From assembly GCF_036495085.1 (NCBI RefSeq), contig NZ_DASXNL010000008.1, forward strand, positions 30,015 through 94,014: 64,000 nt of DNA, read 5' to 3'. Each line of letters starts with the position of its first letter. The stretch's first letter is position 1. The stretch comes from Phenylobacterium sp. (lineage in GTDB: Bacteria; Pseudomonadota; Alphaproteobacteria; Caulobacterales; Caulobacteraceae). The notes beneath the pieces were generated by a model. The model did no database searches. It worked only from the letters and a program-made list of their open reading frames with translations, and was not told where the DNA came from. The position numbers and the translations under genes are program-made. Shown one piece after another: positions 1 to 64,000 of the stretch.

Positions 1-63
1 CTCGGGGCGATGGGGAACAAGCTGGTTGGCACGTTCAACAAGGTGTCGACCGCTCTGCCATAG
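1..63 (+). CDS. Flp/Tad type IVb pilin, 3' end only (gene starts before window)
   Basis: Frame 1 reads LGAMGNKLVGTFNKVSTALP*, closely paralleling the C-terminus of the pilin at 337-501 (LGLMGNKLANTFNTVTSDLP*). Confidence 0.85.
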   Translation, partial: LGAMGNKLVGTFNKVSTALP

Positions 64-92
64 GGCCAGATCCCCAAAACAGTCATTCCAAG

Positions 93-126
93 AAACCCCC
101 GGCGGGCATCTCGCCGGGGGTTTTTT
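93..126 (+). terminator. Intrinsic terminator after first pilin
   Basis: CCCCCGGCG-ggcatct-CGCCGGGGG followed by T6. Confidence 0.9.
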
Positions 127-205
127 GTCTAAAGGCCAGGACGGAAAATAAACAAAAGTTTCATGTCGTTGATTCCTCTATAATAATCGTCAAAGTCAGG
201 AATTG

Positions 206-270
206 TTAAGTACGCCTATAAATTGTGCCACCCGGTTTACTCGCGATTAAGTCACTTATGGCATTTTTAT
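206..270 (+). promoter_or_regulatory. Cluster of degenerate CtrA boxes in pilin promoter
   Basis: TTAA-N7-TATA (206-220), TTTA-N7-TTAA (236-250) and TTAT-N7-TTAT (256-270) in an AT-rich region upstream of pilA; Caulobacter pilA is a known CtrA target. Confidence 0.7.
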
Positions 271-336
271 ATTGCAATTTGGGCGGCAACCGAAGGGCTT
301 GCAGCTCCAGTCTTTGGATATAGAGGAGATCAAGTC

Positions 337-501
337 ATGGGTAAGTTCGTGCAAAAGTTCGCGAGTGATGAGTCTGGCGCCACCGCCATCGAATACGGTC
401 TCATCGCCGCCCTGGTCGCCGTGGTCCTGGTGACCGCGCTTGGCCTGATGGGCAACAAGCTGGCCAACACCTTCAACACGGTGACCAGCGACCTGCCGTA
501 A
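337..501 (+). CDS. pilA: Flp family type IVb pilin
   Basis: MGKFVQKFASDESG|ATAIEYGLIAAL Flp cleavage/motif; RBS AGAGGAG at 322-328 supports start at 337 rather than 223. Confidence 0.95.
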   Translation: MGKFVQKFASDESGATAIEYGLIAALVAVVLVTALGLMGNKLANTFNTVTSDLP

Positions 502-530
502 GCCGCGGCGTTCGTTCCGTTCAAAAAGGA

Positions 531-559
531 GCCCCGGCGATCCCTCGCCGGGGCTTTTT
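531..559 (+). terminator. Intrinsic terminator after second pilin
   Basis: GCCCCGGCGA-tccc-TCGCCGGGGC-TTTTT. Confidence 0.9.
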
Positions 560-625
560 CCTGTTGGCTGGGTGAAACCCTCCGTTCATCTGCAGGCGCC
601 AAGTTCGCCCGGACGGAGTGACGCG

Positions 626-1135
626 ATGATTCACCTTTTGCAGACCCTCTTGCTGCTGGTCTTCCCTGCGCTGGTGATATTCGCCGGCCTGCGCGACGCG
701 ACGACCTACATCATACCCAATTGGATCTCCCTGGCGCTCGTCGCGGCCTTTCCCGTGGCGGCCCTGGCTCTTGGCCTGCCGCTGCCGACCATAGCCCTGC
801 AGTTCGGGATCGGCGCCGCTGCTCTTGTCCTGGGCTTCGCGATGTACGCCGTGCGCTGGATCGGCGGCGGAGACGCCAAGCTGTTCGCCGCCGCGGCGCT
901 CTGGATTGGCTGGCCGGCGGCGGTGACCTACCTCGGCCTGACCGGAATCGCAGGAGGCGTGCTGGCGGTGGCGCTGCTGGGCATCCGCTCGGCTTACGTT
1001 CGGCCCTTCATCCCATCGGGACCCCGCTGGCTTGCTCGCCTGATCGAACCCGGGGAAAGCGTGCCCTACGGCGTCGCGATCGCGGCCGGCGCCTTGGCGG
1101 CGTTCCCGGCCTCGGCGTTGTTCGCCAGGCTTTGA
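626..1135 (+). CDS. cpaA: Prepilin peptidase CpaA (A24 family)
   Basis: Hydrophobic protein with GLRDATTYIIPNW and IGGGDAKL aspartate motifs, C-terminal VPYGVAIAAG; adjacent to pilA. Confidence 0.92.
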   Translation: MIHLLQTLLLLVFPALVIFAGLRDATTYIIPNWISLALVAAFPVAALALGLPLPTIALQFGIGAAALVLGFAMYAVRWIGGGDAKLFAAAALWIGWPAAVTYLGLTGIAGGVLAVALLGIRSAYVRPFIPSGPRWLARLIEPGESVPYGVAIAAGALAAFPASALFARL

Positions 1136-1217
1136 TCACGCGCCGGCAGCGGTTGCGGGTCTGGCGCGGATACGACTAGGAGAGAATATCCTGCCCCCCT
1201 CTCGCGAAGGCGCTCCG

Positions 1218-2597
1218 ATGTCCGACGTGATCCTCGAAAACGCGGAAGGCCCTGCGGTCCCCGTGCACGCGCTCCTCGAGAGCGAGACAGCCTCGGCGCT
1301 GAACGCCTCGCCACCGGCGGCCAAAGCCTTCGCGGCGATCTCCGATTTCAAAGGCAAGGCCGGCCAGGTTCTGGCCGTGCCGGGCGCCGACGGAGCGCTG
1401 GCGAGCGTACTGTTCGGCCTCGGCGGTGGCGGCGATCCGATGGTGTTCCGCACGCTGGCCGCCAAGCTCCCCGCCGGGACCTACCAGATCAAGCGGGCGC
1501 CTGAAGGCTTGGATGCCGGCCAAGCCGCACTGGCCTTCGCGCTCGGGAGCTATCGGTTCGACCGCTATAAAACCCACGGCGGCGAGCGCGCCAAACTGGT
1601 CGCCGACGGTGTCGACGTGGCTGAGGTCCGCCAGGTGGCGCACGCCTGCGCGCTGGCCCGCGACATGATAAACACGCCGGCCAACGACTTGGGGCCCCTG
1701 CAGCTCGAAACCGTCGCCCGCGAGATCGCCGAGCAGCACGGGGCCCAGTTCACCGTCATCGCCGGCGATGGACTGCTGGAGGCGAACTACCCTGCCGTGC
1801 ACGCGGTGGGCCGCGCCGCCACTCCCGCGCGCGCGCCAAGGATGATCGAACTCACCTGGGGTGAGGCCGGCAAGCCGCTGGTCTGTCTGGTGGGCAAGGG
1901 CGTTGTGTTCGACTCAGGGGGCCTCGATATAAAGCCTTCGGCCGGAATGCGGCAGATGAAGAAGGACATGGGCGGGGCGGCGCACGCGCTGGCGCTCGGG
2001 CGCATGATCATGGCGGCCGGCCTGTCTGTTCGCTTGGCGGTGCTGGTCCCGGTCGTGGAGAACGCCATTTCGGGCGACGCCATGCGGCCGGGCGACGTCT
2101 TGGCCTCACGCAAGGGCCTGTCTATCGAGGTCGGCAACACCGATGCGGAAGGGCGCCTGATCCTGGCTGATGCGCTTACCCGCGCCGGCGAACTGGAACC
2201 TGCCCTGACGATCGACATGGCCACACTCACCGGGGCCGCGCGCGTAGCGCTCGGGCCGCAGTTGCCGCCGTTCTACACCGACGACGAGGCCCTCGCCGCG
2301 GACATCGAGCGGGCGGCCAAGGCGGCGGCCGACCCGGTGTGGCGTATGCCGTTGTGGAAGGGCTACGCCGAGGCCCTCGATAGCGATGTGGCCGAGATCA
2401 AGAATGACCCCGACGCGTGGGCGCAGGCCGGCTCGGTGACGGCGGCGCTCTTCCTGCAGCGCTTCGCGCCGGCGGGGCCCTGGGCGCACTTCGACATCTT
2501 CGCTTGGAACCCGCGGAACCGGCCAGGCTTCCCGGCAGGCGCCGAGGCGCAGGCCATCCGCGGACTCTATCGCATGATCCGGGAGCGATTTGGGTGA
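1218..2597 (+). CDS. M17 leucyl aminopeptidase family protein (PepB-like)
   Basis: LVGKGVVFDSGGLDIK, MKKDMGGAA and NTDAEGRLILAD M17 signatures. Confidence 0.95.
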   Translation: MSDVILENAEGPAVPVHALLESETASALNASPPAAKAFAAISDFKGKAGQVLAVPGADGALASVLFGLGGGGDPMVFRTLAAKLPAGTYQIKRAPEGLDAGQAALAFALGSYRFDRYKTHGGERAKLVADGVDVAEVRQVAHACALARDMINTPANDLGPLQLETVAREIAEQHGAQFTVIAGDGLLEANYPAVHAVGRAATPARAPRMIELTWGEAGKPLVCLVGKGVVFDSGGLDIKPSAGMRQMKKDMGGAAHALALGRMIMAAGLSVRLAVLVPVVENAISGDAMRPGDVLASRKGLSIEVGNTDAEGRLILADALTRAGELEPALTIDMATLTGAARVALGPQLPPFYTDDEALAADIERAAKAAADPVWRMPLWKGYAEALDSDVAEIKNDPDAWAQAGSVTAALFLQRFAPAGPWAHFDIFAWNPRNRPGFPAGAEAQAIRGLYRMIRERFG

Positions 2598-3442
2598 GCG
2601 CCTCGCTGGAGAGCGAGGATCCGCGGGTGACCCCGATGCGCGATGGCATCGCCAGCCGCGCCCTGGAGGGGCTGGTCCGCGCCGAAGTCTACCTCGATCC
2701 CAAGATCATGAGCTGTGTGGTTCCAGCCGCCGGGATTCATCGCGCGCCGGACGTGGCGTCGGAACAGATGGACCAGATCCTGTTTGGCGAGACCTTCGAG
2801 ATCATCGAGGAAGAAGGCGGCTTCTTCTGGGGCCAGGCCAGGCGCGACGGCTATGTCGGCTTCGTCGTGGACGCATCGCTTGCGCCGCCGGGGCCGGAGC
2901 CGACTCACCGCGTCAGCGCTGTCCGCACCTACGCCTTCGCCGAACCGAGCATCAAGAGCCGGGCGAGCGGCCCTTTTTCAATGAACGCGCTGGTCGCCGT
3001 CGAGGCGCAGGAGGGGCGACTCAGCAAGGTGGCCGGTGGCGGCTGGACGACCTCCGATCACCTCACGCCGATTGGCGTGTTCGAGAGCGACGCTGCGGCC
3101 GTCGCCGAGCGTTTCCTAGGCGCGCCGTACCTTTGGGGCGGCCGCGAGAGCCTGGGCCTCGATTGCTCGGGCCTGGTGCAGCAGGCGCTGTTCGCCTGCG
3201 GTTTGGCCTGTCCCCGCGATGCCGACCAGCAGGCGCATATCGGACGGCCGATCGAGCGCGAGGCGTTCGGGCGTGGCGACCTGGTGTTCTGGAAGGGTCA
3301 CGTCGCGATCGGGCTCGACAAGACGCGCATCGTCCATGCGAACGGCCACCACATGATGGTCGCCGTCGAGCCGCTGGAGACTGCGATCAGCCGGATTTCC
3401 CGAGCCGGCGAAGGCCAGCCGACGGCGTTCCGCCGGCTCTAG
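2594..3442 (+). CDS. NlpC/P60 (C40) peptidase with N-terminal SH3-like domain
   Basis: PYLWGGRESLGLDCSGLVQ and GDLVFWKGHVAI catalytic motifs; GTG start overlaps upstream TGA. Confidence 0.9.
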   Translation: MSASLESEDPRVTPMRDGIASRALEGLVRAEVYLDPKIMSCVVPAAGIHRAPDVASEQMDQILFGETFEIIEEEGGFFWGQARRDGYVGFVVDASLAPPGPEPTHRVSAVRTYAFAEPSIKSRASGPFSMNALVAVEAQEGRLSKVAGGGWTTSDHLTPIGVFESDAAAVAERFLGAPYLWGGRESLGLDCSGLVQQALFACGLACPRDADQQAHIGRPIEREAFGRGDLVFWKGHVAIGLDKTRIVHANGHHMMVAVEPLETAISRISRAGEGQPTAFRRL

Positions 3443-3447
3443 CGCGG

Positions 3448-4170
3448 CTACTTCGCGGCGGGAGGTTTGCCGGCGTCAGGCTTGGTCGCGGCGGGAGCCG
3501 TGGCCGGAGCCGCAGGTGCGGCGGGCGCGGCACCAGCCGCCGCGGGCTTGTCGCCCGGCGCCGCGGCGGCGCCCGCCGCCGGAGCGGCGCCCGCCGCCGG
3601 AGCAGCAGCCGCGGCGGCCGCCGGGTTCGGGGCCGGGATCGGCAGGCTGGAGCCCTGGCCGTGCAGGTAGGCGATGACGTTGATGCGGTCCTGTTGTTGC
3701 TTGAGACCGACGAAGGTCATCTTCGTGCCGTTGATGTAGGCCTGCGGGCCCTTCACGAACTCATAGATGTGCTCGTAGTCCCAAATCGGCTGCTTGGCGG
3801 CGAAGGCCTTCATTCCGTCGGAATAGGCGAAGCCCGCATGGCTGGCCGGCGCGCGTCCGACGACGCCCCAGAGGTTCGGGCCGGTGCCGTTGGGGCCGCC
3901 ATTGTCGGCGTTGTGGCAGGACTTGCATTTCTCGAAGACCGCGGCGCCGGCCACGGGATCTGCGGTCTTCAACACCGTGCCCCAGTCGGGCGGAACTTCA
4001 GGTGCGGCGGCGCCGCCGCCGGCCGCTTCCTGGACCTCGACCTTGAAGCCTGGTTTGGCGACTTTTTCCTGGCTGAAGACGCCCCCTGTGAGCTGCACCA
4101 GTCCGGCAATGACAAAGCATGTCGCCAGCACAGCGCCGGCGTACTTATTGAAGGTCAGACTGTCGCTCAT
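3448..4170 (-). CDS. Membrane-anchored cytochrome c (CycM/c2-like) with Ala/Pro-rich tail
   Basis: CKSCH heme motif, GPNLWGVVGR, GTKMTFVGLK; N-terminal TM helix. Confidence 0.93.
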   Translation of the reverse strand: MSDSLTFNKYAGAVLATCFVIAGLVQLTGGVFSQEKVAKPGFKVEVQEAAGGGAAAPEVPPDWGTVLKTADPVAGAAVFEKCKSCHNADNGGPNGTGPNLWGVVGRAPASHAGFAYSDGMKAFAAKQPIWDYEHIYEFVKGPQAYINGTKMTFVGLKQQQDRINVIAYLHGQGSSLPIPAPNPAAAAAAAPAAGAAPAAGAAAAPGDKPAAAGAAPAAPAAPATAPAATKPDAGKPPAAK

Positions 4171-4318
4171 CGTCCCGAAATCAGCCCTCTAATCGCCAGA
4201 AGCACAAGCCGGCGAAAGCGCGGGAATCCCGCCCCTTGTTGCGTCCGGCTCTCTTACACGCTACCGGCGCTCGCGCAACCGCCCAAGCACAGCCACAAGC
4301 ATTGCCCCTGCTCATCCC

Positions 4319-5071
4319 ATGACGCCCATCGTCCTGATCCCAGCGCGCATGGCCGCGACCCGCCTGCCCGGAAAGCCGCTGGCCGATATCGGTGGTCTGC
4401 CGATGATCGTGCGTGTGCTGAGGCAGGCGGAGGCTGCGGACCTTGGTCCCGTGGCCGTGGCGGCCGGCGACGCCGAGGTCGTCGCGGCGGTAGAGTCCGC
4501 AGGTGGTCGCGCGGTGCTCACGGAGCCCGACCTCGCCTCCGGTTCCGACCGCATTGTCGCCGCGCTCGCCGTGCTCGATCCTCAGAGGCGCCATGACGTG
4601 GTCATCAACCTACAGGGCGACATCCCCTTCGTCCGGCCCGATGCAGTTGTGGCCGTGGCGCGGTTGCTCGAAGCGAGGCAAGGGTGCGACATTTCGACGG
4701 TCATGGTCGCTGAGGCGGATCCGGCGGAACGCACGAACCCTGACATTCCCAAGGTGGTGGCGGCCATGGAAGCTGACGGCCGCTCGGCGCGCGCGCTCTA
4801 TTTTACCCGCTCGGTGCTTTACGGAGACGCGCCGGTCTGGCTGCACCACGGCATCTACGGATTCCGGCGCGAGGCGCTGGAGCGCTTTACAGCAGCCCGG
4901 CCATCGCCGCTGGAGCGACGCGAGCGGCTGGAGCAATTGCGGGCGCTGGAGCTCGGGATGTCGATCTGGGCTGCGGTTATCGATGAGGCTCCGATCTCGG
5001 TGGACAATCCAGCCGACCTAGCGCGCGCCCGCGCGTACGCCCGATCGATCCAGGACAGGGGGAGCTTATGA
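4319..5071 (+). CDS. kdsB: 3-deoxy-manno-octulosonate cytidylyltransferase
   Basis: IPARMAATRLPGKPLADI, SGSDR, INLQGD and ERLEQLRALE motifs. Confidence 0.95.
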   Translation: MTPIVLIPARMAATRLPGKPLADIGGLPMIVRVLRQAEAADLGPVAVAAGDAEVVAAVESAGGRAVLTEPDLASGSDRIVAALAVLDPQRRHDVVINLQGDIPFVRPDAVVAVARLLEARQGCDISTVMVAEADPAERTNPDIPKVVAAMEADGRSARALYFTRSVLYGDAPVWLHHGIYGFRREALERFTAARPSPLERRERLEQLRALELGMSIWAAVIDEAPISVDNPADLARARAYARSIQDRGSL

Positions 5072-5913
5072 GCCAGGGACGTATCGCCTTTCAGGGCGAA
5101 CTCGGCGCCAACAGCCACGAGGCCTGCATGGCGGCCTTCCCGGATCTGGAGCCGGTCCCGCACGCGACCTTCGAGGCCGCCTTCCAGGCCGTGAAGACCG
5201 GCGACTGCCAGCTCGGCATGATCCCGGTGGAAAACTCCACGGCCGGTCGCGTTGCGGACGTGCACCACCTTCTGCCGGCGTCGGGCCTGAAGATCGTCGG
5301 CGAGCGGTTCAAGCCGATCCACTTCCAGCTGATGGCCAACCCGGGCGTGAAGCTTGAGGACGTCGAGACCGCCGTGAGCATGGCCTTTGGACTGGCTCAA
5401 TGCAGCAAGCTCATCCGCCAGCTTAAGCTGAAGACCGAATCTGTCGGCGACACGGCCGGCGCGGCGAAGCTGCTGGCGCAGAATCCCGATCCGACGCGGG
5501 CGGCGATTTCGCCGGCGCTGGCGGCTGAAATCTACGGCCTGAATATCCTCGCCCGCGATGTCGAGGACGAGCATCACAACACCACCCGATTCCTGGTGAT
5601 GACCGCAGAGAAAACGCCGGCCCCGCCGCCGTTCACGACGCCCTGCATCACCAGCTTCGTATTCCGCGTCAGGAACCTGCCGGCGGCGCTCTACAAGGCG
5701 ATGGGCGGGTTCGCGACCAACGGCGTCAACATCTCCAAGCTCGAGAGCTACATGGAGAACGGCGCCTGGACGGCCACATTCTTCTACGCCGAGGCCGATG
5801 GTCGACCCGAGGACCGCGGCTTGGCCCTGGCCTTCGAGGAGCTGCAATTCTTCTCGGAAAAATTCGAGATTCTGGGCGTCTACCCGGCCGATCCGTTCCG
5901 AACGCGCGGGTAG
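5068..5913 (+). CDS. pheA: Prephenate dehydratase
   Basis: IAFQGELGANS, IPVENSTAG, NTTRF motif and ACT domain (ISKLESY). Confidence 0.95.
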   Translation: MSQGRIAFQGELGANSHEACMAAFPDLEPVPHATFEAAFQAVKTGDCQLGMIPVENSTAGRVADVHHLLPASGLKIVGERFKPIHFQLMANPGVKLEDVETAVSMAFGLAQCSKLIRQLKLKTESVGDTAGAAKLLAQNPDPTRAAISPALAAEIYGLNILARDVEDEHHNTTRFLVMTAEKTPAPPPFTTPCITSFVFRVRNLPAALYKAMGGFATNGVNISKLESYMENGAWTATFFYAEADGRPEDRGLALAFEELQFFSEKFEILGVYPADPFRTRG

Positions 5914-6014
5914 ATCTCGGCTGGCCCTCTTCGGGGAGCCTTACTGGAGGGATCCTCCGGTTCTGAAGGGCGCGCCCTCTGTCGTTTCACGCCACACCCC
6001 GCGGGGGGCGCGAT

Positions 6015-6950
6015 CTAACTCCCTTCCTCCACCCAGGCTTTTATGAGCTGGTGGGCGATGGCCATGCGCTGGGGCGCGAAGGTTCCGTCGAGCCTGCCGG
6101 CGATGAGTTCGCGGGCCTCGTCACGGGTGAACCAGCGGACTTCGGAGAGCTCAGTCTGGTCGGGGGAGCCCTCTTCATCCTCGACCTCGGCGATCAGGCC
6201 GATCATCAGTGACGACGGATAGGGCCAGGGCTGGGTCGAGTGGTAGCGGACCTTCACGGCGTGCAGGCCCGCCTCCTCGTTGAGTTCGCGCGCGCAGGCC
6301 TCCTCGATGCTCTCGCCAGGCTCCAGGAAACCGGCCAGCGCCGAGAACATGCCCTTGGGCCAGGCCTCCTGGCGGCCCAGCATGCAGCGCTCGCCGTGGT
6401 AGGGCAGCATGATCACCACCGGGTCGGTGCGCGGGAAGTGCTCTGACCCGCAGGCCGGGCACTGGCGCTTCCAGCCGCCGTCGGTGGCCTCACTGGGTTC
6501 GCCGCAGACCGCGCAGTGCTTGTGCCGGCGGCGCCACTCGAACATCTGCTTGGCGGTGGCGAGGATCGCGGCGTCGGGGCCGGGGACTTTGAGGGCGATT
6601 GCGCGCAGATCCTCGAATTTTCCGAACCCCTGGAGCGGTCCATCGCCCGGATCTGCGGAGTCCTCCATGTCGACCGCGAAGACCGCGGTATCTTTCCAGA
6701 GGCCCATGAACAGCAGCCGCTCGGGGCCGCCAGCCAGCTCACCGACCAGCTTGGCCGGCAAATAGGCGATCTGCATACCGCCTTCCTTGGACGGCTCCAC
6801 GAAGGGCCGCCCGTTCCACATGGCCAAGCCGATCGAATCGGGCGCCGCCAGCTGCTCGGCGATCCACTCGGGTTTGGCGCGGCGGTCGCTGGCGCGATCC
6901 AGCGGATTGCCGGCGAAGGTGTTCTGGAAGGCGTCTAGTGGCATGGGCAC
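6015..6950 (-). CDS. nudC: NAD(+) diphosphatase
   Basis: Zn ribbon CAVCG..CPACG, FPRTDPVVI, Nudix box AGFLEPGESIEEACARELNEE, QPWP. Confidence 0.95.
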   Translation of the reverse strand: MPMPLDAFQNTFAGNPLDRASDRRAKPEWIAEQLAAPDSIGLAMWNGRPFVEPSKEGGMQIAYLPAKLVGELAGGPERLLFMGLWKDTAVFAVDMEDSADPGDGPLQGFGKFEDLRAIALKVPGPDAAILATAKQMFEWRRRHKHCAVCGEPSEATDGGWKRQCPACGSEHFPRTDPVVIMLPYHGERCMLGRQEAWPKGMFSALAGFLEPGESIEEACARELNEEAGLHAVKVRYHSTQPWPYPSSLMIGLIAEVEDEEGSPDQTELSEVRWFTRDEARELIAGRLDGTFAPQRMAIAHQLIKAWVEEGS

Positions 6951-7007
6951 ATCTTCTAGGGCCCAAGCCTCGCTTCGTCATCCCAGGCTTTGCCGCCCCG
7001 CCGATGC

Positions 7008-7289
7008 TCAGGCCCGGGCGCGGACGCCGAAGCGCTGAGCGGCCCGTACCTTGGCCTTCTGCGCCTCGGTCTCGCGGTCGCGCGGCGGGGCGTGGGTCTC
7101 AAGGCCGTGCAGCAACCGGTGGCCGGCTGTGAACACATCCTCGACCGCGGCGTTGAACGCCGCCTCATTGGCTTTCGAGGGGGCATTGAAGCCGGTGAGT
7201 TTGCGTACGAACTGCAGCGACGCCGCGCGGATCTCATCGTCGCTCACGGGCGGATCGAAGTTGAACAGGGTTTTGATGTTGCGGCACAT
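7008..7289 (-). CDS. DUF2277 family small protein
   Basis: MCRNIKTLFNFDPP..DDEIRAASLQFVRKLTGF family-typical N-terminus; start at 7289. Confidence 0.85.
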   Translation of the reverse strand: MCRNIKTLFNFDPPVSDDEIRAASLQFVRKLTGFNAPSKANEAAFNAAVEDVFTAGHRLLHGLETHAPPRDRETEAQKAKVRAAQRFGVRARA

Positions 7290-7438
7290 GAGGAGCCCTC
7301 CGTGGCGACAGGATAGCGCCATCGAGCCGCGGCGTGGAGCGCGGCGGCGCGATCCCGCCCAAATGGATGCGGGTACGCTGCGATAGCGTCTTACCCGTTC
7401 ATCAGATTGAAATGATAGATGTTCACTTTTTGGCCGCA

Positions 7439-7454
7439 CGGCGTAATAGTTGCC
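7439..7454 (+). promoter_or_regulatory. Possible sigma54 -24/-12 promoter
   Basis: CGGCGTA-ATAG-TTGC has the GG-N10-GC spacing ~50 nt upstream of 7505; the -24 element deviates from TGGCAC. Confidence 0.35.
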
Positions 7455-7504
7455 TCGCTGGTGTGGTGACGGGCGCCGGCGAGTAAGTTTTTTGGGGGCG
7501 CCCG

Positions 7505-8701
7505 ATGCCTCAAGATGCTGCCACGATCAACCTGTCCGCCCTACGGGGGCCAGAGCTTCGGCGATTGCTCGACTCCTCCCGCGAACGCGGCCAGGCCGCG
7601 CTCTCCTATCAGATCCTGCAGGAGATGGCGTCGCGCCGCGAACGCCGCGAGAAAGGCGGGCCAAAGGCCCTCTTCACCGGGCGGCGGCCGGCCGAGCCGC
7701 GTGTAATCTCGGTCGACTTCAGCGATCCCCTGGAGCGCGAGAACGACGCGGCGCTGGATGATTTGCCGCCGCTCGCCGCCTGGCGCGCGCCGTCGTCTGA
7801 GCCGGACCCGGCCGCCACTCTGCGCCTGGAGACCGAGGCGCCGGCGCCTCGAGCATCGCGGCGAGCGGCCAAGCCACCGAAGCCCACAGCGGACCTGGGG
7901 GCAAGCCCAGAGCCCCCCGAGCCGCAAGAGGAGCCGCCGCCGCTGACCAATTGGGGGCCCTCGTCGCCCGAGCCGGACCTGGCTTCTCTCCAACTGGAGA
8001 CGCCGACGCCCGCCCGGCCGCCGCGCCGATCGCGCTGGCTGGCAGCCGGCTTCGCCGCCGGTATCGCCGCCGGCGTCGCCGTCGGCTGGTGGGGCGCGGC
8101 GCTAACCCGCGGAACTCCGCCCCTCCGTGTGGCCTCGGCCGACCCCGCAGCACATACCGCCACGCCGCCGGCGCTCAGGGCTGCGCCCGCAGCGGCCACG
8201 CCGGCCAATGCGGCAGTCGCCCCGATCGCCGCCGAGCCCGAGCCAATTCCCGAGGCTCCGTCGGACGCGACCGCCAGTTCTCCGCCGCCGGAATCCCAAG
8301 AGACGACCTCAGCGTTCCCGGCCGCGTCGGACGCGGCCCGAGACACTGCGGCCACTGCGACGGCGTCCCAACCGTCTGCTGCCGCGCCCACGCCGACAGA
8401 GGTTGTGAGGATCGCGCCGGCCGGCCCCAAGGGCTGCGCAGCCAAGCCGACCCCGGCGGACCGGACGATATGCGAGGTTCCGAAATTGCAACGTCTGCAG
8501 CGGGACCTGCAGGCGTCCTATGCCAAGGCGTTGGCGGCTCACGAGGATCGCGACCTGCTGCGCGAGCACCAGCTTGCCTGGCGCGACGCCCGCAATGACG
8601 TATCCGACCCCGATCGCCTGGCCCGTCTCTACGAGCAACGTATCCAGAAGCTGAAGGCGGCGACGGCCGTTGCGCGCCAGCAACGGGAAGCCCCCCACTG
8701 A
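7505..8701 (+). CDS. Single-pass membrane protein with Pro/Ala-rich linkers and C-terminal LprI/DUF1311-like domain
   Basis: TM WLAAGFAAGIAAGVAVGWWG; C-terminal C..KPT.ADRTIC..PKL..L..DL..SY..AL...Q.AW..ARN..LY..RI pattern. Confidence 0.65.
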   Translation: MPQDAATINLSALRGPELRRLLDSSRERGQAALSYQILQEMASRRERREKGGPKALFTGRRPAEPRVISVDFSDPLERENDAALDDLPPLAAWRAPSSEPDPAATLRLETEAPAPRASRRAAKPPKPTADLGASPEPPEPQEEPPPLTNWGPSSPEPDLASLQLETPTPARPPRRSRWLAAGFAAGIAAGVAVGWWGAALTRGTPPLRVASADPAAHTATPPALRAAPAAATPANAAVAPIAAEPEPIPEAPSDATASSPPPESQETTSAFPAASDAARDTAATATASQPSAAAPTPTEVVRIAPAGPKGCAAKPTPADRTICEVPKLQRLQRDLQASYAKALAAHEDRDLLREHQLAWRDARNDVSDPDRLARLYEQRIQKLKAATAVARQQREAPH

Positions 8702-8771
8702 GGCTCAAGGCAGCGCACCCGCGACCTCCTTGCCCTTGCCTCCGCACTCCCGATCCGCCATATCCCCGCGC

Positions 8772-8865
<94 letters not shown>

Positions 8866-8952
8866 ACCTCTTCCTCCTGATCTCGATATTCTCCTCGACG
8901 GTGTCCGCGGACACCGGCTTTCCCCTTTGCCGGGAGCGGACCATCCTCTTAC

Positions 8953-10758
8953 ATGAGCGCCATGGCCGACGAAGACCTCACCCGGGTGGAAGACCAACCG
9001 CCGGAACGTGATCCGAACACGGGGGACATGTTCGCAGGCGCGCCGAAGACGCCGAGCGATGGCGCCTCGGCGGCCTACACGGTCATCGCGCGCAAATACC
9101 GCCCCAAGACCTTCGACGACCTCTATGGCCAGGAGGCCATGGTTCGGACGCTGAAGAACGCCTTCGCCTCAGGGCGGATCGCGCACGCCTTCATGCTGAC
9201 CGGCGTGCGGGGCGTGGGAAAGACGACGACGGCGCGGTTGCTCGCGCGCGCCCTGAACTACGAGAGCGATACGGTCCATGAGCCCACGCTTGATCTGGCC
9301 GTCGAGGGCATCCACTGCGCGTCGATCATCGAGGGGCGGCACATGGACGTGCTGGAGCTCGACGCGGCGTCCCGCACCAAGGTCGACGAGATGCGCGAGC
9401 TCCTGGACGGGGTGCGCTATGCGCCCGTCTCGGCGCGCTACAAGGTCTACATCATCGACGAAGTGCACATGCTCTCGACGCAGTCGTTCAATGCGCTGCT
9501 GAAGACGCTCGAAGAGCCCCCGCCGCACGCCAAGTTCATCTTCGCGACCACCGAGATCCGCAAGGTGCCGGTGACCATCCTGTCGCGCACCCAGCGATTC
9601 GACCTGCGGCGCGTCGAGCCCGACGTGATCGTCAGGAACCTGGAGATGGTCTCCGAGGCGGAGGGCGCCCGCGTCGATGCCGACGGGCTGATGCTGATTG
9701 CGCGAGCCGCCGAGGGCTCGGTGCGCGATGCCCAGTCGATGCTCGATCAAGCCATAGTCCAGGCCGATCCGGGCCAGACCGTCACGGCAGCGACGATCCG
9801 TGACATGTTGGGCCTCGCCGACAGAGCCCAGACAATCGCCCTCTTTGAGCAGGTGATGCGCGGTGAGGCCGGGCCTGCGATCGAGACCTTCCGCACGCTC
9901 TACGGCTATGGAGCCAACCCCGACCAGGTGATGCTGGACCTCCTGGACCACTGCCACGGGGCGTCGGTGGCCAAGGCCGTCGGCCCGCAGGCGTTGATCA
10001 TGCCCAAGGACCAATCGGCCCGGCTCGCGGCCGTGGGATCGGCGGTGTCCGCCGGCGCCCTGTCCCGGCTGTGGCAACTCACGTTGAAAGCCTACGAGGA
10101 GGTGCGCCGTGCGCCTGACGCGGCCGCGGCCGTCGACATGGCGCTGATCCGCCTGGCCTACGCGGCCGATCTGCCGGGGCCGGAGGAGGCGCTGAAGCGG
10201 TTGCAGGCGGGAGATGCGCCGACTGGCGGTGGCGGCCCGGGCGGTCCCTCCGGCAGCGGAGCCGCAGCCTCGGGCGGAGGCGGGGCCCAGGCGGTGGCGC
10301 GGAGCTACGCGGCGCCTCAGCCGCAGTCCACGACGGAACCCGTCGCGACGCTGCACACCTTCGAGGAGATGCTGACGCTTATCGACCGCAAGCGCGACAT
10401 TTCCCTCAAACTCGATGTGGAGCGTTTTGTCAGGCCGATCAGCTTCCGGCCCGGCGCAATCGAGTATGAGCCCGCGCCCGGGGCCCCGGCCAACCTCGCC
10501 CAACGCCTGGTCGGACGGCTGAAAGAGTGGACCGGCGAGCGCTGGCTGATCGCCGCGCAGGGCGGGGGTGGGGCGGAGAGTCTATGGGAGCGCCAAAAGC
10601 GCGAGGAGCGTGAGGTCCGCGCCCGGATCGAGCAGGATCCCTTCGTGCTGTCGGTCATGCAGGCCTTCCCCGGCGCTGAGATCGTCAGCGTTCGAACCTT
10701 GCCGCAGCCCGCCGCGGCCGAGGGCGAAGTCTCCGAGGACGATGACGATGAGGATTAG
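8953..10758 (+). CDS. dnaX: DNA polymerase III subunit gamma/tau
   Basis: ARKYRP, GVRGVGKTT Walker A, IIDEVHML, SRTQRF. Confidence 0.97.
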   Translation: MSAMADEDLTRVEDQPPERDPNTGDMFAGAPKTPSDGASAAYTVIARKYRPKTFDDLYGQEAMVRTLKNAFASGRIAHAFMLTGVRGVGKTTTARLLARALNYESDTVHEPTLDLAVEGIHCASIIEGRHMDVLELDAASRTKVDEMRELLDGVRYAPVSARYKVYIIDEVHMLSTQSFNALLKTLEEPPPHAKFIFATTEIRKVPVTILSRTQRFDLRRVEPDVIVRNLEMVSEAEGARVDADGLMLIARAAEGSVRDAQSMLDQAIVQADPGQTVTAATIRDMLGLADRAQTIALFEQVMRGEAGPAIETFRTLYGYGANPDQVMLDLLDHCHGASVAKAVGPQALIMPKDQSARLAAVGSAVSAGALSRLWQLTLKAYEEVRRAPDAAAAVDMALIRLAYAADLPGPEEALKRLQAGDAPTGGGGPGGPSGSGAAASGGGGAQAVARSYAAPQPQSTTEPVATLHTFEEMLTLIDRKRDISLKLDVERFVRPISFRPGAIEYEPAPGAPANLAQRLVGRLKEWTGERWLIAAQGGGGAESLWERQKREEREVRARIEQDPFVLSVMQAFPGAEIVSVRTLPQPAAAEGEVSEDDDDED

Positions 10759-11173
10759 TCTCGGGACGAGCGCGATCGCCGCGGGGCTGGCACTGGCGCC
10801 CGCCGCGCTCGCCCAGGCGCCCCTGATCCATCAGGTGCTCCCCAACGACCCGCAGATGGCTCTGACGATGGCCACGGTCGACCTGCCGCCTGCCGGCGCG
10901 GGGCCGGTGACCACGGCAGGACAGGCCGGACATCGCCATCCTGCGGCCGTTTACGCCTATGTGGCGAAGGGCGCGGTGCTCTCTCGCCTGGGCGATGAGC
11001 CGGAGCGCCGGTACGGCGCTGGCGAGGCCTGGTCTGAGACGCCGCTGCAGCCGCATTATATTGTCAACGCCTCGAAGACCGAGCCCGCCCGTCTGGTGGT
11101 GGTGCTGATCTCCAAGGCGGACACCAAGACGCTTACGGAGGCGCTTCCGAAGGTGAAGGAGCTGGCGAAATGA
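10748..11173 (+). CDS. Secreted cupin-domain protein
   Basis: Signal peptide MRISLGTSAIAAGLALAPAALA-Q; HRHPAAVYAYVAKG and GEAWSETP..PH cupin motifs; overlaps dnaX stop and ybaB start. Confidence 0.8.
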   Translation: MRISLGTSAIAAGLALAPAALAQAPLIHQVLPNDPQMALTMATVDLPPAGAGPVTTAGQAGHRHPAAVYAYVAKGAVLSRLGDEPERRYGAGEAWSETPLQPHYIVNASKTEPARLVVVLISKADTKTLTEALPKVKELAK

Positions 11174-11490
11174 AGGATCTCTCCTCGCTGATGAAGCAGG
11201 CCCAGGCCATGCAGCAGAAGCTGGGCGAGGCCCAGGACAAGATCGCGGCCCTGGTTCTGGAAGGAACCGCCGGCGGTGGCATGGTCAAGGTCGCAATCAA
11301 GGGCACGGGCGAGCTCAGCCGGGTGGATATCGACGAGAGCCTGATGACGCCCGGCGAAGCCGAGATGGTCGCCGACCTCGTGATGGCCGCCCACGCCGAC
11401 GCCAAACGCCAGCTCGACGCCGCCCAGGCTGACCTGATGAAGGAGGCCGCGGGCCCCTTCGCCGGCATGCCTGGCATGCCGAAGTTCTGA
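11170..11490 (+). CDS. ybaB: YbaB/EbfC nucleoid-associated protein
   Basis: [27 protein letters not shown] motifs; position before recR. Confidence 0.95.
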
Positions 11491-11491
11491 A

Positions 11492-12094
11492 TTGGCCGCT
11501 TCCGCCGGACCTGAGATCGAACGGCTTATCGGTCTGCTTGCCAAACTGCCGGGCCTCGGGCCGCGGTCGGCGAGGCGTGCGGCTCTGGCGCTGCTGAAGC
11601 GCCGGGAGCAACTGCTCAGCCCTCTGGCCGATGCGCTGTCCGAGGCGGCGGCGCGAGTGAAGGTCTGCTCGGTCTGCGGGTCGCTGGACACTCAGGATCC
11701 CTGCGCGATTTGCGCCGACGGCCATCGCGACGGGAGTCTGATCTGCGTCGTCGAGGAAGTCGGTGCGCTTTGGGCGATGGAGCGGGCCAGCGCATTCCGC
11801 GGCCGCTATCACGTGCTTGGCGGCCTGCTTTCGGCGCTGGACGGCGTCGGCCCCGAGGCCCTGCGGGTGAACGGCCTCGTATCCCGGGCGGCTTCAGGCG
11901 AGGTCCACGAGGTGATCCTGGCGTTGCCGGCCACCGTCGACGGCCAGACCACGGCGCATTACCTGGCGGATCGGCTGGGGCACGCAAACGTCGCGGTGAC
12001 GATGCTGGCGAGGGGCGTGCCGGTCGGCGGAGAACTCGATTGGCTCGACGACGGCACGATCGCCCAGGCGATGAGGGCGAGAAGGCCGGCCTAG
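11492..12094 (+). CDS. recR: Recombination protein RecR
   Basis: [11 protein letters not shown] HhH, CSVCG..DPCAIC Zn finger, toprim [14 protein letters not shown]. Confidence 0.97.
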
Positions 12095-12263
12095 CAGTCC
12101 ACCTCGGCGGGGACGCCAGGATGGGAACCCTGAACCCATCGGATGGGCGCCACGTCCTGGGCCTTGCGGCCTTCGGTCTCCGCGAATCCTGCTTGCCGAG
12201 CTGCTTCCTGCGCCTCTGCGGGCGGCGGATGACAATCTAGCTCCGACTCACCGTGTGCGCTAA

Positions 12264-12278
12264 GAACGCAACATGAAC
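12264..12278 (+). promoter_or_regulatory. Alphaproteobacterial LexA (SOS) box
   Basis: Exact GAAC-GCAACAT-GAAC overlapping the rmuC ATG. Confidence 0.8.
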
Positions 12279-13490
12279 GGCTTGGTTGTCGCCACTATCG
12301 GGTTCGCGCTAACCGCGCTCGCCGCCATCGTCTGGGCGATGAAGGAGCGGCTGCGCGCAGCTGCGGCTGAGTTACGGGTCGAGATGTTGCGCGAGCAGAC
12401 GGACCTGGTCCGCGCGCAGGTCACCCAGTCGGCGACCGGCGTCGCCGAGGCGATCCTCAAACGGAACGAGGAGGCGATCCACAGTCGCGAGCAGTTCGCC
12501 CAGGCGCGGCTGGAGGCGCAGCTCAAACCGGTGGCCGAGAGCCTGCAGAAATTCCAGGAACATGTGGCGCTGGTGGAGAAGGCCCGGGTCGAGGAGACCG
12601 GCGGGCTGAAGGAACAGATCGCGGCATTGCTCAACGCCTCGGCGGCGACTCAGGACGAGGCGCGCAAGCTCTCGGCGGCGCTTAGGCGTGGAGCGGGCGT
12701 GCAGGGGCGATGGGGCGAACAGACCCTGCGCAACGTGCTGGAGGCCGCCGGGCTGGCGCATCGTTTCGACTTCAATGAGCAGGCCAGCACCGACACCGAG
12801 GAGGGTCGGCGTCGGCCCGACGTCACCGTGCGCCTGCCGGGCGGCGGCGTCTTCGTGATCGACGCCAAGTGCTCGCTGAACGCTTTCCTGGAGATGCAGG
12901 ACGCGGCCGATGAGGCAACCCGCGAGGCTTGTGGGTTGCGCCACGTGCAGAGCGTGCGCGGTCACGTCCAAGGGCTCTCGGCCAAGGCCTACTGGGACCA
13001 GTTCGAGAACTCGCCGGATTTTGTGGCGATGTTCGTGCCCCTGGACTCGGCGATGGCCGCGGCGCTGGAGCGCGCGCCCGACCTGATGACCGAAGCCATG
13101 GACCGCCGCGTGGTGATCGTCACGCCGACGACACTCTTCGCGCTCTGCAAGGCGGTGGTTTATGGCTGGCGGGTCGAGGAGCAGGCGGCCAACGCCCAGA
13201 AGATCGCCGAGCTGGGGCGCGAGCTTTACAAGCGCATAGCCGTGATGGGCGGCCATGCCGGCGGTCTCGGCAAGGCCCTCGAAACCGCGGTGGCGAAATA
13301 CAATCAGTTCGTGGGCTCGCTGGAGACCCAGGTGCTGACCCAGGCCCGACGCTTCGAGGACCTGAAGGTCGACCATGAAGGCCGTGCGGTCACCCAACTT
13401 GAGCCGCTCGATACCGCGGTGCGTCCGCTGACCAAGCTGTCCCCCGAAACGCCGCCGCAGGTGCGCCTCGTGGCCGGTGACGAGGCCTGA
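12273..13490 (+). CDS. rmuC: DNA recombination protein RmuC
   Basis: N-terminal TM and coiled coil; RGRWGE-like QGRWGEQTL, RPDVTVRLP, VIDAKCSL, PDFVAMFVP. Confidence 0.93.
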   Translation: MNGLVVATIGFALTALAAIVWAMKERLRAAAAELRVEMLREQTDLVRAQVTQSATGVAEAILKRNEEAIHSREQFAQARLEAQLKPVAESLQKFQEHVALVEKARVEETGGLKEQIAALLNASAATQDEARKLSAALRRGAGVQGRWGEQTLRNVLEAAGLAHRFDFNEQASTDTEEGRRRPDVTVRLPGGGVFVIDAKCSLNAFLEMQDAADEATREACGLRHVQSVRGHVQGLSAKAYWDQFENSPDFVAMFVPLDSAMAAALERAPDLMTEAMDRRVVIVTPTTLFALCKAVVYGWRVEEQAANAQKIAELGRELYKRIAVMGGHAGGLGKALETAVAKYNQFVGSLETQVLTQARRFEDLKVDHEGRAVTQLEPLDTAVRPLTKLSPETPPQVRLVAGDEA

Positions 13491-13543
13491 GGCGCTTCGT
13501 CTCGCGTCTTGACGGTCGGCTGTAGCAATCCTACGTCCGCGCC

Positions 13544-14053
13544 ATGGCCATCCGAGAGATCCTTGTCGTTCCCGATCCCGTCCTTAAGAAGGTCTCGGCG
13601 ACCGTCGAACGCGTCGATGACGCCCTGCGCGCGCTCATGGACGACATGCTCGAGACCATGTACGCGGCGCCCGGCATTGGCCTGGCCGCGATCCAGATCG
13701 GCGTCCCCCAGCGGGTGATCGTCATGGACATCTCGCGCCAGGAAGAGCCGCCGGCGCCCCGCTATTTCGTCAATCCGGAGATACTCTGGGCGTCCGAAGA
13801 GACCCTGCCCTATGAGGAGGGATGTCTGTCGGTGCCGGAGATCTACGATGAGGTCGAACGTCCCGCGCGGGTGAAGCTGCGTTACCTGGACTATAAGGGC
13901 GAGACCATCGAGGAAGATGCCGAGGGCCTGTTCGCGGTCTGCATCCAGCACGAGATGGACCATCTGGACGGCGTGTTGTTCATCGATCATCTCTCGCGCC
14001 TGAAACGCGAGCAGGCGGTCAAAAAGGTGAAGAAGCAGGCCAAGGCGGCCTGA
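13544..14053 (+). CDS. def: Peptide deformylase
   Basis: [13 protein letters not shown] and QHEMDHL motifs. Confidence 0.97.
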
Positions 14054-14098
14054 GAGACGACCCCGTCAGCGTCAGCCCTCGGCGCTGAAGCCCGGGAT

Positions 14099-14416
14099 CT
14101 ATCGCTTCGTGGCGTTGTCGGCGGCTTTGTCCAAGGCGTCGCTGGTCTTTTGGGCTGCGGTCTGGGCGTCCGCCTTCAGCTTGTCGCCGGCCTGATCGGC
14201 GGCCACCTTGGTCTTGGCGGCGGCTTCACTGGCGCCTTGTTTGATGTCCGAGCCGAGGTCCTTGACGGCCGGCGTCGCGGCGACGTCCTTGGCGGCCTGT
14301 CCGACCTGAGAGCCGACGGATTTGAGATCGTCTGTTGTCTTCTCCTGGGTCGGCTTTGAGCAGGCGGCGACAGCCAGCCAGAGGCCCAGAATGACCGCGA
14401 GGTGCGAGTTGCGCAT
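14099..14416 (-). CDS. Small Ala/Lys/Asp-rich lipoprotein
   Basis: Lipobox LAVAA-C; helical repeat-like body; RBS GAAGGAG upstream. Confidence 0.8.
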   Translation of the reverse strand: MRNSHLAVILGLWLAVAACSKPTQEKTTDDLKSVGSQVGQAAKDVAATPAVKDLGSDIKQGASEAAAKTKVAADQAGDKLKADAQTAAQKTSDALDKAADNATKR

Positions 14417-14438
14417 ACGGGGCTCCTTCGAATCGCCA

Positions 14439-14453
14439 TTAACTAACTGTTAA
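14439..14453. promoter_or_regulatory. Perfect CtrA box
   Basis: TTAA-CTAACTG-TTAA, 23-37 nt upstream of the lipoprotein start and between it and fmt. Confidence 0.85.
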
Positions 14454-14512
14454 GCTTATCCGAAGTTCCCGGGCTTTGCGCGCGGACTCCCCTGCAGGTA
14501 GAACCGGCGCAC

Positions 14513-15439
14513 ATGCGCATCGCTTTCCTTGGGACCCCCGACTTCGCGCTCGCCGCCCTGCGCCGCATCGTCGAGGCCGGGCATGACGTCGCCTGCGTCT
14601 ATTCCCAGCCGCCGTCGCCGCGCGGCCGCGGGCAGGTGTTGAAGCTCTCTCCAGTGCACGCGTTCGCCGCCGAGCAGGGCCTGCGGGTCCGCACGCCCGT
14701 CTCCATGCGCGACCCGGCCGAGATCGACGCCTTCGAAGCGCTCGGGCTCGACGCGGCCGCGGTGGTGGCGTTTGGCCAGATCCTGCCCGGCGCGGTGCTC
14801 GACGCTCCGCGGCTGGGATCTTTCAACCTGCACGGCTCGCTGTTGCCCCGCTGGCGTGGCGCGGCCCCAATCCAGCGGGCCATCATGGCCGGCGATCCGG
14901 TGACCGGCGTCGAAGTCATGCGGATGACCGAAGGCCTGGACGAAGGCCCCGTGCTGGCGAGCGAGAGCTTGCGCATCGGCCCGCTGGACACCACCGGTAC
15001 ATTGCATGACCGGATGGCTGCGGTGGGGGCCGAGCTGCTGTCGCGGACCCTGGCGGACATTGAGCGCGGGGTCGCGCGCGAAACGCCCCAGGCCACCGAC
15101 GGCGTGATTTACGCCAAGAAGATCCGGGCTAGGGAAGCCAGGATCGCCTGGACGAAGCCGGCCGCAGAGATCGACCGCAAGATTCGCGGGCTCTCGCCGT
15201 TCCCGGGCGCCTGGTTTCAGCTCCCCACCGACAAGGGCCCCGTCCGGGTGAAAGTCCTGCTCTCCGCCTTCGAAGAGGCAAGCGGCGAGCCCGGCGAAGT
15301 GCTCGATGACCGGCTGCTGGTCGCAACAGGGGAGGGGGCCGTGCGGCTGCTTCGAGTCCAGCGCGAAGGGCGGGGACCGCAGGACGTGGAGGCGTTTCTG
15401 CGCGGCCAGCCGGTGGCCAGCGGGACCCTGCTCAGCTGA
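14513..15439 (+). CDS. fmt: Methionyl-tRNA formyltransferase
   Basis: [35 protein letters not shown]. Confidence 0.97.
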
Positions 15440-16185
15440 TGCCGCGCTACAAACTCATCCTGGAATACGACGGCGGGCCCTACTGCGGCTTTCAGGCCCA
15501 GGCGAATGCGCCGAGCGTGCAGGCATCCCTGGAACGGGCGGTCAAGGCGTTCTGCGGCCAAACGCTGCGCGTGGCCGCCGCTGGGCGCACCGACACCGGG
15601 GTTCACGCCACGGGACAGGTGGTTCATGTCGACCTCGAGAAGGACTGGCCGGCGGAGACGGTGCGCAAGGCCCTCAACGCTCACCTTCGGCCCGAGCCGA
15701 TTGTCGTGTTGACCGCCGAAGTGGCGCCGGAGGGCTGGCATGCGCGGTTCTCGGCGATCGAGCGGCGGTACCGCTACCGCATCCTGAACCGCCCGAGCCC
15801 GCCGGGCCTGGACCAGGGTCATGTCTGGCATGTGAAGGCGCCGCTGGACGCGCAGGCCATGCACGCCGCAGCCCAGGCCCTGGTCGGTCACCACGACTTC
15901 ACCACCTTCCGCGACCTGGCTTGCCAGGCGAAGTCTCCATTGAAGACGCTGGACGTGGCCGATGTGCGCCGCGAGGCCGATGAGGTTGTGCTGATCTTCG
16001 AGGCCCGCTCTTTCCTGCACCGCCAGGTCCGCTCGATGACGGGTTCGATTGCCGAGGTGGGGCTCGGCCGCTGGACAGCTGAAGACCTGAAAGCCGCGCT
16101 CAAGGCGAAGGACCGCAAGACCTGCGGCCCGGTAGCGCCGGCCGACGGGCTATATCTGACGGGCGTGAGCTATCCGCCGGCTTGA
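15439..16185 (+). CDS. truA: tRNA pseudouridine(38-40) synthase
   Basis: EYDG..GFQ.Q, AGRTDTGVHA, FLHRQVRSM. Confidence 0.97.
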   Translation: MPRYKLILEYDGGPYCGFQAQANAPSVQASLERAVKAFCGQTLRVAAAGRTDTGVHATGQVVHVDLEKDWPAETVRKALNAHLRPEPIVVLTAEVAPEGWHARFSAIERRYRYRILNRPSPPGLDQGHVWHVKAPLDAQAMHAAAQALVGHHDFTTFRDLACQAKSPLKTLDVADVRREADEVVLIFEARSFLHRQVRSMTGSIAEVGLGRWTAEDLKAALKAKDRKTCGPVAPADGLYLTGVSYPPA

Positions 16186-16238
16186 GTTCCAGCACGTCGA
16201 GGAACCCTCAGCCAGCTTCGCTGGCAGCTGCTGAACGA

Positions 16239-17402
16239 TCAGGAGCCGGTGGTCTGCTCGGCGGAGAAGGTTTGGAAGTAGCGCTCGATCAGCCGTTCGT
16301 AGACCGCCTGCAGTTGCAGGATCTCGGCCACCGGCGCGCGTTCGTCGACCTGGTGCATGGTCCTGCCGACGAGGCCGAGCTCCACAACCGGACACAGCGC
16401 GCGGATGAAGCGGGCGTCGGACGTCCCGCCGGTGGTGGAAAGCTCCGGCGCGCGGCCGGCGGCGTCGTAGACCGCGCCCGCCACCACATCGGTGAATGGA
16501 CCCGGCTCGGTCAGGAAGGCCTCGCCACTGATCTGGGGGACGACGACGACGGTCCCGGCGAAACCTTGAGCCTCCGCCGCGGCCTCGTTTTCGATCCAGC
16601 GGGCCAGGTCGGCGCCGGTGTGGCGCGGATTGAACCGGATGTTGACCCGCGCCCTGGCGATCCCGGGGATCACGTTGGTGGCCGTATTGGGGACGTCGAT
16701 CTGGGTGATTTCCAGGTTCGATGGCTGGAATTCGGGATAGCCGTTGTCCAGCTGGCGCTCCTGCAGGCGCAGCAGCAGCCGCAGCAACACCGGAACCGGG
16801 TTGGCGGCGCGGTGCGGATAGGCGACGTGGCCCTGGACACCCTCGACGGTGATCTCGGCGTTGATCGAACCGCGGCGACCCACCTTGATCATGTCGCCGA
16901 AGACCTCGCTGGAGGTGGGTTCCCCAACGACGCAATGGTCAATCACTTCGTCCTCGATATCCAGCGCCTCAACGACCATTTTTGTGCCGTGAGTGGCCAC
17001 GCCCTCCTCGTCGCCGGTGATCAGGAACGAAAGCGATCCCGCGACCTGGCCCGCGTCGATAGCCTTGGCGGCCGCGGCGGCGAATGCGGCGATGGCCGAC
17101 TTCATATCAACGGCGCCGCGTCCGATCATGACGCCGTCCACGACCTGGGCGTCGAAGGCGCCCTGGCTCCACGCCGTCACATCCCCCACCGGCACGACGT
17201 CGGTGTGGCCTGCGAAGCAGAGATTGGGGCTTTCGGTCCCATAGCGGGCGTAAAGGTTCTCGATCTCGCCGAACAGCATACGGCGGCATGTGAAGCCAAG
17301 GCCGCGCAGGGTCTGCTCGACGATGTCCATGGCCCCGGCGTCGGCAGGGGTCACCGATGGGCGGCGGATGAGCTCGCGCGTTAGCTCGATGGCGTCGATC
17401 AT
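16239..17402 (-). CDS. dapE: Succinyl-diaminopimelate desuccinylase
   Basis: FAGHTDVVP, GRGAVDMKS, TGDEEG, GRRGS, QGHVAYPH, GGTSDARF. Confidence 0.96.
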   Translation of the reverse strand: MIDAIELTRELIRRPSVTPADAGAMDIVEQTLRGLGFTCRRMLFGEIENLYARYGTESPNLCFAGHTDVVPVGDVTAWSQGAFDAQVVDGVMIGRGAVDMKSAIAAFAAAAAKAIDAGQVAGSLSFLITGDEEGVATHGTKMVVEALDIEDEVIDHCVVGEPTSSEVFGDMIKVGRRGSINAEITVEGVQGHVAYPHRAANPVPVLLRLLLRLQERQLDNGYPEFQPSNLEITQIDVPNTATNVIPGIARARVNIRFNPRHTGADLARWIENEAAAEAQGFAGTVVVVPQISGEAFLTEPGPFTDVVAGAVYDAAGRAPELSTTGGTSDARFIRALCPVVELGLVGRTMHQVDERAPVAEILQLQAVYERLIERYFQTFSAEQTTGS

Positions 17403-17447
17403 GGCGGCGCTTTATCCTGCAATGGTCGTTCAGGCGAGAGGCGAGGC

Positions 17448-17909
17448 ATGCCTAAGATCGAGGTCGAGGCGCTGGAGCTGCGCTCGGGGTGCAATTATCC
17501 GCCACCGTTTGCCGAGGTCTGCCTGGGCTCCACCTGGCGCAAGCTCGGCGACGCAGCCGATCTGACCGACTTCGGCGTGAACCTGGTGCGGCTGGCGCCT
17601 GGCAGGTGGTCGAGCCAGCGGCACTGGCATACCCACGAGGACGAGCTGGTCTACCTGCTGGCTGGCGAGGTGGTATTGGTGGAAAACGACGGCGAGCAGG
17701 TCCTGAAGCCGGGCGACTGCGCGGCCTGGAAGGCGGGCTCTCCGAACGGCCACTGCCTGCAAAACCATAGTGACCACGATGCGATCTATCTCGAGATCGG
17801 CTCCCGGCGGCCGGAGATCGACGCCTGCGACTATCCGGACATCGACATGGTGGCGCGGCCGATGGAACGCTTCTACCGCCACCGGGACGGGACGCCGTAC
17901 GAGCCTTAA
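17448..17909 (+). CDS. Cupin-domain protein (COG3837-like), copy 1
   Basis: FGVNLVRL.PG.WSSQRHWHTHEDE and NGHCLQN motifs. Confidence 0.88.
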   Translation: MPKIEVEALELRSGCNYPPPFAEVCLGSTWRKLGDAADLTDFGVNLVRLAPGRWSSQRHWHTHEDELVYLLAGEVVLVENDGEQVLKPGDCAAWKAGSPNGHCLQNHSDHDAIYLEIGSRRPEIDACDYPDIDMVARPMERFYRHRDGTPYEP

Positions 17910-17985
17910 CCTTGATCGCATCGATCAATCTCGCCGCGGGCGGGACGCAACGGTAGGCTCCGGGCCTCTCCGGAGGGAACCTGCC

Positions 17986-18468
17986 ATGCCCAAGATCGAT
18001 ATCGACGCTGCGCCCACCCGCTTCGGCACAGGGTATCCGCCGCCCTATGACGCGCCGTGCCTGGATCGTAGGCGCTGGAAGCTTGGCGATGCGGCGGGCT
18101 TGACCCAGTTCGGAGTCAATCTGCAGCGGCTGGCGCCTGGCGTCTGGTCGAGCCAGCGGCACTGGCATACGGCCGAGGACGAGTTCGTCTGGGTGCTCTC
18201 GGGCGAGGTGGTGCTGGTCACCGACGAGGGCGAACAGGTATTGAAGGCGGGCGACTGCGCGGGCTTTCCGGCCGGCGCGCCCAACGGCCACCATCTGCAA
18301 AACCGCTCGGACGCCGAGGCAGTCCTGCTCGAAGTGGGCTCGCGCCGGGAAGCGGAGGACGGCTGCGACTACCCGGATATCGACCTGACGCTGGTCCCCG
18401 GCGAGACCGAGTACCGCCACAAGGACGGTACGCCGTACACGGACACACGAACGGCGCGAAGCCGGTGA
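17986..18468 (+). CDS. Cupin-domain protein (COG3837-like), copy 2
   Basis: SSQRHWHTAEDE and NGHHLQN; paralog of 17448-17909; RBS GGAGGG before ATG 17986. Confidence 0.88.
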   Translation: MPKIDIDAAPTRFGTGYPPPYDAPCLDRRRWKLGDAAGLTQFGVNLQRLAPGVWSSQRHWHTAEDEFVWVLSGEVVLVTDEGEQVLKAGDCAGFPAGAPNGHHLQNRSDAEAVLLEVGSRREAEDGCDYPDIDLTLVPGETEYRHKDGTPYTDTRTARSR

Positions 18469-18497
18469 TGACGGGTCGGCTCGCTCTTGCCGGCGGC

Positions 18498-19325
18498 TCA
18501 GTCCCGGAGCAGCTCGTTGATGCTCGTCTTCGAACGCGTGCGCTCGTCCACCGTCTTCATGATCACCGCGCAATAGGTGGATGGCATGCCCTCGTGGGGG
18601 CTGGGGCGTGAGCCGGACATGATCACCGAATAGGGTGGCACCTCGCCGGTGATCACCGCCCCGGTCTTTCGGTCAACGATGGGGGTCGTGGAGGTTAGGT
18701 AGACGCCCATCGAGAGCACCGAGCCCTCGCGCACGATAACACCCTCAGCGACCTCCGAGCGGGCGCCGATGAAGCAGTTGTCCTCGATGATCGTTGGGTT
18801 TGCCTGAAGGGGCTCCAGGACGCCGCCGATGCCGGCCCCGCCGGAGATGTGGCAATGCTTGCCGATCTGGGCGCAGGAGCCGACGGTGGCCCAGGTGTCG
18901 ACCATCGTGCCTTCGTCGACGTAGGCGCCAATATTGACGAACGAGGGCGTCAGCACCGCGCCCCTGGCGATGAACGAGCCCTTGCGGACAACCGTGCCCG
19001 GCAGACAGCGGAAGCCCGCAGCCTCAAAGCGCGCGGCGTCCCAGCCGGTGAATTTCAGCGGGACCTTATCCCAGTAGGGGCCGGGCGCATCAGCCTGGAC
19101 AAGGCTGTTGGGCGTCAGGCGAAAGAACAGGAGGATCGCCTGCTTGGCCCACTGGTGGGTGACCCACTGGCCGTCGGCCTCGCGGGTGGCGACGCGCAGG
19201 GTCCCGGCGTCCAGACGCTCGATGGTTTCCAGGACGGCCTCACGCACGCGACCTTTGGTGGCTTGGGTGACGGCTTCGCGATCCTCCCAGGCGGCCTCGA
19301 TCACGTGCTTCAGATCATCTGACAT
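18498..19325 (-). CDS. dapD: Tetrahydrodipicolinate N-succinyltransferase
   Basis: [43 protein letters not shown]. Confidence 0.97.
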
Positions 19326-19997
19326 TCAACTGGCTTCCCTAAGACGGGCGCCCGCGAGGAAGGGCGCGAGCATGGCGGTCTTGTACCGGACGAAAGATGC
19401 GTTCGAGGCCTCGGCGTGCGGGCCGACCAGCACCGTGGTCATGCCCAGCTCGGCAGCCGGCGCAAGATTGCCTTCCCGATCTTCGAAGAAGGCGGTCGAG
19501 CGAGGGGCGATGTCATGGGCGGCGGCCATTCGCGCGAACGTGGCCGGATGCGGTTTTGGCACATAGTCGGCAGCGCCGATGTCGAAGACATCGTCGAACA
19601 GTTGGTCGAGGCCCAGGCGCTTCAGCACCCGCTCGGCATGGACGTCGTCTGCATTGGTGAAGATCAGGCGGCGTCCCGGCAGGCGGGCGATGGCGGCGAC
19701 CAGATCTGGATCGCGCGAAAGTGCCTCAAGCGACATGTCGTGGAAGATCTTGTGGAAGTCATGAGGGTCGACCCCATGATGCTCGACAAGGCCGCCGAGC
19801 GTCAGGCCATACTCGGCCAGATACTTCTTCTGCAGCTTGTAGGCCTCGTCATGCGGCAGGCCGGTCACGCGCTCGACGTAGTCGGTCATCCGCCGCTCGA
19901 TCTCGCCCATGAAGCCGGATTCGACCGGGTAGAGGGTGTTGTCCAGGTCGAAGAGCCAGGTGTCGACGTGGCGAAGGTCGGCAGGCTGGGCGTTCAT
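19326..19997 (-). CDS. Pyrimidine 5'-nucleotidase (HAD family)
   Basis: [11 protein letters not shown] motif I, FTNA, KP, FFED..GNL. Confidence 0.9.
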
Positions 19998-20908
19998 TCG
20001 CAGACGAGCGTGCCCGCCCCGTGCTCGGTGAACAGTTCGACCAAGAGGGCGTGCGGCCGGCGGCCGTCCAGGATGACCACCGCGCCGACGCCGGCTTCCA
20101 CAGCGGCGATGGCGGTCTCCAGCTTGGGGATCATGCCGCCAGTCGCGACACCGTCGGCGATGGCCGCCCGCGCCTCGGCCACCGTCATCTGGCGGATCAG
20201 CTCACCGTTCTTGTCCAGCACGCCCACCACGTCAGTGAGCAGCAGCATTCGCTTGGCGTTGAGCGCGCCGGCCAGCGCGCCCGCCACGGTGTCGGCGTTG
20301 ATGTTGTAGGTCTGGCCATCCTCGGCGACGCCGATCGGGGCGATCACGGGGATGTAATCCTCGTCGGCGTAGATCAGGGCCTCGATCAACTTGGGATCGA
20401 CCCGCTTGGGATCGCCCACGAAGCCGAGGTCGACCATCTTCTCGATCTCGCTGTCGGGGTCTTTCTTGGTTCGGGCGACTTTCTCGACGGTGATCAGCCG
20501 CGCGTCCTTGCCGGAGAGCCCGACGCCACGCACGTCGGCTTCCTTGCCCGCGAGCGTGATCCAGTTGGCGATCTCCTTGTTGATCGCCCCGGAGAGCACC
20601 ATTTCGGCCACTTCCATGGTCGCCTCGTCGGTGACGCGCAGGCCATCGATGAAAGTCGACTTCACGCCGGCGCGCTCAAGCATGGCCGAGATCTGTGGGC
20701 CGCCGCCGTGCACGATGACCGGATGGACGCCCAGCATCTTGAGCAGCACCGCATCGGCGGCGAACAACTTGGCGACCTCTTCCTCGCCCATGGCATGGCC
20801 GCCGTACTTGATGACCACTGTCTCGCGGTCATAGCGCTGGATGTAGGGCAGGGCCTCGGCGAGCGTCTTGGCCGTCGCCCATCCCTCGCCTTGAGTGTCG
20901 TTCGTCAC
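19994..20908 (-). CDS. argB: Acetylglutamate kinase
   Basis: [36 protein letters not shown]. Confidence 0.97.
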
Positions 20909-21018
20909 GGGCGCGCCTGGCTCTTGGAACTTCGGAGCGCTCCGATAGCGGAGAGCGCGGCCCCTGTCACCTTTGCCCGGGCCTTGCTAAGCCTGCTTTC
21001 GAGACGCGGGGGCCGGGG

Positions 21019-21701
21019 ATGAGCACGCGTATTGCGACTGTTGTGACGGCGGCTGCGGCCGCCTGGACCTTGGCGGCGGCCGGCGCCGGGGCCGCGAGCG
21101 TGGCCGTGAGCGCCGACCGGCTGCTGGACGTGGCGAGTGGAAAATATGTCGACAAGCCGCGGGGGGTGATCACCGACGGTCGGATCTCGGCGGTGGAGCA
21201 CCAGGGCGAGGCGGTTCCAGCCGGCGCCGAGCCGGTCGACCTGCCTGGCGTGACGCTGCTGCCCCCCTGATCGACATGCACGTGCACCTGACGTCCTCGC
21301 CACTCTACGCCGGCTACAACCAGCTGCAGTTTACCGACAGTTTCTGGCCGAACATCGGCGCGGCGCACGCCAAGGCGACGCCCGAGGCCGGCTTCACAAC
21401 CGTGCGCAACGTGGGCTCCCAGAACTTCGACGACGTGGGCCTGCGCCAGGCGATCGACGCGGGGTATGTCCCAGGGCCGCGGATCGTGACGGCCACATAC
21501 GCCATCGGCTCGACCGACGGCCACTGCGACTCGACCTTCTTCCCCCCGTCGATGAAGCAGAAGGGCGATGCGGTCATCGACAGCCCCGACGCCGGCCGAC
21601 AGATGGTCCGCCAGCTCCACAAATACGGCGCCCAGGTCATCAAGATCTGCGCCACTGGCCGGCATTGGGTAGCAGACACAACCAAGCCGACGCGCGCGTA
21701 A
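21019..21701 (+). pseudogene. Frameshifted and truncated secreted amidohydrolase (Xaa-Pro dipeptidase-like)
   Basis: Signal peptide and VDLPGVTLLP in one frame; (L)IDMHVHL..AGFTTVRNVG..GPRI..GHCD..IKICATG in another (1-nt loss in CCCCCC at 21262-21267); homology stops at ~21660, C-terminal half absent. Confidence 0.85.
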
Positions 21702-22033
21702 TTTACTGCTCATCCTTCAGCGTTGGGCGGGGGCGGTCGGTCGCCGGCACTGCCCGCCGACCGCGACCGGTTGTGACTGAGGCTGTGTGGAAACGCGCAG
21801 GCTAGGTCGAACGCGGTCTTGCGCTGCACGCCAACAACCCGACATTCCCAAGGTCAGTGCAGGGTGGTTTTCCATCGTTCGGAACGCCGCTTTCGGCGTT
21901 TCTCGGCATCGGCTTTTAGCCGGACAATCCCTTTGTCGCCGCTTCGCATGACCTCGGCTTGACGGCAAAGCTTGAAGAGCGCGCAATGGTTGCGTCCGAT
22001 CCAAATACAGCGCAGGCGGCAGTAGGGGCACCG

Positions 22034-22627
22034 ATGATACGACGAGTGATGACTTGGGGCCCGGTGGTGGGAACGGTCGCGGCAGGGACCCTGCTGATCG
22101 GCGCCGAGCCTGTCACGCCTAGGCCCTTCCCGCCCTTGCCGGTACCGCCCATCCCGCACCAGGCCGTGCCGCCATACCTCGCGCGGATCACAATTTCCGG
22201 CGATGCCAAGATGACCGGCGTGTTCGAGAGTTGCGTGGACCCGGCGGCGATTATCAGGACCGCGCAGGCGCGGGCGAAGGCTCGAGCGGCGGATGCGCCG
22301 TCGCCTGTAGCCGGGTGCAGCCATACGAGCGAGGTGCGGGCGGATGGCTCCGTCCATACCGAGATGAGCTGCGACCGGGCGAAGGGCGCGAACGCCAGCT
22401 TCCGCATGATCAGCGATGGGACGCCGAACGACCTGCGCATGCATTTGGAGCGGTACGAACCCGCGACGGGGGCTCCGAAGACGACCATCTCCGACAGCCA
22501 CATCGTCCGCCTGGGGCCGTGTCCAGCCGACCTTGAGCCAGGCCAGATGCGGCGGCCCGGCGGGTCCATCATCGACAGGGGCGAGGCGGCGCGGCTTCTT
22601 GAGGACGCCCGAGGCACGGCTCCCTAG
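22034..22627 (+). CDS. Secreted hypothetical protein, DUF3617-like
   Basis: N-terminal hydrophobic segment, four spaced Cys, terminal ..RLGPC.. pattern typical of DUF3617; start uncertain (21959/22034). Confidence 0.55.
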   Translation: MIRRVMTWGPVVGTVAAGTLLIGAEPVTPRPFPPLPVPPIPHQAVPPYLARITISGDAKMTGVFESCVDPAAIIRTAQARAKARAADAPSPVAGCSHTSEVRADGSVHTEMSCDRAKGANASFRMISDGTPNDLRMHLERYEPATGAPKTTISDSHIVRLGPCPADLEPGQMRRPGGSIIDRGEAARLLEDARGTAP

Positions 22628-22654
22628 GGAGCGACACCCTGTCCGGCCGCATTG

Positions 22655-22747
22655 GGTCGTCAGCACGCTTTGGCTTCCTGCCCGAAACTTGCCGTTCACG
22701 GGGGTTGGCCGCCGGTTAGCTGAATGTCTCGAATCCGGCGCCATCCC
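22655..22747 (+). repeat. ~93-bp intergenic repeat, copy A
   Basis: Hand alignment gives ~72/93 identity to 25641-25732 (shared GGTCGTCAGCAC, TTGGCTTC..GCC.G.AACTTGCC, AGCTGAATGTC, GAAT.CGGCG.CATCCC). Confidence 0.85.
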
Positions 22748-22773
22748 GGCGGCAGCTCGTGGCGCGTCACGGC

Positions 22774-23286
22774 CTACAGCCGTCCAGCCGCCTTTAGTGA
22801 AGCTTCGATCTCGGGAAGGGACCGAAATAGCAGATACGGATCGGACGGAGAGGACAGGAAGCCGTGCCGTTTCCAGAACTCGATCGCCTCCTCATCGATG
22901 GCCCGCACCAAGACGGCGCGCCCGCCGGTAAGACGAGCACCGAGCACCGCGCGCTCCAGCGCATGGCCGAGGAGAGCTGCGCCGAGACCATGGCCGGCGT
23001 AGGCCAGGTCAATCGCGAGCTGCCCGAGCAGCAGACAGGGTATGGGGTTCGGAGGCTGGCCGGTCCGGATTTTCCTCGGCAGGACTGCGGCCTCGATGGC
23101 GGTCGGCGACAGCCCGTAGTAGCCGACGACCCGCTGCTCATAGTGAACGACGACAACCACGGTGAAGCCGTTCCGTTGGTTCGCCACTGCGCGGCTCTTC
23201 AGCCACGCGTTCAGCGCGGGCTTGCCGCAGTCGAAGCTTGTGAGGTCGTGGTTGGAGGTAAGGACCTCGGGCGCGGAGAACGACAA
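22774..23286 (-). CDS. GNAT acetyltransferase toxin (TacT/AtaT family)
   Basis: FDCGKPALNAWL, VVGYY.L, PIPCLLLGQLAID..YAGHGLG..LL, AIEFWKRHGF. Confidence 0.92.
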   Translation of the reverse strand: MSFSAPEVLTSNHDLTSFDCGKPALNAWLKSRAVANQRNGFTVVVVVHYEQRVVGYYGLSPTAIEAAVLPRKIRTGQPPNPIPCLLLGQLAIDLAYAGHGLGAALLGHALERAVLGARLTGGRAVLVRAIDEEAIEFWKRHGFLSSPSDPYLLFRSLPEIEASLKAAGRL

Positions 23287-23547
23287 CTACTGTTCCCAGG
23301 GCGTCCGGCGCTTCAGTAGCTCCACCATCTCAGGCACGGCCGCTGGTGACGCATCGAGGGCGGCCTTGAACGCTTCGAAATCAGCGGGATCCAATCGGAC
23401 AACCGATTGTTCCAGCAAGACCTCTTCAGCGGCTCGTACGGCGGCCTCGCGCACGAAGTCGGTCCGCGAGCGGCCGCGCAGATCGGCTGCTCGGTCGATG
23501 ATCGCCAGGTCCTGTTCCGGCAGGCGCATGGAAAGTGGCGTGGTCAT
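23287..23547 (-). CDS. DUF1778 RHH antitoxin (TacA/AtaR family)
   Basis: LSMRL....IIDRAADLRGRSRTDFVREAA..AAEEVL..Q..L...DFEAF.AALD. Confidence 0.92.
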   Translation of the reverse strand: MTTPLSMRLPEQDLAIIDRAADLRGRSRTDFVREAAVRAAEEVLLEQSVVRLDPADFEAFKAALDASPAAVPEMVELLKRRTPWEQ

Positions 23548-23569
23548 CGGACTACCTCCAGGGCCCTAA

Positions 23570-23599
23570 ATTAGTTTGATGTAGCGCATTTTGCAATAC
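23570..23599 (-). promoter_or_regulatory. TA promoter with palindromic operator
   Basis: Minus strand TTGCAA-N17-TAATTT; palindrome GTAnnGCA-N3-TGCnnTAC (23581-23599) overlaps -35; RBS GGAGG downstream. Confidence 0.65.
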
Positions 23600-23785
23600 G
23601 GACCGGGGTCCGGGCCATGGCTTCAGCCTGCGCGCCGCTGAAGGACTGTGCGAATGTCGGGTTGCTGCACATGATCCAATTTCCGCTTGTGGCGCTAAGG
23701 AGCTGAGGGCGCGCGGCCTGTCTTGTCTCAAGCTGAGGCGTTGGCCGATGTCGCTGGAGTTTGAGACTCCCTTTATGCCTGCGAT

Positions 23786-24727
23786 TTGGGGCCGCGATCG
23801 ATGCGGATCGCGAGACGACAGCAGGATCAACTCGTGACGGTCAGAACAACGCCGCGTAGAGCATCGCCGGCCAGGCCGATGAAGGTTCGCGATCGGGCTT
23901 TCGATCTGCACAAGACCGGGGTCGAGCGGTTTGACTGGCGCGACCCGTACCACGTGGCCGTGACGATCTCCTGGCCAGTATTCGCCGGACTCGCCTTTGG
24001 CGGTCTGCTCGCGCTCAATGCGGTTTTCGCGGGGCTTTATGTGCTCGAGCCGGGAGCCGTCCAGAACCTGCCGCCAGGCGACCTGGCCCGGGCATTCTTC
24101 TTTTCGCTCGAGACGCTAGCCACCGTGGGCTACGGGGAGATGGCGCCCCAGAGCCTCTATGGACACTCCGTGGCTGGGATCGAGATCGTGGTGGGCATGG
24201 CCTGGGTCGCGATCTTCACGGGCCTGCTGTTTGTCCGATTCTCCCGTGCTCAGTCCAAGATCCTGTTCGCCGACAAGATCGTGGTCGCGCCCCACAACGG
24301 CGCGCCAACGCTCATGGTCCGGATCGCCAACGGCCGCATGACCATGCTCACGCACGCCTCGGCCCGCCTCACAGTCTTGATCCCGGAGATCTCATCGGAA
24401 GGCTATTCGTCGCGGAGCGTTCATGACCTTCGGCTGGTGCGCGACAACATGCCCATCTTCCCGCTGACCTGGACAATGATGCACGTCATCGACGAAACCA
24501 GCCCGCTCCGCGGGCTCGGCCCCGATGAGCTCCGCGCGAAGGATGTGCGTCTATTCCTTACGGTGGAAGCCCGCGACGCCGCCCTCGGTCAAGTCGTGCA
24601 GGACCTCGCCGCCTTCCGGCCACACCAGATCGCGTTTGACCGTCGGTACGCGGACGCCGTTACCGTCGATGAACAGGGGCGCACCGCAGCCGATATTTCG
24701 CTACTGAGCGAGTTGGTCGAACTATAG
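23786..24727 (+). CDS. Inward-rectifier (KirBac-like) K+ channel
   Basis: FFFSLETLATVGYG filter, two TMs, GLLFVRFSR, LMVRIANGR, WTMMHVIDETSPL; start uncertain. Confidence 0.93.
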   Translation: MGPRSMRIARRQQDQLVTVRTTPRRASPARPMKVRDRAFDLHKTGVERFDWRDPYHVAVTISWPVFAGLAFGGLLALNAVFAGLYVLEPGAVQNLPPGDLARAFFFSLETLATVGYGEMAPQSLYGHSVAGIEIVVGMAWVAIFTGLLFVRFSRAQSKILFADKIVVAPHNGAPTLMVRIANGRMTMLTHASARLTVLIPEISSEGYSSRSVHDLRLVRDNMPIFPLTWTMMHVIDETSPLRGLGPDELRAKDVRLFLTVEARDAALGQVVQDLAAFRPHQIAFDRRYADAVTVDEQGRTAADISLLSELVEL

Positions 24728-24836
24728 GCGGACGCCCCCCACGCCGTGAATGTCCGGATGTTGGAGGAGCTGCAAGGTCCGAAACTGGCGCTGAGCTGCC
24801 GTCCGGCCCTCAATAATCAGCGCCACCGGGGCAGGT

Positions 24837-25268
24837 TTAGTCTCGCGTCGCTAGGTTCTTTCCGGTGGGGTGTAAGGCCAGAAACGCCTTGAGGATCTGG
24901 TTGAAGAAACCCGGAGGCACGAAGCCATAGTCATAGCGATCCTTGCGGGCGACTTTCCTGAGATCGTACCCAGGCCACAAAAACTCGTTGCCCTCCGTAA
25001 CGACCACCCAAGAGCGCTGATCGTCCAGCCCCAAGTGACGCTTGACCGGTGCAGGGATCTCGACCGCTCCGCCTGGGATGGTCGGGGCGCTGTGCGTGAT
25101 CGGGAGCACGGTGACGACCGTCGCGCCGTCCGCTTCACGATCTACCGCCAAGACGATCACGCTCGGGCGATCTTTGAGCCCCTCGTCTTGTCCGGCTTGG
25201 TGCTCGCGGCGCCAAAGATAGGCGTAGGCGATGACGAGGCCCGTCTCCGGGGTAGGGATCGTCGCCAT
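24837..25268 (-). CDS. PemK/MazF-like toxin (divergent alphaproteobacterial family)
   Basis: G.VI.YAYLW..E..G.DEG.KDRP.VIV, VTVLPITHS.P, HLGLD..RSWVV..E.N.F.WPG.DL. Confidence 0.7.
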   Translation of the reverse strand: MATIPTPETGLVIAYAYLWRREHQAGQDEGLKDRPSVIVLAVDREADGATVVTVLPITHSAPTIPGGAVEIPAPVKRHLGLDDQRSWVVVTEGNEFLWPGYDLRKVARKDRYDYGFVPPGFFNQILKAFLALHPTGKNLATRD

Positions 25269-25277
25269 GCGGCGGGA

Positions 25278-25550
25278 CTATTTCGGGTCGAGTAGGGCGT
25301 CGAGATGCGCGTGGCGGGGGTCCATACGCGATCCAGCAATCGCTCTTACCTTTTCGTCCGATAGCTCAGCGGTCGCGAAGCTTTGGCGCTGCTCTCTGAA
25401 GCGCCTAAATTCCTCGTAGTCATCCGGTCCAATAAAGTAGCCCGTGACCTGGCCATGGCTCGACACGGCTACGACCTCTCGCTGAGCCTGCATCCGATAG
25501 CGACCAAAATTTCGGGTGAACTCTGAGGCGGGTACTACTGTTGCTGCCAT
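25278..25550 (-). CDS. Phd/YefM-type antitoxin
   Basis: VPASEFTRNFGRY..AQREVVAVSSHG..TGYF..PDDYE Phd-like N-terminus; directly upstream of toxin. Confidence 0.8.
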   Translation of the reverse strand: MAATVVPASEFTRNFGRYRMQAQREVVAVSSHGQVTGYFIGPDDYEEFRRFREQRQSFATAELSDEKVRAIAGSRMDPRHAHLDALLDPK

Positions 25551-25581
25551 CGGGACACTTTCCTCTCGCGCCTCTTAATAT

Positions 25582-25612
25582 GCGTCAATTACGCGATTTA
25601 CGCAAGTTACGC
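25582..25612 (-). promoter_or_regulatory. Probable TA operator: 3 x TTACGC at 9-bp period plus one inverted half-site
   Basis: TTACGC at 25589, 25598 and 25607; GCGTCA at 25582. Confidence 0.6.
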
Positions 25613-25640
25613 GGGTATGCGTTGATGGAAGAACTATACC

Positions 25641-25732
25641 GGTCGTCAGCACAAATTGGCTTCTCGCCGGGAACTTGCCATCGACGGCGCGAGCCGCCCG
25701 GCAGCTGAATGTCTTGAATTCGGCGGCATCCC
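25641..25732 (+). repeat. ~92-bp intergenic repeat, copy B
   Basis: Direct repeat of 22655-22747. Confidence 0.85.
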
Positions 25733-25749
25733 AATGGCCGCTCATGGCG

Positions 25750-25969
25750 GATTGTGTTGAAAAACTCCATTTTTGGCGACCGCCCCCGAAATTCCGGGCC
25801 TCTGGCGGGACGTTTGAAATCGGACGCGGGGGACACCGTGCGAAATGACGCTGAACCCCTCAGTGCTCATCCCAGTTCGAGCACGGCGGCATCAATTGCT
25901 GATTTGGCGTCGCAAGCTCATTCAGGCCAATTTTTGAAGCCCCCGATTTCGGGGTTTATCAGCACAATC
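25750..25969. mobile_element. 220-bp MITE (non-autonomous, IS1182-like ends)
   Basis: TIRs GATTGTGTTGAAAAACTCC / GGGGTTTATCAGCACAATC (16/19 complementary), flanked by GGCG direct repeats (25746-25749, 25970-25973); no credible ORF. Confidence 0.8.
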
Positions 25970-26027
25970 GGCGCAGAGCGCTCATTGCGCGGTTGGCAAC
26001 CATGACAGGATCGACCGCGCTTGACCG

Positions 26028-27734
26028 TTACTGCCAGTCCAACAAGCGCCGGCGCCTGTCGGCCTTCAAAGTGGCCAAGGCCTTGTCGTAGGCGTTGAGT
26101 TTCGCAGAATTGGCCTCCTGGCGGGCAAACACCTTGTCGCCAAACTCCATCACCTGGCGGGCCTTCGGGTCATAGGTTGGCCACGTCGCAAGCCCCGGCC
26201 CGTTAGGGTCACCGGTCTTGACGAACCGCACCCAGGCCCCGCTCATCGCGGCCCCGAGGGCTTGGTCCGTGGCGTCTAACCCACTGATTTTCATGGATGG
26301 GTGTGCGAAGTTGTCGAGCGCGTAGACCATCTCGCTGGAATGGAAGCTACCGGCGATGGGGGGCAACCCGAAGACCTTCCAGGTGGCCCGGGTGAATTCA
26401 TAGCGCCAGACCGGCTGGTGGTGGACAGACATCGCGCGGGCGGCCGATCGCGCGCTGGCGACGAGGAGCCAATCGGTCACATACCGGATCGCGGCTGGCT
26501 GCACCTCGGCGTCCTTGGTCGCCGGATATAGCGACAGCAGAGTGTCGGAAACGGCGGGATAGCGGCGCTGTGCGAAAACGCGCCAGTCCTCGACCGTCTT
26601 GATCGGCATGCCAAATGAGAAGACCGAGCCATCGTCGGCGGTCGTGCCGACGAGCAGCGGAACCCGCGCCACCTTCCCCGCGTCGAACAGCGTCATCGGC
26701 TCGTCGGGCAGAACGTGACCATCGACGATCGGCCAGAATTCGATGCCCCGGTCAGAGAACTGCAGATCGGTCCGGACCTGAGCCTTCGCCAGCAATTCAG
26801 CCGCCGACAAGTGGCGCAGGGCCTCGATATCGGCGCCCACCGAAAGTCCTTCAGCCTCGGCCGACCGTAGACCATAGGCCGGCTCGCGCAGGTGCTGCTG
26901 CGGATACCAGACATAGCCAGGGCTTTCGCTGATCCCAGACCGGAACAGCCCTTTCGCCAGCGGCGAGGCCATCAGGTAGAGCACGGACACTCCGCCGGCG
27001 GAACAGCCCATGATCGTCACCTTCTTCGGATCGCCGCCGAAGGACGCGATATTCGCCTGAACCCATTTCAGGGCGGCGATCTGGTCGAGCAGACCGTAGG
27101 CGCCCGACGTGCCGGAAGGATCCTCCTTCGACAGCGCCGGATGCGCCATGAAGCCAAACACTCCGAGTCTGTAGTTGAAGCTCACGACGACGACGCCGCG
27201 TCTGGCCATCGCCGCCCCGTCTTCGGCGGGGAATGCGCTGCTGCCGCCGAAGAAACCGCCCCCGGGGATGTCCACCATGACGGGAAGCCTCTCGCCCGCC
27301 CTGTGTGGCGGCGACCAGACATTCACCGTCAGGCAGTCCTCGCTGACGTGGGTGAGGTCGGTTGGCGGCCCCGGCGCGGGGCCCTGCATGCAGGGCGAGC
27401 CGAACGCCTCGGCCTTCAGGACGCCCTTCCAGCCGGCCGCCGGCTGCGGCGGGCGCCAGCGCAGCCGTCCGACCGGCGGCGCGGCGAACGGGATGCCCTT
27501 GAAGGTCGCGACCCCGTCGACGTCCAGCCCCGAGACCTCGCCTGAGCGGGTCACGACGATCGGCGACCGGGCCTCGGCCGGCAGCGCGGCCGCCACGGAC
27601 GCCAGAACGAAACCGCAGATGCTGGCGACGGCGCCCAGTCGCCCGAGCGGCGACCGGGTCACGGCCCTGTGATATGACTCGGACGAACCGCGGGGCGAGG
27701 GGTTTGGGGCTAGTGCTTGCGAAGATATCGGCAT
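26028..27734 (-). CDS. Secreted type-B carboxylesterase/lipase (pNB-esterase-like)
   Basis: FKGIPFAAPPVG.LRW, SEDCLTVNVW, GGGF.GGS, NYRLG.FGF, DQIAALKWV..NI..FGGDP, GCSAGG nucleophile elbow; start uncertain (27734 or GTG 27662). Confidence 0.92.
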   Translation of the reverse strand: MPISSQALAPNPSPRGSSESYHRAVTRSPLGRLGAVASICGFVLASVAAALPAEARSPIVVTRSGEVSGLDVDGVATFKGIPFAAPPVGRLRWRPPQPAAGWKGVLKAEAFGSPCMQGPAPGPPTDLTHVSEDCLTVNVWSPPHRAGERLPVMVDIPGGGFFGGSSAFPAEDGAAMARRGVVVVSFNYRLGVFGFMAHPALSKEDPSGTSGAYGLLDQIAALKWVQANIASFGGDPKKVTIMGCSAGGVSVLYLMASPLAKGLFRSGISESPGYVWYPQQHLREPAYGLRSAEAEGLSVGADIEALRHLSAAELLAKAQVRTDLQFSDRGIEFWPIVDGHVLPDEPMTLFDAGKVARVPLLVGTTADDGSVFSFGMPIKTVEDWRVFAQRRYPAVSDTLLSLYPATKDAEVQPAAIRYVTDWLLVASARSAARAMSVHHQPVWRYEFTRATWKVFGLPPIAGSFHSSEMVYALDNFAHPSMKISGLDATDQALGAAMSGAWVRFVKTGDPNGPGLATWPTYDPKARQVMEFGDKVFARQEANSAKLNAYDKALATLKADRRRRLLDWQ

Positions 27735-27831
27735 GGGTTGGCTCCGCCTTGAGGGTGGAAGGACTCGCCGGCCACAAAAGCCCGGCCGCGCCGCACCGTC
27801 GCGGACGGCGCGATGACCGATCGCCGACCTA

Positions 27832-29796
27832 TTGCCGATGAGCGCCGACCTTTTCGTGCGCGGCGTCGAGTTGGCCGGTGAGCCCGACTTCCATCTCGGC
27901 GCGCTCTTCGTGCGGCCGTCGCGGCGCGAGATCGAGGTTGGCGGGCAGGCCGAGAAGCTTGAGCCGCGCGTCATGCAGGCCCTGGTGGTGCTGGCGGCCA
28001 ACCGCGACCGGGTGGTCTCCCGTGACCAGCTGATCGAGTCCTGCTGGGATCGTCGTATCGTCGGCGACGACGCCATCAATCGGTGCATGGCCAAGGTGCG
28101 GCGGGTCGCTCGGGCCCATGGCGGCTTCACCCTGGAAACCGTGCCGCGGGTCGGGTATCGGCTGAGGCTCGCGGCGCCGGGGGCGACGGCGGCCAAGAGC
28201 CGTCGGCTGCGCTGGGTGTGGCCCGCCTCCGTGGTCGGCGCAGCCCTTGTGCTCGCTGCCCTGGGTTGGTTCATGTGGCGTGGTGGCGCCACCCCGCTGA
28301 CGGCGGATAGCCCAGTCGCGATCCGGTCGTTCCAGTCCGTCACGACAGACGCCGCCGCCCGCGTTTTTGCGGTCGGCGTGGCCGACGACACCGCGGGCCT
28401 GTTGACCGAAAACGGCATCGAGATCGTGGCCGTCGACAGCCGTCGGCCACACCTTGAGATCGAGGGAACTGTCAGCGCTGACGCCGGCCGGCTGCGCACC
28501 AGGGTTCGCTTGCGCGATCCTCGGGCGGACGCGATTTTGTGGTCGGAGGAATTCACCGCTCCGACGTCCGAGGCGGCGCGCCTCCGCTTCGAAACCTCCT
28601 GGCGCCTGGTCGCCGCCGCGCAGACGGCCCGCGAGCTTCTTCGTGACCGCAGCCGCGACCTGGATTCCGTGGCTCTGGGGCTGGCGTTACAGACGCTGGA
28701 CTCCGCCCAGCAGTCGAGTTGGAAGCCGCTCAGCACGGCCGACGCGCTGGTGCGCCGCGCGCCGCTTTATGCGCCGGGTTGGGCCCTTCACGGCATGGTC
28801 CGGTTGGTCGAGTCCTCCTACGCGTCCGAGCCAGAGGCTGAGGCGTTGCGCCGGCAGGGGGTGGCCGACGCCCAGCACGCGCTCTCGCTGCGGCGCGACT
28901 TCGGTCCCGCCTACGGTTTGCTCGCCCTGGCCACACCGGTTCGGGACTGGACGGAACGCGCGCGCTTGCTGGAAAAAGGCCTGGCCCTCGCCCCAGGCCG
29001 CCTCAGCTCTACCATGGCCGACTTCCTGTCGAATAGCGGTCGCGTCGAAGACGCTCGGATGCTGAGCGAGCAGATCCTCGAGCGTGGACCCTCCCAGCCC
29101 GCCAACGCCGGCCAGGCTGTCGAAATTCGGTATCTCCGCGGAAGGACTCACGATGCGCAGGCCGGTGTCGACCGCTACTTGCCCATGCGCCCAGCCGACG
29201 CCAGCCTCCGGACGGCGGGGCTCGCTGTGGCCGTCCTGGCCGGAGATCCAGACCAGGCCCTGGCCATCTTGGGCGACCCGGCGCGCCGGCCGATCGACTT
29301 CACGGCGGAGACCCTACGCGCGACGACCGGCTTCGTGAATTGGCGGAAGTCCCAGACCGCGTCCGATCGCGAAGCGGCCCGCGCGGCGATCATGGCCGCC
29401 ACCGGCGCGCGCGGGCTGCAGCCCGGCCTGGCCGTGCAGATGCTGAGCGCTCTGCGCGAGATCGACAACGCGTTCGAGGTCGCGGATCGCTACGCTCAAG
29501 ATAGGCGGTTCCAGCGCCTCTATGGCCTGTCTCGGATCGGATTCCTATTCGGGCCGGCGACCGCGCCCCTCCGCGAGGATCGGCGGTTCGTCGACTTGGC
29601 GCGAACGCTGGGACTGCTGGACTACTGGCGGTCCAGCGCCCGCTGGCCCGACTTCTGCGAAAGCGAGCCGCGCTCGGTCTGCGCGGCTATGCGGGCCGGT
29701 CCTTCTGCTGGCCGCGCACCAGCGTCTTCCGTAAGCCGGCGCCCGCCGCAGCTGGAAATTCACCGCCGCCCGCGAACCGCGACCGCTCCCAGGTGA
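27832..29796 (+). CDS. CadC/ToxR-like winged-helix transmembrane regulator with TPR-like C-terminal domain
   Basis: LEPRVMQALVVLA...VVSRDQLIE.CW..IVGDDAINRC..KVRR..LETVPRVGYRL wHTH, one TM, helical repeats. Confidence 0.85.
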   Translation: MPMSADLFVRGVELAGEPDFHLGALFVRPSRREIEVGGQAEKLEPRVMQALVVLAANRDRVVSRDQLIESCWDRRIVGDDAINRCMAKVRRVARAHGGFTLETVPRVGYRLRLAAPGATAAKSRRLRWVWPASVVGAALVLAALGWFMWRGGATPLTADSPVAIRSFQSVTTDAAARVFAVGVADDTAGLLTENGIEIVAVDSRRPHLEIEGTVSADAGRLRTRVRLRDPRADAILWSEEFTAPTSEAARLRFETSWRLVAAAQTARELLRDRSRDLDSVALGLALQTLDSAQQSSWKPLSTADALVRRAPLYAPGWALHGMVRLVESSYASEPEAEALRRQGVADAQHALSLRRDFGPAYGLLALATPVRDWTERARLLEKGLALAPGRLSSTMADFLSNSGRVEDARMLSEQILERGPSQPANAGQAVEIRYLRGRTHDAQAGVDRYLPMRPADASLRTAGLAVAVLAGDPDQALAILGDPARRPIDFTAETLRATTGFVNWRKSQTASDREAARAAIMAATGARGLQPGLAVQMLSALREIDNAFEVADRYAQDRRFQRLYGLSRIGFLFGPATAPLREDRRFVDLARTLGLLDYWRSSARWPDFCESEPRSVCAAMRAGPSAGRAPASSVSRRPPQLEIHRRPRTATAPR

Positions 29797-30019
29797 AGCC
29801 ATGGGTCGAGGCTCGGTCGCCGAAGTCCGGAAGCCGAAAGCCGCACTCTCCCAAGTTCCGTCATAGGGTCGAAAGCCGCCATCCGCTGACCCCAGCGAGT
29901 GTCCGCTTCCTGGAGGTGAAGAATGGTCCGGAGGTGGCGCGGTGCAGCCATATCGACGGGCGTTCGCCAGGGCGAGGTAGATAGCTGACGGAGAACGTCG
30001 CTCGCTAAGCGCGGCGTGG

Positions 30020-31669
30020 ATGCTAGGATCGGAAGGGGTGTGCGCAGGGGGCAACTTGTATTCGGTCCATCTCGATCAGGCCTGTTTCCCAGCTCAGGCC
30101 GACGACGCCGTTCTCGAAACCACCGTCGGCGGGGTCCTGCGTGCGCGCGCCGAGGCTTCGCCGAGCGCCGAGGCGCTGGTCGAAGCCGATATCGCTGGCG
30201 TGCTCAGGCGGCGCTGGACCTATGCCCAATTGCTGGCTGACGCCGAACGGTTGGCCCAGGCGCTGTTGTCGCGCTACCGCCCCGGCGAGCGGATCGCCGT
30301 CTGGGCTCCAAACATCCCAGAATGGGTGATCCTGGAGTATGCCGCCGGCATGGCCGGCCTGGTGCTGGTGACCGCCAATCCGGCCTATCGCCCCCGCGAA
30401 CTGCAATTCGTGTTGGAGCAGTCCCGCGCGGCCGGCCTGTTCATGGTCGGTGAGTACCGCGGCAATCCGATGTCGGCGATCGCTGCTGAGGTCGCAGCCC
30501 AGGTCCCGGCGCTGCGTGAGGTCATCGACCTGGAGGACGCAGCCGCCCTCTACGCCGGCCATGATCCCTCCATCGAGCTGCCTCAGGTGAAGCCGACCGA
30601 CGCGGTGCAGATCCAGTACACTTCCGGCACAACCGGCTTTCCGAAGGGCGCGGTGCTGCACCACCGCGGCATCACCAACAACGCCCGCTTCGGCCATCGC
30701 CGCTACGGCGCACGCGAGGGCGAGACCTCACTCAACTTCATGCCGATGTTCCACACCGCCGGCTGCGGGATGGCGACGCTGGGCGCCTGCCAGGCGGGCC
30801 TGCGGATGATTCTCGCCAAGCTGTTCGATCCGCCGCGGATGCTGGACATCATCGCGGCGGAGCGGGTGGACATCAGCCTCGGCGTGCCGACCATGCTGGC
30901 GGGCCTGTTGGAGGCCCAGGCCATCCAGCCCCGGCATCTCAGCTCGCTGCGGCTGATGGGATCGGGTGGGTCGATGGTGCCACCGGAGCTGATCCGCCGC
31001 GTGCGGGCCGAATTCAACTGCGAATTCCAGACGGTCTATGGTCAGACTGAGAGTTCGCCGCTTCTCACTCAGACCCAGAGCGATGACGCTCTGGAAGACG
31101 TCTACACCACCGTCGGACAGCCTCTCCCGCAGACCGAAATCTCTATCCGCGATCCCGGGACCAACGCCGTCATGCCCGTGGGCGCAGTCGGCGAGATCTG
31201 CGCCCGGGCCTACGCCGTGATGCTGGAATACAACGACGATCCCGAGGCCACCGCCAAGGCCGTGGACGCCGACGGCTGGCTGCACACCGGCGACCTCGGG
31301 ACGCTCGACGCCCGGGGCTATCTGAAGGTCACGGGGCGGGTGAAGGAGATGATCATCCGGGGCGGCGAGAACTTGTTCCCCGCCGAGATCGAGAGCGTTC
31401 TCCTTGAGCATCCGGACGTAGCCGAGGCGGCCGTGGTCGGAGCACCTGACGAGCGCTGGGGCGAGATAGTCCTGGGCTTCGTGCGGCTGACGACGGGCGC
31501 CGAGCTGGACCGGGCGGCGCTGATCGCCCATTGCCGCGAGCGCATCTCGCCGCAGAAGACCCCGGCCCGCTGGATCGTGGTCACCGATTGGCCGCTGACC
31601 GGCTCCGGCAAGATCCAGAAGTTCGTTCTGCGCGACCGCTTCGTAGCCGGCGAGTTCGAGGTGGTTTAG
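30020..31669 (+). CDS. AMP-binding acyl-CoA synthetase
   Basis: YTSGTTGFPKG, YGQTE, GWLHTGDLG, KEMIIRGGENLFPAEIE, GSGKIQK. Confidence 0.95.
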   Translation: MLGSEGVCAGGNLYSVHLDQACFPAQADDAVLETTVGGVLRARAEASPSAEALVEADIAGVLRRRWTYAQLLADAERLAQALLSRYRPGERIAVWAPNIPEWVILEYAAGMAGLVLVTANPAYRPRELQFVLEQSRAAGLFMVGEYRGNPMSAIAAEVAAQVPALREVIDLEDAAALYAGHDPSIELPQVKPTDAVQIQYTSGTTGFPKGAVLHHRGITNNARFGHRRYGAREGETSLNFMPMFHTAGCGMATLGACQAGLRMILAKLFDPPRMLDIIAAERVDISLGVPTMLAGLLEAQAIQPRHLSSLRLMGSGGSMVPPELIRRVRAEFNCEFQTVYGQTESSPLLTQTQSDDALEDVYTTVGQPLPQTEISIRDPGTNAVMPVGAVGEICARAYAVMLEYNDDPEATAKAVDADGWLHTGDLGTLDARGYLKVTGRVKEMIIRGGENLFPAEIESVLLEHPDVAEAAVVGAPDERWGEIVLGFVRLTTGAELDRAALIAHCRERISPQKTPARWIVVTDWPLTGSGKIQKFVLRDRFVAGEFEVV

Positions 31670-31689
31670 GTCGTCTGCGGCGCATTTCC

Positions 31690-31712
31690 GTCCGCTTGGG
31701 TCGCTAGCGGAC
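31690..31712. repeat. Perfect copy of palindromic repeat family
   Basis: GTCCGCT-TGGGTCGCT-AGCGGAC hairpin at right edge of accessory region. Confidence 0.8.
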
Positions 31713-31782
31713 GCAGAGGAGAGGCGGCATAGAGTCTGCGCCTGGCGGCCTGGGGCCTTGGCCTTCGTCGGGACGAGGGGAC

Positions 31783-32421
31783 CTAAACCGAACAGGCCGC
31801 GACGATCTCGGCGCGGAGTTCAGGGATACCCAGGCCCTTCTCGGCGGAAGTGGCCACCACGCGGGGGAAGGCGGCGGGCCGTTTGGCGATGGCGGCGAGC
31901 GTCTTGGCGGTGACCGCCTCGACCTCCGAGGCCTTCAGCTTGTCGGCCTTGGTCAACACGATCTGGTAAGAGACCGCAGCGACGTCGAAGGCGTCGAGGG
32001 CCTCCTTGTCCACGTCCTTAAGTCCGTGGCGGCTGTCGATCAGCAGAAAGGCGCGCTTAAGGTTCGGCCGGCCTCGCAGATAGTCGCGACCGAGGTTCTG
32101 GAACTTCTTCACCTCGCCCCGTGAGGCCCGCGCGAAACCGTAGCCCGGCAGGTCGACCAGCCTGAGCCTGCCGTCGGCGACGAAGAAATTCACCTCTCGC
32201 GTGCGGCCCGGCGAATTCGAGGCCCGCGCCAGGTGCAGGCGCCCGGCCACCGCATTGATCAAGGTGCTCTTGCCCACGTTGGAGCGGCCGGCGAAAGCCA
32301 CTTCCGGCAGATCGGCGGGGGGGAGGCCGGCGATGTTCACCGCCCCCATCATGAAGCTGACCTCGCGAGCGAAGAGGACGCGGGCCGCCTCCAGGGCGTC
32401 GGCGTCGAAGACCTCTGTCAC
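31783..32421 (-). CDS. engB: Ribosome biogenesis GTPase EngB/YihA
   Basis: [23 protein letters not shown]; GTG start overlaps yidC stop. Confidence 0.96.
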
Positions 32422-34199
32422 CCCGCAGCCTTGCCCGTGACGCGCGCGAAGAACTTGTCGATGGGGTTTTCCACCTTGAAGCGGCGCATCATCACGTACT
32501 GCTGGACGGTGGTGAGCACGTTCGACCAGGTCCAGTAGATCAACAGGCCCACGGCGAAGGGGGCCATGATGAACATGAACACCCACGGCATCAGCTGGAA
32601 GATCTTCTGCTGAGCTGGATCGACACCGGTCTGCGGGGTCATGGACGTGGTCAGCCACATGGTGATCCCGTAGGCGAGCGGCAGGATGCCAAGATGCAGC
32701 GTCGTGTCGAGGATGCCGCCAACCAGCGGCAAGTGGGCCGGGTTCCAGGGGATCAGGCCGAACAGGTTCCAGATGGTCGTCGGATCACGCGCCGAGAGGT
32801 CGTTGATCCAGCCCATGAAGGGGGCGTGGCGCATCTCGATGGTGACCGACAGCACCTTGTAGAGCGAGAAGAACACCGGGATCTGCAGCAGGATCGGCAG
32901 GCAGCCGGCCAGCGGATTGACCTTCTCCCGCTGGTAGAGGGCCATGATCTCCTGCTGCTGCTTGGCCGGGTCGTCCTTATAGCGCTTGCGAAGGTCCTCC
33001 ATCAGGGGCTGCACCTTCTTCATCTTGGTCATCGACTCGTACTGCTTGTTGGCGATCGGGAAGAAGGCCACGCGCACGCAGACGGTGAGCAGCAGGATGG
33101 CGATGCCGAAGCTGCCCACATGGGCGAAGATGTATTCAAGGAAGGCGAAGATCGGCCGGGTGAAGAACCAGAACATGCCCCAGTCGACGGCTTCGTCGAA
33201 GTGGGGGATGGCGAGATTGGTCTGATAGGCCTTGAGCAGGGGTACGACCTTGGCGCCTGCGAAGAGATGCTGCGCGACGCTCACCTGCTGCCCGGGCGCG
33301 ATCGTCCGCGCCCCGCCGGTGTAGTTGGCCTCAAAGACGTTGAGGTCGCCGTCCTGGGCGTCGCGGAAGACGGCGTGGATCTGCTCGGATGCGTTCGGGA
33401 TCAGCGAGGCCAGCCAATACTTGTCCGTGATCCCGGTCCAGCCTCCAACGGAGTTGAATTCCTGGGCGGCGGCGCCCTTCTTCGAGAGGTCCTTGTACTT
33501 GAACGACCGGACGCGGCCATCGAGGTAGCCGATCGTGCCTTCGTGGACGATGCCGGACTTGCCCACCTCAGGCGGCACGCCCTGGCGCTGCACAGAGCCG
33601 TACGGAGCCAGCGTCACCGGCCCGGCGCCGGTGTTGGTCACTGTGTCGGTGAACTTGAACATGTAGTTCTCGTCCACGTCGACCCGCCGCGCGAACGTGA
33701 GACCCTGGCCGTTGGAATAGGTCATCACCACCGGGTGGCCGGGGCTTAGCGTCGTGCCTTGCGTCAAGGTCCAGACCGTGGTCGCGCTCGGCAGGCCAGG
33801 CACGTTCTGGCCGACCCAGCCGAAATCCACGAACCAGGGGAAGGCCGCGCCTTCGGGGCGCAGCATCTCGACCGGCGGCGAGTCCTTGGCGGTGGTCTGG
33901 CGGTAGCGCGTGAGGAAGAGGTCGTCGAGCCGGGCGCCGCGCAGGGAGATGGAGCCCTTCAACGCCGGGGTCTCGATCGGGACGCGTGGGCTGGTCGCGA
34001 GCGCTGCGGCGCGGGTGACCGCCGGCGGAGCGGCCATCGCAGGCGCACCGGGCATGACGGCGGCGGCGGCGGGTGGATGCGCCTTCAGCTCGGCCTGCCG
34101 GCGCTTGGCCTGCGGGTCGATCACGTACACCTGATAGATGACGAACAGGATCGCGGCGCACACGCCGAAGATGAGCAGGTTGCGGTTGTCTTCGGTCAT
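32418..34199 (-). CDS. yidC: Membrane protein insertase YidC
   Basis: [43 protein letters not shown]. Confidence 0.97.
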
Positions 34200-34213
34200 C
34201 GAGGGGAGGCTGC

Positions 34214-34609
34214 TCAATCTTGCGGGGGTGGGGCGCGTGCAGGGTCGCGCGCGCGGCCATCGCCATCGGCGGCGAGCCTTATCAGCGCGCTTTTCACATC
34301 GTCAAGCAAACGCGACCAAGGGCGGGTGGTCACACCGCCGCGGGCCACGAAAACATAGTCGAAACCTGGGGACGCCAGCGCGGGAAGCAAGAGGCGGGCG
34401 GCCTCACGCAGGCGCCGCTTTGCCCGGTTGCGCTCCACGGCGCCGCCGATACGCTTGGTGGCGGTGAAGCCAGCGCGAACCAGAGGCCTATCGTCACGGG
34501 GGCGGGCCTGGACGAGCACGGCGCCGCGCGCGCAGTGAGCTGCTTGCGCGCAGGCCAGGAAGTCCGGGCGCTTCTTCAGGCGTTCGATTTTGAAGAGGGC
34601 GTCGGTCAC
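34214..34609 (-). CDS. rnpA: Ribonuclease P protein component
   Basis: [33 protein letters not shown]. Confidence 0.95.
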
Positions 34610-34634
34610 GCCGACACCATAGCTTAAGCCGGGC

Positions 34635-34769
34635 TTAGGCGCTCAGGCGCTTGCGGCCCTTGGCGCGGCGGCGCGCCAGCACCTTCTGCCCATTCTTGGT
34701 GGACATGCGCAGGCGAAAGCCGTGGCGACGGGCGCGGACGAGACGGGAAGGCTGGAAAGTCCGCTTCAC
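34635..34769 (-). CDS. rpmH: 50S ribosomal protein L34 (not in ORF track)
   Basis: Own translation: (V)[43 protein letters not shown]. Confidence 0.97.
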
Positions 34770-34897
34770 GGAAGGCTCCGGGGTCGAAAATCGAGCGGCG
34801 GTGGATAGTGGATCGGGCCGGCGGTGTCAACCTTGCGGCGCGCTACGCCCTCATAGGCGCGCCACCGTGGCCCCAACGGCAGCGGCGCTGCGGCCGG

Positions 34898-35878
34898 CTA
34901 CAGATCCGGCCGGACGATCGTTTTGCCGACCACCTTGCGCTCAGCAAGGGAGTCATAGGCGGCGCGCCATTCGCTGAGGGGGTATTCCTTGTCGACACGG
35001 GGACGGACCTTGCCCTCCTCGGCGAGCTTCCAGATCGCCTCGTGGTTTTCGCGGCCGCGTTCGGGGTACTGGCGCCCGTATTCACCGGCGCGGACGCCCA
35101 TCACCGAGAAGCCCTTGATGAGTGCGATATTGACCGGCAGCACCGGCAAGCGGCCCGACGTGAAGCCGATGGACAGGATGCGGCCGCCGAAGGCGATGCA
35201 ACGCAGGCTCTCGTCAAAGACGTCGCCGCCGACCGGATCGTAGATCACATCAGCGCCCCTGCCGCCGGTGAGCTCCTTCACGCGTTCGCGGAAGCCGCTC
35301 GTCACGTTGACTGTGGCGTCGGGGGCGTATTCGGCGGCGATGGCGGCGAGCTTGGCGTCGGAGGCGGAAGCGGCGATGACGCGCGCGCCCATGACCTGGG
35401 CGAGGTCGACGGCGGCCAGGCCGACGCCGCCTGCTGCGCCGTGCACCAGAACCCACTCCGCGGGCTGGAGGCGGGCGCAGCGCTCGAAGGCGACGTAGGC
35501 CGTGAGATAGGCCACCGCGTAGCCGGCCGCCTGGCTGAAGCTGAGAGTGTCGGGCTTACGGCGCAGCCCCGCAGCCGGGAGGACGGCGAATTCGGCCATG
35601 CCGCCGCGGCCGCCGCCCGCGACCGCCTCGCCCGGCGCGAAGGCCGTGACGCCGGGGCCGAGCACGTCGACCTCGCCGGCCAGCTCCATGCCGGGGACGA
35701 AGGGGACCGGAGGCTTGTGCTGGTGCTCGCCTCGGGTCTGCATGAGGTCGGGGAAGTTGACCGCCGCCGCACGCACCCGGATCCGCACCTCGCCGGGGCC
35801 CGGCTCCGGCGTCGGGATCTCCTTGACGATGCAGCCGGCATAGTCGGGCGCCAACCGCTCCACGACGAGGGCGCGCAT
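34898..35878 (-). CDS. NADPH:quinone oxidoreductase family (MDR) protein
   Basis: VNFPD, PFVPGME.AG, VLVHGAAGGVGLAA, YDPVGG. Confidence 0.93.
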   Translation of the reverse strand: MRALVVERLAPDYAGCIVKEIPTPEPGPGEVRIRVRAAAVNFPDLMQTRGEHQHKPPVPFVPGMELAGEVDVLGPGVTAFAPGEAVAGGGRGGMAEFAVLPAAGLRRKPDTLSFSQAAGYAVAYLTAYVAFERCARLQPAEWVLVHGAAGGVGLAAVDLAQVMGARVIAASASDAKLAAIAAEYAPDATVNVTSGFRERVKELTGGRGADVIYDPVGGDVFDESLRCIAFGGRILSIGFTSGRLPVLPVNIALIKGFSVMGVRAGEYGRQYPERGRENHEAIWKLAEEGKVRPRVDKEYPLSEWRAAYDSLAERKVVGKTIVRPDL

Positions 35879-36924
35879 CAGGCGATGCGGCCTTGGAAGC
35901 CTTCGCGCACCAGGCCGGCCACCTCGCGGCAGGCGGTGTCGGCGGCGGGCACCGCGCCGGTGAAGGCCGTGAAGGCGTGCGCAAGGCTGTCGTAGCAGCG
36001 GTAGACAGTCGGCACGTGAGCCTCTCTCAGCCGCCGGGCATAGGCCTCACCCTGGTCAAGCAACGGGTCGAAGCCGGCGGTGACCACAACGGCCGGGGCC
36101 AGGCCCGCAAAGTTCTCTGCGCGGAGCGGCGACAGGCGCGGGTCGGCCGGATTGTCGCCCGGACCCATGTAATGCCCGGCGAACCAGTCCAGGGTCGCGC
36201 GGTCGAGCGGGAAAGCCTCGCCGTAGGTGGTCATCGACGCGCTTTCGCAGGCGATATCCACCCAAGGATAGATCAGAAGCTGCAAAACCGGCTGCGGTTC
36301 GCCTGTGCGCCTCAGTTCCTGGCAGACAGCGGCGGCGAAGGCGCCGCCCATGGAATCCCCCCCGATCGCCGCGCGGCCCGGCGGCGCGCCGAAGCGCTCG
36401 GCGTTGTCGCGGCCGTAGCGGTAGGCGGCCAGGACGTCTTCGAGGCCGGCGGGGAAACGATGTTCCGGCGCCAGGCGATAGTCGACGGAGAGCACCGGTC
36501 CTCGGGTGTCCTTCGCCAGAATGCCGCAGAAGGCATGGCAGGTCTGCAGGTCCCCGATAACCCCGCCACCCATGTGAGCGAAGATCATCAGCGGCGTTTC
36601 CGGCTCCTGGTTGTCCGGTCGATAGAGCCTCGCCGGAATCGCGGCCGCCGGCCCAGGGATCGTGACGGGTTCAACGCGGACGCCGGGTTCCGGGTCTCCG
36701 CTCATGCTGGCCAGAGCATCGGCGCTGGCGCGTCGAGCGTCCTCGGGTGACAGCGTTGTCATCGAGGGCGAGCTACGGGCCTGGGACGCCAGGTACTGCA
36801 GCCGGGGTTCGAGGGTCCTGCCCCCCTGATAGACAACTCCGGCGCCCGACATCAGTCGCAGCACCGCAACGGGCAGGCTCAGCACGGTGCGGACAAGCAG
36901 GCGTTGGCTGGCGGCGCTTGGCAT
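35878..36924 (-). CDS. Alpha/beta hydrolase (HSL-type esterase)
   Basis: HMGGG, VDYRLAPEH.FP, GDSMGG, FDPL.D, H near C-terminus. Confidence 0.92.
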   Translation of the reverse strand: MPSAASQRLLVRTVLSLPVAVLRLMSGAGVVYQGGRTLEPRLQYLASQARSSPSMTTLSPEDARRASADALASMSGDPEPGVRVEPVTIPGPAAAIPARLYRPDNQEPETPLMIFAHMGGGVIGDLQTCHAFCGILAKDTRGPVLSVDYRLAPEHRFPAGLEDVLAAYRYGRDNAERFGAPPGRAAIGGDSMGGAFAAAVCQELRRTGEPQPVLQLLIYPWVDIACESASMTTYGEAFPLDRATLDWFAGHYMGPGDNPADPRLSPLRAENFAGLAPAVVVTAGFDPLLDQGEAYARRLREAHVPTVYRCYDSLAHAFTAFTGAVPAADTACREVAGLVREGFQGRIA

Positions 36925-36926
36925 GG

Positions 36927-37562
36927 TCAGGCGGGCCCCTTGGGCAGGCCTTTCAGGCCGTTGAGGATCATTCTCACCGCGAATTCGGCGGCGCCCGTCG
37001 TATCGACGGGCCGGCGTTCCAGCATCTTGTCGCCCACATCCCTGGCGATGGCGATGCAGGCGGCGGCCATGTAATCCGGGTCGGCCAGCGGGCCCTTGCG
37101 CTCGGCGATGGCCTCGGCCAGCGCGCCGCGTACGTCGGCGAAGACGGCCGCCATCTCGGGAGTCTCGCCCTGGACGTGGAGGTGCGGCTCACCGGCTGGA
37201 CGGCGCGCGGCCCAATTCCTGTGTTCGTCCGCAATGAAGTCGAAGTAGGCGCCGATGGCCCGCTCGACAAAGGTCTCGAAGCTGTAGCCCTGGCCGCGCA
37301 GGCCTTTCAGAATTGGCCCGAACCGCCGCGCCCCGTCGTCGGCGAGGGCGGCGAACACCTCCTCCTTGGAGCGGTAGTAGTTGTAGAACGTACCTGCCGC
37401 GAGGCCCGTGCGGCGGATGATGTCGCGGACCGTGGCGGTCTCATAGCCCAACTCGCCGAATACCTCCCGCGCAGCGTCGAGAATGGCCTGGCGATTGGCC
37501 ACCTTGGTCTGCTCACGTTTGCCGACGGTCAGGGAAGCGGGGAGATAAGCGACCTGGGTCAT
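36927..37562 (-). CDS. TetR/AcrR family regulator
   Basis: AILDAAREVF..GYE.ATVRDI..GTFYNYYRSKE HTH; ATG 37562 preceded by AAGGA (alternative start 37598). Confidence 0.9.
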   Translation of the reverse strand: MTQVAYLPASLTVGKREQTKVANRQAILDAAREVFGELGYETATVRDIIRRTGLAAGTFYNYYRSKEEVFAALADDGARRFGPILKGLRGQGYSFETFVERAIGAYFDFIADEHRNWAARRPAGEPHLHVQGETPEMAAVFADVRGALAEAIAERKGPLADPDYMAAACIAIARDVGDKMLERRPVDTTGAAEFAVRMILNGLKGLPKGPA

Positions 37563-37585
37563 GGGTCCTTTCGGAGACTCAAAAG

Positions 37586-37597
37586 TGACACGCGTCA
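37586..37597. promoter_or_regulatory. Putative TetR operator
   Basis: TGAC-ACGC-GTCA palindrome ~25 nt upstream of the TetR start. Confidence 0.5.
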
Positions 37598-37628
37598 TCC
37601 TAAGGGGTCTCGCCCCGAAAAGCCAAGG

Positions 37629-38537
37629 CTAGACGGTCCGTTGGGCGCGATCCTTTTCGTTCGCCGAGCGGATGGAGTCGCGGGCGGCCTCCCACTCGGC
37701 GTCACCCCATTCGGACAGGCGATTGAAGCCGCCGCCGCTGCGCAGGTGCGATCCGCCGTCGATGGCGATCGTCTGACCGTTCACGTAGGCCGAGCCCGGG
37801 TCGAGCAGGTAGACGGCCAGGTTGGCGAGTTCGCGCATCTCGCCGTTGCGATCGAGCGGGATCGTGGGATCCTTTTTTTCTGAAGCCGTGCCGGCGCCCG
37901 GGTTCAGCCGCGCCCAGGCGCCTTCGGTTGGGAAGGGGCCAGGGGCGATGGCGTTGAAGCGGATGCCTCGGTTGCCCCACTCCACGGCCAGCGATTGAGT
38001 CATGACGTTGAGGCCTGCCTTCGACATGGCCGAGGGCACGGTGAAGGGGCCGCCGTTCCACACCCAGGTCGTCAGGATCGAAACCACGGAGGCGTGCTTG
38101 CCTTCCTTGAGCCAGCGCTTGCCGCACTCCAGCGTCACGAAGAAGGAGCCGCGGAAGACGATGTTCGAGATAGCGTCGAAGCCGCGGGCGGAAAGGTCCT
38201 CGGTGCGGCTGATGAAATTGCCGGCGGCGTTGTTGACGAGGCCCGTCAGCGCCCCGCCGTCGGCCCAGACGGCGTCGATCATCTCGGCGATCGCCTCGGG
38301 CACGCGGATGTCGCAGGCCAGGCCCACACACTTTCCGCCGTGGGCGTCGGTGAGTTCCTTGGCGGCGGCCTCGACCACGCCGCCGCGCCGCCCGCAGATA
38401 TAGACCTCGGCGCCCAGGAGCAGGCAGGCCTCGGCCATCACCTTGCCAAGGCCGGTGCCCCCGCCGGTGATCAGGATCCGCTGGCCCTTCATCAGGCCAG
38501 GGCGGAACATCAGCTGGTCCTGGGTGAGCTCGGCCAT
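37629..38537 (-). CDS. SDR oxidoreductase (2,4-dienoyl-CoA reductase-like)
   Basis: ITGGGTGLG, NNAAGNF, SAMSKAG, NAIAPGPF; start at 38537. Confidence 0.9.
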   Translation of the reverse strand: MAELTQDQLMFRPGLMKGQRILITGGGTGLGKVMAEACLLLGAEVYICGRRGGVVEAAAKELTDAHGGKCVGLACDIRVPEAIAEMIDAVWADGGALTGLVNNAAGNFISRTEDLSARGFDAISNIVFRGSFFVTLECGKRWLKEGKHASVVSILTTWVWNGGPFTVPSAMSKAGLNVMTQSLAVEWGNRGIRFNAIAPGPFPTEGAWARLNPGAGTASEKKDPTIPLDRNGEMRELANLAVYLLDPGSAYVNGQTIAIDGGSHLRSGGGFNRLSEWGDAEWEAARDSIRSANEKDRAQRTV

Positions 38538-38620
38538 CGGGATTCCTTCCTCTTGAGATTTTCCCGATCGGACGCCTCTGACCCTAGGGAGGTCAACGGG
38601 CGAGTTTGCGATCTCCGCAC

Positions 38621-39430
38621 TTAGGCGACTTCCACCCGCTCGATGAGGGCCATGGCGGCCGCCGGCGCTCGCACCTTCCCCTCGTGGATGACGAAGGCGT
38701 AGACCTCGCGCGGCGTCTTCGGGGCCGGGTTCGCCGCGTCGACCGCCGGCAGATCGTCGGGCCGGCCGCCTTCGGCGTAGGCCTTGAGCCGCTGGGCCCA
38801 GAGGTCGAGCTTGTCGGCCGGATAGGCCGTCTCGATATCGTCTGAGCCTGTCTGTAGGCGGGCGTAGACCACCTCGCCGGTCACGTCGGGGATCAGCGGA
38901 TACTGGGCGTGGTCGGCCAGGCACGCCGTCACACCGTACTTGCGGGCGAGCGCGATGAATTCCGGCGTCATGAAGCTGGCATGCCGCGGTTCGATGACGT
39001 GGACCAGTGGCAGGCCGTCCTGGGATTTCGGCAGCAGCCTGAGGAAGGCCTCGAAGTCGTCTGGCTCGAACTTCTTGGTTCCCATGAATTGCCACAGGAT
39101 CGGGCCCAGCCGGTCTCCGAGCTCGGTCAGGCCCTGGGAAAGGAAGCGGTGCAGGCTCTCGCCCATCTCACCCAGCACCTTGCGGTTGGTGCAGAAGCGT
39201 GAGGCCTTGACCGAGAACTTGAAGCCGTCCGGGGTCGCGGCCCGCCATTTGGCCCAGCTGTCAGGCTTGAAGCTGGAATAGTAGGTGCCGTTGATCTCGA
39301 TGGCGGTGAGGTGCGAGGCGGCGTAGGCGAGCTCGTCGGCCTGCTTGAGGCCCGCAGGGTAGAACACCCCACGCCACGGCTCGAAGGTCCAGCCCCCGAT
39401 GCCCGCCCGGATGCGTCCCGCCGTCACCAT
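38621..39430 (-). CDS. DUF72 (YecE-like) protein
   Basis: IGGWTFEPW...FYP, IEINGTYY, FSVKA, LGPILWQF, EPRH.SF, YARL. Confidence 0.92.
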   Translation of the reverse strand: MVTAGRIRAGIGGWTFEPWRGVFYPAGLKQADELAYAASHLTAIEINGTYYSSFKPDSWAKWRAATPDGFKFSVKASRFCTNRKVLGEMGESLHRFLSQGLTELGDRLGPILWQFMGTKKFEPDDFEAFLRLLPKSQDGLPLVHVIEPRHASFMTPEFIALARKYGVTACLADHAQYPLIPDVTGEVVYARLQTGSDDIETAYPADKLDLWAQRLKAYAEGGRPDDLPAVDAANPAPKTPREVYAFVIHEGKVRAPAAAMALIERVEVA

Positions 39431-39447
39431 CGCACCTACCCCATCTG

Positions 39448-41115
39448 CTATTTCCGTTCAGCCGCAGTCTTGTCTCGCGCGGCCTTGAACTCAGAACCCG
39501 CCTTCCACTCCGGCCACTCGCGCGAATTGGCGAGCTGCATGCCGAGGTCGTAGCCGATCGTCAGGTCCTGGGCCATGCCGGAGAGGTCCCAGTTGGGATC
39601 GAACTCATCGGCCGGCTGGTGGTAGCGGTCGCGTACGTACGCCTCCTGGGCAGCCTTTCCGGCCTCGACGCCGCCCTTCACCAAGTCGCGGCCGGAGCCG
39701 AACGAGAGCGCGGGCAATCCCTGCTTGGCGAAGGAGAAGTGGTCGGAACGGAAGAAGCTGCCCGCCTCCGGCCGGCTGTCCTTCGTGAAGTAACGGCCGT
39801 GCGCCTTGGCGACGGCGATCAGGTCGTCCTGCAAGGTCAGGCCGGCGTCGCCGGAGGTGGAGATGTCTTTGGCGGGGCCGTTCACAGCCGCACCGTCCAT
39901 GTTGATGTTCGCAACGGTTGTCGCCAGCGGATAGAGCGGGTTGGTGGCGTAGTACTCCGAGCCGAGCAGCCCTTTTTCCTCGGCGGTCACCGCCATGAAC
40001 ATGGTGGTGCGCTCCGTACGCGGGCTGTGCGCAAAAGCCCGGCCCAGTTCGATCAGGCCGGAGACGCCCGAGGCGTTGTCCACTGCGCCGTTGTAGATCC
40101 GGTCACCCCTGGCGTCCGGGAGGCCCACGCCAAGGTGGTCCCAATGGGCGGTGTAGATGATGCGTTCGCCAGGGTGCTTGGTCCCCGGCAGCACGCCCAC
40201 GACGTTATGCGAGACGACCTTCCTGGCGTCGACGGCGAAGTCTGTGGAGAAGGTCACGCCGGACAGGGTGACCGGCTTGAACTCGCGCGTCTGGGCCTGC
40301 TTCTTCAGGGCCTCGAAATCGAGCCCGGCCCGCCTGAAGAGGTCGATCGTCGTGTCGCGCTGAATCCACGCCTCGATCGGGGCGTGCGCTTCGGACGGGT
40401 TCTTGCGGATGATGTCGAAGACTGCGTTGGTGTTCGAATTCCTGACCGTATTCCAGCCATAGGACGCAGGCGCCGTCTCGTGGATCACGATGAAGCCGAT
40501 CGCGCCCTGGCGCGCGGCCTCCTCGTATTTGTAGGTCCAGCGGCCATAGTAGGTCATCGCCTTGCCGCCGAAGTCACCCTGGCCGGTCTCGAAGTCGGGG
40601 TCATTGACCAGGACGAGCGCGATCTTGCCGTGCAGGTCGACGCCCTTGAAGTCGTCCCAGTTCCGCTCGGGCGCCTTGACGCCATAGCCCACGAAGACGA
40701 CCGGCGCGTCCTTGACGGAGACGTGGTCGACACCGGTCTCGGCGGCGCGGATCGCCACTTCGTGGCCCTGCGTCCAGGTCAGGGTCTCGCCGCCCGCCTT
40801 CACGCTGACGGCCACCGGGCCCTTGATGTCGAATTGGGCGAGCGGCACGTCCTGGGTCCAGGCGCGGCCGGTCTTGGTCTTGTCGCCGCCGGGCTGCAGG
40901 CCCGCGGCCTTGAACTGCTCGGAGATGTAAGCGACGGACTTCACCTCGCCCGCTGTCGCCGGCCCGCGGCCTTCGAAAGCGTCAGAGGCCAGGACCTTGA
41001 CGTGCTCCGAGAGCTTGGCCGGATCGATGTGCGGATCTGCCGCAAGGGCGGAGGTCACGAAAGTGGAGGCCGCAAAGACGCAGGCTGCGGTGCCCAGCAG
41101 AATCTTTTTCATCAA
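39448..41115 (-). CDS. Secreted M28 family metallopeptidase with PA domain
   Basis: Signal peptide; TAHWDHLG, NGAVDNASG, TAEEKGLLGS, NINMD, RSDH, YHQPAD. Confidence 0.93.
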   Translation of the reverse strand: MMKKILLGTAACVFAASTFVTSALAADPHIDPAKLSEHVKVLASDAFEGRGPATAGEVKSVAYISEQFKAAGLQPGGDKTKTGRAWTQDVPLAQFDIKGPVAVSVKAGGETLTWTQGHEVAIRAAETGVDHVSVKDAPVVFVGYGVKAPERNWDDFKGVDLHGKIALVLVNDPDFETGQGDFGGKAMTYYGRWTYKYEEAARQGAIGFIVIHETAPASYGWNTVRNSNTNAVFDIIRKNPSEAHAPIEAWIQRDTTIDLFRRAGLDFEALKKQAQTREFKPVTLSGVTFSTDFAVDARKVVSHNVVGVLPGTKHPGERIIYTAHWDHLGVGLPDARGDRIYNGAVDNASGVSGLIELGRAFAHSPRTERTTMFMAVTAEEKGLLGSEYYATNPLYPLATTVANINMDGAAVNGPAKDISTSGDAGLTLQDDLIAVAKAHGRYFTKDSRPEAGSFFRSDHFSFAKQGLPALSFGSGRDLVKGGVEAGKAAQEAYVRDRYHQPADEFDPNWDLSGMAQDLTIGYDLGMQLANSREWPEWKAGSEFKAARDKTAAERK

Positions 41116-41171
41116 TCTCTCAGAGGGGGAGGGAAAACTGCCGCGAACCTAGTGGCCCCAGCGCCCTGCGC

Positions 41172-41951
41172 CTAGGCCGCGTTGGCGCGACGTTGATCGA
41201 TGAACACCGCGATGCCGTCTAGCACCCGCTGCAGTCCAAACTCAAAACTGCGGATATGGTCGGGGCCGGTCTCCTTGGCCGCCTTGTAGGCTTCCCCGAC
41301 CCGCAAGGTGGTGGGGTAGCGGGTGGGCTCGACCAGGCCTTTCAGCAGCTGTTCGTTAAGCGCCCACCATTGCTCGTCGGTCAGTCCGCTGTGAAGCTCG
41401 ACCTCCCGGGCCTCAAGCGCGGCGCGGACTGAGCCGCGCACGTAGTCGCCGACGAGCGAGGTCAGGAGATCCATCTCAAGCTCGCTGAGGCCCAGGCCGT
41501 CGACCGCCTGCAATGTCGCCTCCACCCGCGCCAGGATGTTTGGGCCGAGCGGCGGACGGTGGACACCGACCTGAGTGATCCAGGGGTGGCGCTGGGCGCG
41601 CGCCCAGCCCTGCCGGGCAAGATGTTCAAGCTTGGGACGCCAGCCTGCCGAGGGCGGAAGGTCCGCCTTTTCGTCTTCGGCGGCCACGCGATCCAGCATC
41701 AGGTCGACAAGCTCGGCTTTCGACGGCACATAGGTGTAGAGCGACATCGTCGAGAGCCCCAGCGTCTCGGCCACCCGGCGCATGGAAAGCGCAGCCAACC
41801 CGTCTGCGTCGGCGAGCCCGATGGCGGCCTGCACGACCTCCTCGACCGAATGTCGGGGCTTGGGCCCGCGCCGGCCGGCGCCCGTCACGCCCCACAGAAG
41901 CGCGATGCTGCGTCCCGGATCGCCGCCGCCAGTGAATTCCGTCGCCATCAA
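41172..41951 (-). CDS. TetR/AcrR family regulator (TetR_C-type)
   Basis: AAIGLADADGL.ALSMRRVA.LG.STMSLYTYVPSK; C-terminal FEFGL..VLDG. Confidence 0.92.
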   Translation of the reverse strand: MMATEFTGGGDPGRSIALLWGVTGAGRRGPKPRHSVEEVVQAAIGLADADGLAALSMRRVAETLGLSTMSLYTYVPSKAELVDLMLDRVAAEDEKADLPPSAGWRPKLEHLARQGWARAQRHPWITQVGVHRPPLGPNILARVEATLQAVDGLGLSELEMDLLTSLVGDYVRGSVRAALEAREVELHSGLTDEQWWALNEQLLKGLVEPTRYPTTLRVGEAYKAAKETGPDHIRSFEFGLQRVLDGIAVFIDQRRANAA

Positions 41952-42178
41952 CCCAAGTTACACGGCGAATAATACTTTACAACATACGGAGTTTGGCTAA
42001 GAGGAGGCGCTCGCGTTAGGGGTTCGGGAGAGGCGCCGGCAGCAAATGCCGCCGTCACTAGGCTTGTGTGTTCATGTCGCTAGACGTCGGGTTCCGGCCC
42101 CTGCATCCATTGTGGCCGTGGGCGGTGACTAGGAACGCGTCGCCAAGTCACCCTGCGGCTCTGTCACGAAAATCCGGC

Positions 42179-43621
42179 ATGCGTTCCTTCATCTCCGCAG
42201 CACCTGTCTGCCTTGCACTTGGAGCATGCCTCGTTCTCGGCGCCTGCGCCCATGTGCGCGCGCCTGACGTGCGCCTGCCCGAAGGCTATGAAGCTCCCAG
42301 GGGAACCGCTCCAATTGGCGCCGTCGAGCTGGACCGCTGGTGGTTGGCGTTTCACGACGACCAGCTCACGGCCCTGATCGAACAGACGCTGGTCGCCAAC
42401 CCCGACGCGCGCAGCGCCGCAGCCCGCCTGGCGGAGGCCCGCGCCGTCCGCACGGAAGCGCTGGTGCAGTTCCTGCCGCAGGGCGACATCCACGGCTCGA
42501 CGAGCCGCACCGACACCCACCAGTTGGCCGGCACGGTCATCGATATCCCGGGCTTCACGACGAGCGGCATTTCCAACGCTTCGGCGGCCAATTTCAATGT
42601 CTCCTGGGAAGTGGACATCTTCGGGCGCTTCTTCGCGGCGCGCAGGGCGGTCGACGCCGATCTCGCCGCCGCCCGGTTTGATTATGAAGCCACCCGCGCC
42701 AGCCTCGCAGCCGACGTCGCAGACGCCTACTTCCTGGCGCGCGGCCTGGCGATCCAACTGGACGACGCCCGCGAAACGGCGCGGATCCAGGGCGAGCTCT
42801 ACGACACGGCGACCAGGCGGGCGCAGGTGGGGATCGGGGCGCGCGCCGATGCAGACCGCGTGGCTGGCGATCTCGCGCAGGCCAAATCGCAGGCCGCGGG
42901 GCTGGAGGCCGAGCTGCAGGTCCAGCGCCGCACCCTGCTGGTGCTGGCCGGCCGTACCATCGAGCCCACCGAAAACGTCGCGATCGACGCCAGCGTGGGC
43001 GTGCTGCCGCCGATCCCGGACTCTCTCCCAAGCCAGATCCTGCAACGCCGGCCCGATGTGCGTGAGGCCGAGGCGCGGGTCGCCGGCCAGGCCGGGCGCT
43101 CCGACGCAGATGTCCTGGCCTTCCTGCCGGTGCTGAACTTCACGCCCGGGATCGGCTGGCAGAAGCAGTCGCAGCCGGGGTTCTCGGTTACCGCCCAGTC
43201 CCTGGTTCTCGGGGGCAACATCGCCCAACCCTTGCTGTCGATCCCTCGGCTGTTGGCCGAACTGAAGGCCCAGAATGCGCGCACGGAGCAAGCCGTGATC
43301 GCCTATGAAAAGGCCGTGCAGACCGCATTCTCCGAATCCGAAGCCGCGCTGGTTCGGCTCGACTCGGACCGTGCCCGGGTGACCGTGCTTACCGACGGTG
43401 AAGCCCGCTCCGCCAGGGGCTACCAGGCCGCGAAGCTCGGATACGACCGTGGCCTGACGGATCTGCAGACAACCCTGAGCACGGAGGAGTCGTGGCGGAA
43501 CACCCGGTCGCAGCTCACCGCCGCCCAGGTGCAGGCGCTTAGGCGCACGGTGCAGGTCTACAAGGCGATCGGCGGCGGCTGGCCGGCGGACCATTTTCCC
43601 TCTGATAAGCAGGCCCGCTGA
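42179..43621 (+). CDS. RND outer-membrane lipoprotein (NodT/OprM-like)
   Basis: Lipobox LGA-C; RWW..F.D.QL..LI, SWEVDIFG, RRPDVREAE, YKAIGGGW. Confidence 0.93.
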   Translation: MRSFISAAPVCLALGACLVLGACAHVRAPDVRLPEGYEAPRGTAPIGAVELDRWWLAFHDDQLTALIEQTLVANPDARSAAARLAEARAVRTEALVQFLPQGDIHGSTSRTDTHQLAGTVIDIPGFTTSGISNASAANFNVSWEVDIFGRFFAARRAVDADLAAARFDYEATRASLAADVADAYFLARGLAIQLDDARETARIQGELYDTATRRAQVGIGARADADRVAGDLAQAKSQAAGLEAELQVQRRTLLVLAGRTIEPTENVAIDASVGVLPPIPDSLPSQILQRRPDVREAEARVAGQAGRSDADVLAFLPVLNFTPGIGWQKQSQPGFSVTAQSLVLGGNIAQPLLSIPRLLAELKAQNARTEQAVIAYEKAVQTAFSESEAALVRLDSDRARVTVLTDGEARSARGYQAAKLGYDRGLTDLQTTLSTEESWRNTRSQLTAAQVQALRRTVQVYKAIGGGWPADHFPSDKQAR

Positions 43622-43624
43622 AAC

Positions 43625-44779
43625 GTGACCCGCATGAAAAAATCCACGGCCTCTCTGGTCCTCGTCCTTGTGCCGCTGATGGCGGCCCTCACGCTGGGCG
43701 GGTGCGGCAAGCCGAAGCCCAAGGTGACTGAGGCCCAGCTCGCCCGCACCGTGCGTGTCGTCCGCCTGGGGGCGCAGTCGATCACCGGGGCCCTGGCGGC
43801 GTCCGGCGACCTGACGCCGCGCGAAGAAGCCGCGGTGCTGCCCGAGGTCTCGGGCTTCCGCGTTTCCCGCGTCCTGGTCGATGTCGGCGACACGGTGAAG
43901 AAGGGGCAGACCCTCGTGACGCTGGACCCGGCGTTGCTCCAGGGCCAACTTGCCCAGCAGGAGGCGCTGGCCGCCCAAGCCGAAGTCAACGCCAAACAGG
44001 CTGAGGATCAGGCCAACCGCGTGAAGGACCTCGACGACGCCGGCGTACTCTCGCAGGAGGCGATCGACCAGCGCCGCTTCCAGGCGCGCGCCGCGCAGGC
44101 GACCGCCAACGCCCAGGCCGCAGCGTTGCGCGACGTTCGCACCCGCAACGCCAAGCTGTCGGTGACGGCGCCGGTGAGCGGCCTGATCCTGGAGCGGACG
44201 GTGCGACCTGGCGACATGTCGGTCGCCGGAAACGGCACGCCCTGGTTCCGAATCGCCCGTGACAGCGAGATCGAGTTGGCCGCCCAGCTATCCGAGGACG
44301 ACCTCGCCAAGATCCGACCCGGCCAGCATGCCGAGGTGACCCTGCCCAGCGGCGTGATTGTCCAGGGCGTCGTGCGCCTGGTGAGTCCTCAGATCGATCC
44401 GCAAACCAAGCTGGGCGTGGTCCGGGTCCACCTGCCTGTCGACCGCAACGTCCGCGCCGGGGGCTTTGGGCGTGCGGTGTTCACCGATGTCAGTGGAACG
44501 GTGCTGGCGGCGCCGGAGACCGCCATCCGCTATGACGCCGACGGCGCAAGCGTGATGGTCGTGGGTCCCGACAACCGCGTCAGGCGTGCGCCGATCCAGG
44601 CCGGCCGCCGCGGCGGAGGCCTGGTCCAACTGATCAAGGGGCCGCCTGCCGGCTCCCGGATCGTGCAAAACGCCGCGGCCTTCCTGCTGGACGGTGACCT
44701 GATCAAGCCCTCCGAAGGTGCTGAACCCACCCAGGCCGTTACGAATCCGCCCACGTCCTCGAAGGTGGCCACGCGATGA
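43625..44779 (+). CDS. RND periplasmic adaptor (MFP)
   Basis: Lipobox LGG-C; V.VDVGD.VKKGQ.L, VTAPVSG, IDPQT. Confidence 0.93.
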   Translation: MTRMKKSTASLVLVLVPLMAALTLGGCGKPKPKVTEAQLARTVRVVRLGAQSITGALAASGDLTPREEAAVLPEVSGFRVSRVLVDVGDTVKKGQTLVTLDPALLQGQLAQQEALAAQAEVNAKQAEDQANRVKDLDDAGVLSQEAIDQRRFQARAAQATANAQAAALRDVRTRNAKLSVTAPVSGLILERTVRPGDMSVAGNGTPWFRIARDSEIELAAQLSEDDLAKIRPGQHAEVTLPSGVIVQGVVRLVSPQIDPQTKLGVVRVHLPVDRNVRAGGFGRAVFTDVSGTVLAAPETAIRYDADGASVMVVGPDNRVRRAPIQAGRRGGGLVQLIKGPPAGSRIVQNAAAFLLDGDLIKPSEGAEPTQAVTNPPTSSKVATR

Positions 44780-47700
44780 GCGAGCGCCGCTTCGCCATAT
44801 CATCATGGGCCATCCGCAATCCGGTTCCGGTGGCGGTATTGTTCATTGGCCTCGTTCTGGCGGGCGTGATCGCCTACCTCGGCCTGCCGGTAAAGCAGTA
44901 CCCAAATATCCAGTTTCCGGTCGTAGCGGTCACGATCACCCAGAACGGCGCTGCGCCCGGAGGCATGGAGACCCAGGTCACGCGACCGGTCGAGGATGCG
45001 TTGGCCGGCGTCACTGGCGTCAAGAACGTCCAGTCGACCGTGACACAGGGCGTCTCCACGACCTCGATGGAGTTCGAGATCGGGCAAGACCTCCAAAAGA
45101 AGACCGAAGAAGTCCGCGCCAAGATCAGCCAGGCCCGCGCGATCCTGCCGCGCGACATCGACGAGCCCATCGTCTCCCAGATCGAGATCGACTCGGCGGC
45201 GCCGATTCTCACCTATGCCGTCTACGCGCCGAGCATGTCCGACGATGAGCTCTCCTGGTTCATCGACGACACCGTCTCGCGTGAACTGCAGGCGGCCAAG
45301 GGCGTGTCGCAGGTCAACCGCGTGGGCGGTGTCTCGCGCGAAATAAACGTGGTCATCAACCCCGACCGCCTGGCCGCGCGCGGCTTGACCGCGACCCAGG
45401 TCAACACCGCTCTGCGCGGCGTCCAGGTCGATGCGCCTGGGGGACGTGCGCAGGTCGGCGGCCGCGAGCAGACGCTCAGGGTCTATTCCAACGTCGCCTC
45501 GGTCGAGCAACTGCGGAACCTGAATATCCCGACCGGCGTCGGGCGCTTCGTGAAACTCTCAGACGTGGCCGATATCGGGGACGGGACCTCGGAGGTGCGC
45601 GGGTTCGCGCGGCTCAACGGGCGGCCGGTGGTTGGCTTCCAGGTCGCCAAGACCAAGGAAGCCAGCGACGTCGTTACCGAAGATGCGGTCGTCGCCAAGA
45701 TCGCTCAGCTCGAGAAGACGCACCCGGGCGTCAAGTTCACCAAGATCTTCTCCTCGGTCGACGAGACCCGCGCCAGCTTCCATGCCACCCAGCACGTGCT
45801 CGGCGAAGGCATGCTGCTGGCCGCGGTCGTGGTGTTCTTCTTCCTACGCGACTGGCGCGCCACGATGATCACCGCGGTCGCAATGCCGATCTCGCTGATC
45901 CCCACCTTCTTCGTGATGAAGCTGCTCGGCTTCTCGCTGAACGTGGTGACGCTCCTGGCCCTGACGCTGGTCGTGGGCATCCTGGTCGACGACGCCATCG
46001 TCGAGATCGAGAATATCGAAAAGCGCGTGGCTCGGGGTTTGCGCCCCTATCAGGCGGCGCTCGAAGGCGCCGATGCGATCGGCCTGGCGGTGGTGGCCAC
46101 GACCATGGCGATCGTCGTGGTGTTCACGCCGGTCAGCTTCATGCCGGGCATCCCAGGTCAGTTCTTCAGGGAGTTCGGCCTCACGGTCTCGGTCGCCGTG
46201 CTGTTCTCGCTGTTAGTTGCGCGCCTGGTGACGCCGCTCATGGCCGCCTACCTCATGAAGCCCTCCGCCCGGCCGCACGAGCGCAAGCCCTTCAAGGGGT
46301 TCTACCGCAACGCCCTGGAGTGGGCGCTCGCCCACCGTATCGTCGCGGCGATCGTGGGCCTCGTGATGTTCATCTGTTCCGTGGCGCTCTTCCCGCTGCT
46401 GCCGCAGGGATTCCAGCCGGCCGGCGATCCGGACTTCATGTATGTGGATATCCAGGGGCCTCCGGGCGCCTCGGCCGCCGACATGGAAGACACAGCGGGG
46501 CGGATCAACGCCCTCTTCGTCAAGCAGCCCGAGGTCAGCGGCGTCTTCATCCAGATCGGCTCGACGGTCTCCACGTTTGGACCTGGGACCGTGGGCGGCG
46601 GCGCTAGCGATCTTCGCAGCGGCACCGCGACGATCCTGCTCAAGACCCACCGCAGGGCGAACGGCGACCAGATTCGCAACCGCCTGCGCGACCAGCTCCG
46701 CGCGATACCGGATGCGCGCCTGAACTTCCTCGATTTCCAGGGAGCGGCCGGATATCAGCAGATCCTCACCGGCGACAATCCGGAGAACCTTCAGCGCGCC
46801 GCGCTCGAGCTGGAGCGCGAGATGCGCCACCTGCCGGAGCTGGCCGATCCGCACCCTTCCAAGCCGCCGGAAGCGCCTGAGATCGTCATCCGCCCGCGAC
46901 CTGATGAAGCCGCCAGGCTTGGCGTCTCAGCCGACAACCTCGCCACCATCGTTCGTGTCGCCACGGTCGGGGACATCGACGCAAACGTCGCCAAGTTCAA
47001 CGAGGGCGAACGGCGCATTCCGATCCGCGTCCGGCTGCCGCAGACCGCCCGCGCCGACATCCAACGGATCGGCGCCCTGCGCGTCCCGACCGCATCGGGA
47101 GGCTCGACGACGCTGGACAGCATCGCCGACGTCACCTTCCAGGCTGGCCCCGCGCGCATCGATCGGCTGAATCGCGAACGCCAACTGACGGTTCGCGCCG
47201 AGCTGAACGGCGTTGAGATGGGTCAGGCGCAAAAGGCGGTGAACAATCTGCCGATCATGAAGCACCTGCCGCCGGGCGTACGGCCCGCCGCGATCGGCAA
47301 CCAGCAGGCCATGGCCGAACTGTTCGGCGGCTTCCTGCTGGCGATCTTCGCCGGTGTGGCGATGATCTTCGGCGTGCTGGTGCTGCTGTTCCGTAGCTTC
47401 TTCAAGCCGACCGTGATCCTCTCGGCCCTGCCGCTGGCGGTGGGCGGCGCCTTCCTGGGCCTGCTGATTTTCCACCTGTCGTTGTCGATTCCCTCGTTGA
47501 TCGGCTTCCTGATGCTGCTCGGCCTGGCCGCCAAGAACTCGATCCTGCTCGTGGAGTACGCCATCGAGCGCGAGCGGGACGGCATGAGCCAGCATGACGC
47601 GATCATTGAAGCGTGCCGCGAACGCGCGCGGCCGATCATCATGACCACCATGGCGATGGCCGCCGGCATGCTGCCAACGGCGCTTGCCCTCGAGAAGGGC

Positions 47701-47892
47701 GCAGAGTTCCGCCAGCCGATGGCCGTGGCAGTGATTGGTGGCTTGATAACCTCGACCGCCCTTTCACTGGTTCTGGTCCCAGTGGTCTATGAATTCATTG
47801 ATGATTTCGAGCAGTGGCTGCGGCCTAAGCTGGCCCGGTTGGTGACGCCGAGGCTGGCGACGCACGAGCCCGCGCCGGTGGATCGGCTTTAG
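44776..47892 (+). CDS. RND efflux permease (AcrB/MdtB family)
   Basis: WAIRNP, GILVDDAIV.IENI, AKNSILLVE, RERARPI.MTT, proton-relay residues present. Confidence 0.96.
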   Translation: MSERRFAISSWAIRNPVPVAVLFIGLVLAGVIAYLGLPVKQYPNIQFPVVAVTITQNGAAPGGMETQVTRPVEDALAGVTGVKNVQSTVTQGVSTTSMEFEIGQDLQKKTEEVRAKISQARAILPRDIDEPIVSQIEIDSAAPILTYAVYAPSMSDDELSWFIDDTVSRELQAAKGVSQVNRVGGVSREINVVINPDRLAARGLTATQVNTALRGVQVDAPGGRAQVGGREQTLRVYSNVASVEQLRNLNIPTGVGRFVKLSDVADIGDGTSEVRGFARLNGRPVVGFQVAKTKEASDVVTEDAVVAKIAQLEKTHPGVKFTKIFSSVDETRASFHATQHVLGEGMLLAAVVVFFFLRDWRATMITAVAMPISLIPTFFVMKLLGFSLNVVTLLALTLVVGILVDDAIVEIENIEKRVARGLRPYQAALEGADAIGLAVVATTMAIVVVFTPVSFMPGIPGQFFREFGLTVSVAVLFSLLVARLVTPLMAAYLMKPSARPHERKPFKGFYRNALEWALAHRIVAAIVGLVMFICSVALFPLLPQGFQPAGDPDFMYVDIQGPPGASAADMEDTAGRINALFVKQPEVSGVFIQIGSTVSTFGPGTVGGGASDLRSGTATILLKTHRRANGDQIRNRLRDQLRAIPDARLNFLDFQGAAGYQQILTGDNPENLQRAALELEREMRHLPELADPHPSKPPEAPEIVIRPRPDEAARLGVSADNLATIVRVATVGDIDANVAKFNEGERRIPIRVRLPQTARADIQRIGALRVPTASGGSTTLDSIADVTFQAGPARIDRLNRERQLTVRAELNGVEMGQAQKAVNNLPIMKHLPPGVRPAAIGNQQAMAELFGGFLLAIFAGVAMIFGVLVLLFRSFFKPTVILSALPLAVGGAFLGLLIFHLSLSIPSLIGFLMLLGLAAKNSILLVEYAIERERDGMSQHDAIIEACRERARPIIMTTMAMAAGMLPTALALEKGAEFRQPMAVAVIGGLITSTALSLVLVPVVYEFIDDFEQWLRPKLARLVTPRLATHEPAPVDRL

Positions 47893-47955
47893 GCGAACAC
47901 TGGCCAAGGTTCGCCAAGGGCGCCTACTCTCGCAGGCAGGCGGCGGGAGGGCGCG

Positions 47956-48870
47956 ATGGGAACTGTCTCGGCGGGGCGGGCGATCGCGGCGGGGTTCAGG
48001 CTGGTGGGCCGCGAGCCGCTGAGCTTCCTGGTCTGGATGGCCGCCTATCTGCTGGTCGGAGTACTTCCGCAGATAGGCGCCTTTGCGCTGGTCGCGCCGG
48101 CGTGGTCACGGATGATGCGGGAGCTCACCGCAACCGCCGACGCCGGTGGGGCGATGCCCTCCGCCGAAATGATGCGAATGCAGCTGCAGATGATGCAGGC
48201 GCAGCCGATTGCTTGGCTCGCCGGTGTCGTCAGCCACACGCTCGTGCTGAGCGCGATCTACCGCGCCGTACTGTTCCCGGAAGAGCGGAGGTTCTTCTAC
48301 CTGCGGCTCGGCAAGCGGGAGCTTTGGCTTGGGCTCGTCATGCTGGTCTTGGCGGTGATGCTGTTCCTGGCGTTTCTGGCGCTCATGCTGCCCCTTGCCG
48401 TGATCGGCGGAATTGTCGCGGCGGTTTCGCCTGACAGTCGGATGGTCGGCGCTGTGATCGCGCTCATGGTGCTTATGGGTCTAGGAGTCGGGTTGTGGGC
48501 GGCGCTCAGGCTCTCGATGGCGACGCCCATGAGCTTCGCCGAGAACGGCTTCAGGCTCTATGAATCCTGGGGCGTCACCCGGGGACACGCGGGGAAGATG
48601 TTTCTGGTGGGCCTGGCGTTGGCGGTCATCATCTGGATCGCCGAACTTGTCGTCGCCGGCGGTGCGATCGGGGCGGTCGGGACCGCGGGCTTCGAGCACT
48701 TGGGCGACTGGTTCCGACACCCCCACTTCGACCTGGCGAGCGCCACGCCCTGGATCGTCGCCGGGTGCGTTGCGGCCGCCTTCCTGTCGACCGCTTTCTT
48801 CACACTTTTCGGAGCGGCCTGGGCGGAGATCTATCGCGAGCTCTCAGGCAAGACGCAGCCCGCCGTCTGA
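47956..48870 (+). CDS. Polytopic membrane protein, unknown function
   Basis: About 6-7 hydrophobic segments, RBS GGGAGG, coding-like composition. Confidence 0.75.
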   Translation: MGTVSAGRAIAAGFRLVGREPLSFLVWMAAYLLVGVLPQIGAFALVAPAWSRMMRELTATADAGGAMPSAEMMRMQLQMMQAQPIAWLAGVVSHTLVLSAIYRAVLFPEERRFFYLRLGKRELWLGLVMLVLAVMLFLAFLALMLPLAVIGGIVAAVSPDSRMVGAVIALMVLMGLGVGLWAALRLSMATPMSFAENGFRLYESWGVTRGHAGKMFLVGLALAVIIWIAELVVAGGAIGAVGTAGFEHLGDWFRHPHFDLASATPWIVAGCVAAAFLSTAFFTLFGAAWAEIYRELSGKTQPAV

Positions 48871-49860
48871 CTAGAGCTCGCCGCGCAAGACCTGGGCGAA
48901 AAGCTCCGGGTCGACGTTGCCGCCGGAGAGCACCACTCCCACTGTCTTGCCCTGGGCGGAGAGCTTGCCGGCGAGCAGCGCGGCCAACCCGACGATTCCG
49001 CCAGGCTCGACGACCAGCTTAAGCGTCGAGAAGGCGTAGCGCATGGCCTCGGTGACCTCGGTGTTGGTGACGTCGAGCGCGCCGGTGACATTCTTCTTCA
49101 GCATTGGGAAGTTGATCACGCCGGGCGCAGGGCTTTCCAGGGCGTCGCAGAGAGAGCGGCCGGTGGGATGGATGGTCACCCGCTCGCCGGCCTTCAGCGA
49201 GAGCGCCAGGTCGTCGAAGCCGGTGGGTTCTACAGCCCAGAGCTCTGTCGCCGGCGACAGAGCCTTCACGGCTTCCGAGACGCCGGCCATCAAGCCGCCG
49301 CCGCTGGCGGGCGTCAGGACGAGAGCGAAGCTGGCGCCCAGCGTCTCGGCCTGGCGGACCATCTCGAGGCCGGCGGTGCCCTGACCCGCGATGATGTGCG
49401 GGTCGTCAAAGGCCGGTACGACGACAGCGCCGCGGCTCGCGGCGATCTCCGCGGCGATCGCCTCGCGGCTCTCTTTCAGTCGGTCGTAGAGCCTGATATC
49501 GGCGCCGTAGCTGCGGGTGTTGGCGACTTTCATCGCCGGCGCGTCGGACGGCATGACGATCAGGGCGGGCATGCCGAGCAGCCTGGCGGCCAGCGCCACG
49601 CCCTGAGCGTGATTGCCGGAGGAGAAGGCCACGACACCGCGCTTGCGCTCTTCGGGGGTCAGTTGGACCAGCCGATTGTAGGCGCCGCGGAACTTGAAAG
49701 CCCCGACCCGCTGCAGGGTTTCGAGCTTCATGAGCACCCGGCCGCCCACGCGCTCGTTCAGCGCCGGACTCTCCACGAGCGGCGTCTCGACCGCATGTCC
49801 CCGGATCCGGGCGGCGGCCGCCTCGATGTCGGCGAAGGTGACAGTCGCAGCGGCGCTCAC
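48871..49860 (-). CDS. PLP-dependent threonine/serine dehydratase family protein
   Basis: [50 protein letters not shown]; GTG start overlaps VOC stop. Confidence 0.93.
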
Positions 49861-50276
49861 TTTGCGAACACCATCGCGTCGTCGGCGAAGGCCTTGAACT
49901 CCAACGCATTGCCGGAGGGGTCGAGGAAGAACATCGTGGACTGCTCGCCGGGCTCCCCCTTGAAGCGCGTATGAGGCTCGATGATGAACCTGGTCCCCGC
50001 GGCCTGGAGGCGCTCGGCCAGCGCGTCCCAGTCGGCGGGGTTCAGGATGGCCCCGAAATGGCGCACCGGCACGGCATGGCCATCGACGCTGTTGGTCGAC
50101 ATGTGGCCGACCTCTTCCGGCGCGAGGTGGGCAACGATCTGGTGACCGTGGAAATCGAAGTCGATCCACGCGTCGCTCGAGCGGCCCTCAGGGCAGCCCA
50201 GCAGCTGACCGTAGAACGCGCGAGCCTCGGCCAGGTCGCGAACCGGGAACGCCAAGTGAAAGCGGGGAATGTCCAT
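49857..50276 (-). CDS. VOC/glyoxalase family protein
   Basis: [31 protein letters not shown]. Confidence 0.9.
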
Positions 50277-50567
50277 CGGCGCCTGATAAGCGAAGAATGC
50301 CGGGCGGTCCACGAGCCACACATGCCGTCCGCTTTCGACCCCCTGGCTTCCACGCCAGCCGTGGCCGAAAGATGGAATCACCGAAACTCTGCTGACCTGA
50401 TGCCTCCTGTTGTTCGTCTCCTTGGCGTCGTTCGTGGACAATCGGATGCAGGTCGTCTAAACCCCGCGCCGGCCCGGTTCGCCGGCGCCTCAGTTTGATC
50501 CAAGCCAGTCGCCGAGCACCTGTCGAAGGGCGGCTGGTGTCTCCCGGCAGGTGGAGGGATCGTACCC

Positions 50568-51854
50568 ATGGCCAATGTCACCGTGATCGGCGCCCAGTGG
50601 GGCGACGAGGGTAAGGGCAAACTCGTCGACTGGCTGTCGAACCGCGCCGACGTAGTGGTGCGCTTCCAGGGCGGGCACAACGCCGGCCACACGCTGGTGG
50701 TCGGCAACCAGGTCTACAAGCTGTCGCTGCTGCCGTCGGGCGTCGTGCAGGGAAAGCTCTCGGTGATCGGAAATGGGGTGGTCGTCGATCCCTGGCACCT
50801 GCTGGAAGAGATCGCCAAGCTCGGCGGCCAAGGGGTGGCGATCACACCGGACCTGCTGGTGCTGGCCGACAACGCCTGCCTGATCCTGCCGCTGCACCGC
50901 GACCTTGATCAGGCCCGAGAGGCGGCGGCGATCAAAAAGATCGGCACCACGGGCCGCGGCATCGGCCCAGCCTACGAAGATAAGGTCGGTCGCCGCGCGA
51001 TCCGCGTGGCCGACCTGGCCGACCGCGAGGCCCTGGAAGCCAAGATCGACCGCCTGCTCGCCCATCATGCTCCCCTGCGGCAGGGGCTCGGGCTGCCAAA
51101 GGCCGACGGCGCTGCGTTGCTGGCCGAACTCGAGAAGCTCGCACCGAAGATCTTGCCCTTCGCCAAGCCGGCCTGGCTGCTGCTTGGCGAGCTGGTGAAG
51201 TCGGGCAAACGGGTGCTGTTCGAGGGCGCACAAGGGGCGCTCCTGGACGTCGACCACGGGACCTATCCTTATGTGACTTCTTCCAACACCGTCGCCGGCC
51301 AGGCCGCCGCGGGCTCCGGGCTCGGGCCCAAGGGGCCGGGCTATGTGCTGGGGATCGTCAAGGCCTACACCACCCGCGTCGGGGAGGGGCCTTTCCCCAC
51401 CGAGCTCACGGACGAGGTCGGCCAGCACCTGGGCACGGTGGGCAAGGAAGTCGGCACGGTGACCGGCCGTAGCCGCCGCTGTGGCTGGTTTGACGCCGCG
51501 CTGGTCCGCCAGTCCGTGGCGCTGAACGGCATAAGCGGCATCGCGCTCACCAAGCTCGACGTGCTCGACGGGCTGGCGACGCTGAAGATCTGCGTCGGCT
51601 ATCGGCTCGGTGACCAGACCCTGGGCTACCTGCCCGCCGGCCTGAAGGCGCAAGGGGAGCTCACGCCGATCTACGAGGAGATGGAGGGCTGGAGCGAGAC
51701 CACCCAGGGGGCGCGGTCCTGGCGCGACCTGCCGGCGAACGCCGTCAAGTACGTCCGCCGGATCGAGGAATTGATCGCCGCGCCGGTTGCGTTGCTCTCA
51801 ACCAGTCCCCAGCGCGACGACACCATTCTGATGCGAGATCCGTTCCAGGATTAG
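50568..51854 (+). CDS. purA: Adenylosuccinate synthetase
   Basis: [46 protein letters not shown]. Confidence 0.98.
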
Positions 51855-51937
51855 ATCGTTGGATGAACAGGGTTATCGTCAAGGCGTTCTTTACCAGCGG
51901 CGGTTAGTTAAGAGGAGCCAGCAGGAGCCCGCCGCCC

Positions 51938-52747
51938 TTGTTCAACACCGACGCCAAGATCATCCAGCGCATGGCGCCGTTGCTGCAGCGGGTGATGATC
52001 GTGGATCCACAGCCGGCCGGCGCGCGGCTGATCAGCGAACTGATGCGCGACATCGCCCGCTCTCAGATCTGTGTGGCGGAGACGGAGGCGAAGGCCCTGC
52101 GCTTGACCGCCAGCTTCGAGCCGCAGGTCATCTTCGCCGAGCACGGTTCGACGCCGGTGGACGGCGTGGCCTTCACCCGCAACCTGCGCCGCAGCCACCT
52201 GCCGTGCCGTTACGCGCCGGTGATCATTGTGACCGGTCAGGCCACCGCGGCCGGCATCCTGGAGGCCCGCGACGCCGGCGTTCACGAGTTCCTTCGCAAG
52301 CCATTCACGCTCAAGGACCTCCTGCGGCGGCTGGAGGCGGTGACGCTTCGTCCGCGCGATTGGGTCGAGGCGGTCTGCTACGTCGGCCCCGACCGGCGGC
52401 GGTTCAATTCGGGCGACTATACCGGCGCCCTGAAGCGCCGCTCCGATGCGCGCGCGACGCCTGATTCAGAGCGCCTCGCCCAGGCCCTGAAGATCCTGCG
52501 CTCGGCGATCGTCGCGGTCGGCAGCGATCCCGTTCAGGCCATGCGCTCCATGCAGGCCCAGGTCACCGACCTGCGCAAATGCGGCATGAGCGTCGCCGAC
52601 CTGAAGCTGACCACCTCGGCCATCGACTTCGGCCGTCATCTCGACCAGATCGAGCGCAAGGGCGCACCCTACGATGGCGAGGAACTGGCCGCGAAAGCCG
52701 CCCCTCTGCTGGCCTACATGCCACAGGAAGAAGCCGTCGCGGCGTGA
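51938..52747 (+). CDS. CheY-like receiver protein with Arg-rich c-di-GMP-binding region (Cle-like)
   Basis: Receiver fold (MIVD..., EFLRKPF) followed by W....YVGPDRRR.....Y.G..KRRSD; phospho-Asp position appears to be Glu. Confidence 0.75.
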   Translation: MFNTDAKIIQRMAPLLQRVMIVDPQPAGARLISELMRDIARSQICVAETEAKALRLTASFEPQVIFAEHGSTPVDGVAFTRNLRRSHLPCRYAPVIIVTGQATAAGILEARDAGVHEFLRKPFTLKDLLRRLEAVTLRPRDWVEAVCYVGPDRRRFNSGDYTGALKRRSDARATPDSERLAQALKILRSAIVAVGSDPVQAMRSMQAQVTDLRKCGMSVADLKLTTSAIDFGRHLDQIERKGAPYDGEELAAKAAPLLAYMPQEEAVAA

Positions 52748-52797
52748 GGCCAGCGTGGCCGTCGCCGCGGCGTGACGCGGACGCCCGAGCGGGCGCG

Positions 52798-53541
52798 CTA
52801 CTCGACTTCCCAATCGAACTCGCCGCGCACGTCGAAAGGCGCTTCGCAGAGGCATGTGTTCAGGCCTTCACGGGTGCCTTTGCGCGGCAGGCGGAAGACG
52901 AACTCGATGCGGTCCTTCGCGAAGGATTTGTGTTCGCCGACGATCTTGCAGCCCTGGCCCTCCAGCACCTGGCGATAGACCTGGGCGCATTCTCCGACGC
53001 GTCCCGGCGGGAGCTGGCTGATCCTGACGCGGCAGATGGGCCGCGAATCGAACAGGTAGATCAGGACGAAGGCGAAGAGCGTGGTGATCGCCGCAAAATG
53101 CGGCAGGCCGAGGCCGCAGCTCAGCCCCACCAGGGTGACGATGATAAGCCGGCCGGTATTCCGCGCCGAGGCCGTATCGGTGCGGAACCTCATTAGCCCG
53201 CCGAGGCCGAAGACCACTACGCCGACGACCATGCCGAACTCGCGCACAGTCACCCCGATCACCGCGCCGATGAAGGCGTAGAGAATATAGACCCTGGGCA
53301 TGTCGGCTTCGCTGAGGGTATCCACCGTACGCGGAGTAGTCGGGTGGTAGGCGATCAGCACGCTTAGCCCTGTCGCCATGAGCAGGGCGCCGATCGACTC
53401 GGCCATGAAGCGCGTGTCGAGGAAGCCGGCCCAGCCGGCGGCGGAAAGCTGGCCCTGCGGCGCCTCGAACAGCCCGTGGGTCTGAGCCCAGGCGACACTC
53501 GGCGCCAACAGCAACAGAAGAAAGATCGTCAGCGATCGCAT
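52798..53541 (-). CDS. DUF4956-like membrane protein with signal peptide
   Basis: AWA-Q signal, 4-5 TMs, FGLGGLMRFRT..A..TG..I..VGL.CG.G pattern and C-terminal ACT-like domain. Confidence 0.7.
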   Translation of the reverse strand: MRSLTIFLLLLLAPSVAWAQTHGLFEAPQGQLSAAGWAGFLDTRFMAESIGALLMATGLSVLIAYHPTTPRTVDTLSEADMPRVYILYAFIGAVIGVTVREFGMVVGVVVFGLGGLMRFRTDTASARNTGRLIIVTLVGLSCGLGLPHFAAITTLFAFVLIYLFDSRPICRVRISQLPPGRVGECAQVYRQVLEGQGCKIVGEHKSFAKDRIEFVFRLPRKGTREGLNTCLCEAPFDVRGEFDWEVE

Positions 53542-53660
53542 TTGATATCCGCCCACGCCCAATTGGGCAGGTTGGGCGCGGCCCGCGGCTTTGGCAAGCG
53601 GGGCCACCTGGAGATACCGAAGGCGGTGCGCCCGCGCCGTCGAGGCGATATGATCGGCCC

Positions 53661-54779
53661 ATGACCAGGGTGTTCGCCGGCTTACTCGCCGTGCTCGCGG
53701 TGAGCTTAGCGGCTCCCGCGCAAGCGCAATCCGCATGGGACCATGTCGCCCGCGTAGTGGTGATCGGTGACCTGCACGGCGATTATGGAAAGTTTCACGA
53801 CCAGCTCATCCAGGCCGGCCTGATCAACGGGCGGGACGCCTGGAGCGGGGGCGCGACCCACCTTGTGCAGCTCGGCGATGTTCCTGATCGCGCTCCCGAC
53901 ACCCGCAAGATCCTCGATCTGCTGATTAAGCTCGAGCCGCAGGCGCGCCGCGCAGGCGGCTACGTGCACGCACTGATTGGCAACCACGAAGCCATGAACA
54001 TGGAGGGCGACCTGCGCTATACGACGCCGGCGGAATTTGCGGCGTTCGTGGATCGCGATTCCGCGGCGCGACGCGACGCCTACTATGCCCGCGTCGTCGA
54101 CGCGCTGAAGGCGAACCCGCCGGCCGCAGGAGTGCCGACCTTCGACGAGGCGTTTCGCGCGAAGTTCGACGCCGAGCACCCGCTGGGCTGGGTGGAGCAT
54201 CGGGCCGCCTGGTCGCCGAACGGTGTCTACGGACGGTGGGTGCTGACGCACAACGCGGTCATACGCATTGATGACGCCCTCTACCTGCACGGCGGGATCG
54301 GCCCGGAGTTCGCGAGCTTTGACATCGATGTCCTGAACAAGGCTGTGATCTCCGCCCTGCGCCACGATCCGCAGGACGCCGCCGGCCCCCAGGACATCCT
54401 GTGGAACGAGCAGGGCCCGCTCTGGTATCGCGGCATGGCGATGAACGACGAGGCTACGGAAGCCGCGCACGTCGCCGCGGTCCTGACGCGCTATAAGGTG
54501 CGCCGCATCGTGCTCGGCCACACCAAGCGCTACTCTATGGTGAACGCCCGTTTCGACGGCGGGGTGATCCTGACCGACATCGCCGTCCCAGGTGGTTGCC
54601 TCGACCCTCATGGGTTCCTGATCAAGGAAGGCGACACCCTCACCGCCGTGCACCGCGGCCACCGCCTGACGCTGGGCCTGTCCGGCGCAGCGCATGACGC
54701 TTACCTCGCCGAGATCGCGGCCCTGGACCGTGCGGTCGCGCTTGGGGCGGGGCTCGCCCCGACATGCACGGTGAAATAA
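53661..54779 (+). CDS. Secreted calcineurin-like/PPP metallophosphoesterase (Shewanella-like phosphatase type)
   Basis: AQA-Q signal; GDLHG, GDVPDR, GNHE, HGG, GHT motifs. Confidence 0.9.
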   Translation: MTRVFAGLLAVLAVSLAAPAQAQSAWDHVARVVVIGDLHGDYGKFHDQLIQAGLINGRDAWSGGATHLVQLGDVPDRAPDTRKILDLLIKLEPQARRAGGYVHALIGNHEAMNMEGDLRYTTPAEFAAFVDRDSAARRDAYYARVVDALKANPPAAGVPTFDEAFRAKFDAEHPLGWVEHRAAWSPNGVYGRWVLTHNAVIRIDDALYLHGGIGPEFASFDIDVLNKAVISALRHDPQDAAGPQDILWNEQGPLWYRGMAMNDEATEAAHVAAVLTRYKVRRIVLGHTKRYSMVNARFDGGVILTDIAVPGGCLDPHGFLIKEGDTLTAVHRGHRLTLGLSGAAHDAYLAEIAALDRAVALGAGLAPTCTVK

Positions 54780-54782
54780 CGC

Positions 54783-55844
54783 CTAGCGACAGTGCCCGAC
54801 TAAACTTTTCTGGACGCGCTGCGGATCATCAAGAACCGCATAGAAGCCGTCGATGAAACGCGCCGTCTTGTTGCGGAAGCCGTCGTTCAGGCGCGGCTCG
54901 CCGTTGATCAGCGCCATCACCTGCGCGCGGTGGTCTCGGTATTCCTCGACGACGGCGGGAATATCGCCGCTGCTCACGCAATAGCCACGGTAGAGGCGCT
55001 CCGTCAGTTTGGTCACCGGAAGACTGGGTGGCGGTCCCGCGTACGGCGAATCCACAAAGCCTGAGTAGTCGAAGTCATAGGGCACCGGCGCCACGCCGCT
55101 CGCTGTGGCCGGCGTCGCCTTCCGCGCGGCGACAAGAAGGGCGTTGTGGCAGCAGTCGGCGCCCGGCGGTGCTGCGAGAAAATCCCAGTCGAGGTTGCCG
55201 ATCATGAACTCGAACAACGCCGCTCGCGCCGAAGCCCGCGCGTCCAGCTGCGCTGCCGAGATCTCGTGCGACTTGGCCGCGAGGTGGTCGCGCTGGTTGC
55301 GGTCGGCGACATCGTCGATGTTCTCGACCAGGAAGCCGAACCGCTTCACCGGCTCGCCACCGCCGGCGCTGTTCTGATACGTGACGTCCGCCGCGCGCAC
55401 CCGGAAGCTCATCGGCGTCATCAGATTGTAGAGCCGATAGGCGAGGTACTCGAGCACGATGCGTTGCTCATAGTCCGACACCGGCCGGCAGTAGGTCACC
55501 AGCTTGAGCTTGTGCTGACCCTGGAAGACGGTTCCGTGCGCCGCGGCCTTGTCGAACTTCAGGTAGAGCGGCGGAAAGCTGCAATAGCCGGCGGTGCGCC
55601 GGGTGTGGCCGCGCGGTCTCAACTCGACGGGCAGGGTCTTGGGAGCGCCCGCGCCGTCGACGACCGACAGGCTGGCTGGGTAAGGCTTAGTGCTCGTCTT
55701 GGCGCTGCTGACCAGGGCCGGAAAAGGGGCGCTGATGACGATTTGGAGAGGTGCGTCACTGGAAAACAGCCGCGATTGCGCCGCTGCAGGTAGTGCGACA
55801 GCCCACGTAAGCGCCATGAGCCCGCACCAAAGCGCCCTGTCCAT
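54783..55844 (-). CDS. Secreted protein with CotH/atypical kinase-like motifs
   Basis: AAA-Q signal; KLKLVTYC, EYLAYRLY, GFLVE, FEFMIGNLDW..HN, PYDFD resemble CotH/PI3K-like kinase elements. Confidence 0.6.
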   Translation of the reverse strand: MDRALWCGLMALTWAVALPAAAQSRLFSSDAPLQIVISAPFPALVSSAKTSTKPYPASLSVVDGAGAPKTLPVELRPRGHTRRTAGYCSFPPLYLKFDKAAAHGTVFQGQHKLKLVTYCRPVSDYEQRIVLEYLAYRLYNLMTPMSFRVRAADVTYQNSAGGGEPVKRFGFLVENIDDVADRNQRDHLAAKSHEISAAQLDARASARAALFEFMIGNLDWDFLAAPPGADCCHNALLVAARKATPATASGVAPVPYDFDYSGFVDSPYAGPPPSLPVTKLTERLYRGYCVSSGDIPAVVEEYRDHRAQVMALINGEPRLNDGFRNKTARFIDGFYAVLDDPQRVQKSLVGHCR

Positions 55845-56000
55845 ACCGGTTCCCCCTCGGCTTCAAGGCTGATCTTGGCATGGCCAGCGAAAGCCTTGAA
55901 GGGGCCGGTGAGCGCCGATTACCGATCAGGTCGCTACGTCGTCCGCGAGCCGCCGGCCCCCGCGCCAGGCATTTATCGACGCCGGCGTCTCGTCGCGGAC

Positions 56001-56034
56001 AAAAAAAGGGCGTCCACTTGGTCGGTGGACGCCC
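56001..56034 (-). terminator. Intrinsic terminator of rpoH
   Basis: Minus strand GGGCGTCCAC-N7-GTGGACGCCC-T7. Confidence 0.9.
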
Positions 56035-56063
56035 TTCGATGGTTCCTTGAACCGCGCTTAAGC

Positions 56064-56951
56064 CTACGCGTCGACGAGGTTCCGCTCCTCGGCGGCGGCT
56101 TTCATCGACTTCTGCAACTTCTCGAAGGCGCGTACTTCGATCTGGCGCACGCGCTCGCGGCTGACACCGTACTGAGAGGCGAGCTCTTCCAGGGTTGTGG
56201 GCTCGTCCTTCAACCGGCGCTCGGTCAGAATGTGCCGCTCGCGGTCCGTGAGCTCGGTCATGGCCTCCTCAAGGAGGCCCATCCGGAGCGACTTTTCCTG
56301 ACTGTCGGCGACAACGCTTTCCTGGCTGGGTGTCTTGTCGTCCACCAGCCAGTCCTGCCATTCGCTCTCGCTGTCGGCCCGCATGGGCGAGTTCAGTGAG
56401 GCGTCACCGCCGGAGAGGCGGCGGTTCATCGATACGACTTCCTCGTCCAGCACCCCCAGCTTGGTGGCGATCACGCTCACCTGGTCGGGGTGGAGGTCGC
56501 CCTCCTGAAGGGCGGAAATCTCGCTCTTCGCCTTGCGCAGGTTGAAGAACAGCTTCTTCTGCGCAGCGGTGGTGCCCATCTTCACCAGACTCCAGGAGCG
56601 CAGGATGTACTCCTGGATGGACGCGCGAATCCACCACATGGCGTAGGTCGCCAGGCGGAAGCCCTTGTCCGGGTCGAACTTCTTGACCGCCTGCATCAGA
56701 CCGACGTTGCCTTCGGAAATCACCTCACCGATCGGCAGGCCGTAGCCGCGATAGCCCATGGCGATCTTGGCCACGAGGCGCAGGTGGCTGGTCACCAGTC
56801 GATGGGCGGCGTCGGGATCCTCATGCTCCTGCCAGCGCTTGGCCAGCATGAACTCCTCGTCTTTCGCCAGCATCGGAAACTTGCGGATCTCGGACAGGTA
56901 TCGGCTGAGGCCGCCGTCCGGCGACATCACAGCTAGGGCGCTTGCGGCCAT
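56064..56951 (-). CDS. rpoH: RNA polymerase sigma-32 factor
   Basis: LVTSHLRLVAKIA, RpoH box QKKLFFNLRK, GVSRERVRQIE. Confidence 0.98.
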   Translation of the reverse strand: MAASALAVMSPDGGLSRYLSEIRKFPMLAKDEEFMLAKRWQEHEDPDAAHRLVTSHLRLVAKIAMGYRGYGLPIGEVISEGNVGLMQAVKKFDPDKGFRLATYAMWWIRASIQEYILRSWSLVKMGTTAAQKKLFFNLRKAKSEISALQEGDLHPDQVSVIATKLGVLDEEVVSMNRRLSGGDASLNSPMRADSESEWQDWLVDDKTPSQESVVADSQEKSLRMGLLEEAMTELTDRERHILTERRLKDEPTTLEELASQYGVSRERVRQIEVRAFEKLQKSMKAAAEERNLVDA

Positions 56952-57168
56952 GCTTCATCCCCTCAATTTTCTTGGACGTCCTGGCCCGTGCGCAAACTTG
57001 CGCACAGCGTCCACCCGTCCCCCTCACCCGCACAGATATGTACGAGATGGCGGCGACGGAAGACCGTTGGGAGGACGGTCTGAATGTCCGACTGCTCTAG
57101 TGGGACTTTCTAGCGTCCGAAGTTGGCGCCATCAAGGCGATGATATCTCACAAGGTCCGCAACAAAGC

Positions 57169-59973
57169 TCACGAGAAGAGCTTGCGGAAGCTGATCCGCC
57201 AGGTCCGGCCAAGGGGGTCTATGTAGGCCGGCTGGAAGTTCAGGGGCGTCACGCCATTGGCGTCTCGAACCTCGACGCGCTCGTCGAAGATGTTGGACAC
57301 CGACAACGTGACCCGCGAGCCCTTCAACCAGGGCGCGCGGTCCATGAGGGCCGTGCGGCGACCAAGGTCGGCGAATACGCGGGCATTCACCTTCACGACG
57401 CCTGAAAAGCTCAGGTCGCTGGCGCCGTCGTCTGCGCCGCCGCGCACCATTGTGCCGATTTTCCAGTCGGCGTTGAGCTCAGCGCCGAAGCCTCGCTCGG
57501 CGATGTTTATCTGCGCCTGGATTTCGTGGCGCGGCTGGCCGCCGAGCCCCCCGAGCGAGGCGCCGTTGAGGAAGTCGAGCACCGGCCCTTCCGGGCCGAC
57601 GAGGTAGCGGTTTACGAAATAGACCGTGTGGAACACGCTGATGCGCAGTCGGCCGTCCCGCGAGCCGCCACGCCCGCCAAAGCCGCCGGACGGCGCGCCG
57701 GCGACGCCGTCCGGTGGTGGTCCGGCGAATTGCCCTGCGCCGCCGTCCGGGGCGGGCCCGTCAGGCGCTCGGCCCGGAGCGCCGGGCGGTCTCTGTTGCC
57801 GCGGCGTGGCACTCGGCGGAAGCGCGCGGCGGATCTGGACGAGCGCCGCATTGCGCGGCGGTGGGGCGGTGACGGGGCCGATCGGGCGAGAGTAGTCGAA
57901 GCCCCATTTCAAAGAGCTGACGTCCTGGCTGGCGAAATTGAGCGGGCGCTCGTCGACTTCGGTCAGATCGCCGTCGGCGTCGCGCAGGAAGCGGTCGGGA
58001 AAGGCGGCTTCGATGTCCGCTGTGACCGCCGGGAAGGTGGCTATCGGGTTCTTGTAATGGATCTTGTTGTAGTCGGCCCGGAAGATCAGCTGCTTGTCGG
58101 AAAAGGGCTGCCAGGTCACCCGGATCGAGGTGCGATAGCGATCGTCGGAGACCAAGTCCGGATTGCCGCCGGAGATCGCGGTGACGTCGACGGTCTGTCC
58201 GGTCACATAGTCGAAGATGCGCGTGCCCGGGGTGAGAAGCACTGTCGCGCCGAGTTGTTGCTGCGTCGGCGCACCCTGGTCGTGGAGGCGAGACGCCAGG
58301 ATGCTGAGGCCGGTGATCGGGGTCCAATGGACGCCGTAGCCGAAGGTGGTGAGCGTCCCAAAGTCGGATACGCTCTCAACGGCGGCATTGGCATTGAGAT
58401 TGATGTCTCCGAACATCGCCAGCACGTTGGCTTTTCTGCTGGTCAGGGGCACGTCGAAACTGGCTTGCAGATTGCCGCCGCTCCGAGTGAGGTCAGAGGA
58501 CAGCTCAACCCCGCCGCGTTGCGACTGCGAAGAAAACTCGCTCCCCGAAGCGCCGATTCGCAGGCTGGTCCGCACCGGTCCAGCCGGCATCTTGAACAGT
58601 ATTCCGGACGCTATGAACTGGATGTTGCCGCTGTCGGACTTCGAGTGGCTGGTGTCCTGGGGGCGCAGCGCCAGGAGGCTAGTGGGCAGCGCGCCGAACG
58701 GATTGACGCCAGGAGCGCCAGAGAGGAGCGCGTTCTGCAGGGCCGCCGGGTCGACTCCCAGGTCGTTGGCGTTGCGATTGTCCGCATGATCGTAGTTGCC
58801 GGTCAGCGCCAGCCGCCAACTGGCGACGTCGCGGTTGAAGCTGACACCAAGATGGCCGGTCCAGGTGTCGGCGCTCTGCTGCAGGGGGCCGAAATCCTGG
58901 ACGTAGCGGTCCAGCTGCACCGCTTCCGCAAAGGGCGAGAACGGGTCGGCGGCCGGGACCAGCAAACCTATCCCCGGCAGCCCGCGCTGGGCGTCGCTGG
59001 AGGTTGCTTCGAACGTGGCGTTCACGGTGGCGCTGATGTCAGCAAATATCGGGCGGGTAAGGGTCGCGTTGAGGGCGGCTTTTTGCGTTTCCGGCACGAG
59101 GGTGCGGAAGGCCCTGACGTCGGTCACGTTGGGGACGTTCGCAGTGGGAACGAAGTCGGAGAGCGTGAGGACCCGAGCGGCCACGCCCGCGGGGACGCCA
59201 GCGATCGTCACCCGTTGGCCGGCGAGCGCGCTCAGCGCCGGGTCGATCTCCCCACTGGACGTGGGCCCGAGCACATTGCCCGCCAGGTCGAACGGCGTGC
59301 CATTGGTAGGTGAGATCACGTCCCGCTGCGCCTCGGTCAACGAGGACTGGGTGTTGACCTTCAGGTTGATATTGAAGCGTTGCTCGCCTGCGATCCGTGT
59401 CGCGCTGAGCTCGGCCTGGCCGCTTGCTGCGCCGCCTGCGGTGGTCGCTCCGCCGCCCGCTTCGGCGGTCTGCGCGCCGAAGCTGGGCTTGAGCACGATG
59501 TTCACCACGCGCTGGTTGGCTGAGAAGCCGTACTTGAGCGCCGCCTCCTCAGGCAGAATGTCGACTCTCAGGATCGCCTCGGTAGGCAGGTTGCGGATCT
59601 CATTGAAGCCCGAGATGCGGCGGCCGTTGACCAGGATCGCGGGCCCCTCCCCGCCGCGCCCGCTGTTGCTGCCGATTTCCGGGGCCAGTTCGTCGAGTAG
59701 GTCCGTGATCGTGCTGACGCCGTAGGCCGCGACGTCCTCCGGCGCGAGCTGAAGGTCCGGCTTGATGTCGCCGACGACGGCGCCGGGCTCTGTGCGTGGC
59801 TCGGCGGTGACGACCAGTTCGGAGACGGTGCCGGGCTTGCCCACAATCGCGGACTCGGACGGGGCGGCCGCCGGCGCGGCGGCCGATGCGCTTGCCAGCA
59901 CAGCGAAGCCTGCGCTGGCGCACAGCTTTGCGGCCAGCCGGCGCCGAAAGGTCGTCAGGTCCGTAGAAATCAC
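57169..59973 (-). CDS. TonB-dependent outer-membrane receptor
   Basis: Signal peptide, TonB box VSELVVTA, plug ILVNGRR..IR.LP.EAI.RVDIL..YG..VVNIVL, C-terminal P.GRTW.ISFRKLF; start at GTG 59973 inferred. Confidence 0.88.
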   Translation of the reverse strand: MISTDLTTFRRRLAAKLCASAGFAVLASASAAAPAAAPSESAIVGKPGTVSELVVTAEPRTEPGAVVGDIKPDLQLAPEDVAAYGVSTITDLLDELAPEIGSNSGRGGEGPAILVNGRRISGFNEIRNLPTEAILRVDILPEEAALKYGFSANQRVVNIVLKPSFGAQTAEAGGGATTAGGAASGQAELSATRIAGEQRFNINLKVNTQSSLTEAQRDVISPTNGTPFDLAGNVLGPTSSGEIDPALSALAGQRVTIAGVPAGVAARVLTLSDFVPTANVPNVTDVRAFRTLVPETQKAALNATLTRPIFADISATVNATFEATSSDAQRGLPGIGLLVPAADPFSPFAEAVQLDRYVQDFGPLQQSADTWTGHLGVSFNRDVASWRLALTGNYDHADNRNANDLGVDPAALQNALLSGAPGVNPFGALPTSLLALRPQDTSHSKSDSGNIQFIASGILFKMPAGPVRTSLRIGASGSEFSSQSQRGGVELSSDLTRSGGNLQASFDVPLTSRKANVLAMFGDINLNANAAVESVSDFGTLTTFGYGVHWTPITGLSILASRLHDQGAPTQQQLGATVLLTPGTRIFDYVTGQTVDVTAISGGNPDLVSDDRYRTSIRVTWQPFSDKQLIFRADYNKIHYKNPIATFPAVTADIEAAFPDRFLRDADGDLTEVDERPLNFASQDVSSLKWGFDYSRPIGPVTAPPPRNAALVQIRRALPPSATPRQQRPPGAPGRAPDGPAPDGGAGQFAGPPPDGVAGAPSGGFGGRGGSRDGRLRISVFHTVYFVNRYLVGPEGPVLDFLNGASLGGLGGQPRHEIQAQINIAERGFGAELNADWKIGTMVRGGADDGASDLSFSGVVKVNARVFADLGRRTALMDRAPWLKGSRVTLSVSNIFDERVEVRDANGVTPLNFQPAYIDPLGRTWRISFRKLFS

Positions 59974-60125
59974 TCGCCGATCATCCGCAGGCCGGCCGCA
60001 AACGGCCCGCCGTGGTCCCCAAAAAAGCCCGGCCTGTCTGGTCGCCTCCAAGCCCGGCCAATTGAGGGCGCCATTGTTGCGTCGGCATTGCCTCTCGTCG
60101 GCGGACGCTTGCGCTTGTGAAACGC

Positions 60126-61148
60126 TCAGAGTTGCTCGAGCAACGCCTGCAGCGTTGCGATGTCCGGCGGCAAGGGGCTCTCGAACCTCAGGACCTCGCC
60201 AGTGACCGGATGGCGGAAGCCGAGCACGGCAGCATGCAGCGCTTGGCGCTTCAGGCCCGCCTCGGCGATCGCGGCGCGGACCTTTTCCGCAGGTGGGCCT
60301 GAGCCGTAGGTGGGGTCGCCCAAGCATGGCGCGCCGGCCGAGGCGAGATGCACACGGATCTGGTGGGTGCGGCCGGTCTCCAGGGTGCAGGCGACGCGGG
60401 CGGCCAGAGGCTTTTCCTTGGCGCCGAAGGTCCGCTCGACGGCGTAGTGGGTGACCGCGTGACGCCCGCCGGATTTCACCAGGGCCATCTTCTTCCGATC
60501 GCTGGACGAACGCGCGATGGCGCCCTCAATGGTTCCACGGCTGGCCCGCGGCGCGCCGCGGGTGAGCGCGATGTAAACCCGATCGATGGCATGCGCGGCG
60601 AACAGGGCAGAGAGCCCGTTGTGGGCCGCGTCAGTCTTGGCGGCGACGACAATGCCGGAGGTGTCCTTGTCGATCCGGTGCACGATCCCCGGCCGCGCCA
60701 CGCCGCCGATACCCGAGAGGCTCGCGCCGCAGTGATGCAAGAGCGCGTTGACGAGGGTGCCGCTCTCGCTTCCGGGCGCCGGATGGACCGCCATGCCGGC
60801 CGGCTTGTCGACCACGATCAGGTCGGCGTCTTCGAAGAGCACGCTTAGGGGGATCGCCTCGGGGGCCGGCTCAGCAGCCACCGGAGGCGGGATCTCCAGG
60901 CGATAGGCGCCGGGCAGCGCCTTACCCGAGGCGTCGTTGACCGGCACGTGGTCGCGCCTGACGCGCCCCTGGGAGATAAGCGCCTGGATCCGGGCGCGTG
61001 ACATATCCGGCAAGAGGTCGGCCAGCATCTTGTCGACCCGCCCGCCAGCCTCGTCCGGGCCAACCGTCAGCAGCCGCACGCCGACGGCTTCGCCGCCGCC
61101 GCCATCAGGGTCGTCGCCGTCCGGGACGTCGGGCGAGTCAACGGCCAT
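60126..61148 (-). CDS. rluD: RluA family 23S rRNA pseudouridine synthase
   Basis: S4 domain, VVDKPAGM.VHP, GIVHRIDKDTSG, TGRTHQIRVH, RQALHA. Confidence 0.95.
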   Translation of the reverse strand: MAVDSPDVPDGDDPDGGGGEAVGVRLLTVGPDEAGGRVDKMLADLLPDMSRARIQALISQGRVRRDHVPVNDASGKALPGAYRLEIPPPVAAEPAPEAIPLSVLFEDADLIVVDKPAGMAVHPAPGSESGTLVNALLHHCGASLSGIGGVARPGIVHRIDKDTSGIVVAAKTDAAHNGLSALFAAHAIDRVYIALTRGAPRASRGTIEGAIARSSSDRKKMALVKSGGRHAVTHYAVERTFGAKEKPLAARVACTLETGRTHQIRVHLASAGAPCLGDPTYGSGPPAEKVRAAIAEAGLKRQALHAAVLGFRHPVTGEVLRFESPLPPDIATLQALLEQL

Positions 61149-61455
61149 GCTTGCCGCTGGCGTCTTCCTCGCGACCGGTGATCGAGCCTTCGCTGAACAG
61201 ATACTTCTTGAGCTGCTCGTTCACTTCACCGTCGTTGCGACGAATCCACTCCAGCACCATGGCCGCATGCTCCAATTCCTCGTGCGCGTTGTGCAGCAGG
61301 ATCGCCTTGAGACCTGGGTCGTCGCAGTCGTCGGCGCGCTGGCGATACCAGTCGACGGCCTCGAACTCCTCGATCAGCGAGGTGGTGGCATAGTGTAGGT
61401 TCAGCGTTTCACGACGCAGCTTCTCACGTGGAACGTGCAGGGCTTCACTGGACAC
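61138..61455 (-). CDS. Encapsulated-ferritin (EncFtn)-type ferritin-like protein
   Basis: SLIEEFEAVDWYRQR and HNAHEELEHAAMVLEWIRR match the EncFtn ferroxidase pattern; GTG start with RBS GGAGAG. Confidence 0.9.
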   Translation of the reverse strand: MSSEALHVPREKLRRETLNLHYATTSLIEEFEAVDWYRQRADDCDDPGLKAILLHNAHEELEHAAMVLEWIRRNDGEVNEQLKKYLFSEGSITGREEDASGKHGR

Positions 61456-61529
61456 GGGGGCTCGCTCTCCTGTGATATTTTCAGCCTTAATACGTGGGCG
61501 TGAGAACAAGCGCGAGGGCGGGGCCAGGG

Positions 61530-63191
61530 ATGCGGATCGACAGGCGCAGGGCATTGGCCTTGCTGGGTCTGGGCGCGGCGGCGCCCGCAACGCGGGTCGC
61601 CGCGCGAGAGGGCCGCGCCTTCCGGCACGGTGTGGCCTCGGGCGATCCGTTGCAGGACCGGGTGATCCTTTGGACCCGCATCACACCGTCCGGCGCCGGT
61701 GAGGTGGCCTATAGCTGGAGCCTCAATCCGACCGACCGAAGGGGGGGCGGCGCCAAGCGCGGCCAGGGCATCACCGGCGCCGATCGCGACTACACGGTGA
61801 AGGTGGACGTGTCCGGCCTAGACCCGGCGCGGGCCTACAGCTTCCAGTTCGAGGCGGGCGGGGTGAAGTCGCCGGTTGGTCGCACCAGGACCCTACCGGT
61901 GGGGCCGACCAAGGACGCGGTCCTCGCGGTCTGCACCTGCGCGCTCTATCCCAACGGCTACTTCAACGCCTACGGCGCGATAGCCGCCCTGCCCAGGGTC
62001 GATGCGGTCCTGCATCTGGGCGACTACATCTACGAATACGGTGGGCCTGGCTCTTACGGCATGGATAGCGCCGTGGCCGGCGAGCGGCCGCACGACCCGC
62101 CGCACGAATGCCTGAGCCTCGCCGACTACAGGCGCCGTCACGCGCAGTACAAGACCGACCCTCAGCTGCAGGCCGCGCACGCCCGCGCGCCCTGGATCGT
62201 CGTGTGGGACGATCAAGAGACGGCGAATGACAGCTGGATGGGTGGAGCCGAGAACCACCAGCCGGCAGCGGAGGGTGACTGGAACGTCCGCAAGGCGGCC
62301 GCTATCAAGGCCTACTACGAGTGGATGCCGATACGCGAACCGGCGGGCGGCGGCTTCTCCATCAACCGCAGCTTCGACTTCGGTGACCTGGCCAGCCTGT
62401 TCATGCTGGAGACCCGGCTTACCGCCCGCGACCACCAGCTTTATCCCGACAAGGAGATGCCAGCCGCGCCGACTGCCGCAGACTTGGCGGCGTGGCGTCA
62501 GCGCTCGGCCGATCCTGCGCGCAAGATGATGTCGACAAGCCAGGAGGCATGGCTTGGCAAGGAGCTGGCCGCCTCGGTGAAATCCGGGCGTCCCTGGCAG
62601 GTCATCGGCAACGAGGTGGTGATGGCCAGGCTCGTCACCCCGCCTATCCACAAATACATGAGCGGTGAGGCTTATGCCGCCGCCAAGGCGGCGCTGACGC
62701 GCGCCGGCGTAAATCGGTTGGGGCGCATCGAGGCGAATGCGGCGCTGGGGCTGCCCTGGGGCGCCGACATGTGGGATGGATACCCTGCCGATCGCGCGCG
62801 GCTGTACAGCCTGATCCAGAAGGCCCGCGCCAACGCCATCGTGGTTTCCGGCGACAGCCACGCCTTTTGGGCCAATGAGCTCTACGACGCCGAGACCGGC
62901 GGCAAGCGAGTGGCGGTCGAGTTTGGGACGGCCGGGATCAGCTCGCCGGGGCCCGGTCTTTCCATCGCCTCGATCCCGCTGGGTGATGCTTTCGCCAGGC
63001 ACAATCGCGAGGTGCTCTTCAACCAGCAGACCGCCAACGGCTTCGTGCTGCTGACCCTTACCCATGCCCAGGCGACCGGCGAACTCGTGGCCGTCTCCAG
63101 CGTCAAGGACCGGGCCTTTACGACCAAGGCGATCGCGACCTACCGCGCCACGCCGGGTCCAGCCGGCGTGTCGGGATTGAAGGCGGTTTAG
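61530..63191 (+). CDS. phoD: PhoD-like alkaline phosphatase D (Tat-exported)
   Basis: Twin-Arg signal DRRRALALL; FRHGVASGDP, HLGDYIYE, WDDQE (canonical WDDHE), WDGY, SGDSH. Confidence 0.92.
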   Translation: MRIDRRRALALLGLGAAAPATRVAAREGRAFRHGVASGDPLQDRVILWTRITPSGAGEVAYSWSLNPTDRRGGGAKRGQGITGADRDYTVKVDVSGLDPARAYSFQFEAGGVKSPVGRTRTLPVGPTKDAVLAVCTCALYPNGYFNAYGAIAALPRVDAVLHLGDYIYEYGGPGSYGMDSAVAGERPHDPPHECLSLADYRRRHAQYKTDPQLQAAHARAPWIVVWDDQETANDSWMGGAENHQPAAEGDWNVRKAAAIKAYYEWMPIREPAGGGFSINRSFDFGDLASLFMLETRLTARDHQLYPDKEMPAAPTAADLAAWRQRSADPARKMMSTSQEAWLGKELAASVKSGRPWQVIGNEVVMARLVTPPIHKYMSGEAYAAAKAALTRAGVNRLGRIEANAALGLPWGADMWDGYPADRARLYSLIQKARANAIVVSGDSHAFWANELYDAETGGKRVAVEFGTAGISSPGPGLSIASIPLGDAFARHNREVLFNQQTANGFVLLTLTHAQATGELVAVSSVKDRAFTTKAIATYRATPGPAGVSGLKAV

Positions 63192-63814
63192 CGGCGCTCC
63201 AGCGCCAGGCGCACGCCGAAGGCCAGGAAGACGCCGCCGGTGAGCCGGTCCAACCAACGCACGATGCTCGCCCGCTGCAACGCGCCAGCGATCGGTCGGG
63301 TCGCGCCGATCAGGCAAGCCGACCAGGCCAGGCCGAGCGCCGCATGGATCGCCGCCAGCAGAAAGATGAAGGGCGCCGGGGAGACGCCGTTCGCCAGGAA
63401 CTGCGGCAGAAACGAGATGTAGAAGACGCCGACCTTGGGGTTCAGGAGGTTGGTGAGGAGTCCGCGTCGCATCCAGACGATGTCGCTGCCGGCCAATTTC
63501 GGGCCACCAGCAAGCTCGAACCGCGCGCGGGGCTTTAGGATCAGGTTGAGGCCGAGCCAGACGAGATAGCCGGCCCCCACCCACTTGAGGACGGCGAAGG
63601 CGAACGTCGAGGCGGTGATGAGGGCGCCCAGGCCCAGGGCCACGGCCGCGCCCCAAACCAGGCAGCCGGTTATGATTCCCGCCGCAGCGAAGCCCGCTCG
63701 TTTGGGCCCTTCGACCGCCGCGGTCCGCAGGATCAGCGCGGTGTCCAGGCCCGGGGTCAGCGTCAGCAGGCCGGCAGCGACCAGATAAGCGAGGAGGGCC
63801 TGGGTGACGGTCAT
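63188..63814 (-). CDS. LysE/RhtB family translocator
   Basis: [36 protein letters not shown]. Confidence 0.93.
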
Positions 63815-64000
63815 GGCCGCTCGACCAGCTTTCCGTCCTTGATCACCCGGTAGAAGCAGGATCTTGCGCCGGTGTGGCAGGCGCCGCCATCGCCCTGCGG
63901 CAGGACTTTCAGCCAGACGGCGTCCTGGTCGCAATCGATCCGCGCCTCGACAACCCTCTGGACCTGGCCGCTGGTCGCCCCCTTGCGCCAGAGCTCGCCG
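63811..64000 (-). CDS. hisI: Phosphoribosyl-AMP cyclohydrolase, 3' part (runs off window; not in ORF track)
   Basis: Own translation: [10 protein letters not shown]...DCDQD...[12 protein letters not shown]; stop overlaps LysE start. Confidence 0.93.

Follow-up and report, generated by a model that had tools for sequence, protein, structure and literature searches.

In a Phenylobacterium-like Caulobacteraceae genome, the gene boundaries of a 10.1-kb insertion carry repeats that are real, worn copies of a palindromic element of the Caulobacteraceae, R1, and that are confined to the insertion. In other genomes, R1 adjoins the gene of a 208-aa tyrosine recombinase, sInt. Chances are about even that the repeats are the sites of sInt and that the window (the whole 64-kb stretch of DNA analysed) holds a decayed array of them. 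The insertion may be the fossil of an integron-like gene-stacking system.

The insertion and its repeats

The insertion (21660-31792) has a truncated amidohydrolase gene on its left and engB on its right and occupies the interval separating argB from engB, genes that directly adjoin in some relatives. Homology to relatives ends at 21659-21662 and picks up again at 31793. Judged by sequence comparison, 21660-31792 is a true accessory insertion, as an earlier sequence-only reading of the window had supposed. The amidohydrolase gene is an N-terminal fragment (21276-21701, + strand; Pfam Amidohydro_1, profile positions 9-119 of 345). At the left break relatives have GCCACCGGCGGGGTGTTC, where the window has GCCACTGGCCGGCATTGGGTAGC. 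The left junction of the insertion (21660-21680, + strand) reads CGGCATTGGGTAGCAGACAC and resembles the repeat start CCGCATTGGGTCGTCAGCAC at 22646, a short likeness that was noticed post hoc. TTGGGT(A/C)GC motifs are found at both ends of the insertion.

Six modules lie in the insertion, including two toxin-antitoxin pairs, the second of which is only probable. Module 1 is a DUF3617-like gene (21959-22627, +; weak Pfam match), followed by a GNAT toxin with a TacA/DUF1778 antitoxin as module 2 (22774-23547, -; Pfam) and a KirBac-like potassium channel as module 3 (23786-24727, +; Pfam IRK_C and Ion_trans_2). Module 4 is a MazF/PemK-like gene with a Phd-like gene, the probable toxin-antitoxin pair (24837-25550, -; weak Pfam matches). 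Module 5 consists of a carboxylesterase (26028-27737, -) and a Trans_reg_C+TPR regulator (27832-29796, +), both recognised by Pfam, and module 6 is an acyl-CoA synthetase, acs (30020-31669, +; Pfam AMP-binding). Pfam finds no recombinase gene among the genes of the insertion and no IntI-type integrase beside the array.

Five same-strand repeat copies and one perfect minimal hairpin (31690-31712) occupy the intergenic gaps of the insertion, always on the + strand whichever way the adjoining genes run. The claim that nearly every gene boundary carries a copy holds for six of the eight gaps; the R1 scan gave no repeat between the carboxylesterase and the regulator (27738-27831), and the gap 21660-22033 has the junction motif only. 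Copy 1 (22636-22785, +) is a full mosaic of ~140 nt that scores 110 bits with the R1 model, a covariance model made from better-preserved copies in relatives. Its landmarks are GGGTCG at 22654, GAATGTC at 22722, and TGGCGC at 22760; its identity to C135:2404-2515 is 87%, and that to copy 4 is 76%. Three copies are decayed while keeping the exact spacing (N31 in copies 2 and 3): copy 2 (23592-23718, +; 21.7 bits, E = 0.007), with GAATGTC at 23652 and TTCCGCTTGTGGCGC at 23681; copy 3 (24687-24811, +; 15 bits, E = 0.19), with GAATGTC at 24748 and TGGCGC at 24786; and copy 5 (29848-29960, +; 21.1 bits, E = 0.009), with GGGTCG at 29866, GAGTGTC at 29897, and TGGCGC at 29935. Copies 3 and 5 share a 53-nt ungapped match of 68% identity.

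Copy 4 has the best preserved core, AATGGCCGCTCA-TGGCG/C-AGAGCGCTCATT. Its left part (25622-25749, +; 84 bits over 25622-25780) and its right arm (25970-25990, +, placed by sequence) are separated by a 220-bp MITE that sits in the spacer (25750-25969; terminal inverted repeats GATTGTGTTGAAAAACTCC and GGGGTTTATCAGCACAATC, 4-bp duplication GGCG). The interrupted copy (25735-25749/25970-25985) is a 9/11 palindrome. The strings listed in the sequence-only reading were all located as given, except for the right half of this copy, which starts at 25970 rather than 25986. The genome has one full and three partial copies of the MITE. The minimal core GTCCGCT-TGGGTCGCT-AGCGGAC (31690-31712, +; recognised by sequence) lies at the right end of the insertion and is the sole perfect hairpin, the stems being lost in most window copies.

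Outside the insertion, the 64-kb window has one marginal R1 match (53440-53546, E = 0.56), and the syntenic loci of 19 relatives (283 kb) have one at E < 0.1, in agreement with the impression that the repeats are scarce outside the accessory region. The pattern GA[AG]TGTC-N31-TGGCG occurs seven times in the 4.5-Mb genome, while the other spacings tried (24-39) give 0-3 matches each. Five of the seven fall within the accessory region, each on the + strand (22722, 23652, 24748, 25707, and 29897). The shorter strings AATGTCCGC, GTCCGCT, TGGGTCG, and TGGCGCT are not over-represented genome-wide.

R1 across the Caulobacteraceae

A covariance model, the construction of which had been proposed in the sequence-only reading, was built and scanned, and R1 matches were found in 130 of the 201 family genomes and 20 of the 27 genera. 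The consensus AATGTCCGCT-loop-AGCGGACATT, whose loop holds GGGTCG or TGGCGC, had been put forward as a single hairpin. This consensus matches the family in other genera; the unit itself is a mosaic of ~140 nt made of two palindromic units of the form GTCCGCT-loop-AGCGGAC. Unit 1 is GTCCGCTTT-GGGTCG...-AAAGCGGAC, and a linker containing CTGAATGTC with GAATGTC joins it to unit 2, AATGTCCGCT-NN-TGGCGC-NN-AGCGGACATT. In unit 2, inverted arms of 7-10 bp enclose a spacer of 8-10 nt. Tyrosine-recombinase core sites are laid out in this way, which makes the arms putative binding arms and the spacer a putative crossover region. In the alignment of R1 hairpins, 63% of cells are paired, compared with 28-44% in slid controls; no significant covariation was detected in these hairpins.

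R1 might instead be a gene-less repeat of the CIR/BIME/MITE kind, scattered through intergenic DNA, that spreads or persists in the flexible genome; the sInt unit would then be a separate mini-element that merely inserts at it, and the genes would never have been cassettes. This alternative is a serious one, though we hold it on the doubtful side. A mosaic of 140 nt exceeds what a recombinase core requires, and the architecture (two inverted-repeat arms, a linker, ~110 bp, strictly intergenic) is as reported for Caulobacter CIR in the portion of PMC2229807 that describes these repeats. R1 also reaches 13-29 copies without an intact sInt in many genomes (G097, G164, G205, G212, and G250). On the other hand, a gene-less repeat does not explain why R1 is confined to the insertion, nor does it account for the 3.07-kb tandem duplication at locus L149, which has R1 at its ends. 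The R1 ends have only a 7-9 bp arm in common and no target-site duplication was seen, which sets R1 apart from MITEs. Terminal inverted repeats and a duplication are both present in the separate 220-bp insert at 25750-25969.

Orientation bears on the same question. R1 is often found in same-strand arrays among accessory genes at a spacing of 1-3 kb, for example the arrays of 4-9 copies at loci L138, L141-L144, L146, L149, and L187. Five complete genomes give 26 pairs of neighbouring R1 copies closer than 20 kb, and in 25 of them both copies share a strand. This local co-orientation is independent of gene direction, and a gene-less repeat alone leaves it unaccounted for. Orientation directed by the replichore was apparent when the record start was taken as the origin. 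With dnaA as the origin, agreement fell to 49 of 71 copies, and one cluster of eight copies is on the strand opposite to the replichore expectation; both results count against the gene-less alternative. Local GC skew of short loci agrees with the R1 strand in 19 of 33 cases and is uninformative.

It is improbable that the repeats serve as transcription terminators or as mRNA-stabilising 3' hairpins and are alike by chance. Although four window copies lie just behind + strand stop codons (DUF3617, Kir, regulator, and acs) and several copies in relatives are 5-60 nt past a stop codon, stop codons face R1 on 72 of 140 flanks, which is the chance level (74 copies; crude gene calls). In the same sample R1 is co-oriented with the upstream gene 36 times and anti-oriented 34 times. 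In the window, the copies starting at 23592 and 25622 are in promoter gaps and most copies have lost their folding. The hairpins are not followed by a T-run, and R1 is not enriched at the 3' ends of genes and matches no Rfam family at the gathering threshold or at E <= 1. The sequence-only reading had named simple terminators as a possible refutation, which is not borne out.

That reading had also suggested mobilisation by an HUH/REP-type transposase. R1 does resemble the REP/BIME elements mobilised by RAYT (HUH Y1) transposases in being an intergenic mosaic of palindromic units, and the genome has one Y1_Tnp gene (C169:817-1179). However, PF01797 is found in 37 of the 201 genomes and R1 in 130, and genome G097 has 29 R1 copies and no Y1_Tnp gene. 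Within ~1.5 kb of 12 Y1_Tnp genes (38 kb of loci in all) there is no R1 match below E = 0.1, the sole match having E = 0.76. R1 thus neither co-occurs with nor adjoins Y1 transposases, and this explanation is very improbable and largely refuted.

Four further candidates were rejected. A Tn3-type inverted repeat was suggested by the GGGGTCG start, but both a matching terminal inverted repeat and a transposase are lacking. A tRNA/tmRNA fragment was considered from TCGAATCC; other copies do not conserve this string, and ARAGORN returned nothing. Reading frames are not conserved, as they would be for a small ORF within the repeat, and the TGGCGC-N5-xGC arrangement is one base short of the GG-N10-GC spacing of a sigma-54 promoter.

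sInt and its association with R1

A search for a co-occurring tyrosine recombinase, also proposed in the sequence-only reading, led to sInt, a 208-aa protein consisting of the catalytic domain only (Pfam PF00589). sInt keeps the R...K...HxxR...H...Y catalytic residues and, from these, looks catalytically competent. Of Xer and integron models only the catalytic part matches, far below the cut-offs, and the NCBIfam model 'tyrosine-type DNA invertase' gives a weak match (E = 2e-5). Its relatives at E <= 1e-20 form at least ~8,000 protein clusters; the best 120 of these are 75-96% identical, nearly all exactly 208 aa long.

R1 is present in 41 of the 46 genomes with sInt and in 89 of the 155 without it. 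There are 21 R1 matches in 98 kb of sInt loci compared with one in 63 kb of loci with toxin-antitoxin or Kir homologues. At least 12 of the 24 sInt loci, drawn from several genera, have the TGGCGC end on the same strand as sInt, 43-105 nt upstream of its start codon. A repeat-sInt-repeat unit of ~0.9 kb moves between genomes, with breakpoints at TGGCGC. At loci L189 and L190, from two genomes, the sInt proteins are 97% identical and the only common DNA runs from GCTATGCGCC to TGGCGC. Copies compared within a single genus share repeat-sInt-repeat only, each having flanks of its own. sInt is located within the arrays rather than at the head. An Asticcacaulis plasmid has RelBE and small genes after sInt, with the motifs in every gap; here the sites and sInt are on opposite strands. 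Strains with intact sInt exist. In the assembly, the window genome's own sInt consists of frameshifted fragments only, on other contigs, which fits the proposal of an unlinked recombinase.

Movement between genomes is seen for the sInt unit alone, which favours the gene-less alternative, and so does the distribution of the window's modules. Elsewhere, the DUF3617 gene, TacAT, the Kir channel, and the MazF/Phd-like pair each have DNA homologues, which occur apart from one another. The DUF3617 paralogue on contig C23 of the same genome is 83% identical, the match is confined to the gene, and no R1 is beside it. For the TIR-TPR gene the result is mixed: the paralogues on contigs C51 and C137 of the same genome lack R1, and R1 is found in 7 of the 29 loci of the family. 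R1 is essentially absent from 19 loci with TacAT, Kir, or MazF/Phd-like homologues. Therefore the sites are not carried along with those genes, and the idea that R1 travels with the window's toxin-antitoxin and Kir modules was rejected. The proposal that the repeats are recombination sites delimiting cassettes thus gains from the core anatomy and from the linkage to sInt elsewhere, and loses from these repeat-free homologues; neither an empty site nor an excision product was observed.

Proposed gene stacking and comparison with known systems

If R1 copies are the sites of sInt, the window could have arisen as follows. sInt would recombine at the cores of R1 unit 2 and would itself travel on the repeat-sInt-repeat unit. 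Circles bearing a site would integrate serially into an existing site, leaving sites that all point one way, separated by the inserted genes in whatever direction these run. The six modules of the window, as candidate cassettes, would have arrived by this route and accumulated between the truncated amidohydrolase gene and engB. Since the genome's own sInt is fragmentary, the array would now be decaying. More tentatively, such stacking may be a wider property of Caulobacteraceae, and perhaps of many Proteobacteria whose plasmids carry the 208-aa recombinase family. It would be integron-like, with sInt as a cassette and GTCCGCT-spacer-AGCGGAC cores set in a mosaic of ~140 nt, and it would stack accessory genes and toxin-antitoxin pairs in co-oriented arrays; so broad a reading is possible and falls short of an even chance.

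Should sInt act on these sites, gene stacking by site-specific recombination would have a second form, built independently and run by the smallest kind of tyrosine recombinase, and the mobility of the CIR-like class of repeats would gain a mechanism. Should it not, a clean account of a widespread repeat family remains, and the argB-engB interval is still a recombination hotspot.

Like integrons and CALINs, R1 arrays have co-oriented imperfect palindromic sites at gene boundaries, a tyrosine recombinase, and toxin-antitoxin modules with their own promoters, and they outlast the recombinase. Cury et al. are said to have found in 2016 that classical integrons are absent from Alphaproteobacteria. 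The differences are several. The 208-aa sInt is without the core-binding domain and the IntI-specific insert, and an integron integrase, unlike sInt, stands at the head of its array with attI and Pc. The R1 core is GTCCGCT-N-TGG(GT)CGC-N-AGCGGAC, and no GTTRRRY/RYYYAAC attC core is conserved in the R1 consensus, as the notion of an array without attC cores had it. Genes in R1 arrays run in both directions though the sites are co-oriented. attC sites are single-stranded folded substrates, while R1 is known here from sequence.

The pdif (XerC/XerD) modules of Acinetobacter plasmids are small gene modules, often toxin-antitoxin, flanked by short core sites of a recombinase whose gene lies elsewhere; the orientation of the sites alternates, and their layout is 11-6-11 around an AT-rich centre. 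R1 shares with these and other Xer-exploiting elements the small modules, the short core sites, and a recombinase that is not local. R1 sites, however, are direct repeats, GC-rich, and part of a 140-nt mosaic. FimB and FimE, like sInt, are ~200 aa long with the catalytic domain only. They invert a promoter segment between inverted repeats, whereas R1 sites are direct repeats kilobases apart.

The closest described repeats are CIR1-4 of Caulobacter, CcrM-associated intergenic repeats that were described in 2003 by Chen & Shapiro according to the relevant passages of PMC2229807 and PMC10969869. Four years on, in the 2007 review (PMC2229807), the passage on these repeats still calls the mechanism of their mobility unknown. 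As far as that description goes, R1 agrees with it in being strictly intergenic, with two inverted-repeat arms and a linker, and in occurring in Caulobacter and relatives; the length given there is ~110 bp, and the comparison is by description only. The passages on CIR in these sources mention no link to a recombinase and no array structure. A GANTC (CcrM) site, absent from most R1 copies, is present in some: GAGTC, GATTC, or GAATC is found in those at L119, L121, L129, and L130 and in window copy 1.

The argB–engB interval and its insertion

The window belongs to a 197-contig draft genome (contig C8, 30015-94014), and its host is a Phenylobacterium-like member of Caulobacteraceae, the nearest argB relatives being Phenylobacterium and Caulobacteraceae MAGs. 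The gene map of 19.9-34.2 kb was built from ORFs and Pfam. argB (19994-20908, minus strand) is followed by an N-terminal amidohydrolase fragment (21276-21701, plus), a DUF3617-like gene (21959-22627, plus), a GNAT toxin with TacA antitoxin (22774-23547, minus), a KirBac-like channel (23786-24727, plus), a MazF/PemK-like and Phd-like pair (24837-25550, minus), a carboxylesterase (26028-27737, minus), a Trans_reg_C+TPR regulator (27832-29796, plus), and an acyl-CoA synthetase (30020-31669, plus). engB and yidC (31783-32658 and 32418-34217, minus; overlapping ORFs with unrefined starts) are named by sequence and synteny. A DUF3617-like paralogue elsewhere in the genome (C23:76969-77652) is 83% identical, the match covering the gene only, without the adjoining repeat. 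A bacterial small SRP RNA (Rfam RF00169, 63.5 bits) is found at 8771-8869, upstream of dnaX.

argB and engB, head-to-tail on the minus strand, are directly adjacent in some relatives (L011, L022, and L038) and separated by an intact amidohydrolase and other DNA in others (L009, L013, L016, L017, and L047). This interval is therefore a variable hotspot in the genus. In those of the loci L009-L047 where the two genes lie apart, the intervening DNA besides the amidohydrolase amounts to 2-8 kb. In the window genome, BLASTN homology to relatives breaks off inside the amidohydrolase gene at 21659-21662, beyond which the relatives read on as GCCACCGGCGGGGTGTTC, and picks up again at 31793. Inside the hotspot, 21660-31792 forms a 10.1-kb insertion peculiar to the window genome. 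Its left junction reads CATTGGGTAGC and its right end GCTTGGGTCGCTAGCGGAC, which is taken as a hint of site recombination. The argB-engB spacer of relatives (window flanks 20909-21275 and 31713-31792) has a half-site-like string, ..CCGATAGCGGAC...

The R1 repeat family

The sequence-only reading had placed a palindromic repeat at the gene boundaries here and proposed it as the site of a gene-capture cassette system. The short words it cited are genome-wide no more frequent than chance. The repeats in the insertion do form a real family, because a 110-nt direct repeat, a strictly spaced bipartite pattern, and a covariance model agree. The direct repeat (22651-22768 and 25638-25749) is 76-80% identical, and a third copy at C135:2404-2515 (87% identical) shares the repeat only and not its flanks. 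The pattern GA[AG]TGTC-N31-TGGCG occurs seven times genome-wide at exactly N31 and zero to three times at each other spacing from 24 to 39. Five of the seven fall in the insertion, all on the plus strand, and among 301 family genomes the pattern is about 8 times commoner than its reversed control (estimated from a per-genome table). The consensus of its matches is GAATGTCCGSTTTCCGGAGC-N5-CCAATGTCCGCTCNTGGCG.

The flanks of 19 such matches define a mosaic of about 140 nt, R1, on which a covariance model was built. Unit 1 reads GTCCGCTTT-GGGTCG..TTGGCTTC..-AAAGCGGAC, the linker ..GCTGAATGTCTGGTTTCCGGA.., and unit 2 AATGTCCGCT-NN-TGGCGC-NN-AGCGGAC; the consensus hairpin with two loop types described earlier corresponds to these two units. 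Model matches in the window (110, 84, 21.7, 21.1, and 15 bits) are confined to the insertion, all on the plus strand, and the syntenic DNA of 19 relatives, 283 kb in all, gives one marginal match. The R1 consensus pairs in 63%, compared with 28-44% for slid controls, and pair counts show no significant covariation for the hairpins. Rfam has no family matching R1.

The window copies are decayed. The sole perfect hairpin is GTCCGCT-TGGGTCGCT-AGCGGAC at 31690-31712. The copy at 25735-25749/25970-25985, a 9/11 palindrome, is the best-preserved repeat core, and a 220-bp MITE (25750-25969; 19-bp imperfect terminal inverted repeats and a 4-bp GGCG duplication) sits in its spacer. The genome has one full copy of this MITE and three partial ones (C21, C28, and C32).

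A HUH/REP-type transposase, one of the mobilizers suggested earlier, does not fit the distribution of R1. PF01797 (Y1/RAYT) is found in 37 of 201 genomes and R1 in 130 (20 of 27 genera); genome G097, with 29 copies of R1, lacks a Y1 gene, and none of the 12 Y1 loci checked has R1 beside it (E < 0.1). The window genome does have a strong IS200/IS605-type Y1 gene (C169:817-1179, 147 bits), unrelated to the repeats. Nor do the repeats show any sign of behaving as terminators: by crude gene calls around 74 copies, stop codons face R1 on 72 of 140 flanks, and 36 copies are co-oriented and 34 anti-oriented with the upstream gene.

A small recombinase linked to R1

A search for integrases near R1 arrays found sInt, a 208-aa PF00589 protein adjoining R1 in L185, L138, L141, and L119. 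It consists of the catalytic domain alone, with the R, K, HxxR, H, and Y residues kept, and has no specific NCBIfam model. It is found in 46 of 201 family genomes, 76-97% identical between genera and frequently frameshifted. A large protein collection has at least about 8,000 related clusters (E ≤ 1e-20), of which the best 120 are 75-96% identical and, with few exceptions, exactly 208 aa long. The protein is also carried by 437 plasmid records across Proteobacteria, named there only 'tyrosine-type recombinase/integrase'.

At E < 0.1, R1 matches number 21 in 98 kb of sInt loci, one in 63 kb around homologues of the toxin-antitoxin and Kir modules of the window, none in 38 kb of Y1_Tnp loci, and one in the syntenic loci. 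R1 is found in 41 of 46 genomes with sInt and 89 of 155 without it. At least 12 of 24 sInt loci have a same-strand ...AATGTCCGCT-NN-TGGCGC end 43-105 nt ahead of the start codon, and conservation between loci ends at TGGCGC. Past the stop codon comes a small hairpin, followed either by GGGTGGA-AGCGGAC or by a complete GAATGTC-N31-TGGCGC module. In two genomes (L189 and L190; proteins 97% identical), the only common DNA begins at GCTATGCGCC, 105 nt ahead of the start codon, and ends at TGGCGC, about 110 nt past the stop; immediately outside this unit the two diverge. Among 14 genomes of that genus, the repeat-sInt-repeat unit (L185:6827-7723) is the sole recurring piece, with many copies truncated. 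The window genome has only sInt fragments: C62:2-133 is the N-terminus, lying at the end of its contig and preceded by a degenerate R1-like stretch, and C125:4352-4667 is a piece with two frameshifts.

R1 may carry the recombination sites of sInt, since its core resembles a tyrosine-recombinase site, sInt is in tight linkage with it, and the breakpoints of the sInt unit fall at the core spacer. The window would then hold a decayed array, now without its recombinase. We give this reading an even chance, and it is the most economical one for co-oriented, gene-independent sites. R1 shares its architecture, going by published descriptions, with the Caulobacter intergenic repeats (CIR), whose mobility mechanism is given as unknown (PMC2229807, PMC10969869). 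The main rival reading, somewhat less likely, is that R1 is a CIR/BIME-like dispersed repeat merely targeted by an sInt mini-element. Neither the arrays nor the link to a recombinase turned up in the searchable literature.

Arrays and proposed cassette capture

Among five complete genomes, R1 neighbours less than 20 kb apart lie on the same strand in 25 of 26 cases. Replichore position is a weak explanation: with dnaA as origin only 49 of 71 copies fit, and G097 has a cluster of 8 copies on the strand opposite to the one expected. Eight loci (L138, L141-L144, L146, L149, and L187) have four to nine same-strand copies spaced 1-3 kb apart. The genes between them point both ways and include short-chain dehydrogenases, LysR and TetR regulators, hydrolases, glyoxalases, GSTs, and TIR+TPR proteins; the list of the 25 commonest families contains no recombinase. 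An IS91-like pair (transposase and a 301-aa integrase-family ORF, only 25% identical to sInt) lies between two repeat copies in L124 (G176:C206, 7541-9668).

Cassette capture itself is opposed by several observations. Homologues of DUF3617 (the 83% copy on C23), TacAT, Kir, and MazF/Phd (64-79%) occur separately, DNA matches stop at gene or operon ends, and R1 is essentially absent from 19 loci with TacAT, Kir, or MazF/Phd-like homologues. R1-rich genomes may be without sInt, and sInt does not stand at the head of arrays.

Two loci hint at recombination at the sites. In L149 (G188:C46, 5043-11029), a 3.07-kb tandem duplication (93% identity) of an ArsR-like regulator and its neighbours meets R1 copies at both ends. 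In the Asticcacaulis sp. DW145 plasmid pASDW145_1 (L219, 7980-13600), sInt (61% identical) is followed by RelBE and small hypothetical genes, and every gap has GCGCC(C/A)-N3-4-GCGGACATT and CCCGAAAGCGGAC, which are the R1 motifs read from the opposite strand. A Hen1/Pnkp RNA-repair operon lies upstream of this sInt.

As a further hint of recombination, R1 flanks a TIR-TPR gene on both sides on contig C135 of the window genome, and likewise homologues in G164 and G205; of 29 loci with homologues, 7 have R1 no more than 1.5 kb away. This family (N-terminus MxDVFISYARST...) has five copies in the window genome (C135, C51, C137, C172, and C48), none in 16 other genomes of the genus within a 200-genome sample, and at least seven per genome in genera g36 and g39, which suggests that part of the window genome's flexible DNA is of horizontal origin.

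Follow-up and report, generated by a model that had tools for sequence, protein, structure and literature searches.

Among the short intergenic repeats of bacteria, the CIR elements were reportedly described by Chen and Shapiro in 2003. As they are outlined within one review, they are CcrM-associated intergenic repeats of ~110 bp in Caulobacter and Brucella, and that outline names as their hallmarks GANTC sites that are conserved, an RNA fold with two arms and strong conservation throughout the Alphaproteobacteria (PMC2229807). Bacterial MITE-like and mosaic intergenic repeats, including Correia/NEMIS, ERIC, RUP, BIMEs and the RIMEs of Rhizobium, have been reviewed (PMC2229807, PMC3184786). 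Sedentary chromosomal integrons are stabilised by toxin-antitoxin (TA) cassettes (PMC4889954, PMC13108822), and Alphaproteobacteria have been reported to lack both integrons and CALINs, an absence called 'extremely puzzling' (PMC4889954).

Two direct repeats bracketing five genes

The original prediction for a 64-kb stretch of alphaproteobacterial DNA (the window, meaning the whole of that stretch) placed direct repeats at 22655 and 25641 around a GNAT-type TA pair, a Kir channel and a Phd/PemK-like TA pair. The repeats are real, lie at these places and are slightly longer than was claimed (~110 nt), and the genes between them are as named, the PemK/MazF likeness of the second toxin being distant. 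A repeat search returned two ungapped blocks, 22655-22701/25641-25687 (79%) and 22708-22764/25693-25749 (81%), which are offset by one base and thus separated by a 1-nt indel. In a MAFFT alignment the similarity extended from 22655 to about 22764, and 84 of 111 columns were identical (75.7%, over ~110 nt), so that the earlier hand count of 72/93 (77%) was about right. The longest identical run was 12 nt. A search of the whole 4.5-Mb assembly with the left repeat (L) recovered the right repeat (R) at E = 1e-15, far above chance.

Both repeats are built from two inverted copies of a ~57-nt module, an inverted dimer recognised by nhmmer and by matches to a model, R1. L (22638-22764, of which 22655-22764 is the direct-repeat part) consists of a first half at 22638-22703 on the minus strand, with its tail pointing outward (R1 41.9 bits, E 4e-12), and a second half at about 22721-22764 on the plus strand, which we infer from its homology to the second half of R and from its GCTGAATGTC motif. 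R (25641-25749) comprises 25641-25689 on the minus strand (R1 30.5 bits, E 1.5e-8) and 25705-25746 on the plus strand (10.4 bits, E 0.03), and its outer tail is truncated or diverged. L ends 9 nt from the stop codon of the GNAT gene, and R begins 90 nt upstream of the start codon of the Phd-like gene. The full L-R arrangement recurred at 99.7-100% identity in metagenome contigs from at least three samples; it is not an assembly artefact, since independent contigs reproduce the same layout.

A coding remnant was rejected as the origin of L and R because no consistent reading frame is common to both copies across the indel, and a tRNA-derived att site because the window lacks any tRNA. The first ~8 nt of the repeat (GGGTCGTC) are presumably similar to a Tn3-family inverted repeat; the similarity is confined to these nucleotides and the copies are direct, and this candidate was rejected as well.

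A dispersed family of intergenic repeats

The unit of the family is the ~57-nt module (consensus GAAGGTCGGGTTCCGGGCGTGAAGCCAAGGACCGCTCGCGACCCCGTTGCGGACCTT), found either alone or paired head to head in inverted dimers. The source genome contains 19 copies by nhmmer (E<1e-3) and 26 by R1, a model built from this genome's own copies, the E-values of which are rough. A third full-length copy lies at C135:2404-2515 and partial copies occur elsewhere in the genome, with arrays of modules spaced 0.5-2 kb apart on contigs C135, C47, C103, C23, C137, C176 and C8. The closest relative of L is a copy on C135 (86.5%), well ahead of R (75.7%).

Plain DNA search in 60 relatives recovered no copy of the repeat, and a profile search was needed to reveal the family. 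Within the genus, 56 of 61 genomes gave an R1 match at E <= 0.01. Each of these carries 1-16 copies, often separated by 0.1-5 kb; counts outside the source genome are biased low because R1 was built from that genome's copies. Across the class, R1 matches were isolated and weak (E 1e-4 to 1e-3) and occurred in 8 of 150 genomes. The family is essentially confined to the genus of the source genome in the samples searched. A metagenome pattern scan for the second half of the repeat, of a kind that may leave out near-identical records, gave 0 matches, and comparison of the C135 array with five relatives matched genes alone, on scattered contigs, and says nothing about the elements.

In the whole 64 kb, each of the six best R1 matches (filters off; E 4e-12 to 0.03) falls between genes and within 21663-31782; matches beyond these (E >= 0.085) were taken as noise. 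Apart from L and R, a module copy is found in the gap between an amidohydrolase stump and a DUF3617-like gene (21805-21850, minus strand; R1 18.8 bits, E 7e-5; nhmmer E 0.044), a degenerate copy, left out when R1 was built, between tacA and the Kir gene (23647-23696, plus strand; 17 bits, E 2.7e-4), and a partial copy between a regulator and an acyl-CoA synthetase gene (29847-29882, minus strand; 14.2 bits, E 0.002). The weak copies (E 0.002-0.03) are supported by position as much as by score. Module strands are mixed, running -, -/+, +, -/+, - in the window and -, -/+, +, + on C135.

The elements are heterogeneous, with a mean column identity of 53%, and share a conserved module tail, CGACCCC/GTTGCGGAC, which is also written CCCC(G/A)TTGCGGAC and is not GTTRRRY. 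The copy at C135:4012-4161 carries terminal inverted repeats of ~21 nt, and its fold surpasses those of shuffled sequences (z -2.7), while the dimer architecture of the window copies is recognisable yet degenerate. A structured RNA or hairpin was rejected because neither window repeat, folded as ssDNA on either strand, did better than shuffles (z -0.3 to +0.4, no significant hairpin), and the 19 module copies gave no consensus structure, RNAalifold returning no pairs. A known RNA family was likewise rejected, as Rfam at E <= 1 had no match in the window repeats, in contig C135 or in contig C47.

Roughly half of the strong copies sit 45-190 nt 5' of a co-oriented gene, and among the genes so placed are several paralogues of a single gene for a small membrane protein. 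This placement, together with genus-wide conservation in few copies, would fit a functional cis element (a nucleoid or regulatory protein site, an insulator, a promoter or a terminator) kept by selection with no role in mobility, so that a position at block edges would merely reflect being intergenic. We consider this distinctly improbable, because the remaining half of the strong copies face convergent gene ends and neither a conserved RNA structure nor an Rfam match was found. A sigma-32 or ECF-type promoter was rejected on the same convergent copies and on a misfit of motif spacing. Furthermore, in other genera the TA pair beside R has a conserved upstream region of its own, from which the repeat is missing, and a cis element would leave unexplained the exact junctions described below.

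The island and its accessory blocks

In blastn comparisons with three genomes of the same genus, synteny was lost after 21662 and regained at 31783, delimiting a lineage-specific island of 10.1 kb (21663-31782) between argB and engB. An engB-type GTPase gene (31783-32421) marks its right edge, and the island stands in place of the 3' part of an amidohydrolase gene. In one relative (G031) the amidohydrolase is intact (425 aa), and in another (G036) argB adjoins engB. No recombinase domain was found among the island genes scanned.

The DUF3617-like gene (21959-22627, plus strand) is the left neighbour of L, and the homology of its block to a paralogue on C23 (83%) and to another species, G244 (78%), stops at 22629-22650, where L starts. 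On the other side, R is abutted by a second, unrelated MITE-like repeat (25750-25990), with blastn copies on C21 (87% over 121 nt), C32, C28 and C171; this repeat fills, and so explains, the gap between R and its right neighbour, an esterase-regulator block (26019-29742). That block, with a carboxylesterase gene (26028-27662, minus strand) and a Trans_reg_C regulator gene (27838-29796, plus strand), is 88.6% identical to G244:C131, where it again lies between family elements, in a different array of hydrolase and regulator blocks. Judged by homology, the DUF3617-like gene and the esterase-regulator block are each independent blocks. An acyl-CoA-synthetase block is a further member of the island.

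Between L and R, the first two genes form a predicted TacAT-type (GNAT/RHH) type II TA pair. The GNAT acetyltransferase toxin of the TacT/AtaT/KacT type (170 aa; 22774-23286, minus strand; Pfam PF13508, PF00583) matched PDB sequences over residues 1-160 (2.7e-32 to 8e-18; 7ak7 1e-28, 5fvj 5e-25, AtaT 6gts, KacT 5zgn) and aligns end to end with the solved structures of TacT, AtaT and KacT. The TacA-type ribbon-helix-helix antitoxin (86 aa; 23287-23547, minus strand) matched PF08681 TacA1 (E 2.8e-20; 72.5 bits, cut-off 21) and RHH_1. Its gene lies directly upstream of the toxin gene and abuts it (23286/23287), the antitoxin-first order common to TacAT, AtaRT and KacAT, from which nothing here departs.

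The inward-rectifier K+ channel (23879-24727, plus strand; 282 aa as called in public contigs, or 313 aa from a TTG start at 23786) is a predicted KirBac member with a two-TM pore, a T-x-G-Y-G filter (TVGYG in the translation) and an IRK C-terminal domain. PF17655 IRK_C (1.3e-16) and PF07885 both scored above cut-off. It matched KirBac1.1 (1p7b, E 3e-66, residues 14-274) and KirBac3.1 (1e-52), sharing with them a full-length match, the pore helix, the filter and the IRK_C cytoplasmic domain, and differs from them in being an accessory gene here. The nearest homologues in one genome scan were 35-58% identical and came from other alphaproteobacterial lineages, with 69% over a short segment at one locus. 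In 13 other genomes, no TA genes and no repeat were found in the Kir neighbourhood. A KirBac channel behaving as an accessory gene is one by-product of the analysis.

The third block encodes a putative toxin of 143 aa (24837-25268, minus strand) with a possible, distant MazF/PemK-like fold, and a putative Phd/YefM-like antitoxin of 90 aa (25278-25550, minus strand; PF02604 E 4e-4, below cut-off), the gene of which lies 10 nt upstream. The toxin falls short of the PemK/MazF family threshold (PF02452 E 0.0065; 17.1 bits, cut-off 23.1) and had no NCBIfam, PADLOC or PDB sequence match, and it is the AF2 model (pLDDT 63) that points to the fold: the Foldseek top 10 were all MazF (E 4e-3 to 1.4e-2, TM (target) 0.55-0.66). 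The toxin has at least 1388 homologues, none of the 120 listed having a Pfam domain on record. Strict conservation of the pair extends to other genera and to unrelated contexts, with an 89/90-aa partner and the same 10-nt spacing, and DNA homology with one such locus (L074) spans 24868-25611, stopping 30 nt short of R. A second by-product is a very large, unannotated, highly conserved family of MazF-like/Phd-like pairs in soil Alphaproteobacteria.

Three other flanks of TacAT were found in metagenome contigs. In L048 and L052, TacAT and L are kept, and the sequence matches the window exactly through ...GCTGACGACCC before diverging at 22651-22654, in the outer tail of L; beyond this breakpoint, L052 resembles the copies on C176/C174 and their downstream gene. 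In L049, TacA adjoins an alpha/beta-hydrolase gene, and homology stops at 23686 (break ~23686-23700), at the degenerate copy that splits the 3-kb stretch internally. All three exact junctions fall in the same ~20-35-nt module tail, in contigs that are short metagenome assemblies (1-2.4 kb) and may be chimeric exactly at repeats. The exact coincidence of breakpoint and repeat is limited to these three TacAT junctions, and part of it is trivial because both are expected in intergenic DNA. On the right side, at R, no variant junction was present among the contigs found.

Such junctions, and the element-separated block arrays in several contigs and species, would also be expected if a trans-acting candidate recombinase, unrelated to the integron integrase, cut the tail (CGACCCC/GTTGCGGAC) and moved one- or two-gene blocks in an integron-like manner; TacAT, Kir and the MazF-like pair would each count as one cassette. 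TA pairs are typical of cassette arrays (PMC13108822), and the copies are too dissimilar for RecA to recombine them efficiently. This form of cassette exchange is nonetheless unlikely: orientation is mixed within arrays, the elements are heterogeneous and lack a conserved hairpin, copy number is low, the arrays have no candidate enzyme linked to them, an integron integrase was not found, and exact junctions are documented for a single block.

Because the module copies sit in the gaps between one- and two-gene accessory blocks, the 3-kb stretch does not count as a single element but as a row of three blocks (TacAT, KirBac and the Phd/MazF-like pair) within a 10.1-kb mosaic island. Our preferred reading, to which we give a probability of roughly 60%, is that this mosaic of independent blocks was joined at the dispersed repeat family, the repeats marking the seams. 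The repeats would act as junctions for joining and exchanging blocks, most likely through recombination between dispersed copies or through MITE-like insertion followed by rearrangement, possibly with the aid of a hypothetical trans-acting enzyme. RecA-driven deletion between L and R should be rare because their longest shared identical run is so short. The two self-promoted TA pairs may persist because their loss is costly, and the neighbouring channel gene may be incidentally stabilised.

One of the two options offered by the original prediction was an excisable unit of ~3 kb with a single cargo gene guarded by two addiction modules. Such a unit would excise or integrate whole through direct repeats born of insertion-site duplication. 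The repeats are indeed direct and enclose exactly five genes, and the outer end of L is a real breakpoint. However, this attractive picture has to be corrected, and we now regard it as very improbable. The repeats belong to a dispersed family and are not each other's closest relatives, a further copy lies inside the unit and others beyond it, each of the three blocks is found independently elsewhere, and TacAT moves without Kir in L049. With no recombinase in the island and L and R not the closest pair, the stretch also differs from an integrase-mediated islet with a duplicated att site. An empty-site allele was absent from 86 genus genomes and from contig look-ups; in exact-protein look-ups with the DUF3617, GNAT, Kir and regulator proteins and both proteins of the Phd/MazF-like pair, all further contigs were collinear with the window, and the esterase gave no record. 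The genome likewise yielded no integron integrase, TIGR02249 reaching no more than 79 bits (cut-off 265) in an assembly that is 95.6% complete, so that this absence is not absolute. The matches below cut-off are presumably Xer-like recombinases. The alternative offered by the same prediction, successive insertion of blocks at a recurring site, is nearer to the evidence: although no empty site was found in these samples, breakpoints coincide with the repeats, as L048, L052 and L049 show.

Comparison with known repeats and cassette arrays

These dispersed intergenic repeats of one alphaproteobacterial genus make up a family that is new and uncatalogued, with no match in Rfam. Like MITE-like and mosaic repeats, they are small (57-150 nt), non-coding, strictly intergenic and multi-copy, occur as single modules or inverted dimers, and may serve as rearrangement junctions; one copy, C135:4012-4161, adds terminal inverted repeats and a fold to these features. 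Unlike MITE-like repeats, they are low in number (1-26 per genome) and heterogeneous, are clustered in accessory arrays and not spread genome-wide, mostly lack a significant hairpin, and have no recognised target-site duplication or cognate transposase. By eye, no convincing duplication was seen around module copies, no module pair flanked a transposase-sized ORF among the neighbourhoods listed, and neither a recombinase or transposase tied to the family nor a circular or deletion junction was seen. REP/BIME elements are GC-rich palindromes of ~35 nt with hundreds of copies and a RAYT transposase, whereas the module here is 57 nt long, has no stable palindrome and is present in 19-26 copies.

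The dimer resembles CIR elements in its length (~110 nt), its intergenic position and its lack of an ORF. In contrast to CIR, GANTC occurs in L alone, once (GAATC, 22731-22735), R having GAATTC, the C135 copy GAACCC and the module consensus none; no conserved fold is present, and 8/150 genomes of the class stand against 56/61 in the genus. The comparison is with the description of CIR elements in the review.

The attC sites of integrons are imperfect palindromes that form single-strand hairpins, with R''/L''-L'/R' boxes (AAC...GTT cores). The arrays described here differ from integron arrays and CALINs in having no IntI, no attC-type hairpin and no R''/R' cores, in their mixed orientation, and in blocks that carry their own regulators. 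They are alike in that short repeats lie between small accessory blocks, that blocks recur in different arrays, and that promoter-bearing TA pairs are among them. The island is a clear example of a small flexible island built from independently circulating blocks. It is quite unlikely, though conceivable, that the genus owns a repeat-delimited block-exchange system doing the job of the integron, with a ~57-nt site, a CGACCCC-GTTGCGGAC tail and a hypothetical enzyme, in which case the blocks moved between arrays would include self-stabilising TA pairs. If the junction positions were site-specific, the family would be a candidate integron substitute in a class from which integrons are reportedly absent.

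The two direct repeats and the genes between them

The original prediction placed direct repeats on either side of a GNAT toxin-antitoxin (TA) pair, a Kir channel gene and a Phd/PemK-like TA pair. The repeats were borne out. A repeat search aligned the left repeat (22655-22764) with the right repeat (25641-25749) in two ungapped blocks, 22655-22701/25641-25687 (79%) and 22708-22764/25693-25749 (81%), shifted by one base relative to each other, and the MAFFT alignment ran unbroken from 22655 to about 22764. By our own count they were identical in 84 of 111 columns (75.7%), and no identical run exceeded 12 nt. A search of the entire 4.5-Mb assembly with the left repeat matched the right repeat at E = 1e-15. 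Furthermore, the arrangement was found again at 99.7-100% identity in independent metagenome contigs from several samples. The strain occurs in the JGI samples 3300036798, 3300036822 and 3300036845 and in SRR11835076, SRR11835593 and SRR11835973.

The enclosed gene set was as claimed, with sub-threshold matches for the second pair. The GNAT toxin (22774-23286, minus strand) carried PF13508 and PF00583 and gave full-length matches to the solved TacT, AtaT and KacT structures, and the TacA antitoxin (23287-23547, minus strand) matched PF08681 at 2.8e-20; together they form a GNAT/RHH TA pair, TacAT. The plus-strand gene at 23879-24727 encodes a KirBac channel, with IRK_C and Ion_trans_2 domains, a TVGYG filter and a match to KirBac1.1 (1p7b) at E 3e-66. 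The 143-aa gene (24837-25268, minus strand) and the 90-aa gene (25278-25550, minus strand) showed only sub-threshold PemK and Phd matches, respectively, and their sequences did not place them in MazEF. An AlphaFold model of the 143-aa protein, built from an alignment of homologues, was mediocre (pLDDT 63), and its best ten PDB matches were all MazF (E 4e-3 to 1.4e-2). An 89/90-aa and 143-aa pair with identical 10-nt spacing also recurred in unrelated neighbourhoods of other alphaproteobacterial contigs. Because of these matches and this recurrence, the designation of 24837-25550 as a putative 'Phd/MazF-like TA pair' is reasonable but not proven.

This pair is part of a very large family, with at least 1388 homologues at E<1e-5; identity was 69-86% among the 120 matches listed, for none of which a Pfam domain is recorded. 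Conservation is strong in soil Alphaproteobacteria (Pseudolabrys, Stellaceae, Rhizomicrobium), and the fold, as modelled, appears MazF-like. In the same genome, the MazF-like gene has a paralogue (43% identical), which is present a second time as a broken copy (C22:4177-4581 and C68:16170-16402, on other contigs). The DNA upstream of these two copies (89-92% identical) also forms the start of a metagenome contig, L049, beside TacAT, showing that TA pairs co-localise in another strain too.

A dispersed family of ~57-nt modules

A third full copy of the ~110-nt repeat was present in the same assembly (C135:2404-2515). It was 86.5% identical to the left repeat and 68.5% to the right; against the 75.7% between left and right, this copy is nearer to the left repeat than the right repeat is. 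A partial copy lay 1.6 kb beyond it, with an MFS transporter gene between the two. A side match led to the finding that many other intergenic sites share the repeat's outer ~45 nt. By iterative nhmmer, a ~57-nt module (consensus GAAGGTCGGGTTCCGGGCGTGAAGCCAAGGACCGCTCGCGACCCCGTTGCGGACCTT) was defined that has 19 copies in this genome at E < 1e-3, and R1, a sequence-only Infernal model built from alignment A2, found 26. The left and right repeats each consist of two of these modules, joined head to head as an inverted dimer with the tails outward. The same architecture was better kept at C135:4012-4161, where terminal inverted repeats of ~21 nt were seen and folding was better than that of shuffles (z -2.7).

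Module arrays, with copies 0.1-2 kb apart, occurred on contigs C135, C47, C103, C23, C137, C176 and C8, and the C47 array adjoined a tRNA gene. On that contig (also L022; 7375-8167) the tRNA gene (8108-8167, minus strand, truncated by the contig end) is followed directly by two copies spaced 0.5 kb apart; a tRNA site is a classical island insertion point. A tyrosine-recombinase-like fragment was noted in a low-GC3 stretch at C103:5021-5116, about 2 kb from the array of that contig (2222-2990, 3283-3320). Within the genus, the family was present in 56 of 61 genomes at 1-16 copies each, again often paired or clustered; in 150 other genera of the class it hardly occurred.

Paralogues of a small membrane protein (starting MDIHKPKPW...) were found at C174:~70730, C176:~580, C11:~1400 and, in a metagenome contig, L052:~920, each preceded at ~60-75 nt by a co-oriented module. 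This gene and its module may be a block travelling with its element, or the module may have a regulatory use there. That the module is purely a cis-regulatory element is quite unlikely; its copies showed no consistent orientation relative to neighbouring genes. Neither a conserved secondary structure nor an Rfam match was found for the module.

A mosaic island with repeats at its seams

In blastn comparisons with three same-genus genomes, synteny ended at 21662 and restarted at 31783. Left of the break lie dapE, cupins, dapD and argB, and right of it engB, yidC, rnpA and rpmH. The argB-engB interval holds only an intact 425-aa amidohydrolase in the closest relative and is empty of genes in G036, another genome of the genus. 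Thus, the repeats and the enclosed genes sit in a 10.1-kb lineage-specific island (21663-31782), to which the amidohydrolase gene lost its 3' part. The remnant beside argB (20991-21701) is a pseudogene: a signal-peptide-like N-terminal part (21019-21270) differs in frame from the Amidohydro_1 part (21276-21701), and the 3' ~640 nt are gone relative to the intact ORF (L036:5093-6370). Between dapE and dapD, two tandem cupin-domain paralogues of 300 nt (17541-17840 and 18079-18378) are 73% identical.

When R1 was run without filters, its six best matches in the 64-kb window were all intergenic and all in the island: 21805-21850 (-), ahead of the DUF3617 gene; 22638-22703 (-), half 1 of the left repeat; 23647-23696 (+), in the tacA-Kir gap; 25641-25689 (-) and 25705-25746 (+), halves 1 and 2 of the right repeat; and 29847-29882 (-), between a regulator and an acyl-CoA synthetase gene. 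Three of the six were absent from the set used to build R1, and all remaining matches in the window had E >= 0.085. The repeat family marks five of the eight gene boundaries of this region, and two more gave no more than noise-level traces. A second, unrelated MITE-like repeat (25750-25990) abuts the right repeat; it has copies at C21:51183-51298 (87%), C32:9616-9703, C28 and C171, and the C32 copy also adjoins a module copy.

TacAT with the left repeat recurred at 99.1-99.4% identity in two metagenome contigs from other samples, L048 and L052, which, like L049, are short. Both match the window exactly through ...GCTGACGACCC and then diverge at once, into a PAS-domain gene in L048 and a small membrane-protein gene in L052. 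Past this point the sequence of L052 is similar to that of other family copies (C176, C174) and of the gene downstream of them, as would be expected of a crossover within the module tail. In L049, TacA adjoins an alpha/beta-hydrolase, and similarity to the window stops at 23686-23700, inside a degenerate module. A dedicated site-specific system that joins the blocks is unlikely: the module held no attC-like hairpin, and no integron integrase was found in this genome.

The other blocks likewise circulate on their own. Homology of the DUF3617 gene with a paralogue (C23, 83%) and with G244, the genome of another species (78%), stops at 22629-22650, the start of the left repeat. The esterase and regulator (26019-29742) occur in G244 at 88.6% identity in a different array, ordered patatin, element, Abhydrolase_2, element, HxlR+SDR, element, esterase+regulator, element. 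For the Phd/MazF-like pair, loci in other genera match at 76-81% DNA identity; no family element was found in these loci, and this homology stops at 25611, 30 nt short of the right repeat. Kir homologues in one genome scan were 35-58% identical (69% over a short segment in one locus), with no TA genes or repeats beside them. No variant junction at the right repeat was found in the contigs and genomes examined, and a metagenome pattern scan for the second half of the repeat, which may leave out near-identical records, gave no matches.

The 3-kb stretch is therefore better described as three blocks placed side by side in a mosaic island. Members of a dispersed intergenic repeat family mark the island's seams, and the left and right repeats are simply the two best-preserved dimers of the same orientation. 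We estimate a probability of about 0.6 that the blocks were joined by recombination between dispersed copies, or by MITE-like spread followed by rearrangement. The repeats themselves stood, and their interpretation was supported in part. Successive insertion at a recurring site comes closer to the evidence. The excisable unit, in which two addiction modules guard a cargo gene, was not supported and is very improbable: although direct repeats do bracket it, they are not each other's sister copies, it contains a further family copy, TacAT moves alone, no recombinase was found among the island genes scanned, no empty site came to light, and a longest shared run of 12 nt would not allow efficient deletion by RecA. 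The empty site, a DUF3617-repeat-esterase junction with a single repeat and no 3-kb insert, was sought and appeared in no contig or genome examined. By analogy with the TA cassettes of chromosomal integrons (PMC13108822), both TA pairs may stabilise the region.

Comparison with known systems

Module arrays share nothing but their layout with integron and CALIN arrays. Searches for hairpin sites, for IntI and for a uniform polarity were all negative, and Alphaproteobacteria have been reported to be without integrons and CALINs (PMC4889954). The Caulobacter CIR elements, compared by their description only, are likewise ~110 nt long, and the host here is from the Caulobacter family too, but the module family lacks their conserved GANTC sites, two-arm fold and class-wide conservation. 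Although it differs from them in having no demonstrated duplications, transposase or high copy number, the module family works most like the mosaic intergenic repeats of the MITE/BIME/RIME type (PMC2229807, PMC3184786).

Follow-up and report, generated by a model that had tools for sequence, protein, structure and literature searches.

Palindromic DNA is a target for ISs of several families. Within the IS1182 family, some members target palindromic sequences, according to a 2015 review by Siguier as it is cited in PMC4923244, and the staphylococcal IS1272/TnSha1 inserts into hairpins or inverted repeats (PMC4923244). Its insertions follow no sequence consensus; the stem is cut bluntly, the hairpin is partially deleted and no target duplication is made (PMC4923244).

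Palindromic repeats of the REP kind are used as targets by ISs with transposases of other families. ISRm22 of Sinorhizobium meliloti, which belongs to the IS4 family, subgroup IS4Sa (PMC2266710), inserts exactly at the axis of palindromy of REPs, mostly in clusters (PMC1525189). All copies of ISRm22, of IS1397 and ISKpn1 (IS3 family) and of ISPpu9 and ISPpu10 (IS110 family) lie in a palindromic repeat, as do the elements considered here, and clustering, in this case of half-sites, is seen here as well. The REPs hit by these ISs are of the classic, high-copy kind, unlike the palindrome described below, which in its strict form is rare. We also weighed whether ISRm22 belongs to the clade discussed here; an IS4-family element that makes 6-bp duplications, it is an analogue only.

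ISMno9 and ISShsp2 (Methylobacterium nodulans pMNOD02, Novosphingobium pCAR3) share more with the present case: the terminal sequence GATTSTGTTGAAAAACTCC, a 4-bp duplication and palindromic flanks (the last checked for the ISMno9-family copy on pMNOD02), together with a transposase whose N-terminus is 78-83% identical to that of a truncated copy in the genome studied here. They are autonomous elements of ~1.55 kb encoding a 460-aa transposase, whereas the element described here is 220 bp long and has the ends only, with no gene. Unlike IS1272, this clade has a conserved target sequence, inserts at the axis of its target and generates a 4-bp duplication.

Bacterial MITEs such as the Correia elements and MITEAba12 are short, bounded by terminal inverted repeats (TIRs) and devoid of a transposase gene; they are multicopy, are bordered by a duplication of the type that the parental IS makes and form a long hairpin, all of which applies to the present element too. 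To our knowledge, most described bacterial MITEs do not have a palindromic target consensus of such length.

Here we analyze a 220-bp element in a 64,000-nt stretch of Phenylobacterium sp. DNA (the window). We put at about 0.85 the probability that it is a MITE with termini of the ISMno9-like clade of the IS1182 family, mobilized in trans into the axis of a palindrome that belongs to a ~110-nt repeat.

Structure of the element

The element was read directly from the sequence, and its parts are listed in Table 1. The dinucleotide AT separates the left palindrome arm from the left copy of the GGCG duplication, and CA separates the right copy from the right arm. The left terminus, GATTGTGTTGAAAAACTCC, and the reverse complement of the right terminus, GATTGTGCTGATAAACCCC, match at 16 of 19 positions. 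Folded as DNA, the element forms a single long hairpin (-44.7 kcal/mol, z = -2.99), as is usual for MITEs, and an inverted-repeat search identified a second, subterminal inverted repeat (CCCCGAAATT… / …GATTTCGGGG). Two overlapping 83-aa ORFs run across it, for which a Pfam search returned zero matches. The earlier note, made from the letters of the window, had described a 220-bp element with 16/19 TIRs and a GGCG target duplication; this description is exact to the base, and all of its numbers are correct.

Table 1. Coordinates of the element, its target site, the host repeat and related copies. Positions are those of the window unless a contig (C) is named.
Feature	Position	Strand	Remarks
5' half-site (arm) AATGGCCGCTC	25733..25743	+	fits left-flank consensus AA.GTCCGCT of 41 IS insertions
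Left target-site duplication GGCG	25746..25749	.	4 bp; also precedes the elements at C32:9621, C171:76508 and C131:27722
MITE body	25750..25969	+	220 bp; no ORF with a family match; one long hairpin
Left terminal inverted repeat GATTGTGTTGAAAAACTCC	25750..25768	+	first 16 bases identical to IS terminus at C131:27722
Right terminal inverted repeat	25951..25969	-	reverse complement GATTGTGCTGATAAACCCC; 16/19 vs left
Right target-site duplication GGCG	25970..25973	.	4 bp; read from sequence
3' half-site (arm) GAGCGCTCATT	25976..25986	+	fits right-flank consensus AGCGGAC.TT
Repeat copy B	25641..25749	+	~110 nt; 3' end is the interrupted palindrome; 76% to A over 110 nt, E 1e-15
Repeat copy A, uninterrupted paralogue	22655..22764	+	reads through ...GCTCGTGGCG-C; paralogous empty site
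Third ~110-nt repeat copy, uninterrupted	C135:2404-2515		87% to A, E 1.6e-32
Shorter family member (…GAATGTC…CCAATTTCCGCTTGTGGCG)	23646..23694	+	between TacA-like antitoxin and Kir-like channel genes; model seed
Weak candidate family member	24745..24790	+	between Kir-like channel gene and second toxin-antitoxin pair; non-seed; nhmmer E = 1.1, suggestive
Full-length MITE copy	C32:9621-9837		217 bp; blastn
Full-length MITE copy	C171:76508-76724		217 bp; blastn
Partial MITE copy	C21		~120 nt; 87% vs window copy
Partial MITE copy	C28		left 80-160 nt
Partial MITE copy	C32, first 54 nt		right end, cut by contig boundary

The boundaries of the element deserve attention, since the inverted-repeat search joined arm, duplication and terminus into one continuous 37-nt repeat of 76% complementarity (25732-25768 / 25951-25987). 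If the palindrome halves were part of the element, it would measure 254 bp with 37-nt TIRs, and a target hairpin would not exist, a reading with which the similarity of the flanks of different copies agrees. We nevertheless regard it as very improbable: a 4-bp direct duplication stands between arm and conserved terminus, the left arm is continuous with the 110-nt repeat, and uninterrupted paralogues of that repeat cross the insertion point. The flanks, moreover, vary widely, in contrast to the nearly invariant inner 16 nt, and two near-identical copies of a related IS in a single genome of Bradyrhizobium neotropicale (L077 and L078) have different flanks, so the flanks are target DNA lying outside the IS.

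Copies of the element

The genome is represented by a 95.6%-complete assembly of 4.5 Mb in 197 contigs. Homologues of the interior were found by blastn on four other contigs; in total there are three full-length copies and three that are partial or truncated by a contig end, distributed over five contigs. The interior thus recurs at at least four other loci, and the full-length copies measure 217-220 bp. The copies on C32 and C171 are 94% identical to each other and ~74-78% identical to the one in the window.

Across the 4.5-Mb genome, six exact occurrences of the terminal 15-mer GATTGTGTTGAAAAA were counted, besides two ends that differ from it by one mismatch. Allowing up to three mismatches, the terminal pattern gave 32 matches against 8 for a reversed-pattern control; the terminus is repeated more often than by chance, and the element in the window is a real MITE. 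At C8, C32, C171 and C131 the left junctions read CCAAYG.C..CT..T-GGCG in a single register. All eight near-exact ends, as well as the diverged right end in the window, adjoin an AATG.C.GCT-like arm when judged by eye, some of these arms being weak, which to that extent answers the earlier note's question of whether other copies sit in the same kind of site.

A search of 60 related genomes did not detect the interior in any of them, and two exact-word scans of metagenome contigs returned either nothing or only 21-nt chance matches. Joining the flanks and searching 60 genomes of the same genus disclosed no orthologous empty site; the orthologous site was not found there because the flanking region is accessory. 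Mobility is therefore deduced from the multiple copies and not from direct observation. In place of the empty site in relatives that the earlier note had named, there are uninterrupted paralogues in the same genome: the nearest available equivalents, copy A and the copy at C135:2404-2515, both run through ...TGGCG-C with no insertion.

Two observations concern the surroundings of such copies. Only ~45 nt separate the C32 copy from a tRNA gene, measured to the gene's 3' end (…GGTGGGATTCGAACCCA; C32:9838-9900), and a palindrome-rich stretch at the end of C47 likewise terminates at a tRNA gene, so that the MITE-associated repeats seem to cluster in typical integration hot spots. Separately, solo ends at C135:9215 and C106:14091 read GATTGTGTTGATAAACTCGGCGGTTGGGATCGCGGGA, and one of them adjoins a AACTTCCGCTCAGGGTC arm. 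Their terminus is related, but the two have only 46 nt in common and were set aside; they are remnants of a different element whose terminus is of the same kind.

Autonomous relatives in the IS1182 family

One of the six exact termini, at C131:27722, shares the 16 starting bases of the MITE and lies at the same kind of site. An ORF of 167 aa starts 80 nt past this terminus, and its best match is to NF033551, the IS1182 family transposase (E 6e-50, 170 bits, profile positions 2-141 of 488); the score falls below the 270-bit cut-off because only 141 of the 488 profile positions remain. The sequence turns unrelated beyond about residue 145, which marks this IS copy as truncated. What remains of the ISMno9-like element (C131:27722-28240) is its left terminus, which is intact, and 144 aa of the transposase; the insertion follows …CTGGCG in one member of the repeat family, two further copies of which lie 2.5 and 2.9 kb downstream.

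A tblastn search of the genome for an intact cognate transposase returned only the C131 fragment. The sole complete IS1182-family element in the assembly, at C23:124833-126304, is ~32% identical and has different termini (CTAGGAGCC…). It belongs to another clade: 1472 bp long with termini CTAGGAGCCYGTCCGAKTAATC, it contains a 463-aa frame that scores 367 bits to NF033551. Given the truncation at C131 and the different termini at C23, an intact cognate transposase is absent from the 95.6%-complete assembly, and since only a truncated cognate IS is present, the MITE is probably a fossil that can no longer move in this strain.

Such transposases do exist elsewhere. With the 144-aa fragment as query, 80 related loci of 74-88% identity were found in many alphaproteobacterial genera, including Bradyrhizobium, Mesorhizobium, Caulobacter, Brevundimonas, Phenylobacterium, Sphingomonas, Erythrobacter, Paracoccus and others. 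Pairs of termini spaced 1.0-2.5 kb apart, with GATTGTGTTGAAAAAC at both ends (up to three mismatches), numbered 52; the set analyzed below (n = 41) was limited to elements 1.4-1.7 kb long for which no less than 30 nt of either flank was available. All of these 41 full-length relatives (~1.5 kb), from other Alphaproteobacteria, have the GATTGTGTTGAAAAAC terminus in common. The closest annotated relatives on plasmids are named 'IS1182-like element ISMno9 family transposase' (82.6%) and 'ISShsp2' (78.5%), and the ISMno9-family copy on pMNOD02 is 1548 bp long, with terminus GATTCTGTTGAAAAACTCC, a CGCC duplication and palindromic flanks. The autonomous partner for which the earlier note called is accordingly found in 41 full-length versions in other genomes, but in this genome only as the truncated copy at C131.

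The left terminus of the MITE matches the left ends of full-length ISs, with 16-nt identity to many of the 41, and the right terminus matches IS termini with 2-3 changes. Similarity is confined to the ~20 nt at the ends: comparison of the MITE interior with the interiors of the 80 IS loci revealed none beyond them. On sequence grounds, then, the termini (~19-22 bp) resemble those of the ISMno9-like clade, the 180-bp interior is unrelated and a transposase gene is absent, in keeping with the earlier proposal of a non-autonomous element; the predicted partner transposase is of the IS1182 family, ISMno9-like clade.

A short element with IS termini might also arise if a full-length IS had inserted at this site and later lost its middle part by deletion, in which case the 220 bp would never have moved as a MITE, and the truncated IS at C131 does show that ISs of this type decay. 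This is hardly probable, as the interior is unlike that of any of the 80 IS loci beyond the ends and is shared with at least four other loci; homology to an IS interior and evidence of segmental duplication, which would favor this reading, are both lacking. Movement as a MITE remains the preferred account. The earlier note had named, as grounds for abandoning its own reading, that no other copies or autonomous ISs share these TIRs and that relatives hold no empty site; most of these grounds fall away, since these TIRs are shared by further copies as well as by autonomous ISs.

The target site

Removal of the element and one GGCG restores AATGGCCGCTC-ATGGCGCA-GAGCGCTCATT, that is, CCCAATGGCCGCTCATGGCGCAGAGCGCTCATTG. 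Across the 11 arm positions there are nine Watson-Crick pairs, one G-T pair and one C-C mismatch, the earlier count of pairs being confirmed on the sequence. The 41 ISs have a corresponding flank consensus, AA.GTCCGCTTTG-GGCC / IS / GGCC-CAAAGCGGAC.TT, in which the axis of the palindrome is the duplicated tetranucleotide. Perfect 4-bp duplications border 27 of the 41, and 14 are without one; GGCC is the commonest, followed by CGCC, GACG, GGCG, CACC and GACC. The ISMno9-like clade thus inserts at the axis of a conserved palindrome, which bears out for this clade what the earlier note had stated of some IS1182-family elements, that they target palindromes. Half-site motifs also peak ~45-60 nt to either side of the IS insertions, and the palindromes therefore tend to occur in tandem.

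The most likely course of events is that an ISMno9-like DDE transposase mobilized the MITE in trans. Its cuts, staggered by 4 bp, would have been placed at the axis of an imperfect palindrome, the general consensus of which is AA.GTCCGCTTTG-GGCC-CAAAGCGGAC.TT and the form in this genome CCAATG.CCGCT..T-GGCG-C…; repair of the staggered cuts would have produced the GGCG duplication. The case is clear but unexceptional, target-specific transposition of this sort being already known.

Whether such a target is read as sequence or as structure was assessed from the pairing of the flanks of the 41 related sequences, scored ungapped over 14 positions in a fixed register, which is a crude measure. On average, a left flank paired at 6.37 of 14 positions when set against its own right flank, at 5.86 against those of other loci and at 3.57 against shuffled flanks; the difference between own and other flanks has a permutation p of 0.03. 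Single flank positions are conserved up to 80-95% (TCCGC / GCGGA), for example G in 39 of 41 and C in 33 of 41. The palindromy is mostly a shared sequence consensus, with little locus-specific compensation. Folded as DNA, the restored site in the window reaches -9.8 kcal/mol (z = -0.35), and 65 of 200 shuffles fold equally well; neither the MITE-bearing site on C171 (z = +0.74) nor the uninterrupted copy ending at window position 23694 (z = +1.41) folds. Since the palindromy is mostly shared consensus and the sites fold poorly, the evidence points to a target made up of two conserved half-sites rather than a folded hairpin, and sequence-specific contacts with these half-sites would be a somewhat more likely means of target choice than recognition of an extruded hairpin.

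Recognition of a folded target, whether an extruded cruciform or a single-stranded hairpin at a replication fork, in place of base sequence is a proposal that has been made for IS1272/TnSha1, also of the IS1182 family, which targets hairpins with little conservation of primary sequence (PMC4923244). Applied here, it would make the MITE evidence of hairpin formation in vivo. The palindromic consensus, insertion at its axis and the slight excess of own-flank over cross-locus pairing all fit, and we consider this possible, though the less probable reading: individual positions are strongly conserved, the shared consensus accounts for most of the palindromy, the folds are unremarkable or lacking, and the clade gives 4-bp duplications and no stem deletion, unlike IS1272. 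Half-site contacts remain the preferred reading. The earlier note had taken the insertion as independent evidence that the hairpins are recognized DNA structures, a step that the near equality of own and cross pairing (6.4 against 5.9 of 14), the conserved half-sites and the several unfolded targets do not bear out. Its description of the site as the hairpin of a repeat family holds for the repeat family, the arm being continuous with repeat copy B; the restored hairpin itself is of no unusual stability (z = -0.35).

With 41 insertions in many alphaproteobacterial genera, the target consensus is well documented for one clade of the little-studied IS1182 family, and the MITE has adopted the same target specificity as these ISs. 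The flanks can be used in annotation to delimit ISs and MITEs of this kind, and a site-directed DDE transposase might be developed from the clade.

The host repeat and the question of cassette sites

A ~110-nt low-copy repeat, found repeatedly at gene boundaries in an accessory region, has the interrupted palindrome as its 3' end. In this region, ORFs with the high third-position G+C found otherwise in the window are missing, and G+C drops to 0.56-0.60 around 25.3-26.2 kb. Copies of the family end on the + strand at 22764, 23694, 24790 (weak) and 25749, and they separate three units, namely a toxin-antitoxin pair (GNAT/TacA-like), the gene for a Kir-like potassium channel and a second pair (PemK/Phd-like).

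A 49-nt model of the family (a GAATGTC-like box upstream, a spacer, and CCAATG.CCGCT..TGGCG) found ~12 copies at E < 0.01, all but one of them hand-picked seeds, so that these E-values are circular, as is that of the member at 23646-23694, itself a seed; non-seed matches are weak (E from 0.006 to >1), and the loose family comprises ~12-30 copies. A search of the genome for uninterrupted copies of the restored 30-nt hairpin, ungapped and with up to six mismatches, found none, and the family is therefore degenerate and not a set of near-identical hairpins. A permissive palindrome regular expression gave 329 matches, mostly noise.

The palindrome was also considered as a classic high-copy REP. 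This was rejected: counts of the strict form GTCCGCT-N4-14-AGCGGAC equaled those of controls in this genome and in eight IS-carrying genomes, with 0-5 per genome, about the control level and far from the REP/BIME figure of >100 short palindromes per genome. An association with a RAYT was likewise discarded, as the sole Y1_Tnp match (C169:817-1179) is IS605-type, lying beside a tnpB-like gene; the element concerned (C169:1-1190) has this tnpB-like gene divergent from a Y1 tnpA that scores 147 bits to PF01797. No RNA family was found by Rfam over 22500-26100 at gathering or permissive thresholds, and a scan of 25500-26100 for promoters and terminators gave nothing above shuffles.

The arrangement of the repeats raises the question of whether the palindromes are crossover sites of an unrecognized site-specific cassette-exchange system, on which the IS and MITE draw as safe landing sites. 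Three copies and a weak fourth (E = 1.1), all on one strand, mark consecutive gene boundaries, in the order GNAT/TacA toxin-antitoxin, Kir-like channel, PemK/Phd-like toxin-antitoxin; comparable same-strand clusters occur on C171, C131 and C87, and the 11-8-11 layout is like that of the core sites of tyrosine recombinases. We consider this unlikely. The genome has no integron integrase above the cut-off (best TIGR02249 score 79 bits vs 265), R''/R' boxes (RYYYAAC … GTTRRRY) are not visible in the repeats, the Y1 transposase is an ordinary IS605-type tnpA, the genes between the sites lie on both strands and the statistical support for family members other than the hand-picked seeds is weak. The target preference of the transposase, moreover, fully accounts for the MITE, which for that reason gives no independent support for cassette recombination or hairpin formation, a caution for the cassette hypothesis about the neighboring sites. 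What the earlier note had called the parasitizing of cassette sites comes down to a site used by an IS transposase, which is all that the insertion shows, the same clade and motif being found in many genomes.

It is similarly doubtful, although conceivable, that palindromes of this kind across the Alphaproteobacteria are functional sites of an undescribed system, either for crossover of toxin-antitoxin and other accessory units or as hairpins extruding in vivo. If they were, insertions of the IS family would serve as a natural probe for such sites in many genomes.

Further features of the region and its repeats were noted. The ~110-nt direct repeats (76%) bracket a 3-kb unit holding the GNAT/TacA-like toxin-antitoxin pair, the Kir-like K+ channel gene and the PemK/Phd-like toxin-antitoxin pair. 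At window positions 21019-21701, an amidohydrolase-like frame is split in two (83 aa and 141 aa) and ends abruptly near 21700; it is either a pseudogene bordering the accessory region or an artifact of assembly. A second palindrome subfamily has the loop TCGCGACCCC in the layout …GCAAGGACCGC-TCGCGACCCC-TTGGCGGACATTGG and occurs at C23:128443, C103:2225 and 2927, C176:639, C137:65090, C174:70631 and C135:4013/4128/6042; it is preceded by ~80 nt of conserved upstream sequence with further direct copies of the AAGGTCCGC half-site. On the opposite strand, the 5' half of the 110-nt repeat resembles a second subfamily of the palindromic repeat (…GCCAA…GCTGACGACC), and the 110-nt unit may therefore consist of two inverted units in a REPIN-like arrangement.

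Follow-up and report, generated by a model that had tools for sequence, protein, structure and literature searches.

The window analysed here, i.e. the whole stretch of 64,000 nucleotides from Phenylobacterium sp., contains three adjacent genes with housekeeping genes on their flanks. MEM encodes a DUF4956-family inner-membrane protein of 247 amino acids (52798-53541, minus strand), PHO an exported Shewanella-like (Shelph) metallophosphatase of the PPP family of 372 amino acids (53661-54779, plus strand), and KIN an exported CotH-fold kinase-like protein of 353 amino acids (54783-55844, minus strand). The start of MEM was taken at MRSLTIF; the longest open reading frame reaches 53736, but orthologues comprise only 244-249 amino acids. 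MEM and PHO diverge from a spacer of 119 bp (53542-53660) that presumably holds the promoters of both genes, and PHO and KIN converge with a gap of 3 bp (54780-54782). The open reading frame coordinates thus agree with the arrangement described in a previous sequence-only reading of this DNA. The region upstream of KIN (55845-56037, minus strand) is bounded by the intrinsic terminator of a sigma-factor gene, a hairpin of 13 pairs with a T-run (56037-56005), which implies that KIN has its own promoter. A ribosome-binding site (GGGGGA) lies 6 nt 5' of its ATG. A sigma-70 consensus scan of the spacers, including the one between MEM and PHO, returned no match. In this genome the trio forms three separate transcription units, and a second KIN paralogue sits alone elsewhere.

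The N-termini of MEM, PHO and KIN display one hydrophobic segment followed by an AxA motif (AAA-QS, AQA-QS, AWA-QT), in line with the Sec-type signals proposed earlier for all three proteins. These assignments rest on hydropathy and AxA, without a dedicated signal-peptide predictor. In PHO and KIN the signal peptide covers approximately residues 1-22, and hydropathy indicates no further hydrophobic segment. Within the KIN family, 130 of 140 gene calls carry a hydrophobic N-terminus ahead of the first conserved motif, and four Cys are invariant among 213 relatives; in the window protein Cys occurs at positions 7, 88, 119, 231, 232, 289 and 352. KIN is probably disulfide-bonded. A cytoplasmic location, which would have refuted the proposed system, is not supported by these data, nor by the topology of the fusion proteins described below.

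PHO matches Pfam PF00149 (E 2.1e-11) and, among PDB entries, the Shewanella protein-tyrosine phosphatase (2Z72/1V73/2ZBM, E 1.7e-31 to 7.9e-31) over residues 29-121 and 183-337, followed by RLPH2 (5VJV, E 7e-5). All metal-binding motifs are present (GDLHG at residue 36, GDVPDR at 72, GNHE at 107, HGG at 210, GHT at 286), the last Gly of motif 2 being replaced by Ala, and they are kept in most of 57 orthologues. At the C-terminal (I/L/V)D(S/T)G position only the variant TDIA is found (residue 305), a motif in which Shelph phosphatases are known to vary (PMC535813). The PDB match and the motif set bear out the assignment as PPP phosphoesterase, and judged by sequence PHO is a phosphatase of the Shelph clade.

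KIN belongs to an unannotated family of 3,208 clusters at 50% identity. Biochemical evidence is lacking for all of its members. KIN was matched by no model of Pfam or NCBIfam, and the Pfam model of CotH (PF08757, gathering score 23.8 bits) gave no match to it at E <= 0.1; a profile search with PF08757 found nothing in the whole genome, although control genomes did match. Among 31 distant relatives, 6 match PF08757 weakly and below threshold (best E 0.0019, 18.2 bits). Searching the PDB with the single sequence retrieved only a chance terpene-synthase match (E 1.2), and a profile of 31 KIN sequences retrieved nothing. The AF2 model (pLDDT 81, pTM 0.82), on the other hand, has Bacillus cereus CotH as its top Foldseek match (5JD9, E 4.4e-8, probability 1.00, TM 0.52), followed by a second CotH structure (5JDA, E 5.7e-8), which supports the suggested kinase fold; Fam20C and HipA are absent from the top 50 matches. 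Alignment of the family with 11 canonical CotH domains by hhalign is weak and confined to the N-lobe (probability 15%). Hence, the argument for a CotH fold rests on AF2 and Foldseek, and KIN, as modelled, is CotH-like by fold only and fails the Pfam CotH model.

The sequence motifs claimed for PHO and KIN were all located at mapped residues, those of KIN being KLKLVT (112), EYLAYR (132), GFLVE (170), IGNLDW (215), CCHN (231) and PYDFD (255). Candidate catalytic residues are R78/G79/R82 (55599-55613), K114 (55503-55505), E132 (55449-55451), D219 (55188-55190), H233/N234 (55143-55148) and D257/D259 (55068-55076), all encoded on the minus strand. Among 213 relatives with 33-70% identity, R78, G79, R82, E132, Y136, E174, D219, N234 and D257 are conserved to 100%, and H233 and D259 to approximately 99%. 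The order NxD / HN / [YF]DFD in KIN parallels NGD / N.N / PWD in canonical CotH, where the two Asp are spaced by 23 positions, equal to D228-D251 of Bacillus subtilis CotH, both of which are required for activity (PMC7821199). This equivalence rests on motif order, as hhalign has low confidence in this region and there is no residue-level structural superposition. K114, the candidate ATP-binding Lys, is 95% conserved across the family overall, yet all 30 transporter fusions (see below) have Pro or Ala at its position, which leaves the role of this residue, or the nature of the phosphoryl donor, uncertain.

It is conceivable that KIN is no phosphotransferase but a pseudokinase, a ligand binder or an enzyme of other chemistry, in a module for phosphate scavenging or nucleotide handling of which PHO, and a phytase-like propeller where present, would be the working enzymes. 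The loss of K114 in the fusions, the lack of sequence-level membership in CotH and the phosphoesterase type of both PHO and the propeller are compatible with this idea, and kinase folds with other chemistry exist, such as SelO in AMPylation. However, neither the Asp/Asn/Asp set nor the Glu varies among phyla, fusions included, which is unusual for pseudokinases, and genes for phosphate transport or of the Pho regulon are not conserved near the module. We regard this alternative as rather improbable.

The DUF4956 model PF16316 matches the window MEM with 22.2 bits (E 1.3e-4), under the Pfam cut-off of 30.6. Since all of 30 aligned relatives match it (best E 4e-7), the DUF4956-like assignment made from the sequence holds; most close homologues also have a precomputed PF16316 match, and a divergent DUF4956 partner from other lineages scores 32.2 bits. 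The MgtC model PF02308 yields 10.7 bits (cut-off 31.4). Hydropathy indicates the signal-like N-terminal segment and about five membrane helices in residues ~38-166, which the AF2 model (pLDDT 77) places at 43-64, 81-102, 105-122, 126-143 and 147-166. The model adds a C-terminal beta-alpha-beta-beta-alpha-beta domain of the ferredoxin/ACT-like type (residues 167-247; 52801-53043, minus strand), with strands at 169-175, 199-206, 211-217 and 241-246 and helices at 182-195 and 224-232. From helix count and K/R distribution, this domain is predicted to be cytoplasmic. Foldseek returned generic ferredoxin-like matches only, including the MgtC C-terminal domain (2LQJ) and aspartokinase ACT domains (E >= 3.8e-3), and no match for the membrane part. 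We know of no demonstrated transport function for DUF4956.

MEM might be an MgtC-like regulator or sensor that binds another membrane protein and is no donor conduit; MgtC, a distant relative of DUF4956, is described in the literature as regulating other membrane proteins and not as a channel. The ACT-like domain would then detect a metabolite in the cytoplasm, from the periplasm KIN and PHO would adjust or read the state of MEM, and the donor would come from elsewhere, e.g. from released nucleotides or lipid-linked pyrophosphate. The architecture of MEM mirrors that of MgtC, 18 of the 30 relatives weakly match PF02308 (best E 3.6e-4), and the ACT-like domain is missing from the majority of DUF4956 partners of other lineages, as would be typical of a regulatory add-on. 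The corresponding protein of Streptococcus intermedius has been described likewise (PMC12345266). On the other hand, charged or polar residues conserved within the DUF4956 membrane helices (E101, R118, D122, R131, H148) would suit a pore or binding site.

Fusion proteins bear on the same question. In Gammaproteobacteria, a complete KIN domain (E down to 1e-118) is present in 33 of the closest 120 clusters of ATP:ADP-antiporter-like transporters. Of 32 such fusions inspected, about 29 have KIN located after an additional hydrophobic helix. The 25-residue stretch ahead of this helix is rich in K/R (K+R 4-10 versus D+E 0-3), a topology that, as read from sequence, places KIN outside the cytoplasm. 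Around one such transporter::KIN gene both PHO and DUF4956 are missing, which would fit a transporter that stands in for the membrane partner. The fused transporters are distant relatives of the antiporters (28 bits to PF03219, far under the TIGR00769 cut-off). In the Phenylobacterium genome tblastn found no such transporter; a Pfam search of this genome for the transporter family (TLC) was uninformative, as control genomes gave no match either. These fusions hint at a nucleotide supply for KIN. They speak for a dependence of KIN on transport across the membrane and, together with the fusion locus lacking DUF4956, against a purely regulatory MEM, which we consider unlikely.

The gene linkage was analysed in 83 KIN loci, of which 57 have at least 3 kb on both sides and derive from Alpha- and Gammaproteobacteria, Gemmatimonadota, Verrucomicrobiota and Bacteroidota. 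Both PHO and a DUF4956 gene lie near KIN in 34 of these 57, PHO only in 8, DUF4956 only in 11 and neither in 4; one or both partners thus accompany KIN in 53 of 57 loci, in varying gene orders. Lack of co-occurrence, the second possible refutation, is thereby not observed. Across all 83 loci, PHO adjoins KIN in 59, and at least 56 have a DUF4956 gene adjacent to it. A tblastn search with the window MEM, positive in 6 of 83 loci, had initially suggested that MEM is an accessory, lineage-specific partner; this reading was dropped when all-against-all clustering of flanking open reading frames showed 50 further loci to carry a divergent family of DUF4956. Within one sample of 301 genomes from the phylum, just 2 encode KIN, and the same 2 alone have a strong PHO orthologue. 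This, together with the adjacency in 59 of 83 loci, indicates that the pairing of KIN and PHO is not due to chance. As PHO is missing from the Gemmatimonadota loci and DUF4956 from those of Bacteroidota, the trio is modular and not obligate.

Three unrelated exported proteins could be neighbours by mere coincidence, and the three separate transcription units of this genome, two of them convergent, would allow for it. However, in at least four phyla the genes stay adjacent, in varying order and between flanks that differ. Convergent as well as co-directional layouts occur, with overlaps of 4 nt in the co-directional ones, and in Steroidobacteraceae PHO, KIN and MEM are co-directional in one operon (L018, L025). 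Given the shared phyletic pattern and such translationally coupled operons, the neighbourhood statistics effectively refute coincidence, to which we assign next to no credence.

A frequent fourth gene encodes an SdiA-regulated/YjiK-like, phytase-like beta-propeller; in the Phenylobacterium genome, tblastn detected neither this propeller nor a second DUF4956. The absence of a VTC gene, noted before for the window, extends to the whole assembly of 4.5 Mb (95.6% complete; no match to PF09359, which control genomes did match), nor does VTC recur as a neighbour in the 83 loci. A link to PPK1 was rejected, as PPK1 lies near KIN in only one of 83 loci (L078); the PPK1 gene of the own genome is located on another contig.

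With the enzymes as described, the target may nevertheless be a non-protein envelope molecule, such as exopolysaccharide, LPS or another lipid, periplasmic glucan or polyphosphate, and the system would then serve envelope modification and not signalling. The frequent propeller would fit this notion, as would the effect of published CotH/DUF4956 sets at pel loci on Pel-dependent aggregation, the lipid kinases PI4K/PI3K that come next after CotH among the Foldseek matches of KIN (E 3.9e-3 to 0.1), and the many invariant Arg of the family (R78, R82, R150, R182, R283), which suit an anionic ligand. However, none of the genes conserved next to the module in the 83 loci belongs to glycan or lipid biosynthesis, and the flanks in the window are housekeeping genes. 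The nearest characterised relatives of both KIN and PHO act on proteins; by this analogy envelope proteins are slightly favoured as substrate, and a non-protein target is retained as a minor possibility.

Based on the folds, motifs, export signals and conserved gene linkage established above, we hypothesize that the trio represents an extracytoplasmic cycle of phosphorylation and dephosphorylation to which a membrane partner belongs. That the enzymes are catalytically active and share a substrate is inferred, as are the donor and the part played by MEM, and we hold this hypothesis with only slightly more confidence than doubt. In this model, Sec-exported KIN would most likely use a nucleotide to phosphorylate a substrate in the envelope, with D219 as putative base and N234/D257 for metal binding, and exported PHO would remove the phosphate added by KIN. 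MEM in the inner membrane would connect this cycle with the cytoplasm, its most likely task being to deliver or gate the phosphoryl donor. The periplasm is commonly regarded as devoid of ATP and of kinase signalling, and we know of no periplasmic ATP source. A more far-reaching and decidedly speculative extension is that in Gram-negative bacteria dedicated inner-membrane proteins, KIN-fused antiporter-like transporters in one clade and DUF4956 in the common module, feed nucleotide triphosphate to the periplasm and thereby power a widespread, unrecognised kinase/phosphatase cycle; if true, this would mean ATP-dependent phosphorylation in a compartment usually taken as ATP-free. KIN represents a large exported kinase-fold family with intact catalytic residues, genetically tied to a phosphatase-type enzyme and a membrane protein. 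If active, it would provide a concrete, testable extracytoplasmic phosphorylation system in Gram-negative bacteria, and a first starting point for the function of DUF4956 and of CotH-type proteins in non-spore-formers. Cultured carriers of the module exist, which opens the question to experiment.

A full-text literature search found no printed description of a trio of this composition, in agreement with the sequence-only reading, which knew of none. Its parts resemble several known systems. PHO shares GDxHG, GDxxDR, GNHE, HGG and GHT, and a long insert between GNHE and HGG, with the cold-active Shewanella phosphatase PPI/CAPTPase and the Shelph clade (Andreeva & Kutuzov 2004, PMC535813). It differs by GDVPDRA in place of GDxxDRG and TDIA in place of (I/L/V)D(S/T)G, and a systematic pairing with a kinase-fold gene is unreported for this clade. 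MEM resembles the MgtC family (PF02308) in combining a membrane domain with an ACT-like C-terminal domain, but DUF4956 is the better match, and there is no link to Mg2+ or virulence regulation here. Relatives of the TLC/AAA-family ATP:ADP antiporters (PF03219, TIGR00769) are fused to KIN in Gammaproteobacteria, which suggests nucleotide exchange across the inner membrane feeding an outside kinase, the transport substrate being inferred. Eukaryotic secretory-pathway kinases of the Fam20C type work in a compartment that needs imported ATP and are opposed by lumenal or extracellular phosphatases; the concept alone is alike, and no homology is claimed.

The spore-coat Ser kinase CotH of Bacillus (PF08757; 5JD9/5JDA) is the best and only strong structural match of KIN. 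Both proteins present their catalytic motifs in the order NxD / N / (W/Y)D, resemble each other weakly in the sequence of the N-lobe (RG.s.R ... L.L ... EY) and are placed outside the cytoplasm proper. Unlike CotH, KIN (~13% identity, no Pfam model match) has an insertion of 3 or ~10 residues between catalytic Asp and Asn, the longer one bearing Cys-Cys, and four invariant Cys in its family; it occurs in non-sporulating Gram-negative bacteria, has a phosphatase and a membrane protein as partners, and its activity is only inferred.

Closest in composition are Gram-positive pel loci, where CotH, VTC-like 'polyphosphate polymerase' and DUF4956 genes are accessory (Whitfield et al. 2020, bioRxiv 10.1101/768473 = PMC7112168). 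In S. intermedius (SIR_1592-1594), mutants of the CotH-like protein and of the neighbouring four-TM, ACT-domain DUF4956 membrane protein both display reduced Pel-dependent aggregation (PMC12345266), a shared phenotype; the function of the set is unexplained in print. Common to both settings is an exported CotH-type protein linked to DUF4956 with an ACT-like C-terminal domain. In contrast to the pel-locus set, the module described here lacks a VTC gene and a polysaccharide locus, its KIN lies on a different, unannotated kinase branch with a Shelph phosphatase as commonest partner, and the cell envelope has two membranes. The module is thus a variant of a published, unexplained association of CotH and DUF4956.

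The DUF4956-like membrane protein MEM, the metallophosphatase PHO and the kinase-like protein KIN are encoded by adjacent genes. We hypothesize that this trio constitutes a periplasmic phosphorylation/dephosphorylation cycle, in which KIN as the writer would add phosphate in the periplasm, PHO as the eraser would take it off again, and the DUF4956 protein would tie both to the cytoplasm, its most likely task being donor supply. We lean only slightly towards this explanation; it has no biochemistry or expression data behind it, and its rivals cannot be separated from it without experiments.

Judged by the names of the best matches, the organism belongs to Caulobacteraceae and stands near Phenylobacterium. 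The ORF list agrees with the genes and the layout proposed in the sequence-only reading. MEM (52798–53541, minus strand) and PHO (53661–54779, plus strand) diverge from a spacer of 119 bp, and PHO converges on KIN (54783–55844, minus strand) with a gap of 3 bp; every motif quoted in that reading was found where it had been placed. The longest ORF of MEM extends to 53736, but because orthologues comprise only 244–249 aa the start was set at MRSLTIF. Hydropathy analysis shows that each of the three proteins opens with a single hydrophobic segment, after which comes an AxA site; KIN and PHO have no further hydrophobic segment. The Sec-type signals suspected on all three are supported, without use of a dedicated predictor.

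The flanking genes are housekeeping or unrelated, and G+C content is uniform over the region. They include genes for adenylosuccinate synthetase and for a sigma-70-family factor, which, judging by its sequence, looks like a heat-shock sigma. The latter gene has a clear terminator (56037–56005), from which we infer that KIN has a promoter of its own; in this genome the trio is three separate transcription units. An orphan response regulator (51938–52747, plus strand), composed of a receiver domain and about 130 residues without family match, is convergent with MEM across a 50-bp gap, a pairing that is not kept in the related loci examined. An ORF of 1,052 codons (57169–60327, minus strand) has a weak Plug-domain match (E 0.0026), no match to a TonB-receptor barrel, and a Pro/Gly/Ala-rich insert near its C-terminal third; its product is probably a TonB-dependent receptor of divergent sequence. 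Neither Pfam nor NCBIfam has a match for a membrane protein of 304 aa with several passes (47956–48870, plus strand).

KIN is matched by no Pfam or NCBIfam model, and by no PDB sequence, whether used as a single sequence or as a profile. Its relatives are numerous (at least 1,267 matches among 8,000 scored candidates of a 90%-clustered library; 3,208 representatives at 50% identity, 947 of them with E ≤ 1e-30) and labelled hypothetical in all sources. From 27 sequences AlphaFold2 gave a model (pLDDT 81, pTM 0.82) whose top PDB matches are the two CotH kinase structures of B. cereus (E 4.4e-8 and 5.7e-8; probability 1.00, TM 0.52), followed by the lipid kinases PI4K and PI3K at E values of at least 3.9e-3; Fam20C and HipA are absent among the top 50 structural matches. 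The kinase fold that had been suspected for this gene is supported by this search. The link between KIN and CotH at the level of sequence is thin: PF08757 yields sub-threshold matches in 6 of 31 distant relatives, and hhalign of the KIN family against 11 canonical CotH domains of the same phylum aligns the N-lobe alone (RG.s.R / L.L / EY; probability 15%). KIN is outside Pfam's CotH family; we class it as a new branch of the CotH fold, one that carries no annotation.

Across 213 relatives (33–70% identity), R78, G79, R82, C88, C119, E132, Y136, E174, D219, H233, N234, D257, D259, C289 and C352 are invariant or nearly so, and K114 is conserved in 95%. The motifs N-x-D, H-N and [YF]-D-F-D follow one another in the family as N-G-D, N-x-N and P-W-D do in canonical CotH, where the D-to-D spacing of 23 equals the distance between D228 and D251 of B. 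subtilis CotH, both needed for activity (PMC7821199). Between Asp and Asn the KIN family has 3 or about 10 additional residues, and the Cys-Cys pair sits in the longer insert. On the basis of the predicted model, and of a catalytic-residue assignment that follows motif order, we take KIN to be a phosphotransferase of the CotH fold, distant from CotH itself but competent for catalysis; its activity is inferred, without biochemistry. In a rival reading KIN would be no phosphotransferase and the module would serve phosphate handling, which we consider very doubtful.

The putative eraser PHO matches PF00149 and contains, as the sequence-only reading had it, the complete metallophosphoesterase set (GDLHG, GDVPDR, GNHE, HGG and GHT). 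It aligns with structures of the Shewanella cold-active protein-tyrosine phosphatase (E 1.7e-31; residues 29–121 and 183–337) and next with the Rhizobiales-like phosphatase RLPH2 (E 7e-5). Shelphs are marked by a long insert between GNHE and HGG (PMC535813), which PHO carries; of the C-terminal (I/L/V)D(S/T)G motif it has merely the variant TDIA. Among 57 orthologues GDxxDR is found in 56, GNH(E/D) in 56 and GDxHG in 47. The target of the cycle could also be a glycan, a lipid or polyphosphate rather than a protein. This is possible, if unlikely in our estimate. PPK1 is located on another contig of the assembly. The absence of VTC from the neighbourhood extends to the whole assembly (95.6% complete), which contains no canonical CotH gene either.

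A pattern scan with one genome per GTDB species returned at least 586 loci with KIN relatives. The best 80 of these stem from Caulobacterales, Hyphomonadaceae, Parvularculaceae, Sphingomonadales, several gammaproteobacterial families, Gemmatimonadota, one Opitutales genome and Bacteroidota. In tblastn searches PHO directly adjoins KIN in 59 of 83 loci, in convergent or co-directional layouts, the latter often with 4-nt overlaps. The DUF4956 gene of the type seen here was found in only 6 of the 83, and clustering of all flank ORFs adds a divergent DUF4956 family in 50 more (32 bits on PF16316, above cut-off). Where at least 3 kb are available on both sides of KIN (57 loci), both partners are near in 34, PHO only in 8, DUF4956 only in 11 and neither in 4, in line with the co-occurrence expected of the trio. 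Gemmatimonadota keep DUF4956 and lack PHO, and Bacteroidota keep PHO and lack DUF4956. Two relatives at 60–65% identity have the same trio in wholly different flanks, two Steroidobacteraceae loci (L018, L025) encode the same three families as a co-directional PHO-KIN-MEM operon with a DUF4956 protein of the ACT-bearing type (58–59% identity), and KIN occurs in 2 of 301 sampled genomes of the phylum, exactly the two with a strong PHO orthologue (E ≤ 1e-60). From the neighbourhood counts, the phyletic match and the Steroidobacteraceae operon we conclude that the linkage is real, old and modular. A meaningless adjacency is next to ruled out.

Flank clustering revealed no further broadly recurrent neighbour. 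In 18 of 83 loci (L008–L017, L024, L034, L036, L039, L040, L063, L070, L073) a fourth recurrent gene separates KIN or PHO from the DUF4956 gene; its product is an exported beta-propeller of the SdiA-regulated/YjiK-like kind (PF06977, E 7e-6), faintly similar to phytases. Tandem DUF4956-family genes (about 220 and 290 aa) stand downstream of KIN in eight loci (L029, L031, L032, L048, L052, L055, L065, L071), mostly of Sphingomonadales, with three MAGs labelled only Proteobacteria/Pseudomonadota; this suggests a hetero-oligomeric membrane partner. Cultured bacteria that are not pathogens also carry members of the module, among them Sphingomonas rhizophila KACC 19189 (L055, in the order PHO-KIN-MEM-MEM), Qipengyuania polymorpha 1NDH17 (L080) and Caulobacter sp. 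KR2-114 (P0075/P0355). Of the 83 loci just one, from Longimicrobiales (L078, 594–2576), has PPK1 only a few kilobases away from KIN, together with a long DUF4956 protein.

The assembly itself has one DUF4956 gene and one PHO; tblastn found neither a propeller nor a TLC-like gene. A second, intact KIN paralogue at 45% identity (contig C33:5489–6661, plus strand; locus L007) has a signal peptide and has lost none of the catalytic residues or of the four Cys. No PHO or DUF4956 gene is near it; as far as the sequences can be read, the neighbour on one side is an exported peptidase of the M20 type and that on the other an amidohydrolase.

MEM scores 22 bits against the DUF4956 model, under cut-off; the model is matched by all 30 aligned relatives, and MgtC weakly by 18 of the 30. 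In its AF2 model (pLDDT 77) a signal-like helix at the N-terminus is followed by five membrane helices and by a C-terminal domain of 80 residues (beta-alpha-beta-beta-alpha-beta), which matches only generic ferredoxin-like folds, among them ACT domains of aspartokinases and the C-terminal domain of MgtC. From helix count and charge distribution we infer that this domain is cytoplasmic. These likenesses would suit an MgtC-like regulator rather than a conduit, an explanation we hold to be rather improbable next to donor supply, on which a group of fusion proteins bears.

Two long KIN relatives have an N-terminal domain matching the TLC ATP/ADP transporter family. Among the 120 closest transporter-domain clusters, mostly gammaproteobacterial and named ATP:ADP antiporters by JGI, 33 bear a C-terminal KIN domain, 30 of them full-length (E 1e-100 to 1e-118). 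These gammaproteobacterial fusions of about 800 aa (proteins P0188, P0265, P0393–P0504; locus L101, 7001–9451) join an ATP:ADP-antiporter-like 12-helix transporter, a distant TLC relative, to an extra membrane helix and a full KIN domain. The extra hydrophobic segment precedes KIN in about 29 of 32 fusions and occupies the signal-peptide position of stand-alone KIN proteins; the 25 residues before it are K/R-rich (K+R 4–10, D+E 0–3), which by the positive-inside rule places the fused KIN on the outer face. One of the fusion genes, whose contig spans 1.5 Mb, has no PHO or DUF4956 gene in its vicinity. Most unfused transporter clusters (about 540 aa; P0391, P0395, P0438 and others; locus L102, 7001–8665) have an Ig-like He_PIG domain (PF05345) at the C-terminus; why free-living Xanthomonadales/Lysobacterales should possess a nucleotide-antiporter-like protein whose Ig domain faces outward is not evident.

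For us the fusion serves as a Rosetta stone: it hints that KIN needs some cargo, plausibly a nucleotide, to be carried over the inner membrane, and we infer that DUF4956 may do the job of the fused transporter in the common module. However, while the 30 full-length fusions retain every invariant KIN residue, K114 is replaced by Pro or Ala in all 30, a caveat against the simplest picture of nucleotide supply; the Cys-Cys loop is deleted in the fusions. Either the nucleotide is contacted by a residue other than K114 (R78 and R82 being candidates), or the fusion clade works differently.

A full-text literature search yielded nothing on the KIN branch, the pairing of KIN with a Shelph phosphatase, or the transporter::KIN fusion. 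The association of CotH with DUF4956 is already published, and unexplained. In Gram-positive pel loci CotH-like genes lie beside DUF4956 and a VTC-type 'polyphosphate polymerase' as accessory genes with no known mechanism (bioRxiv 10.1101/768473 = PMC7112168). In S. intermedius, mutating the CotH-like gene or the membrane-protein gene lowers Pel-dependent aggregation, again with no known mechanism; the DUF4956 protein is described there as having four TM segments, with a membrane domain that is MgtC-like and an ACT domain inside the cell (PMC12345266). The architecture of MEM agrees with this description of the Streptococcus intermedius protein, and the trio is a fresh form of the published association.
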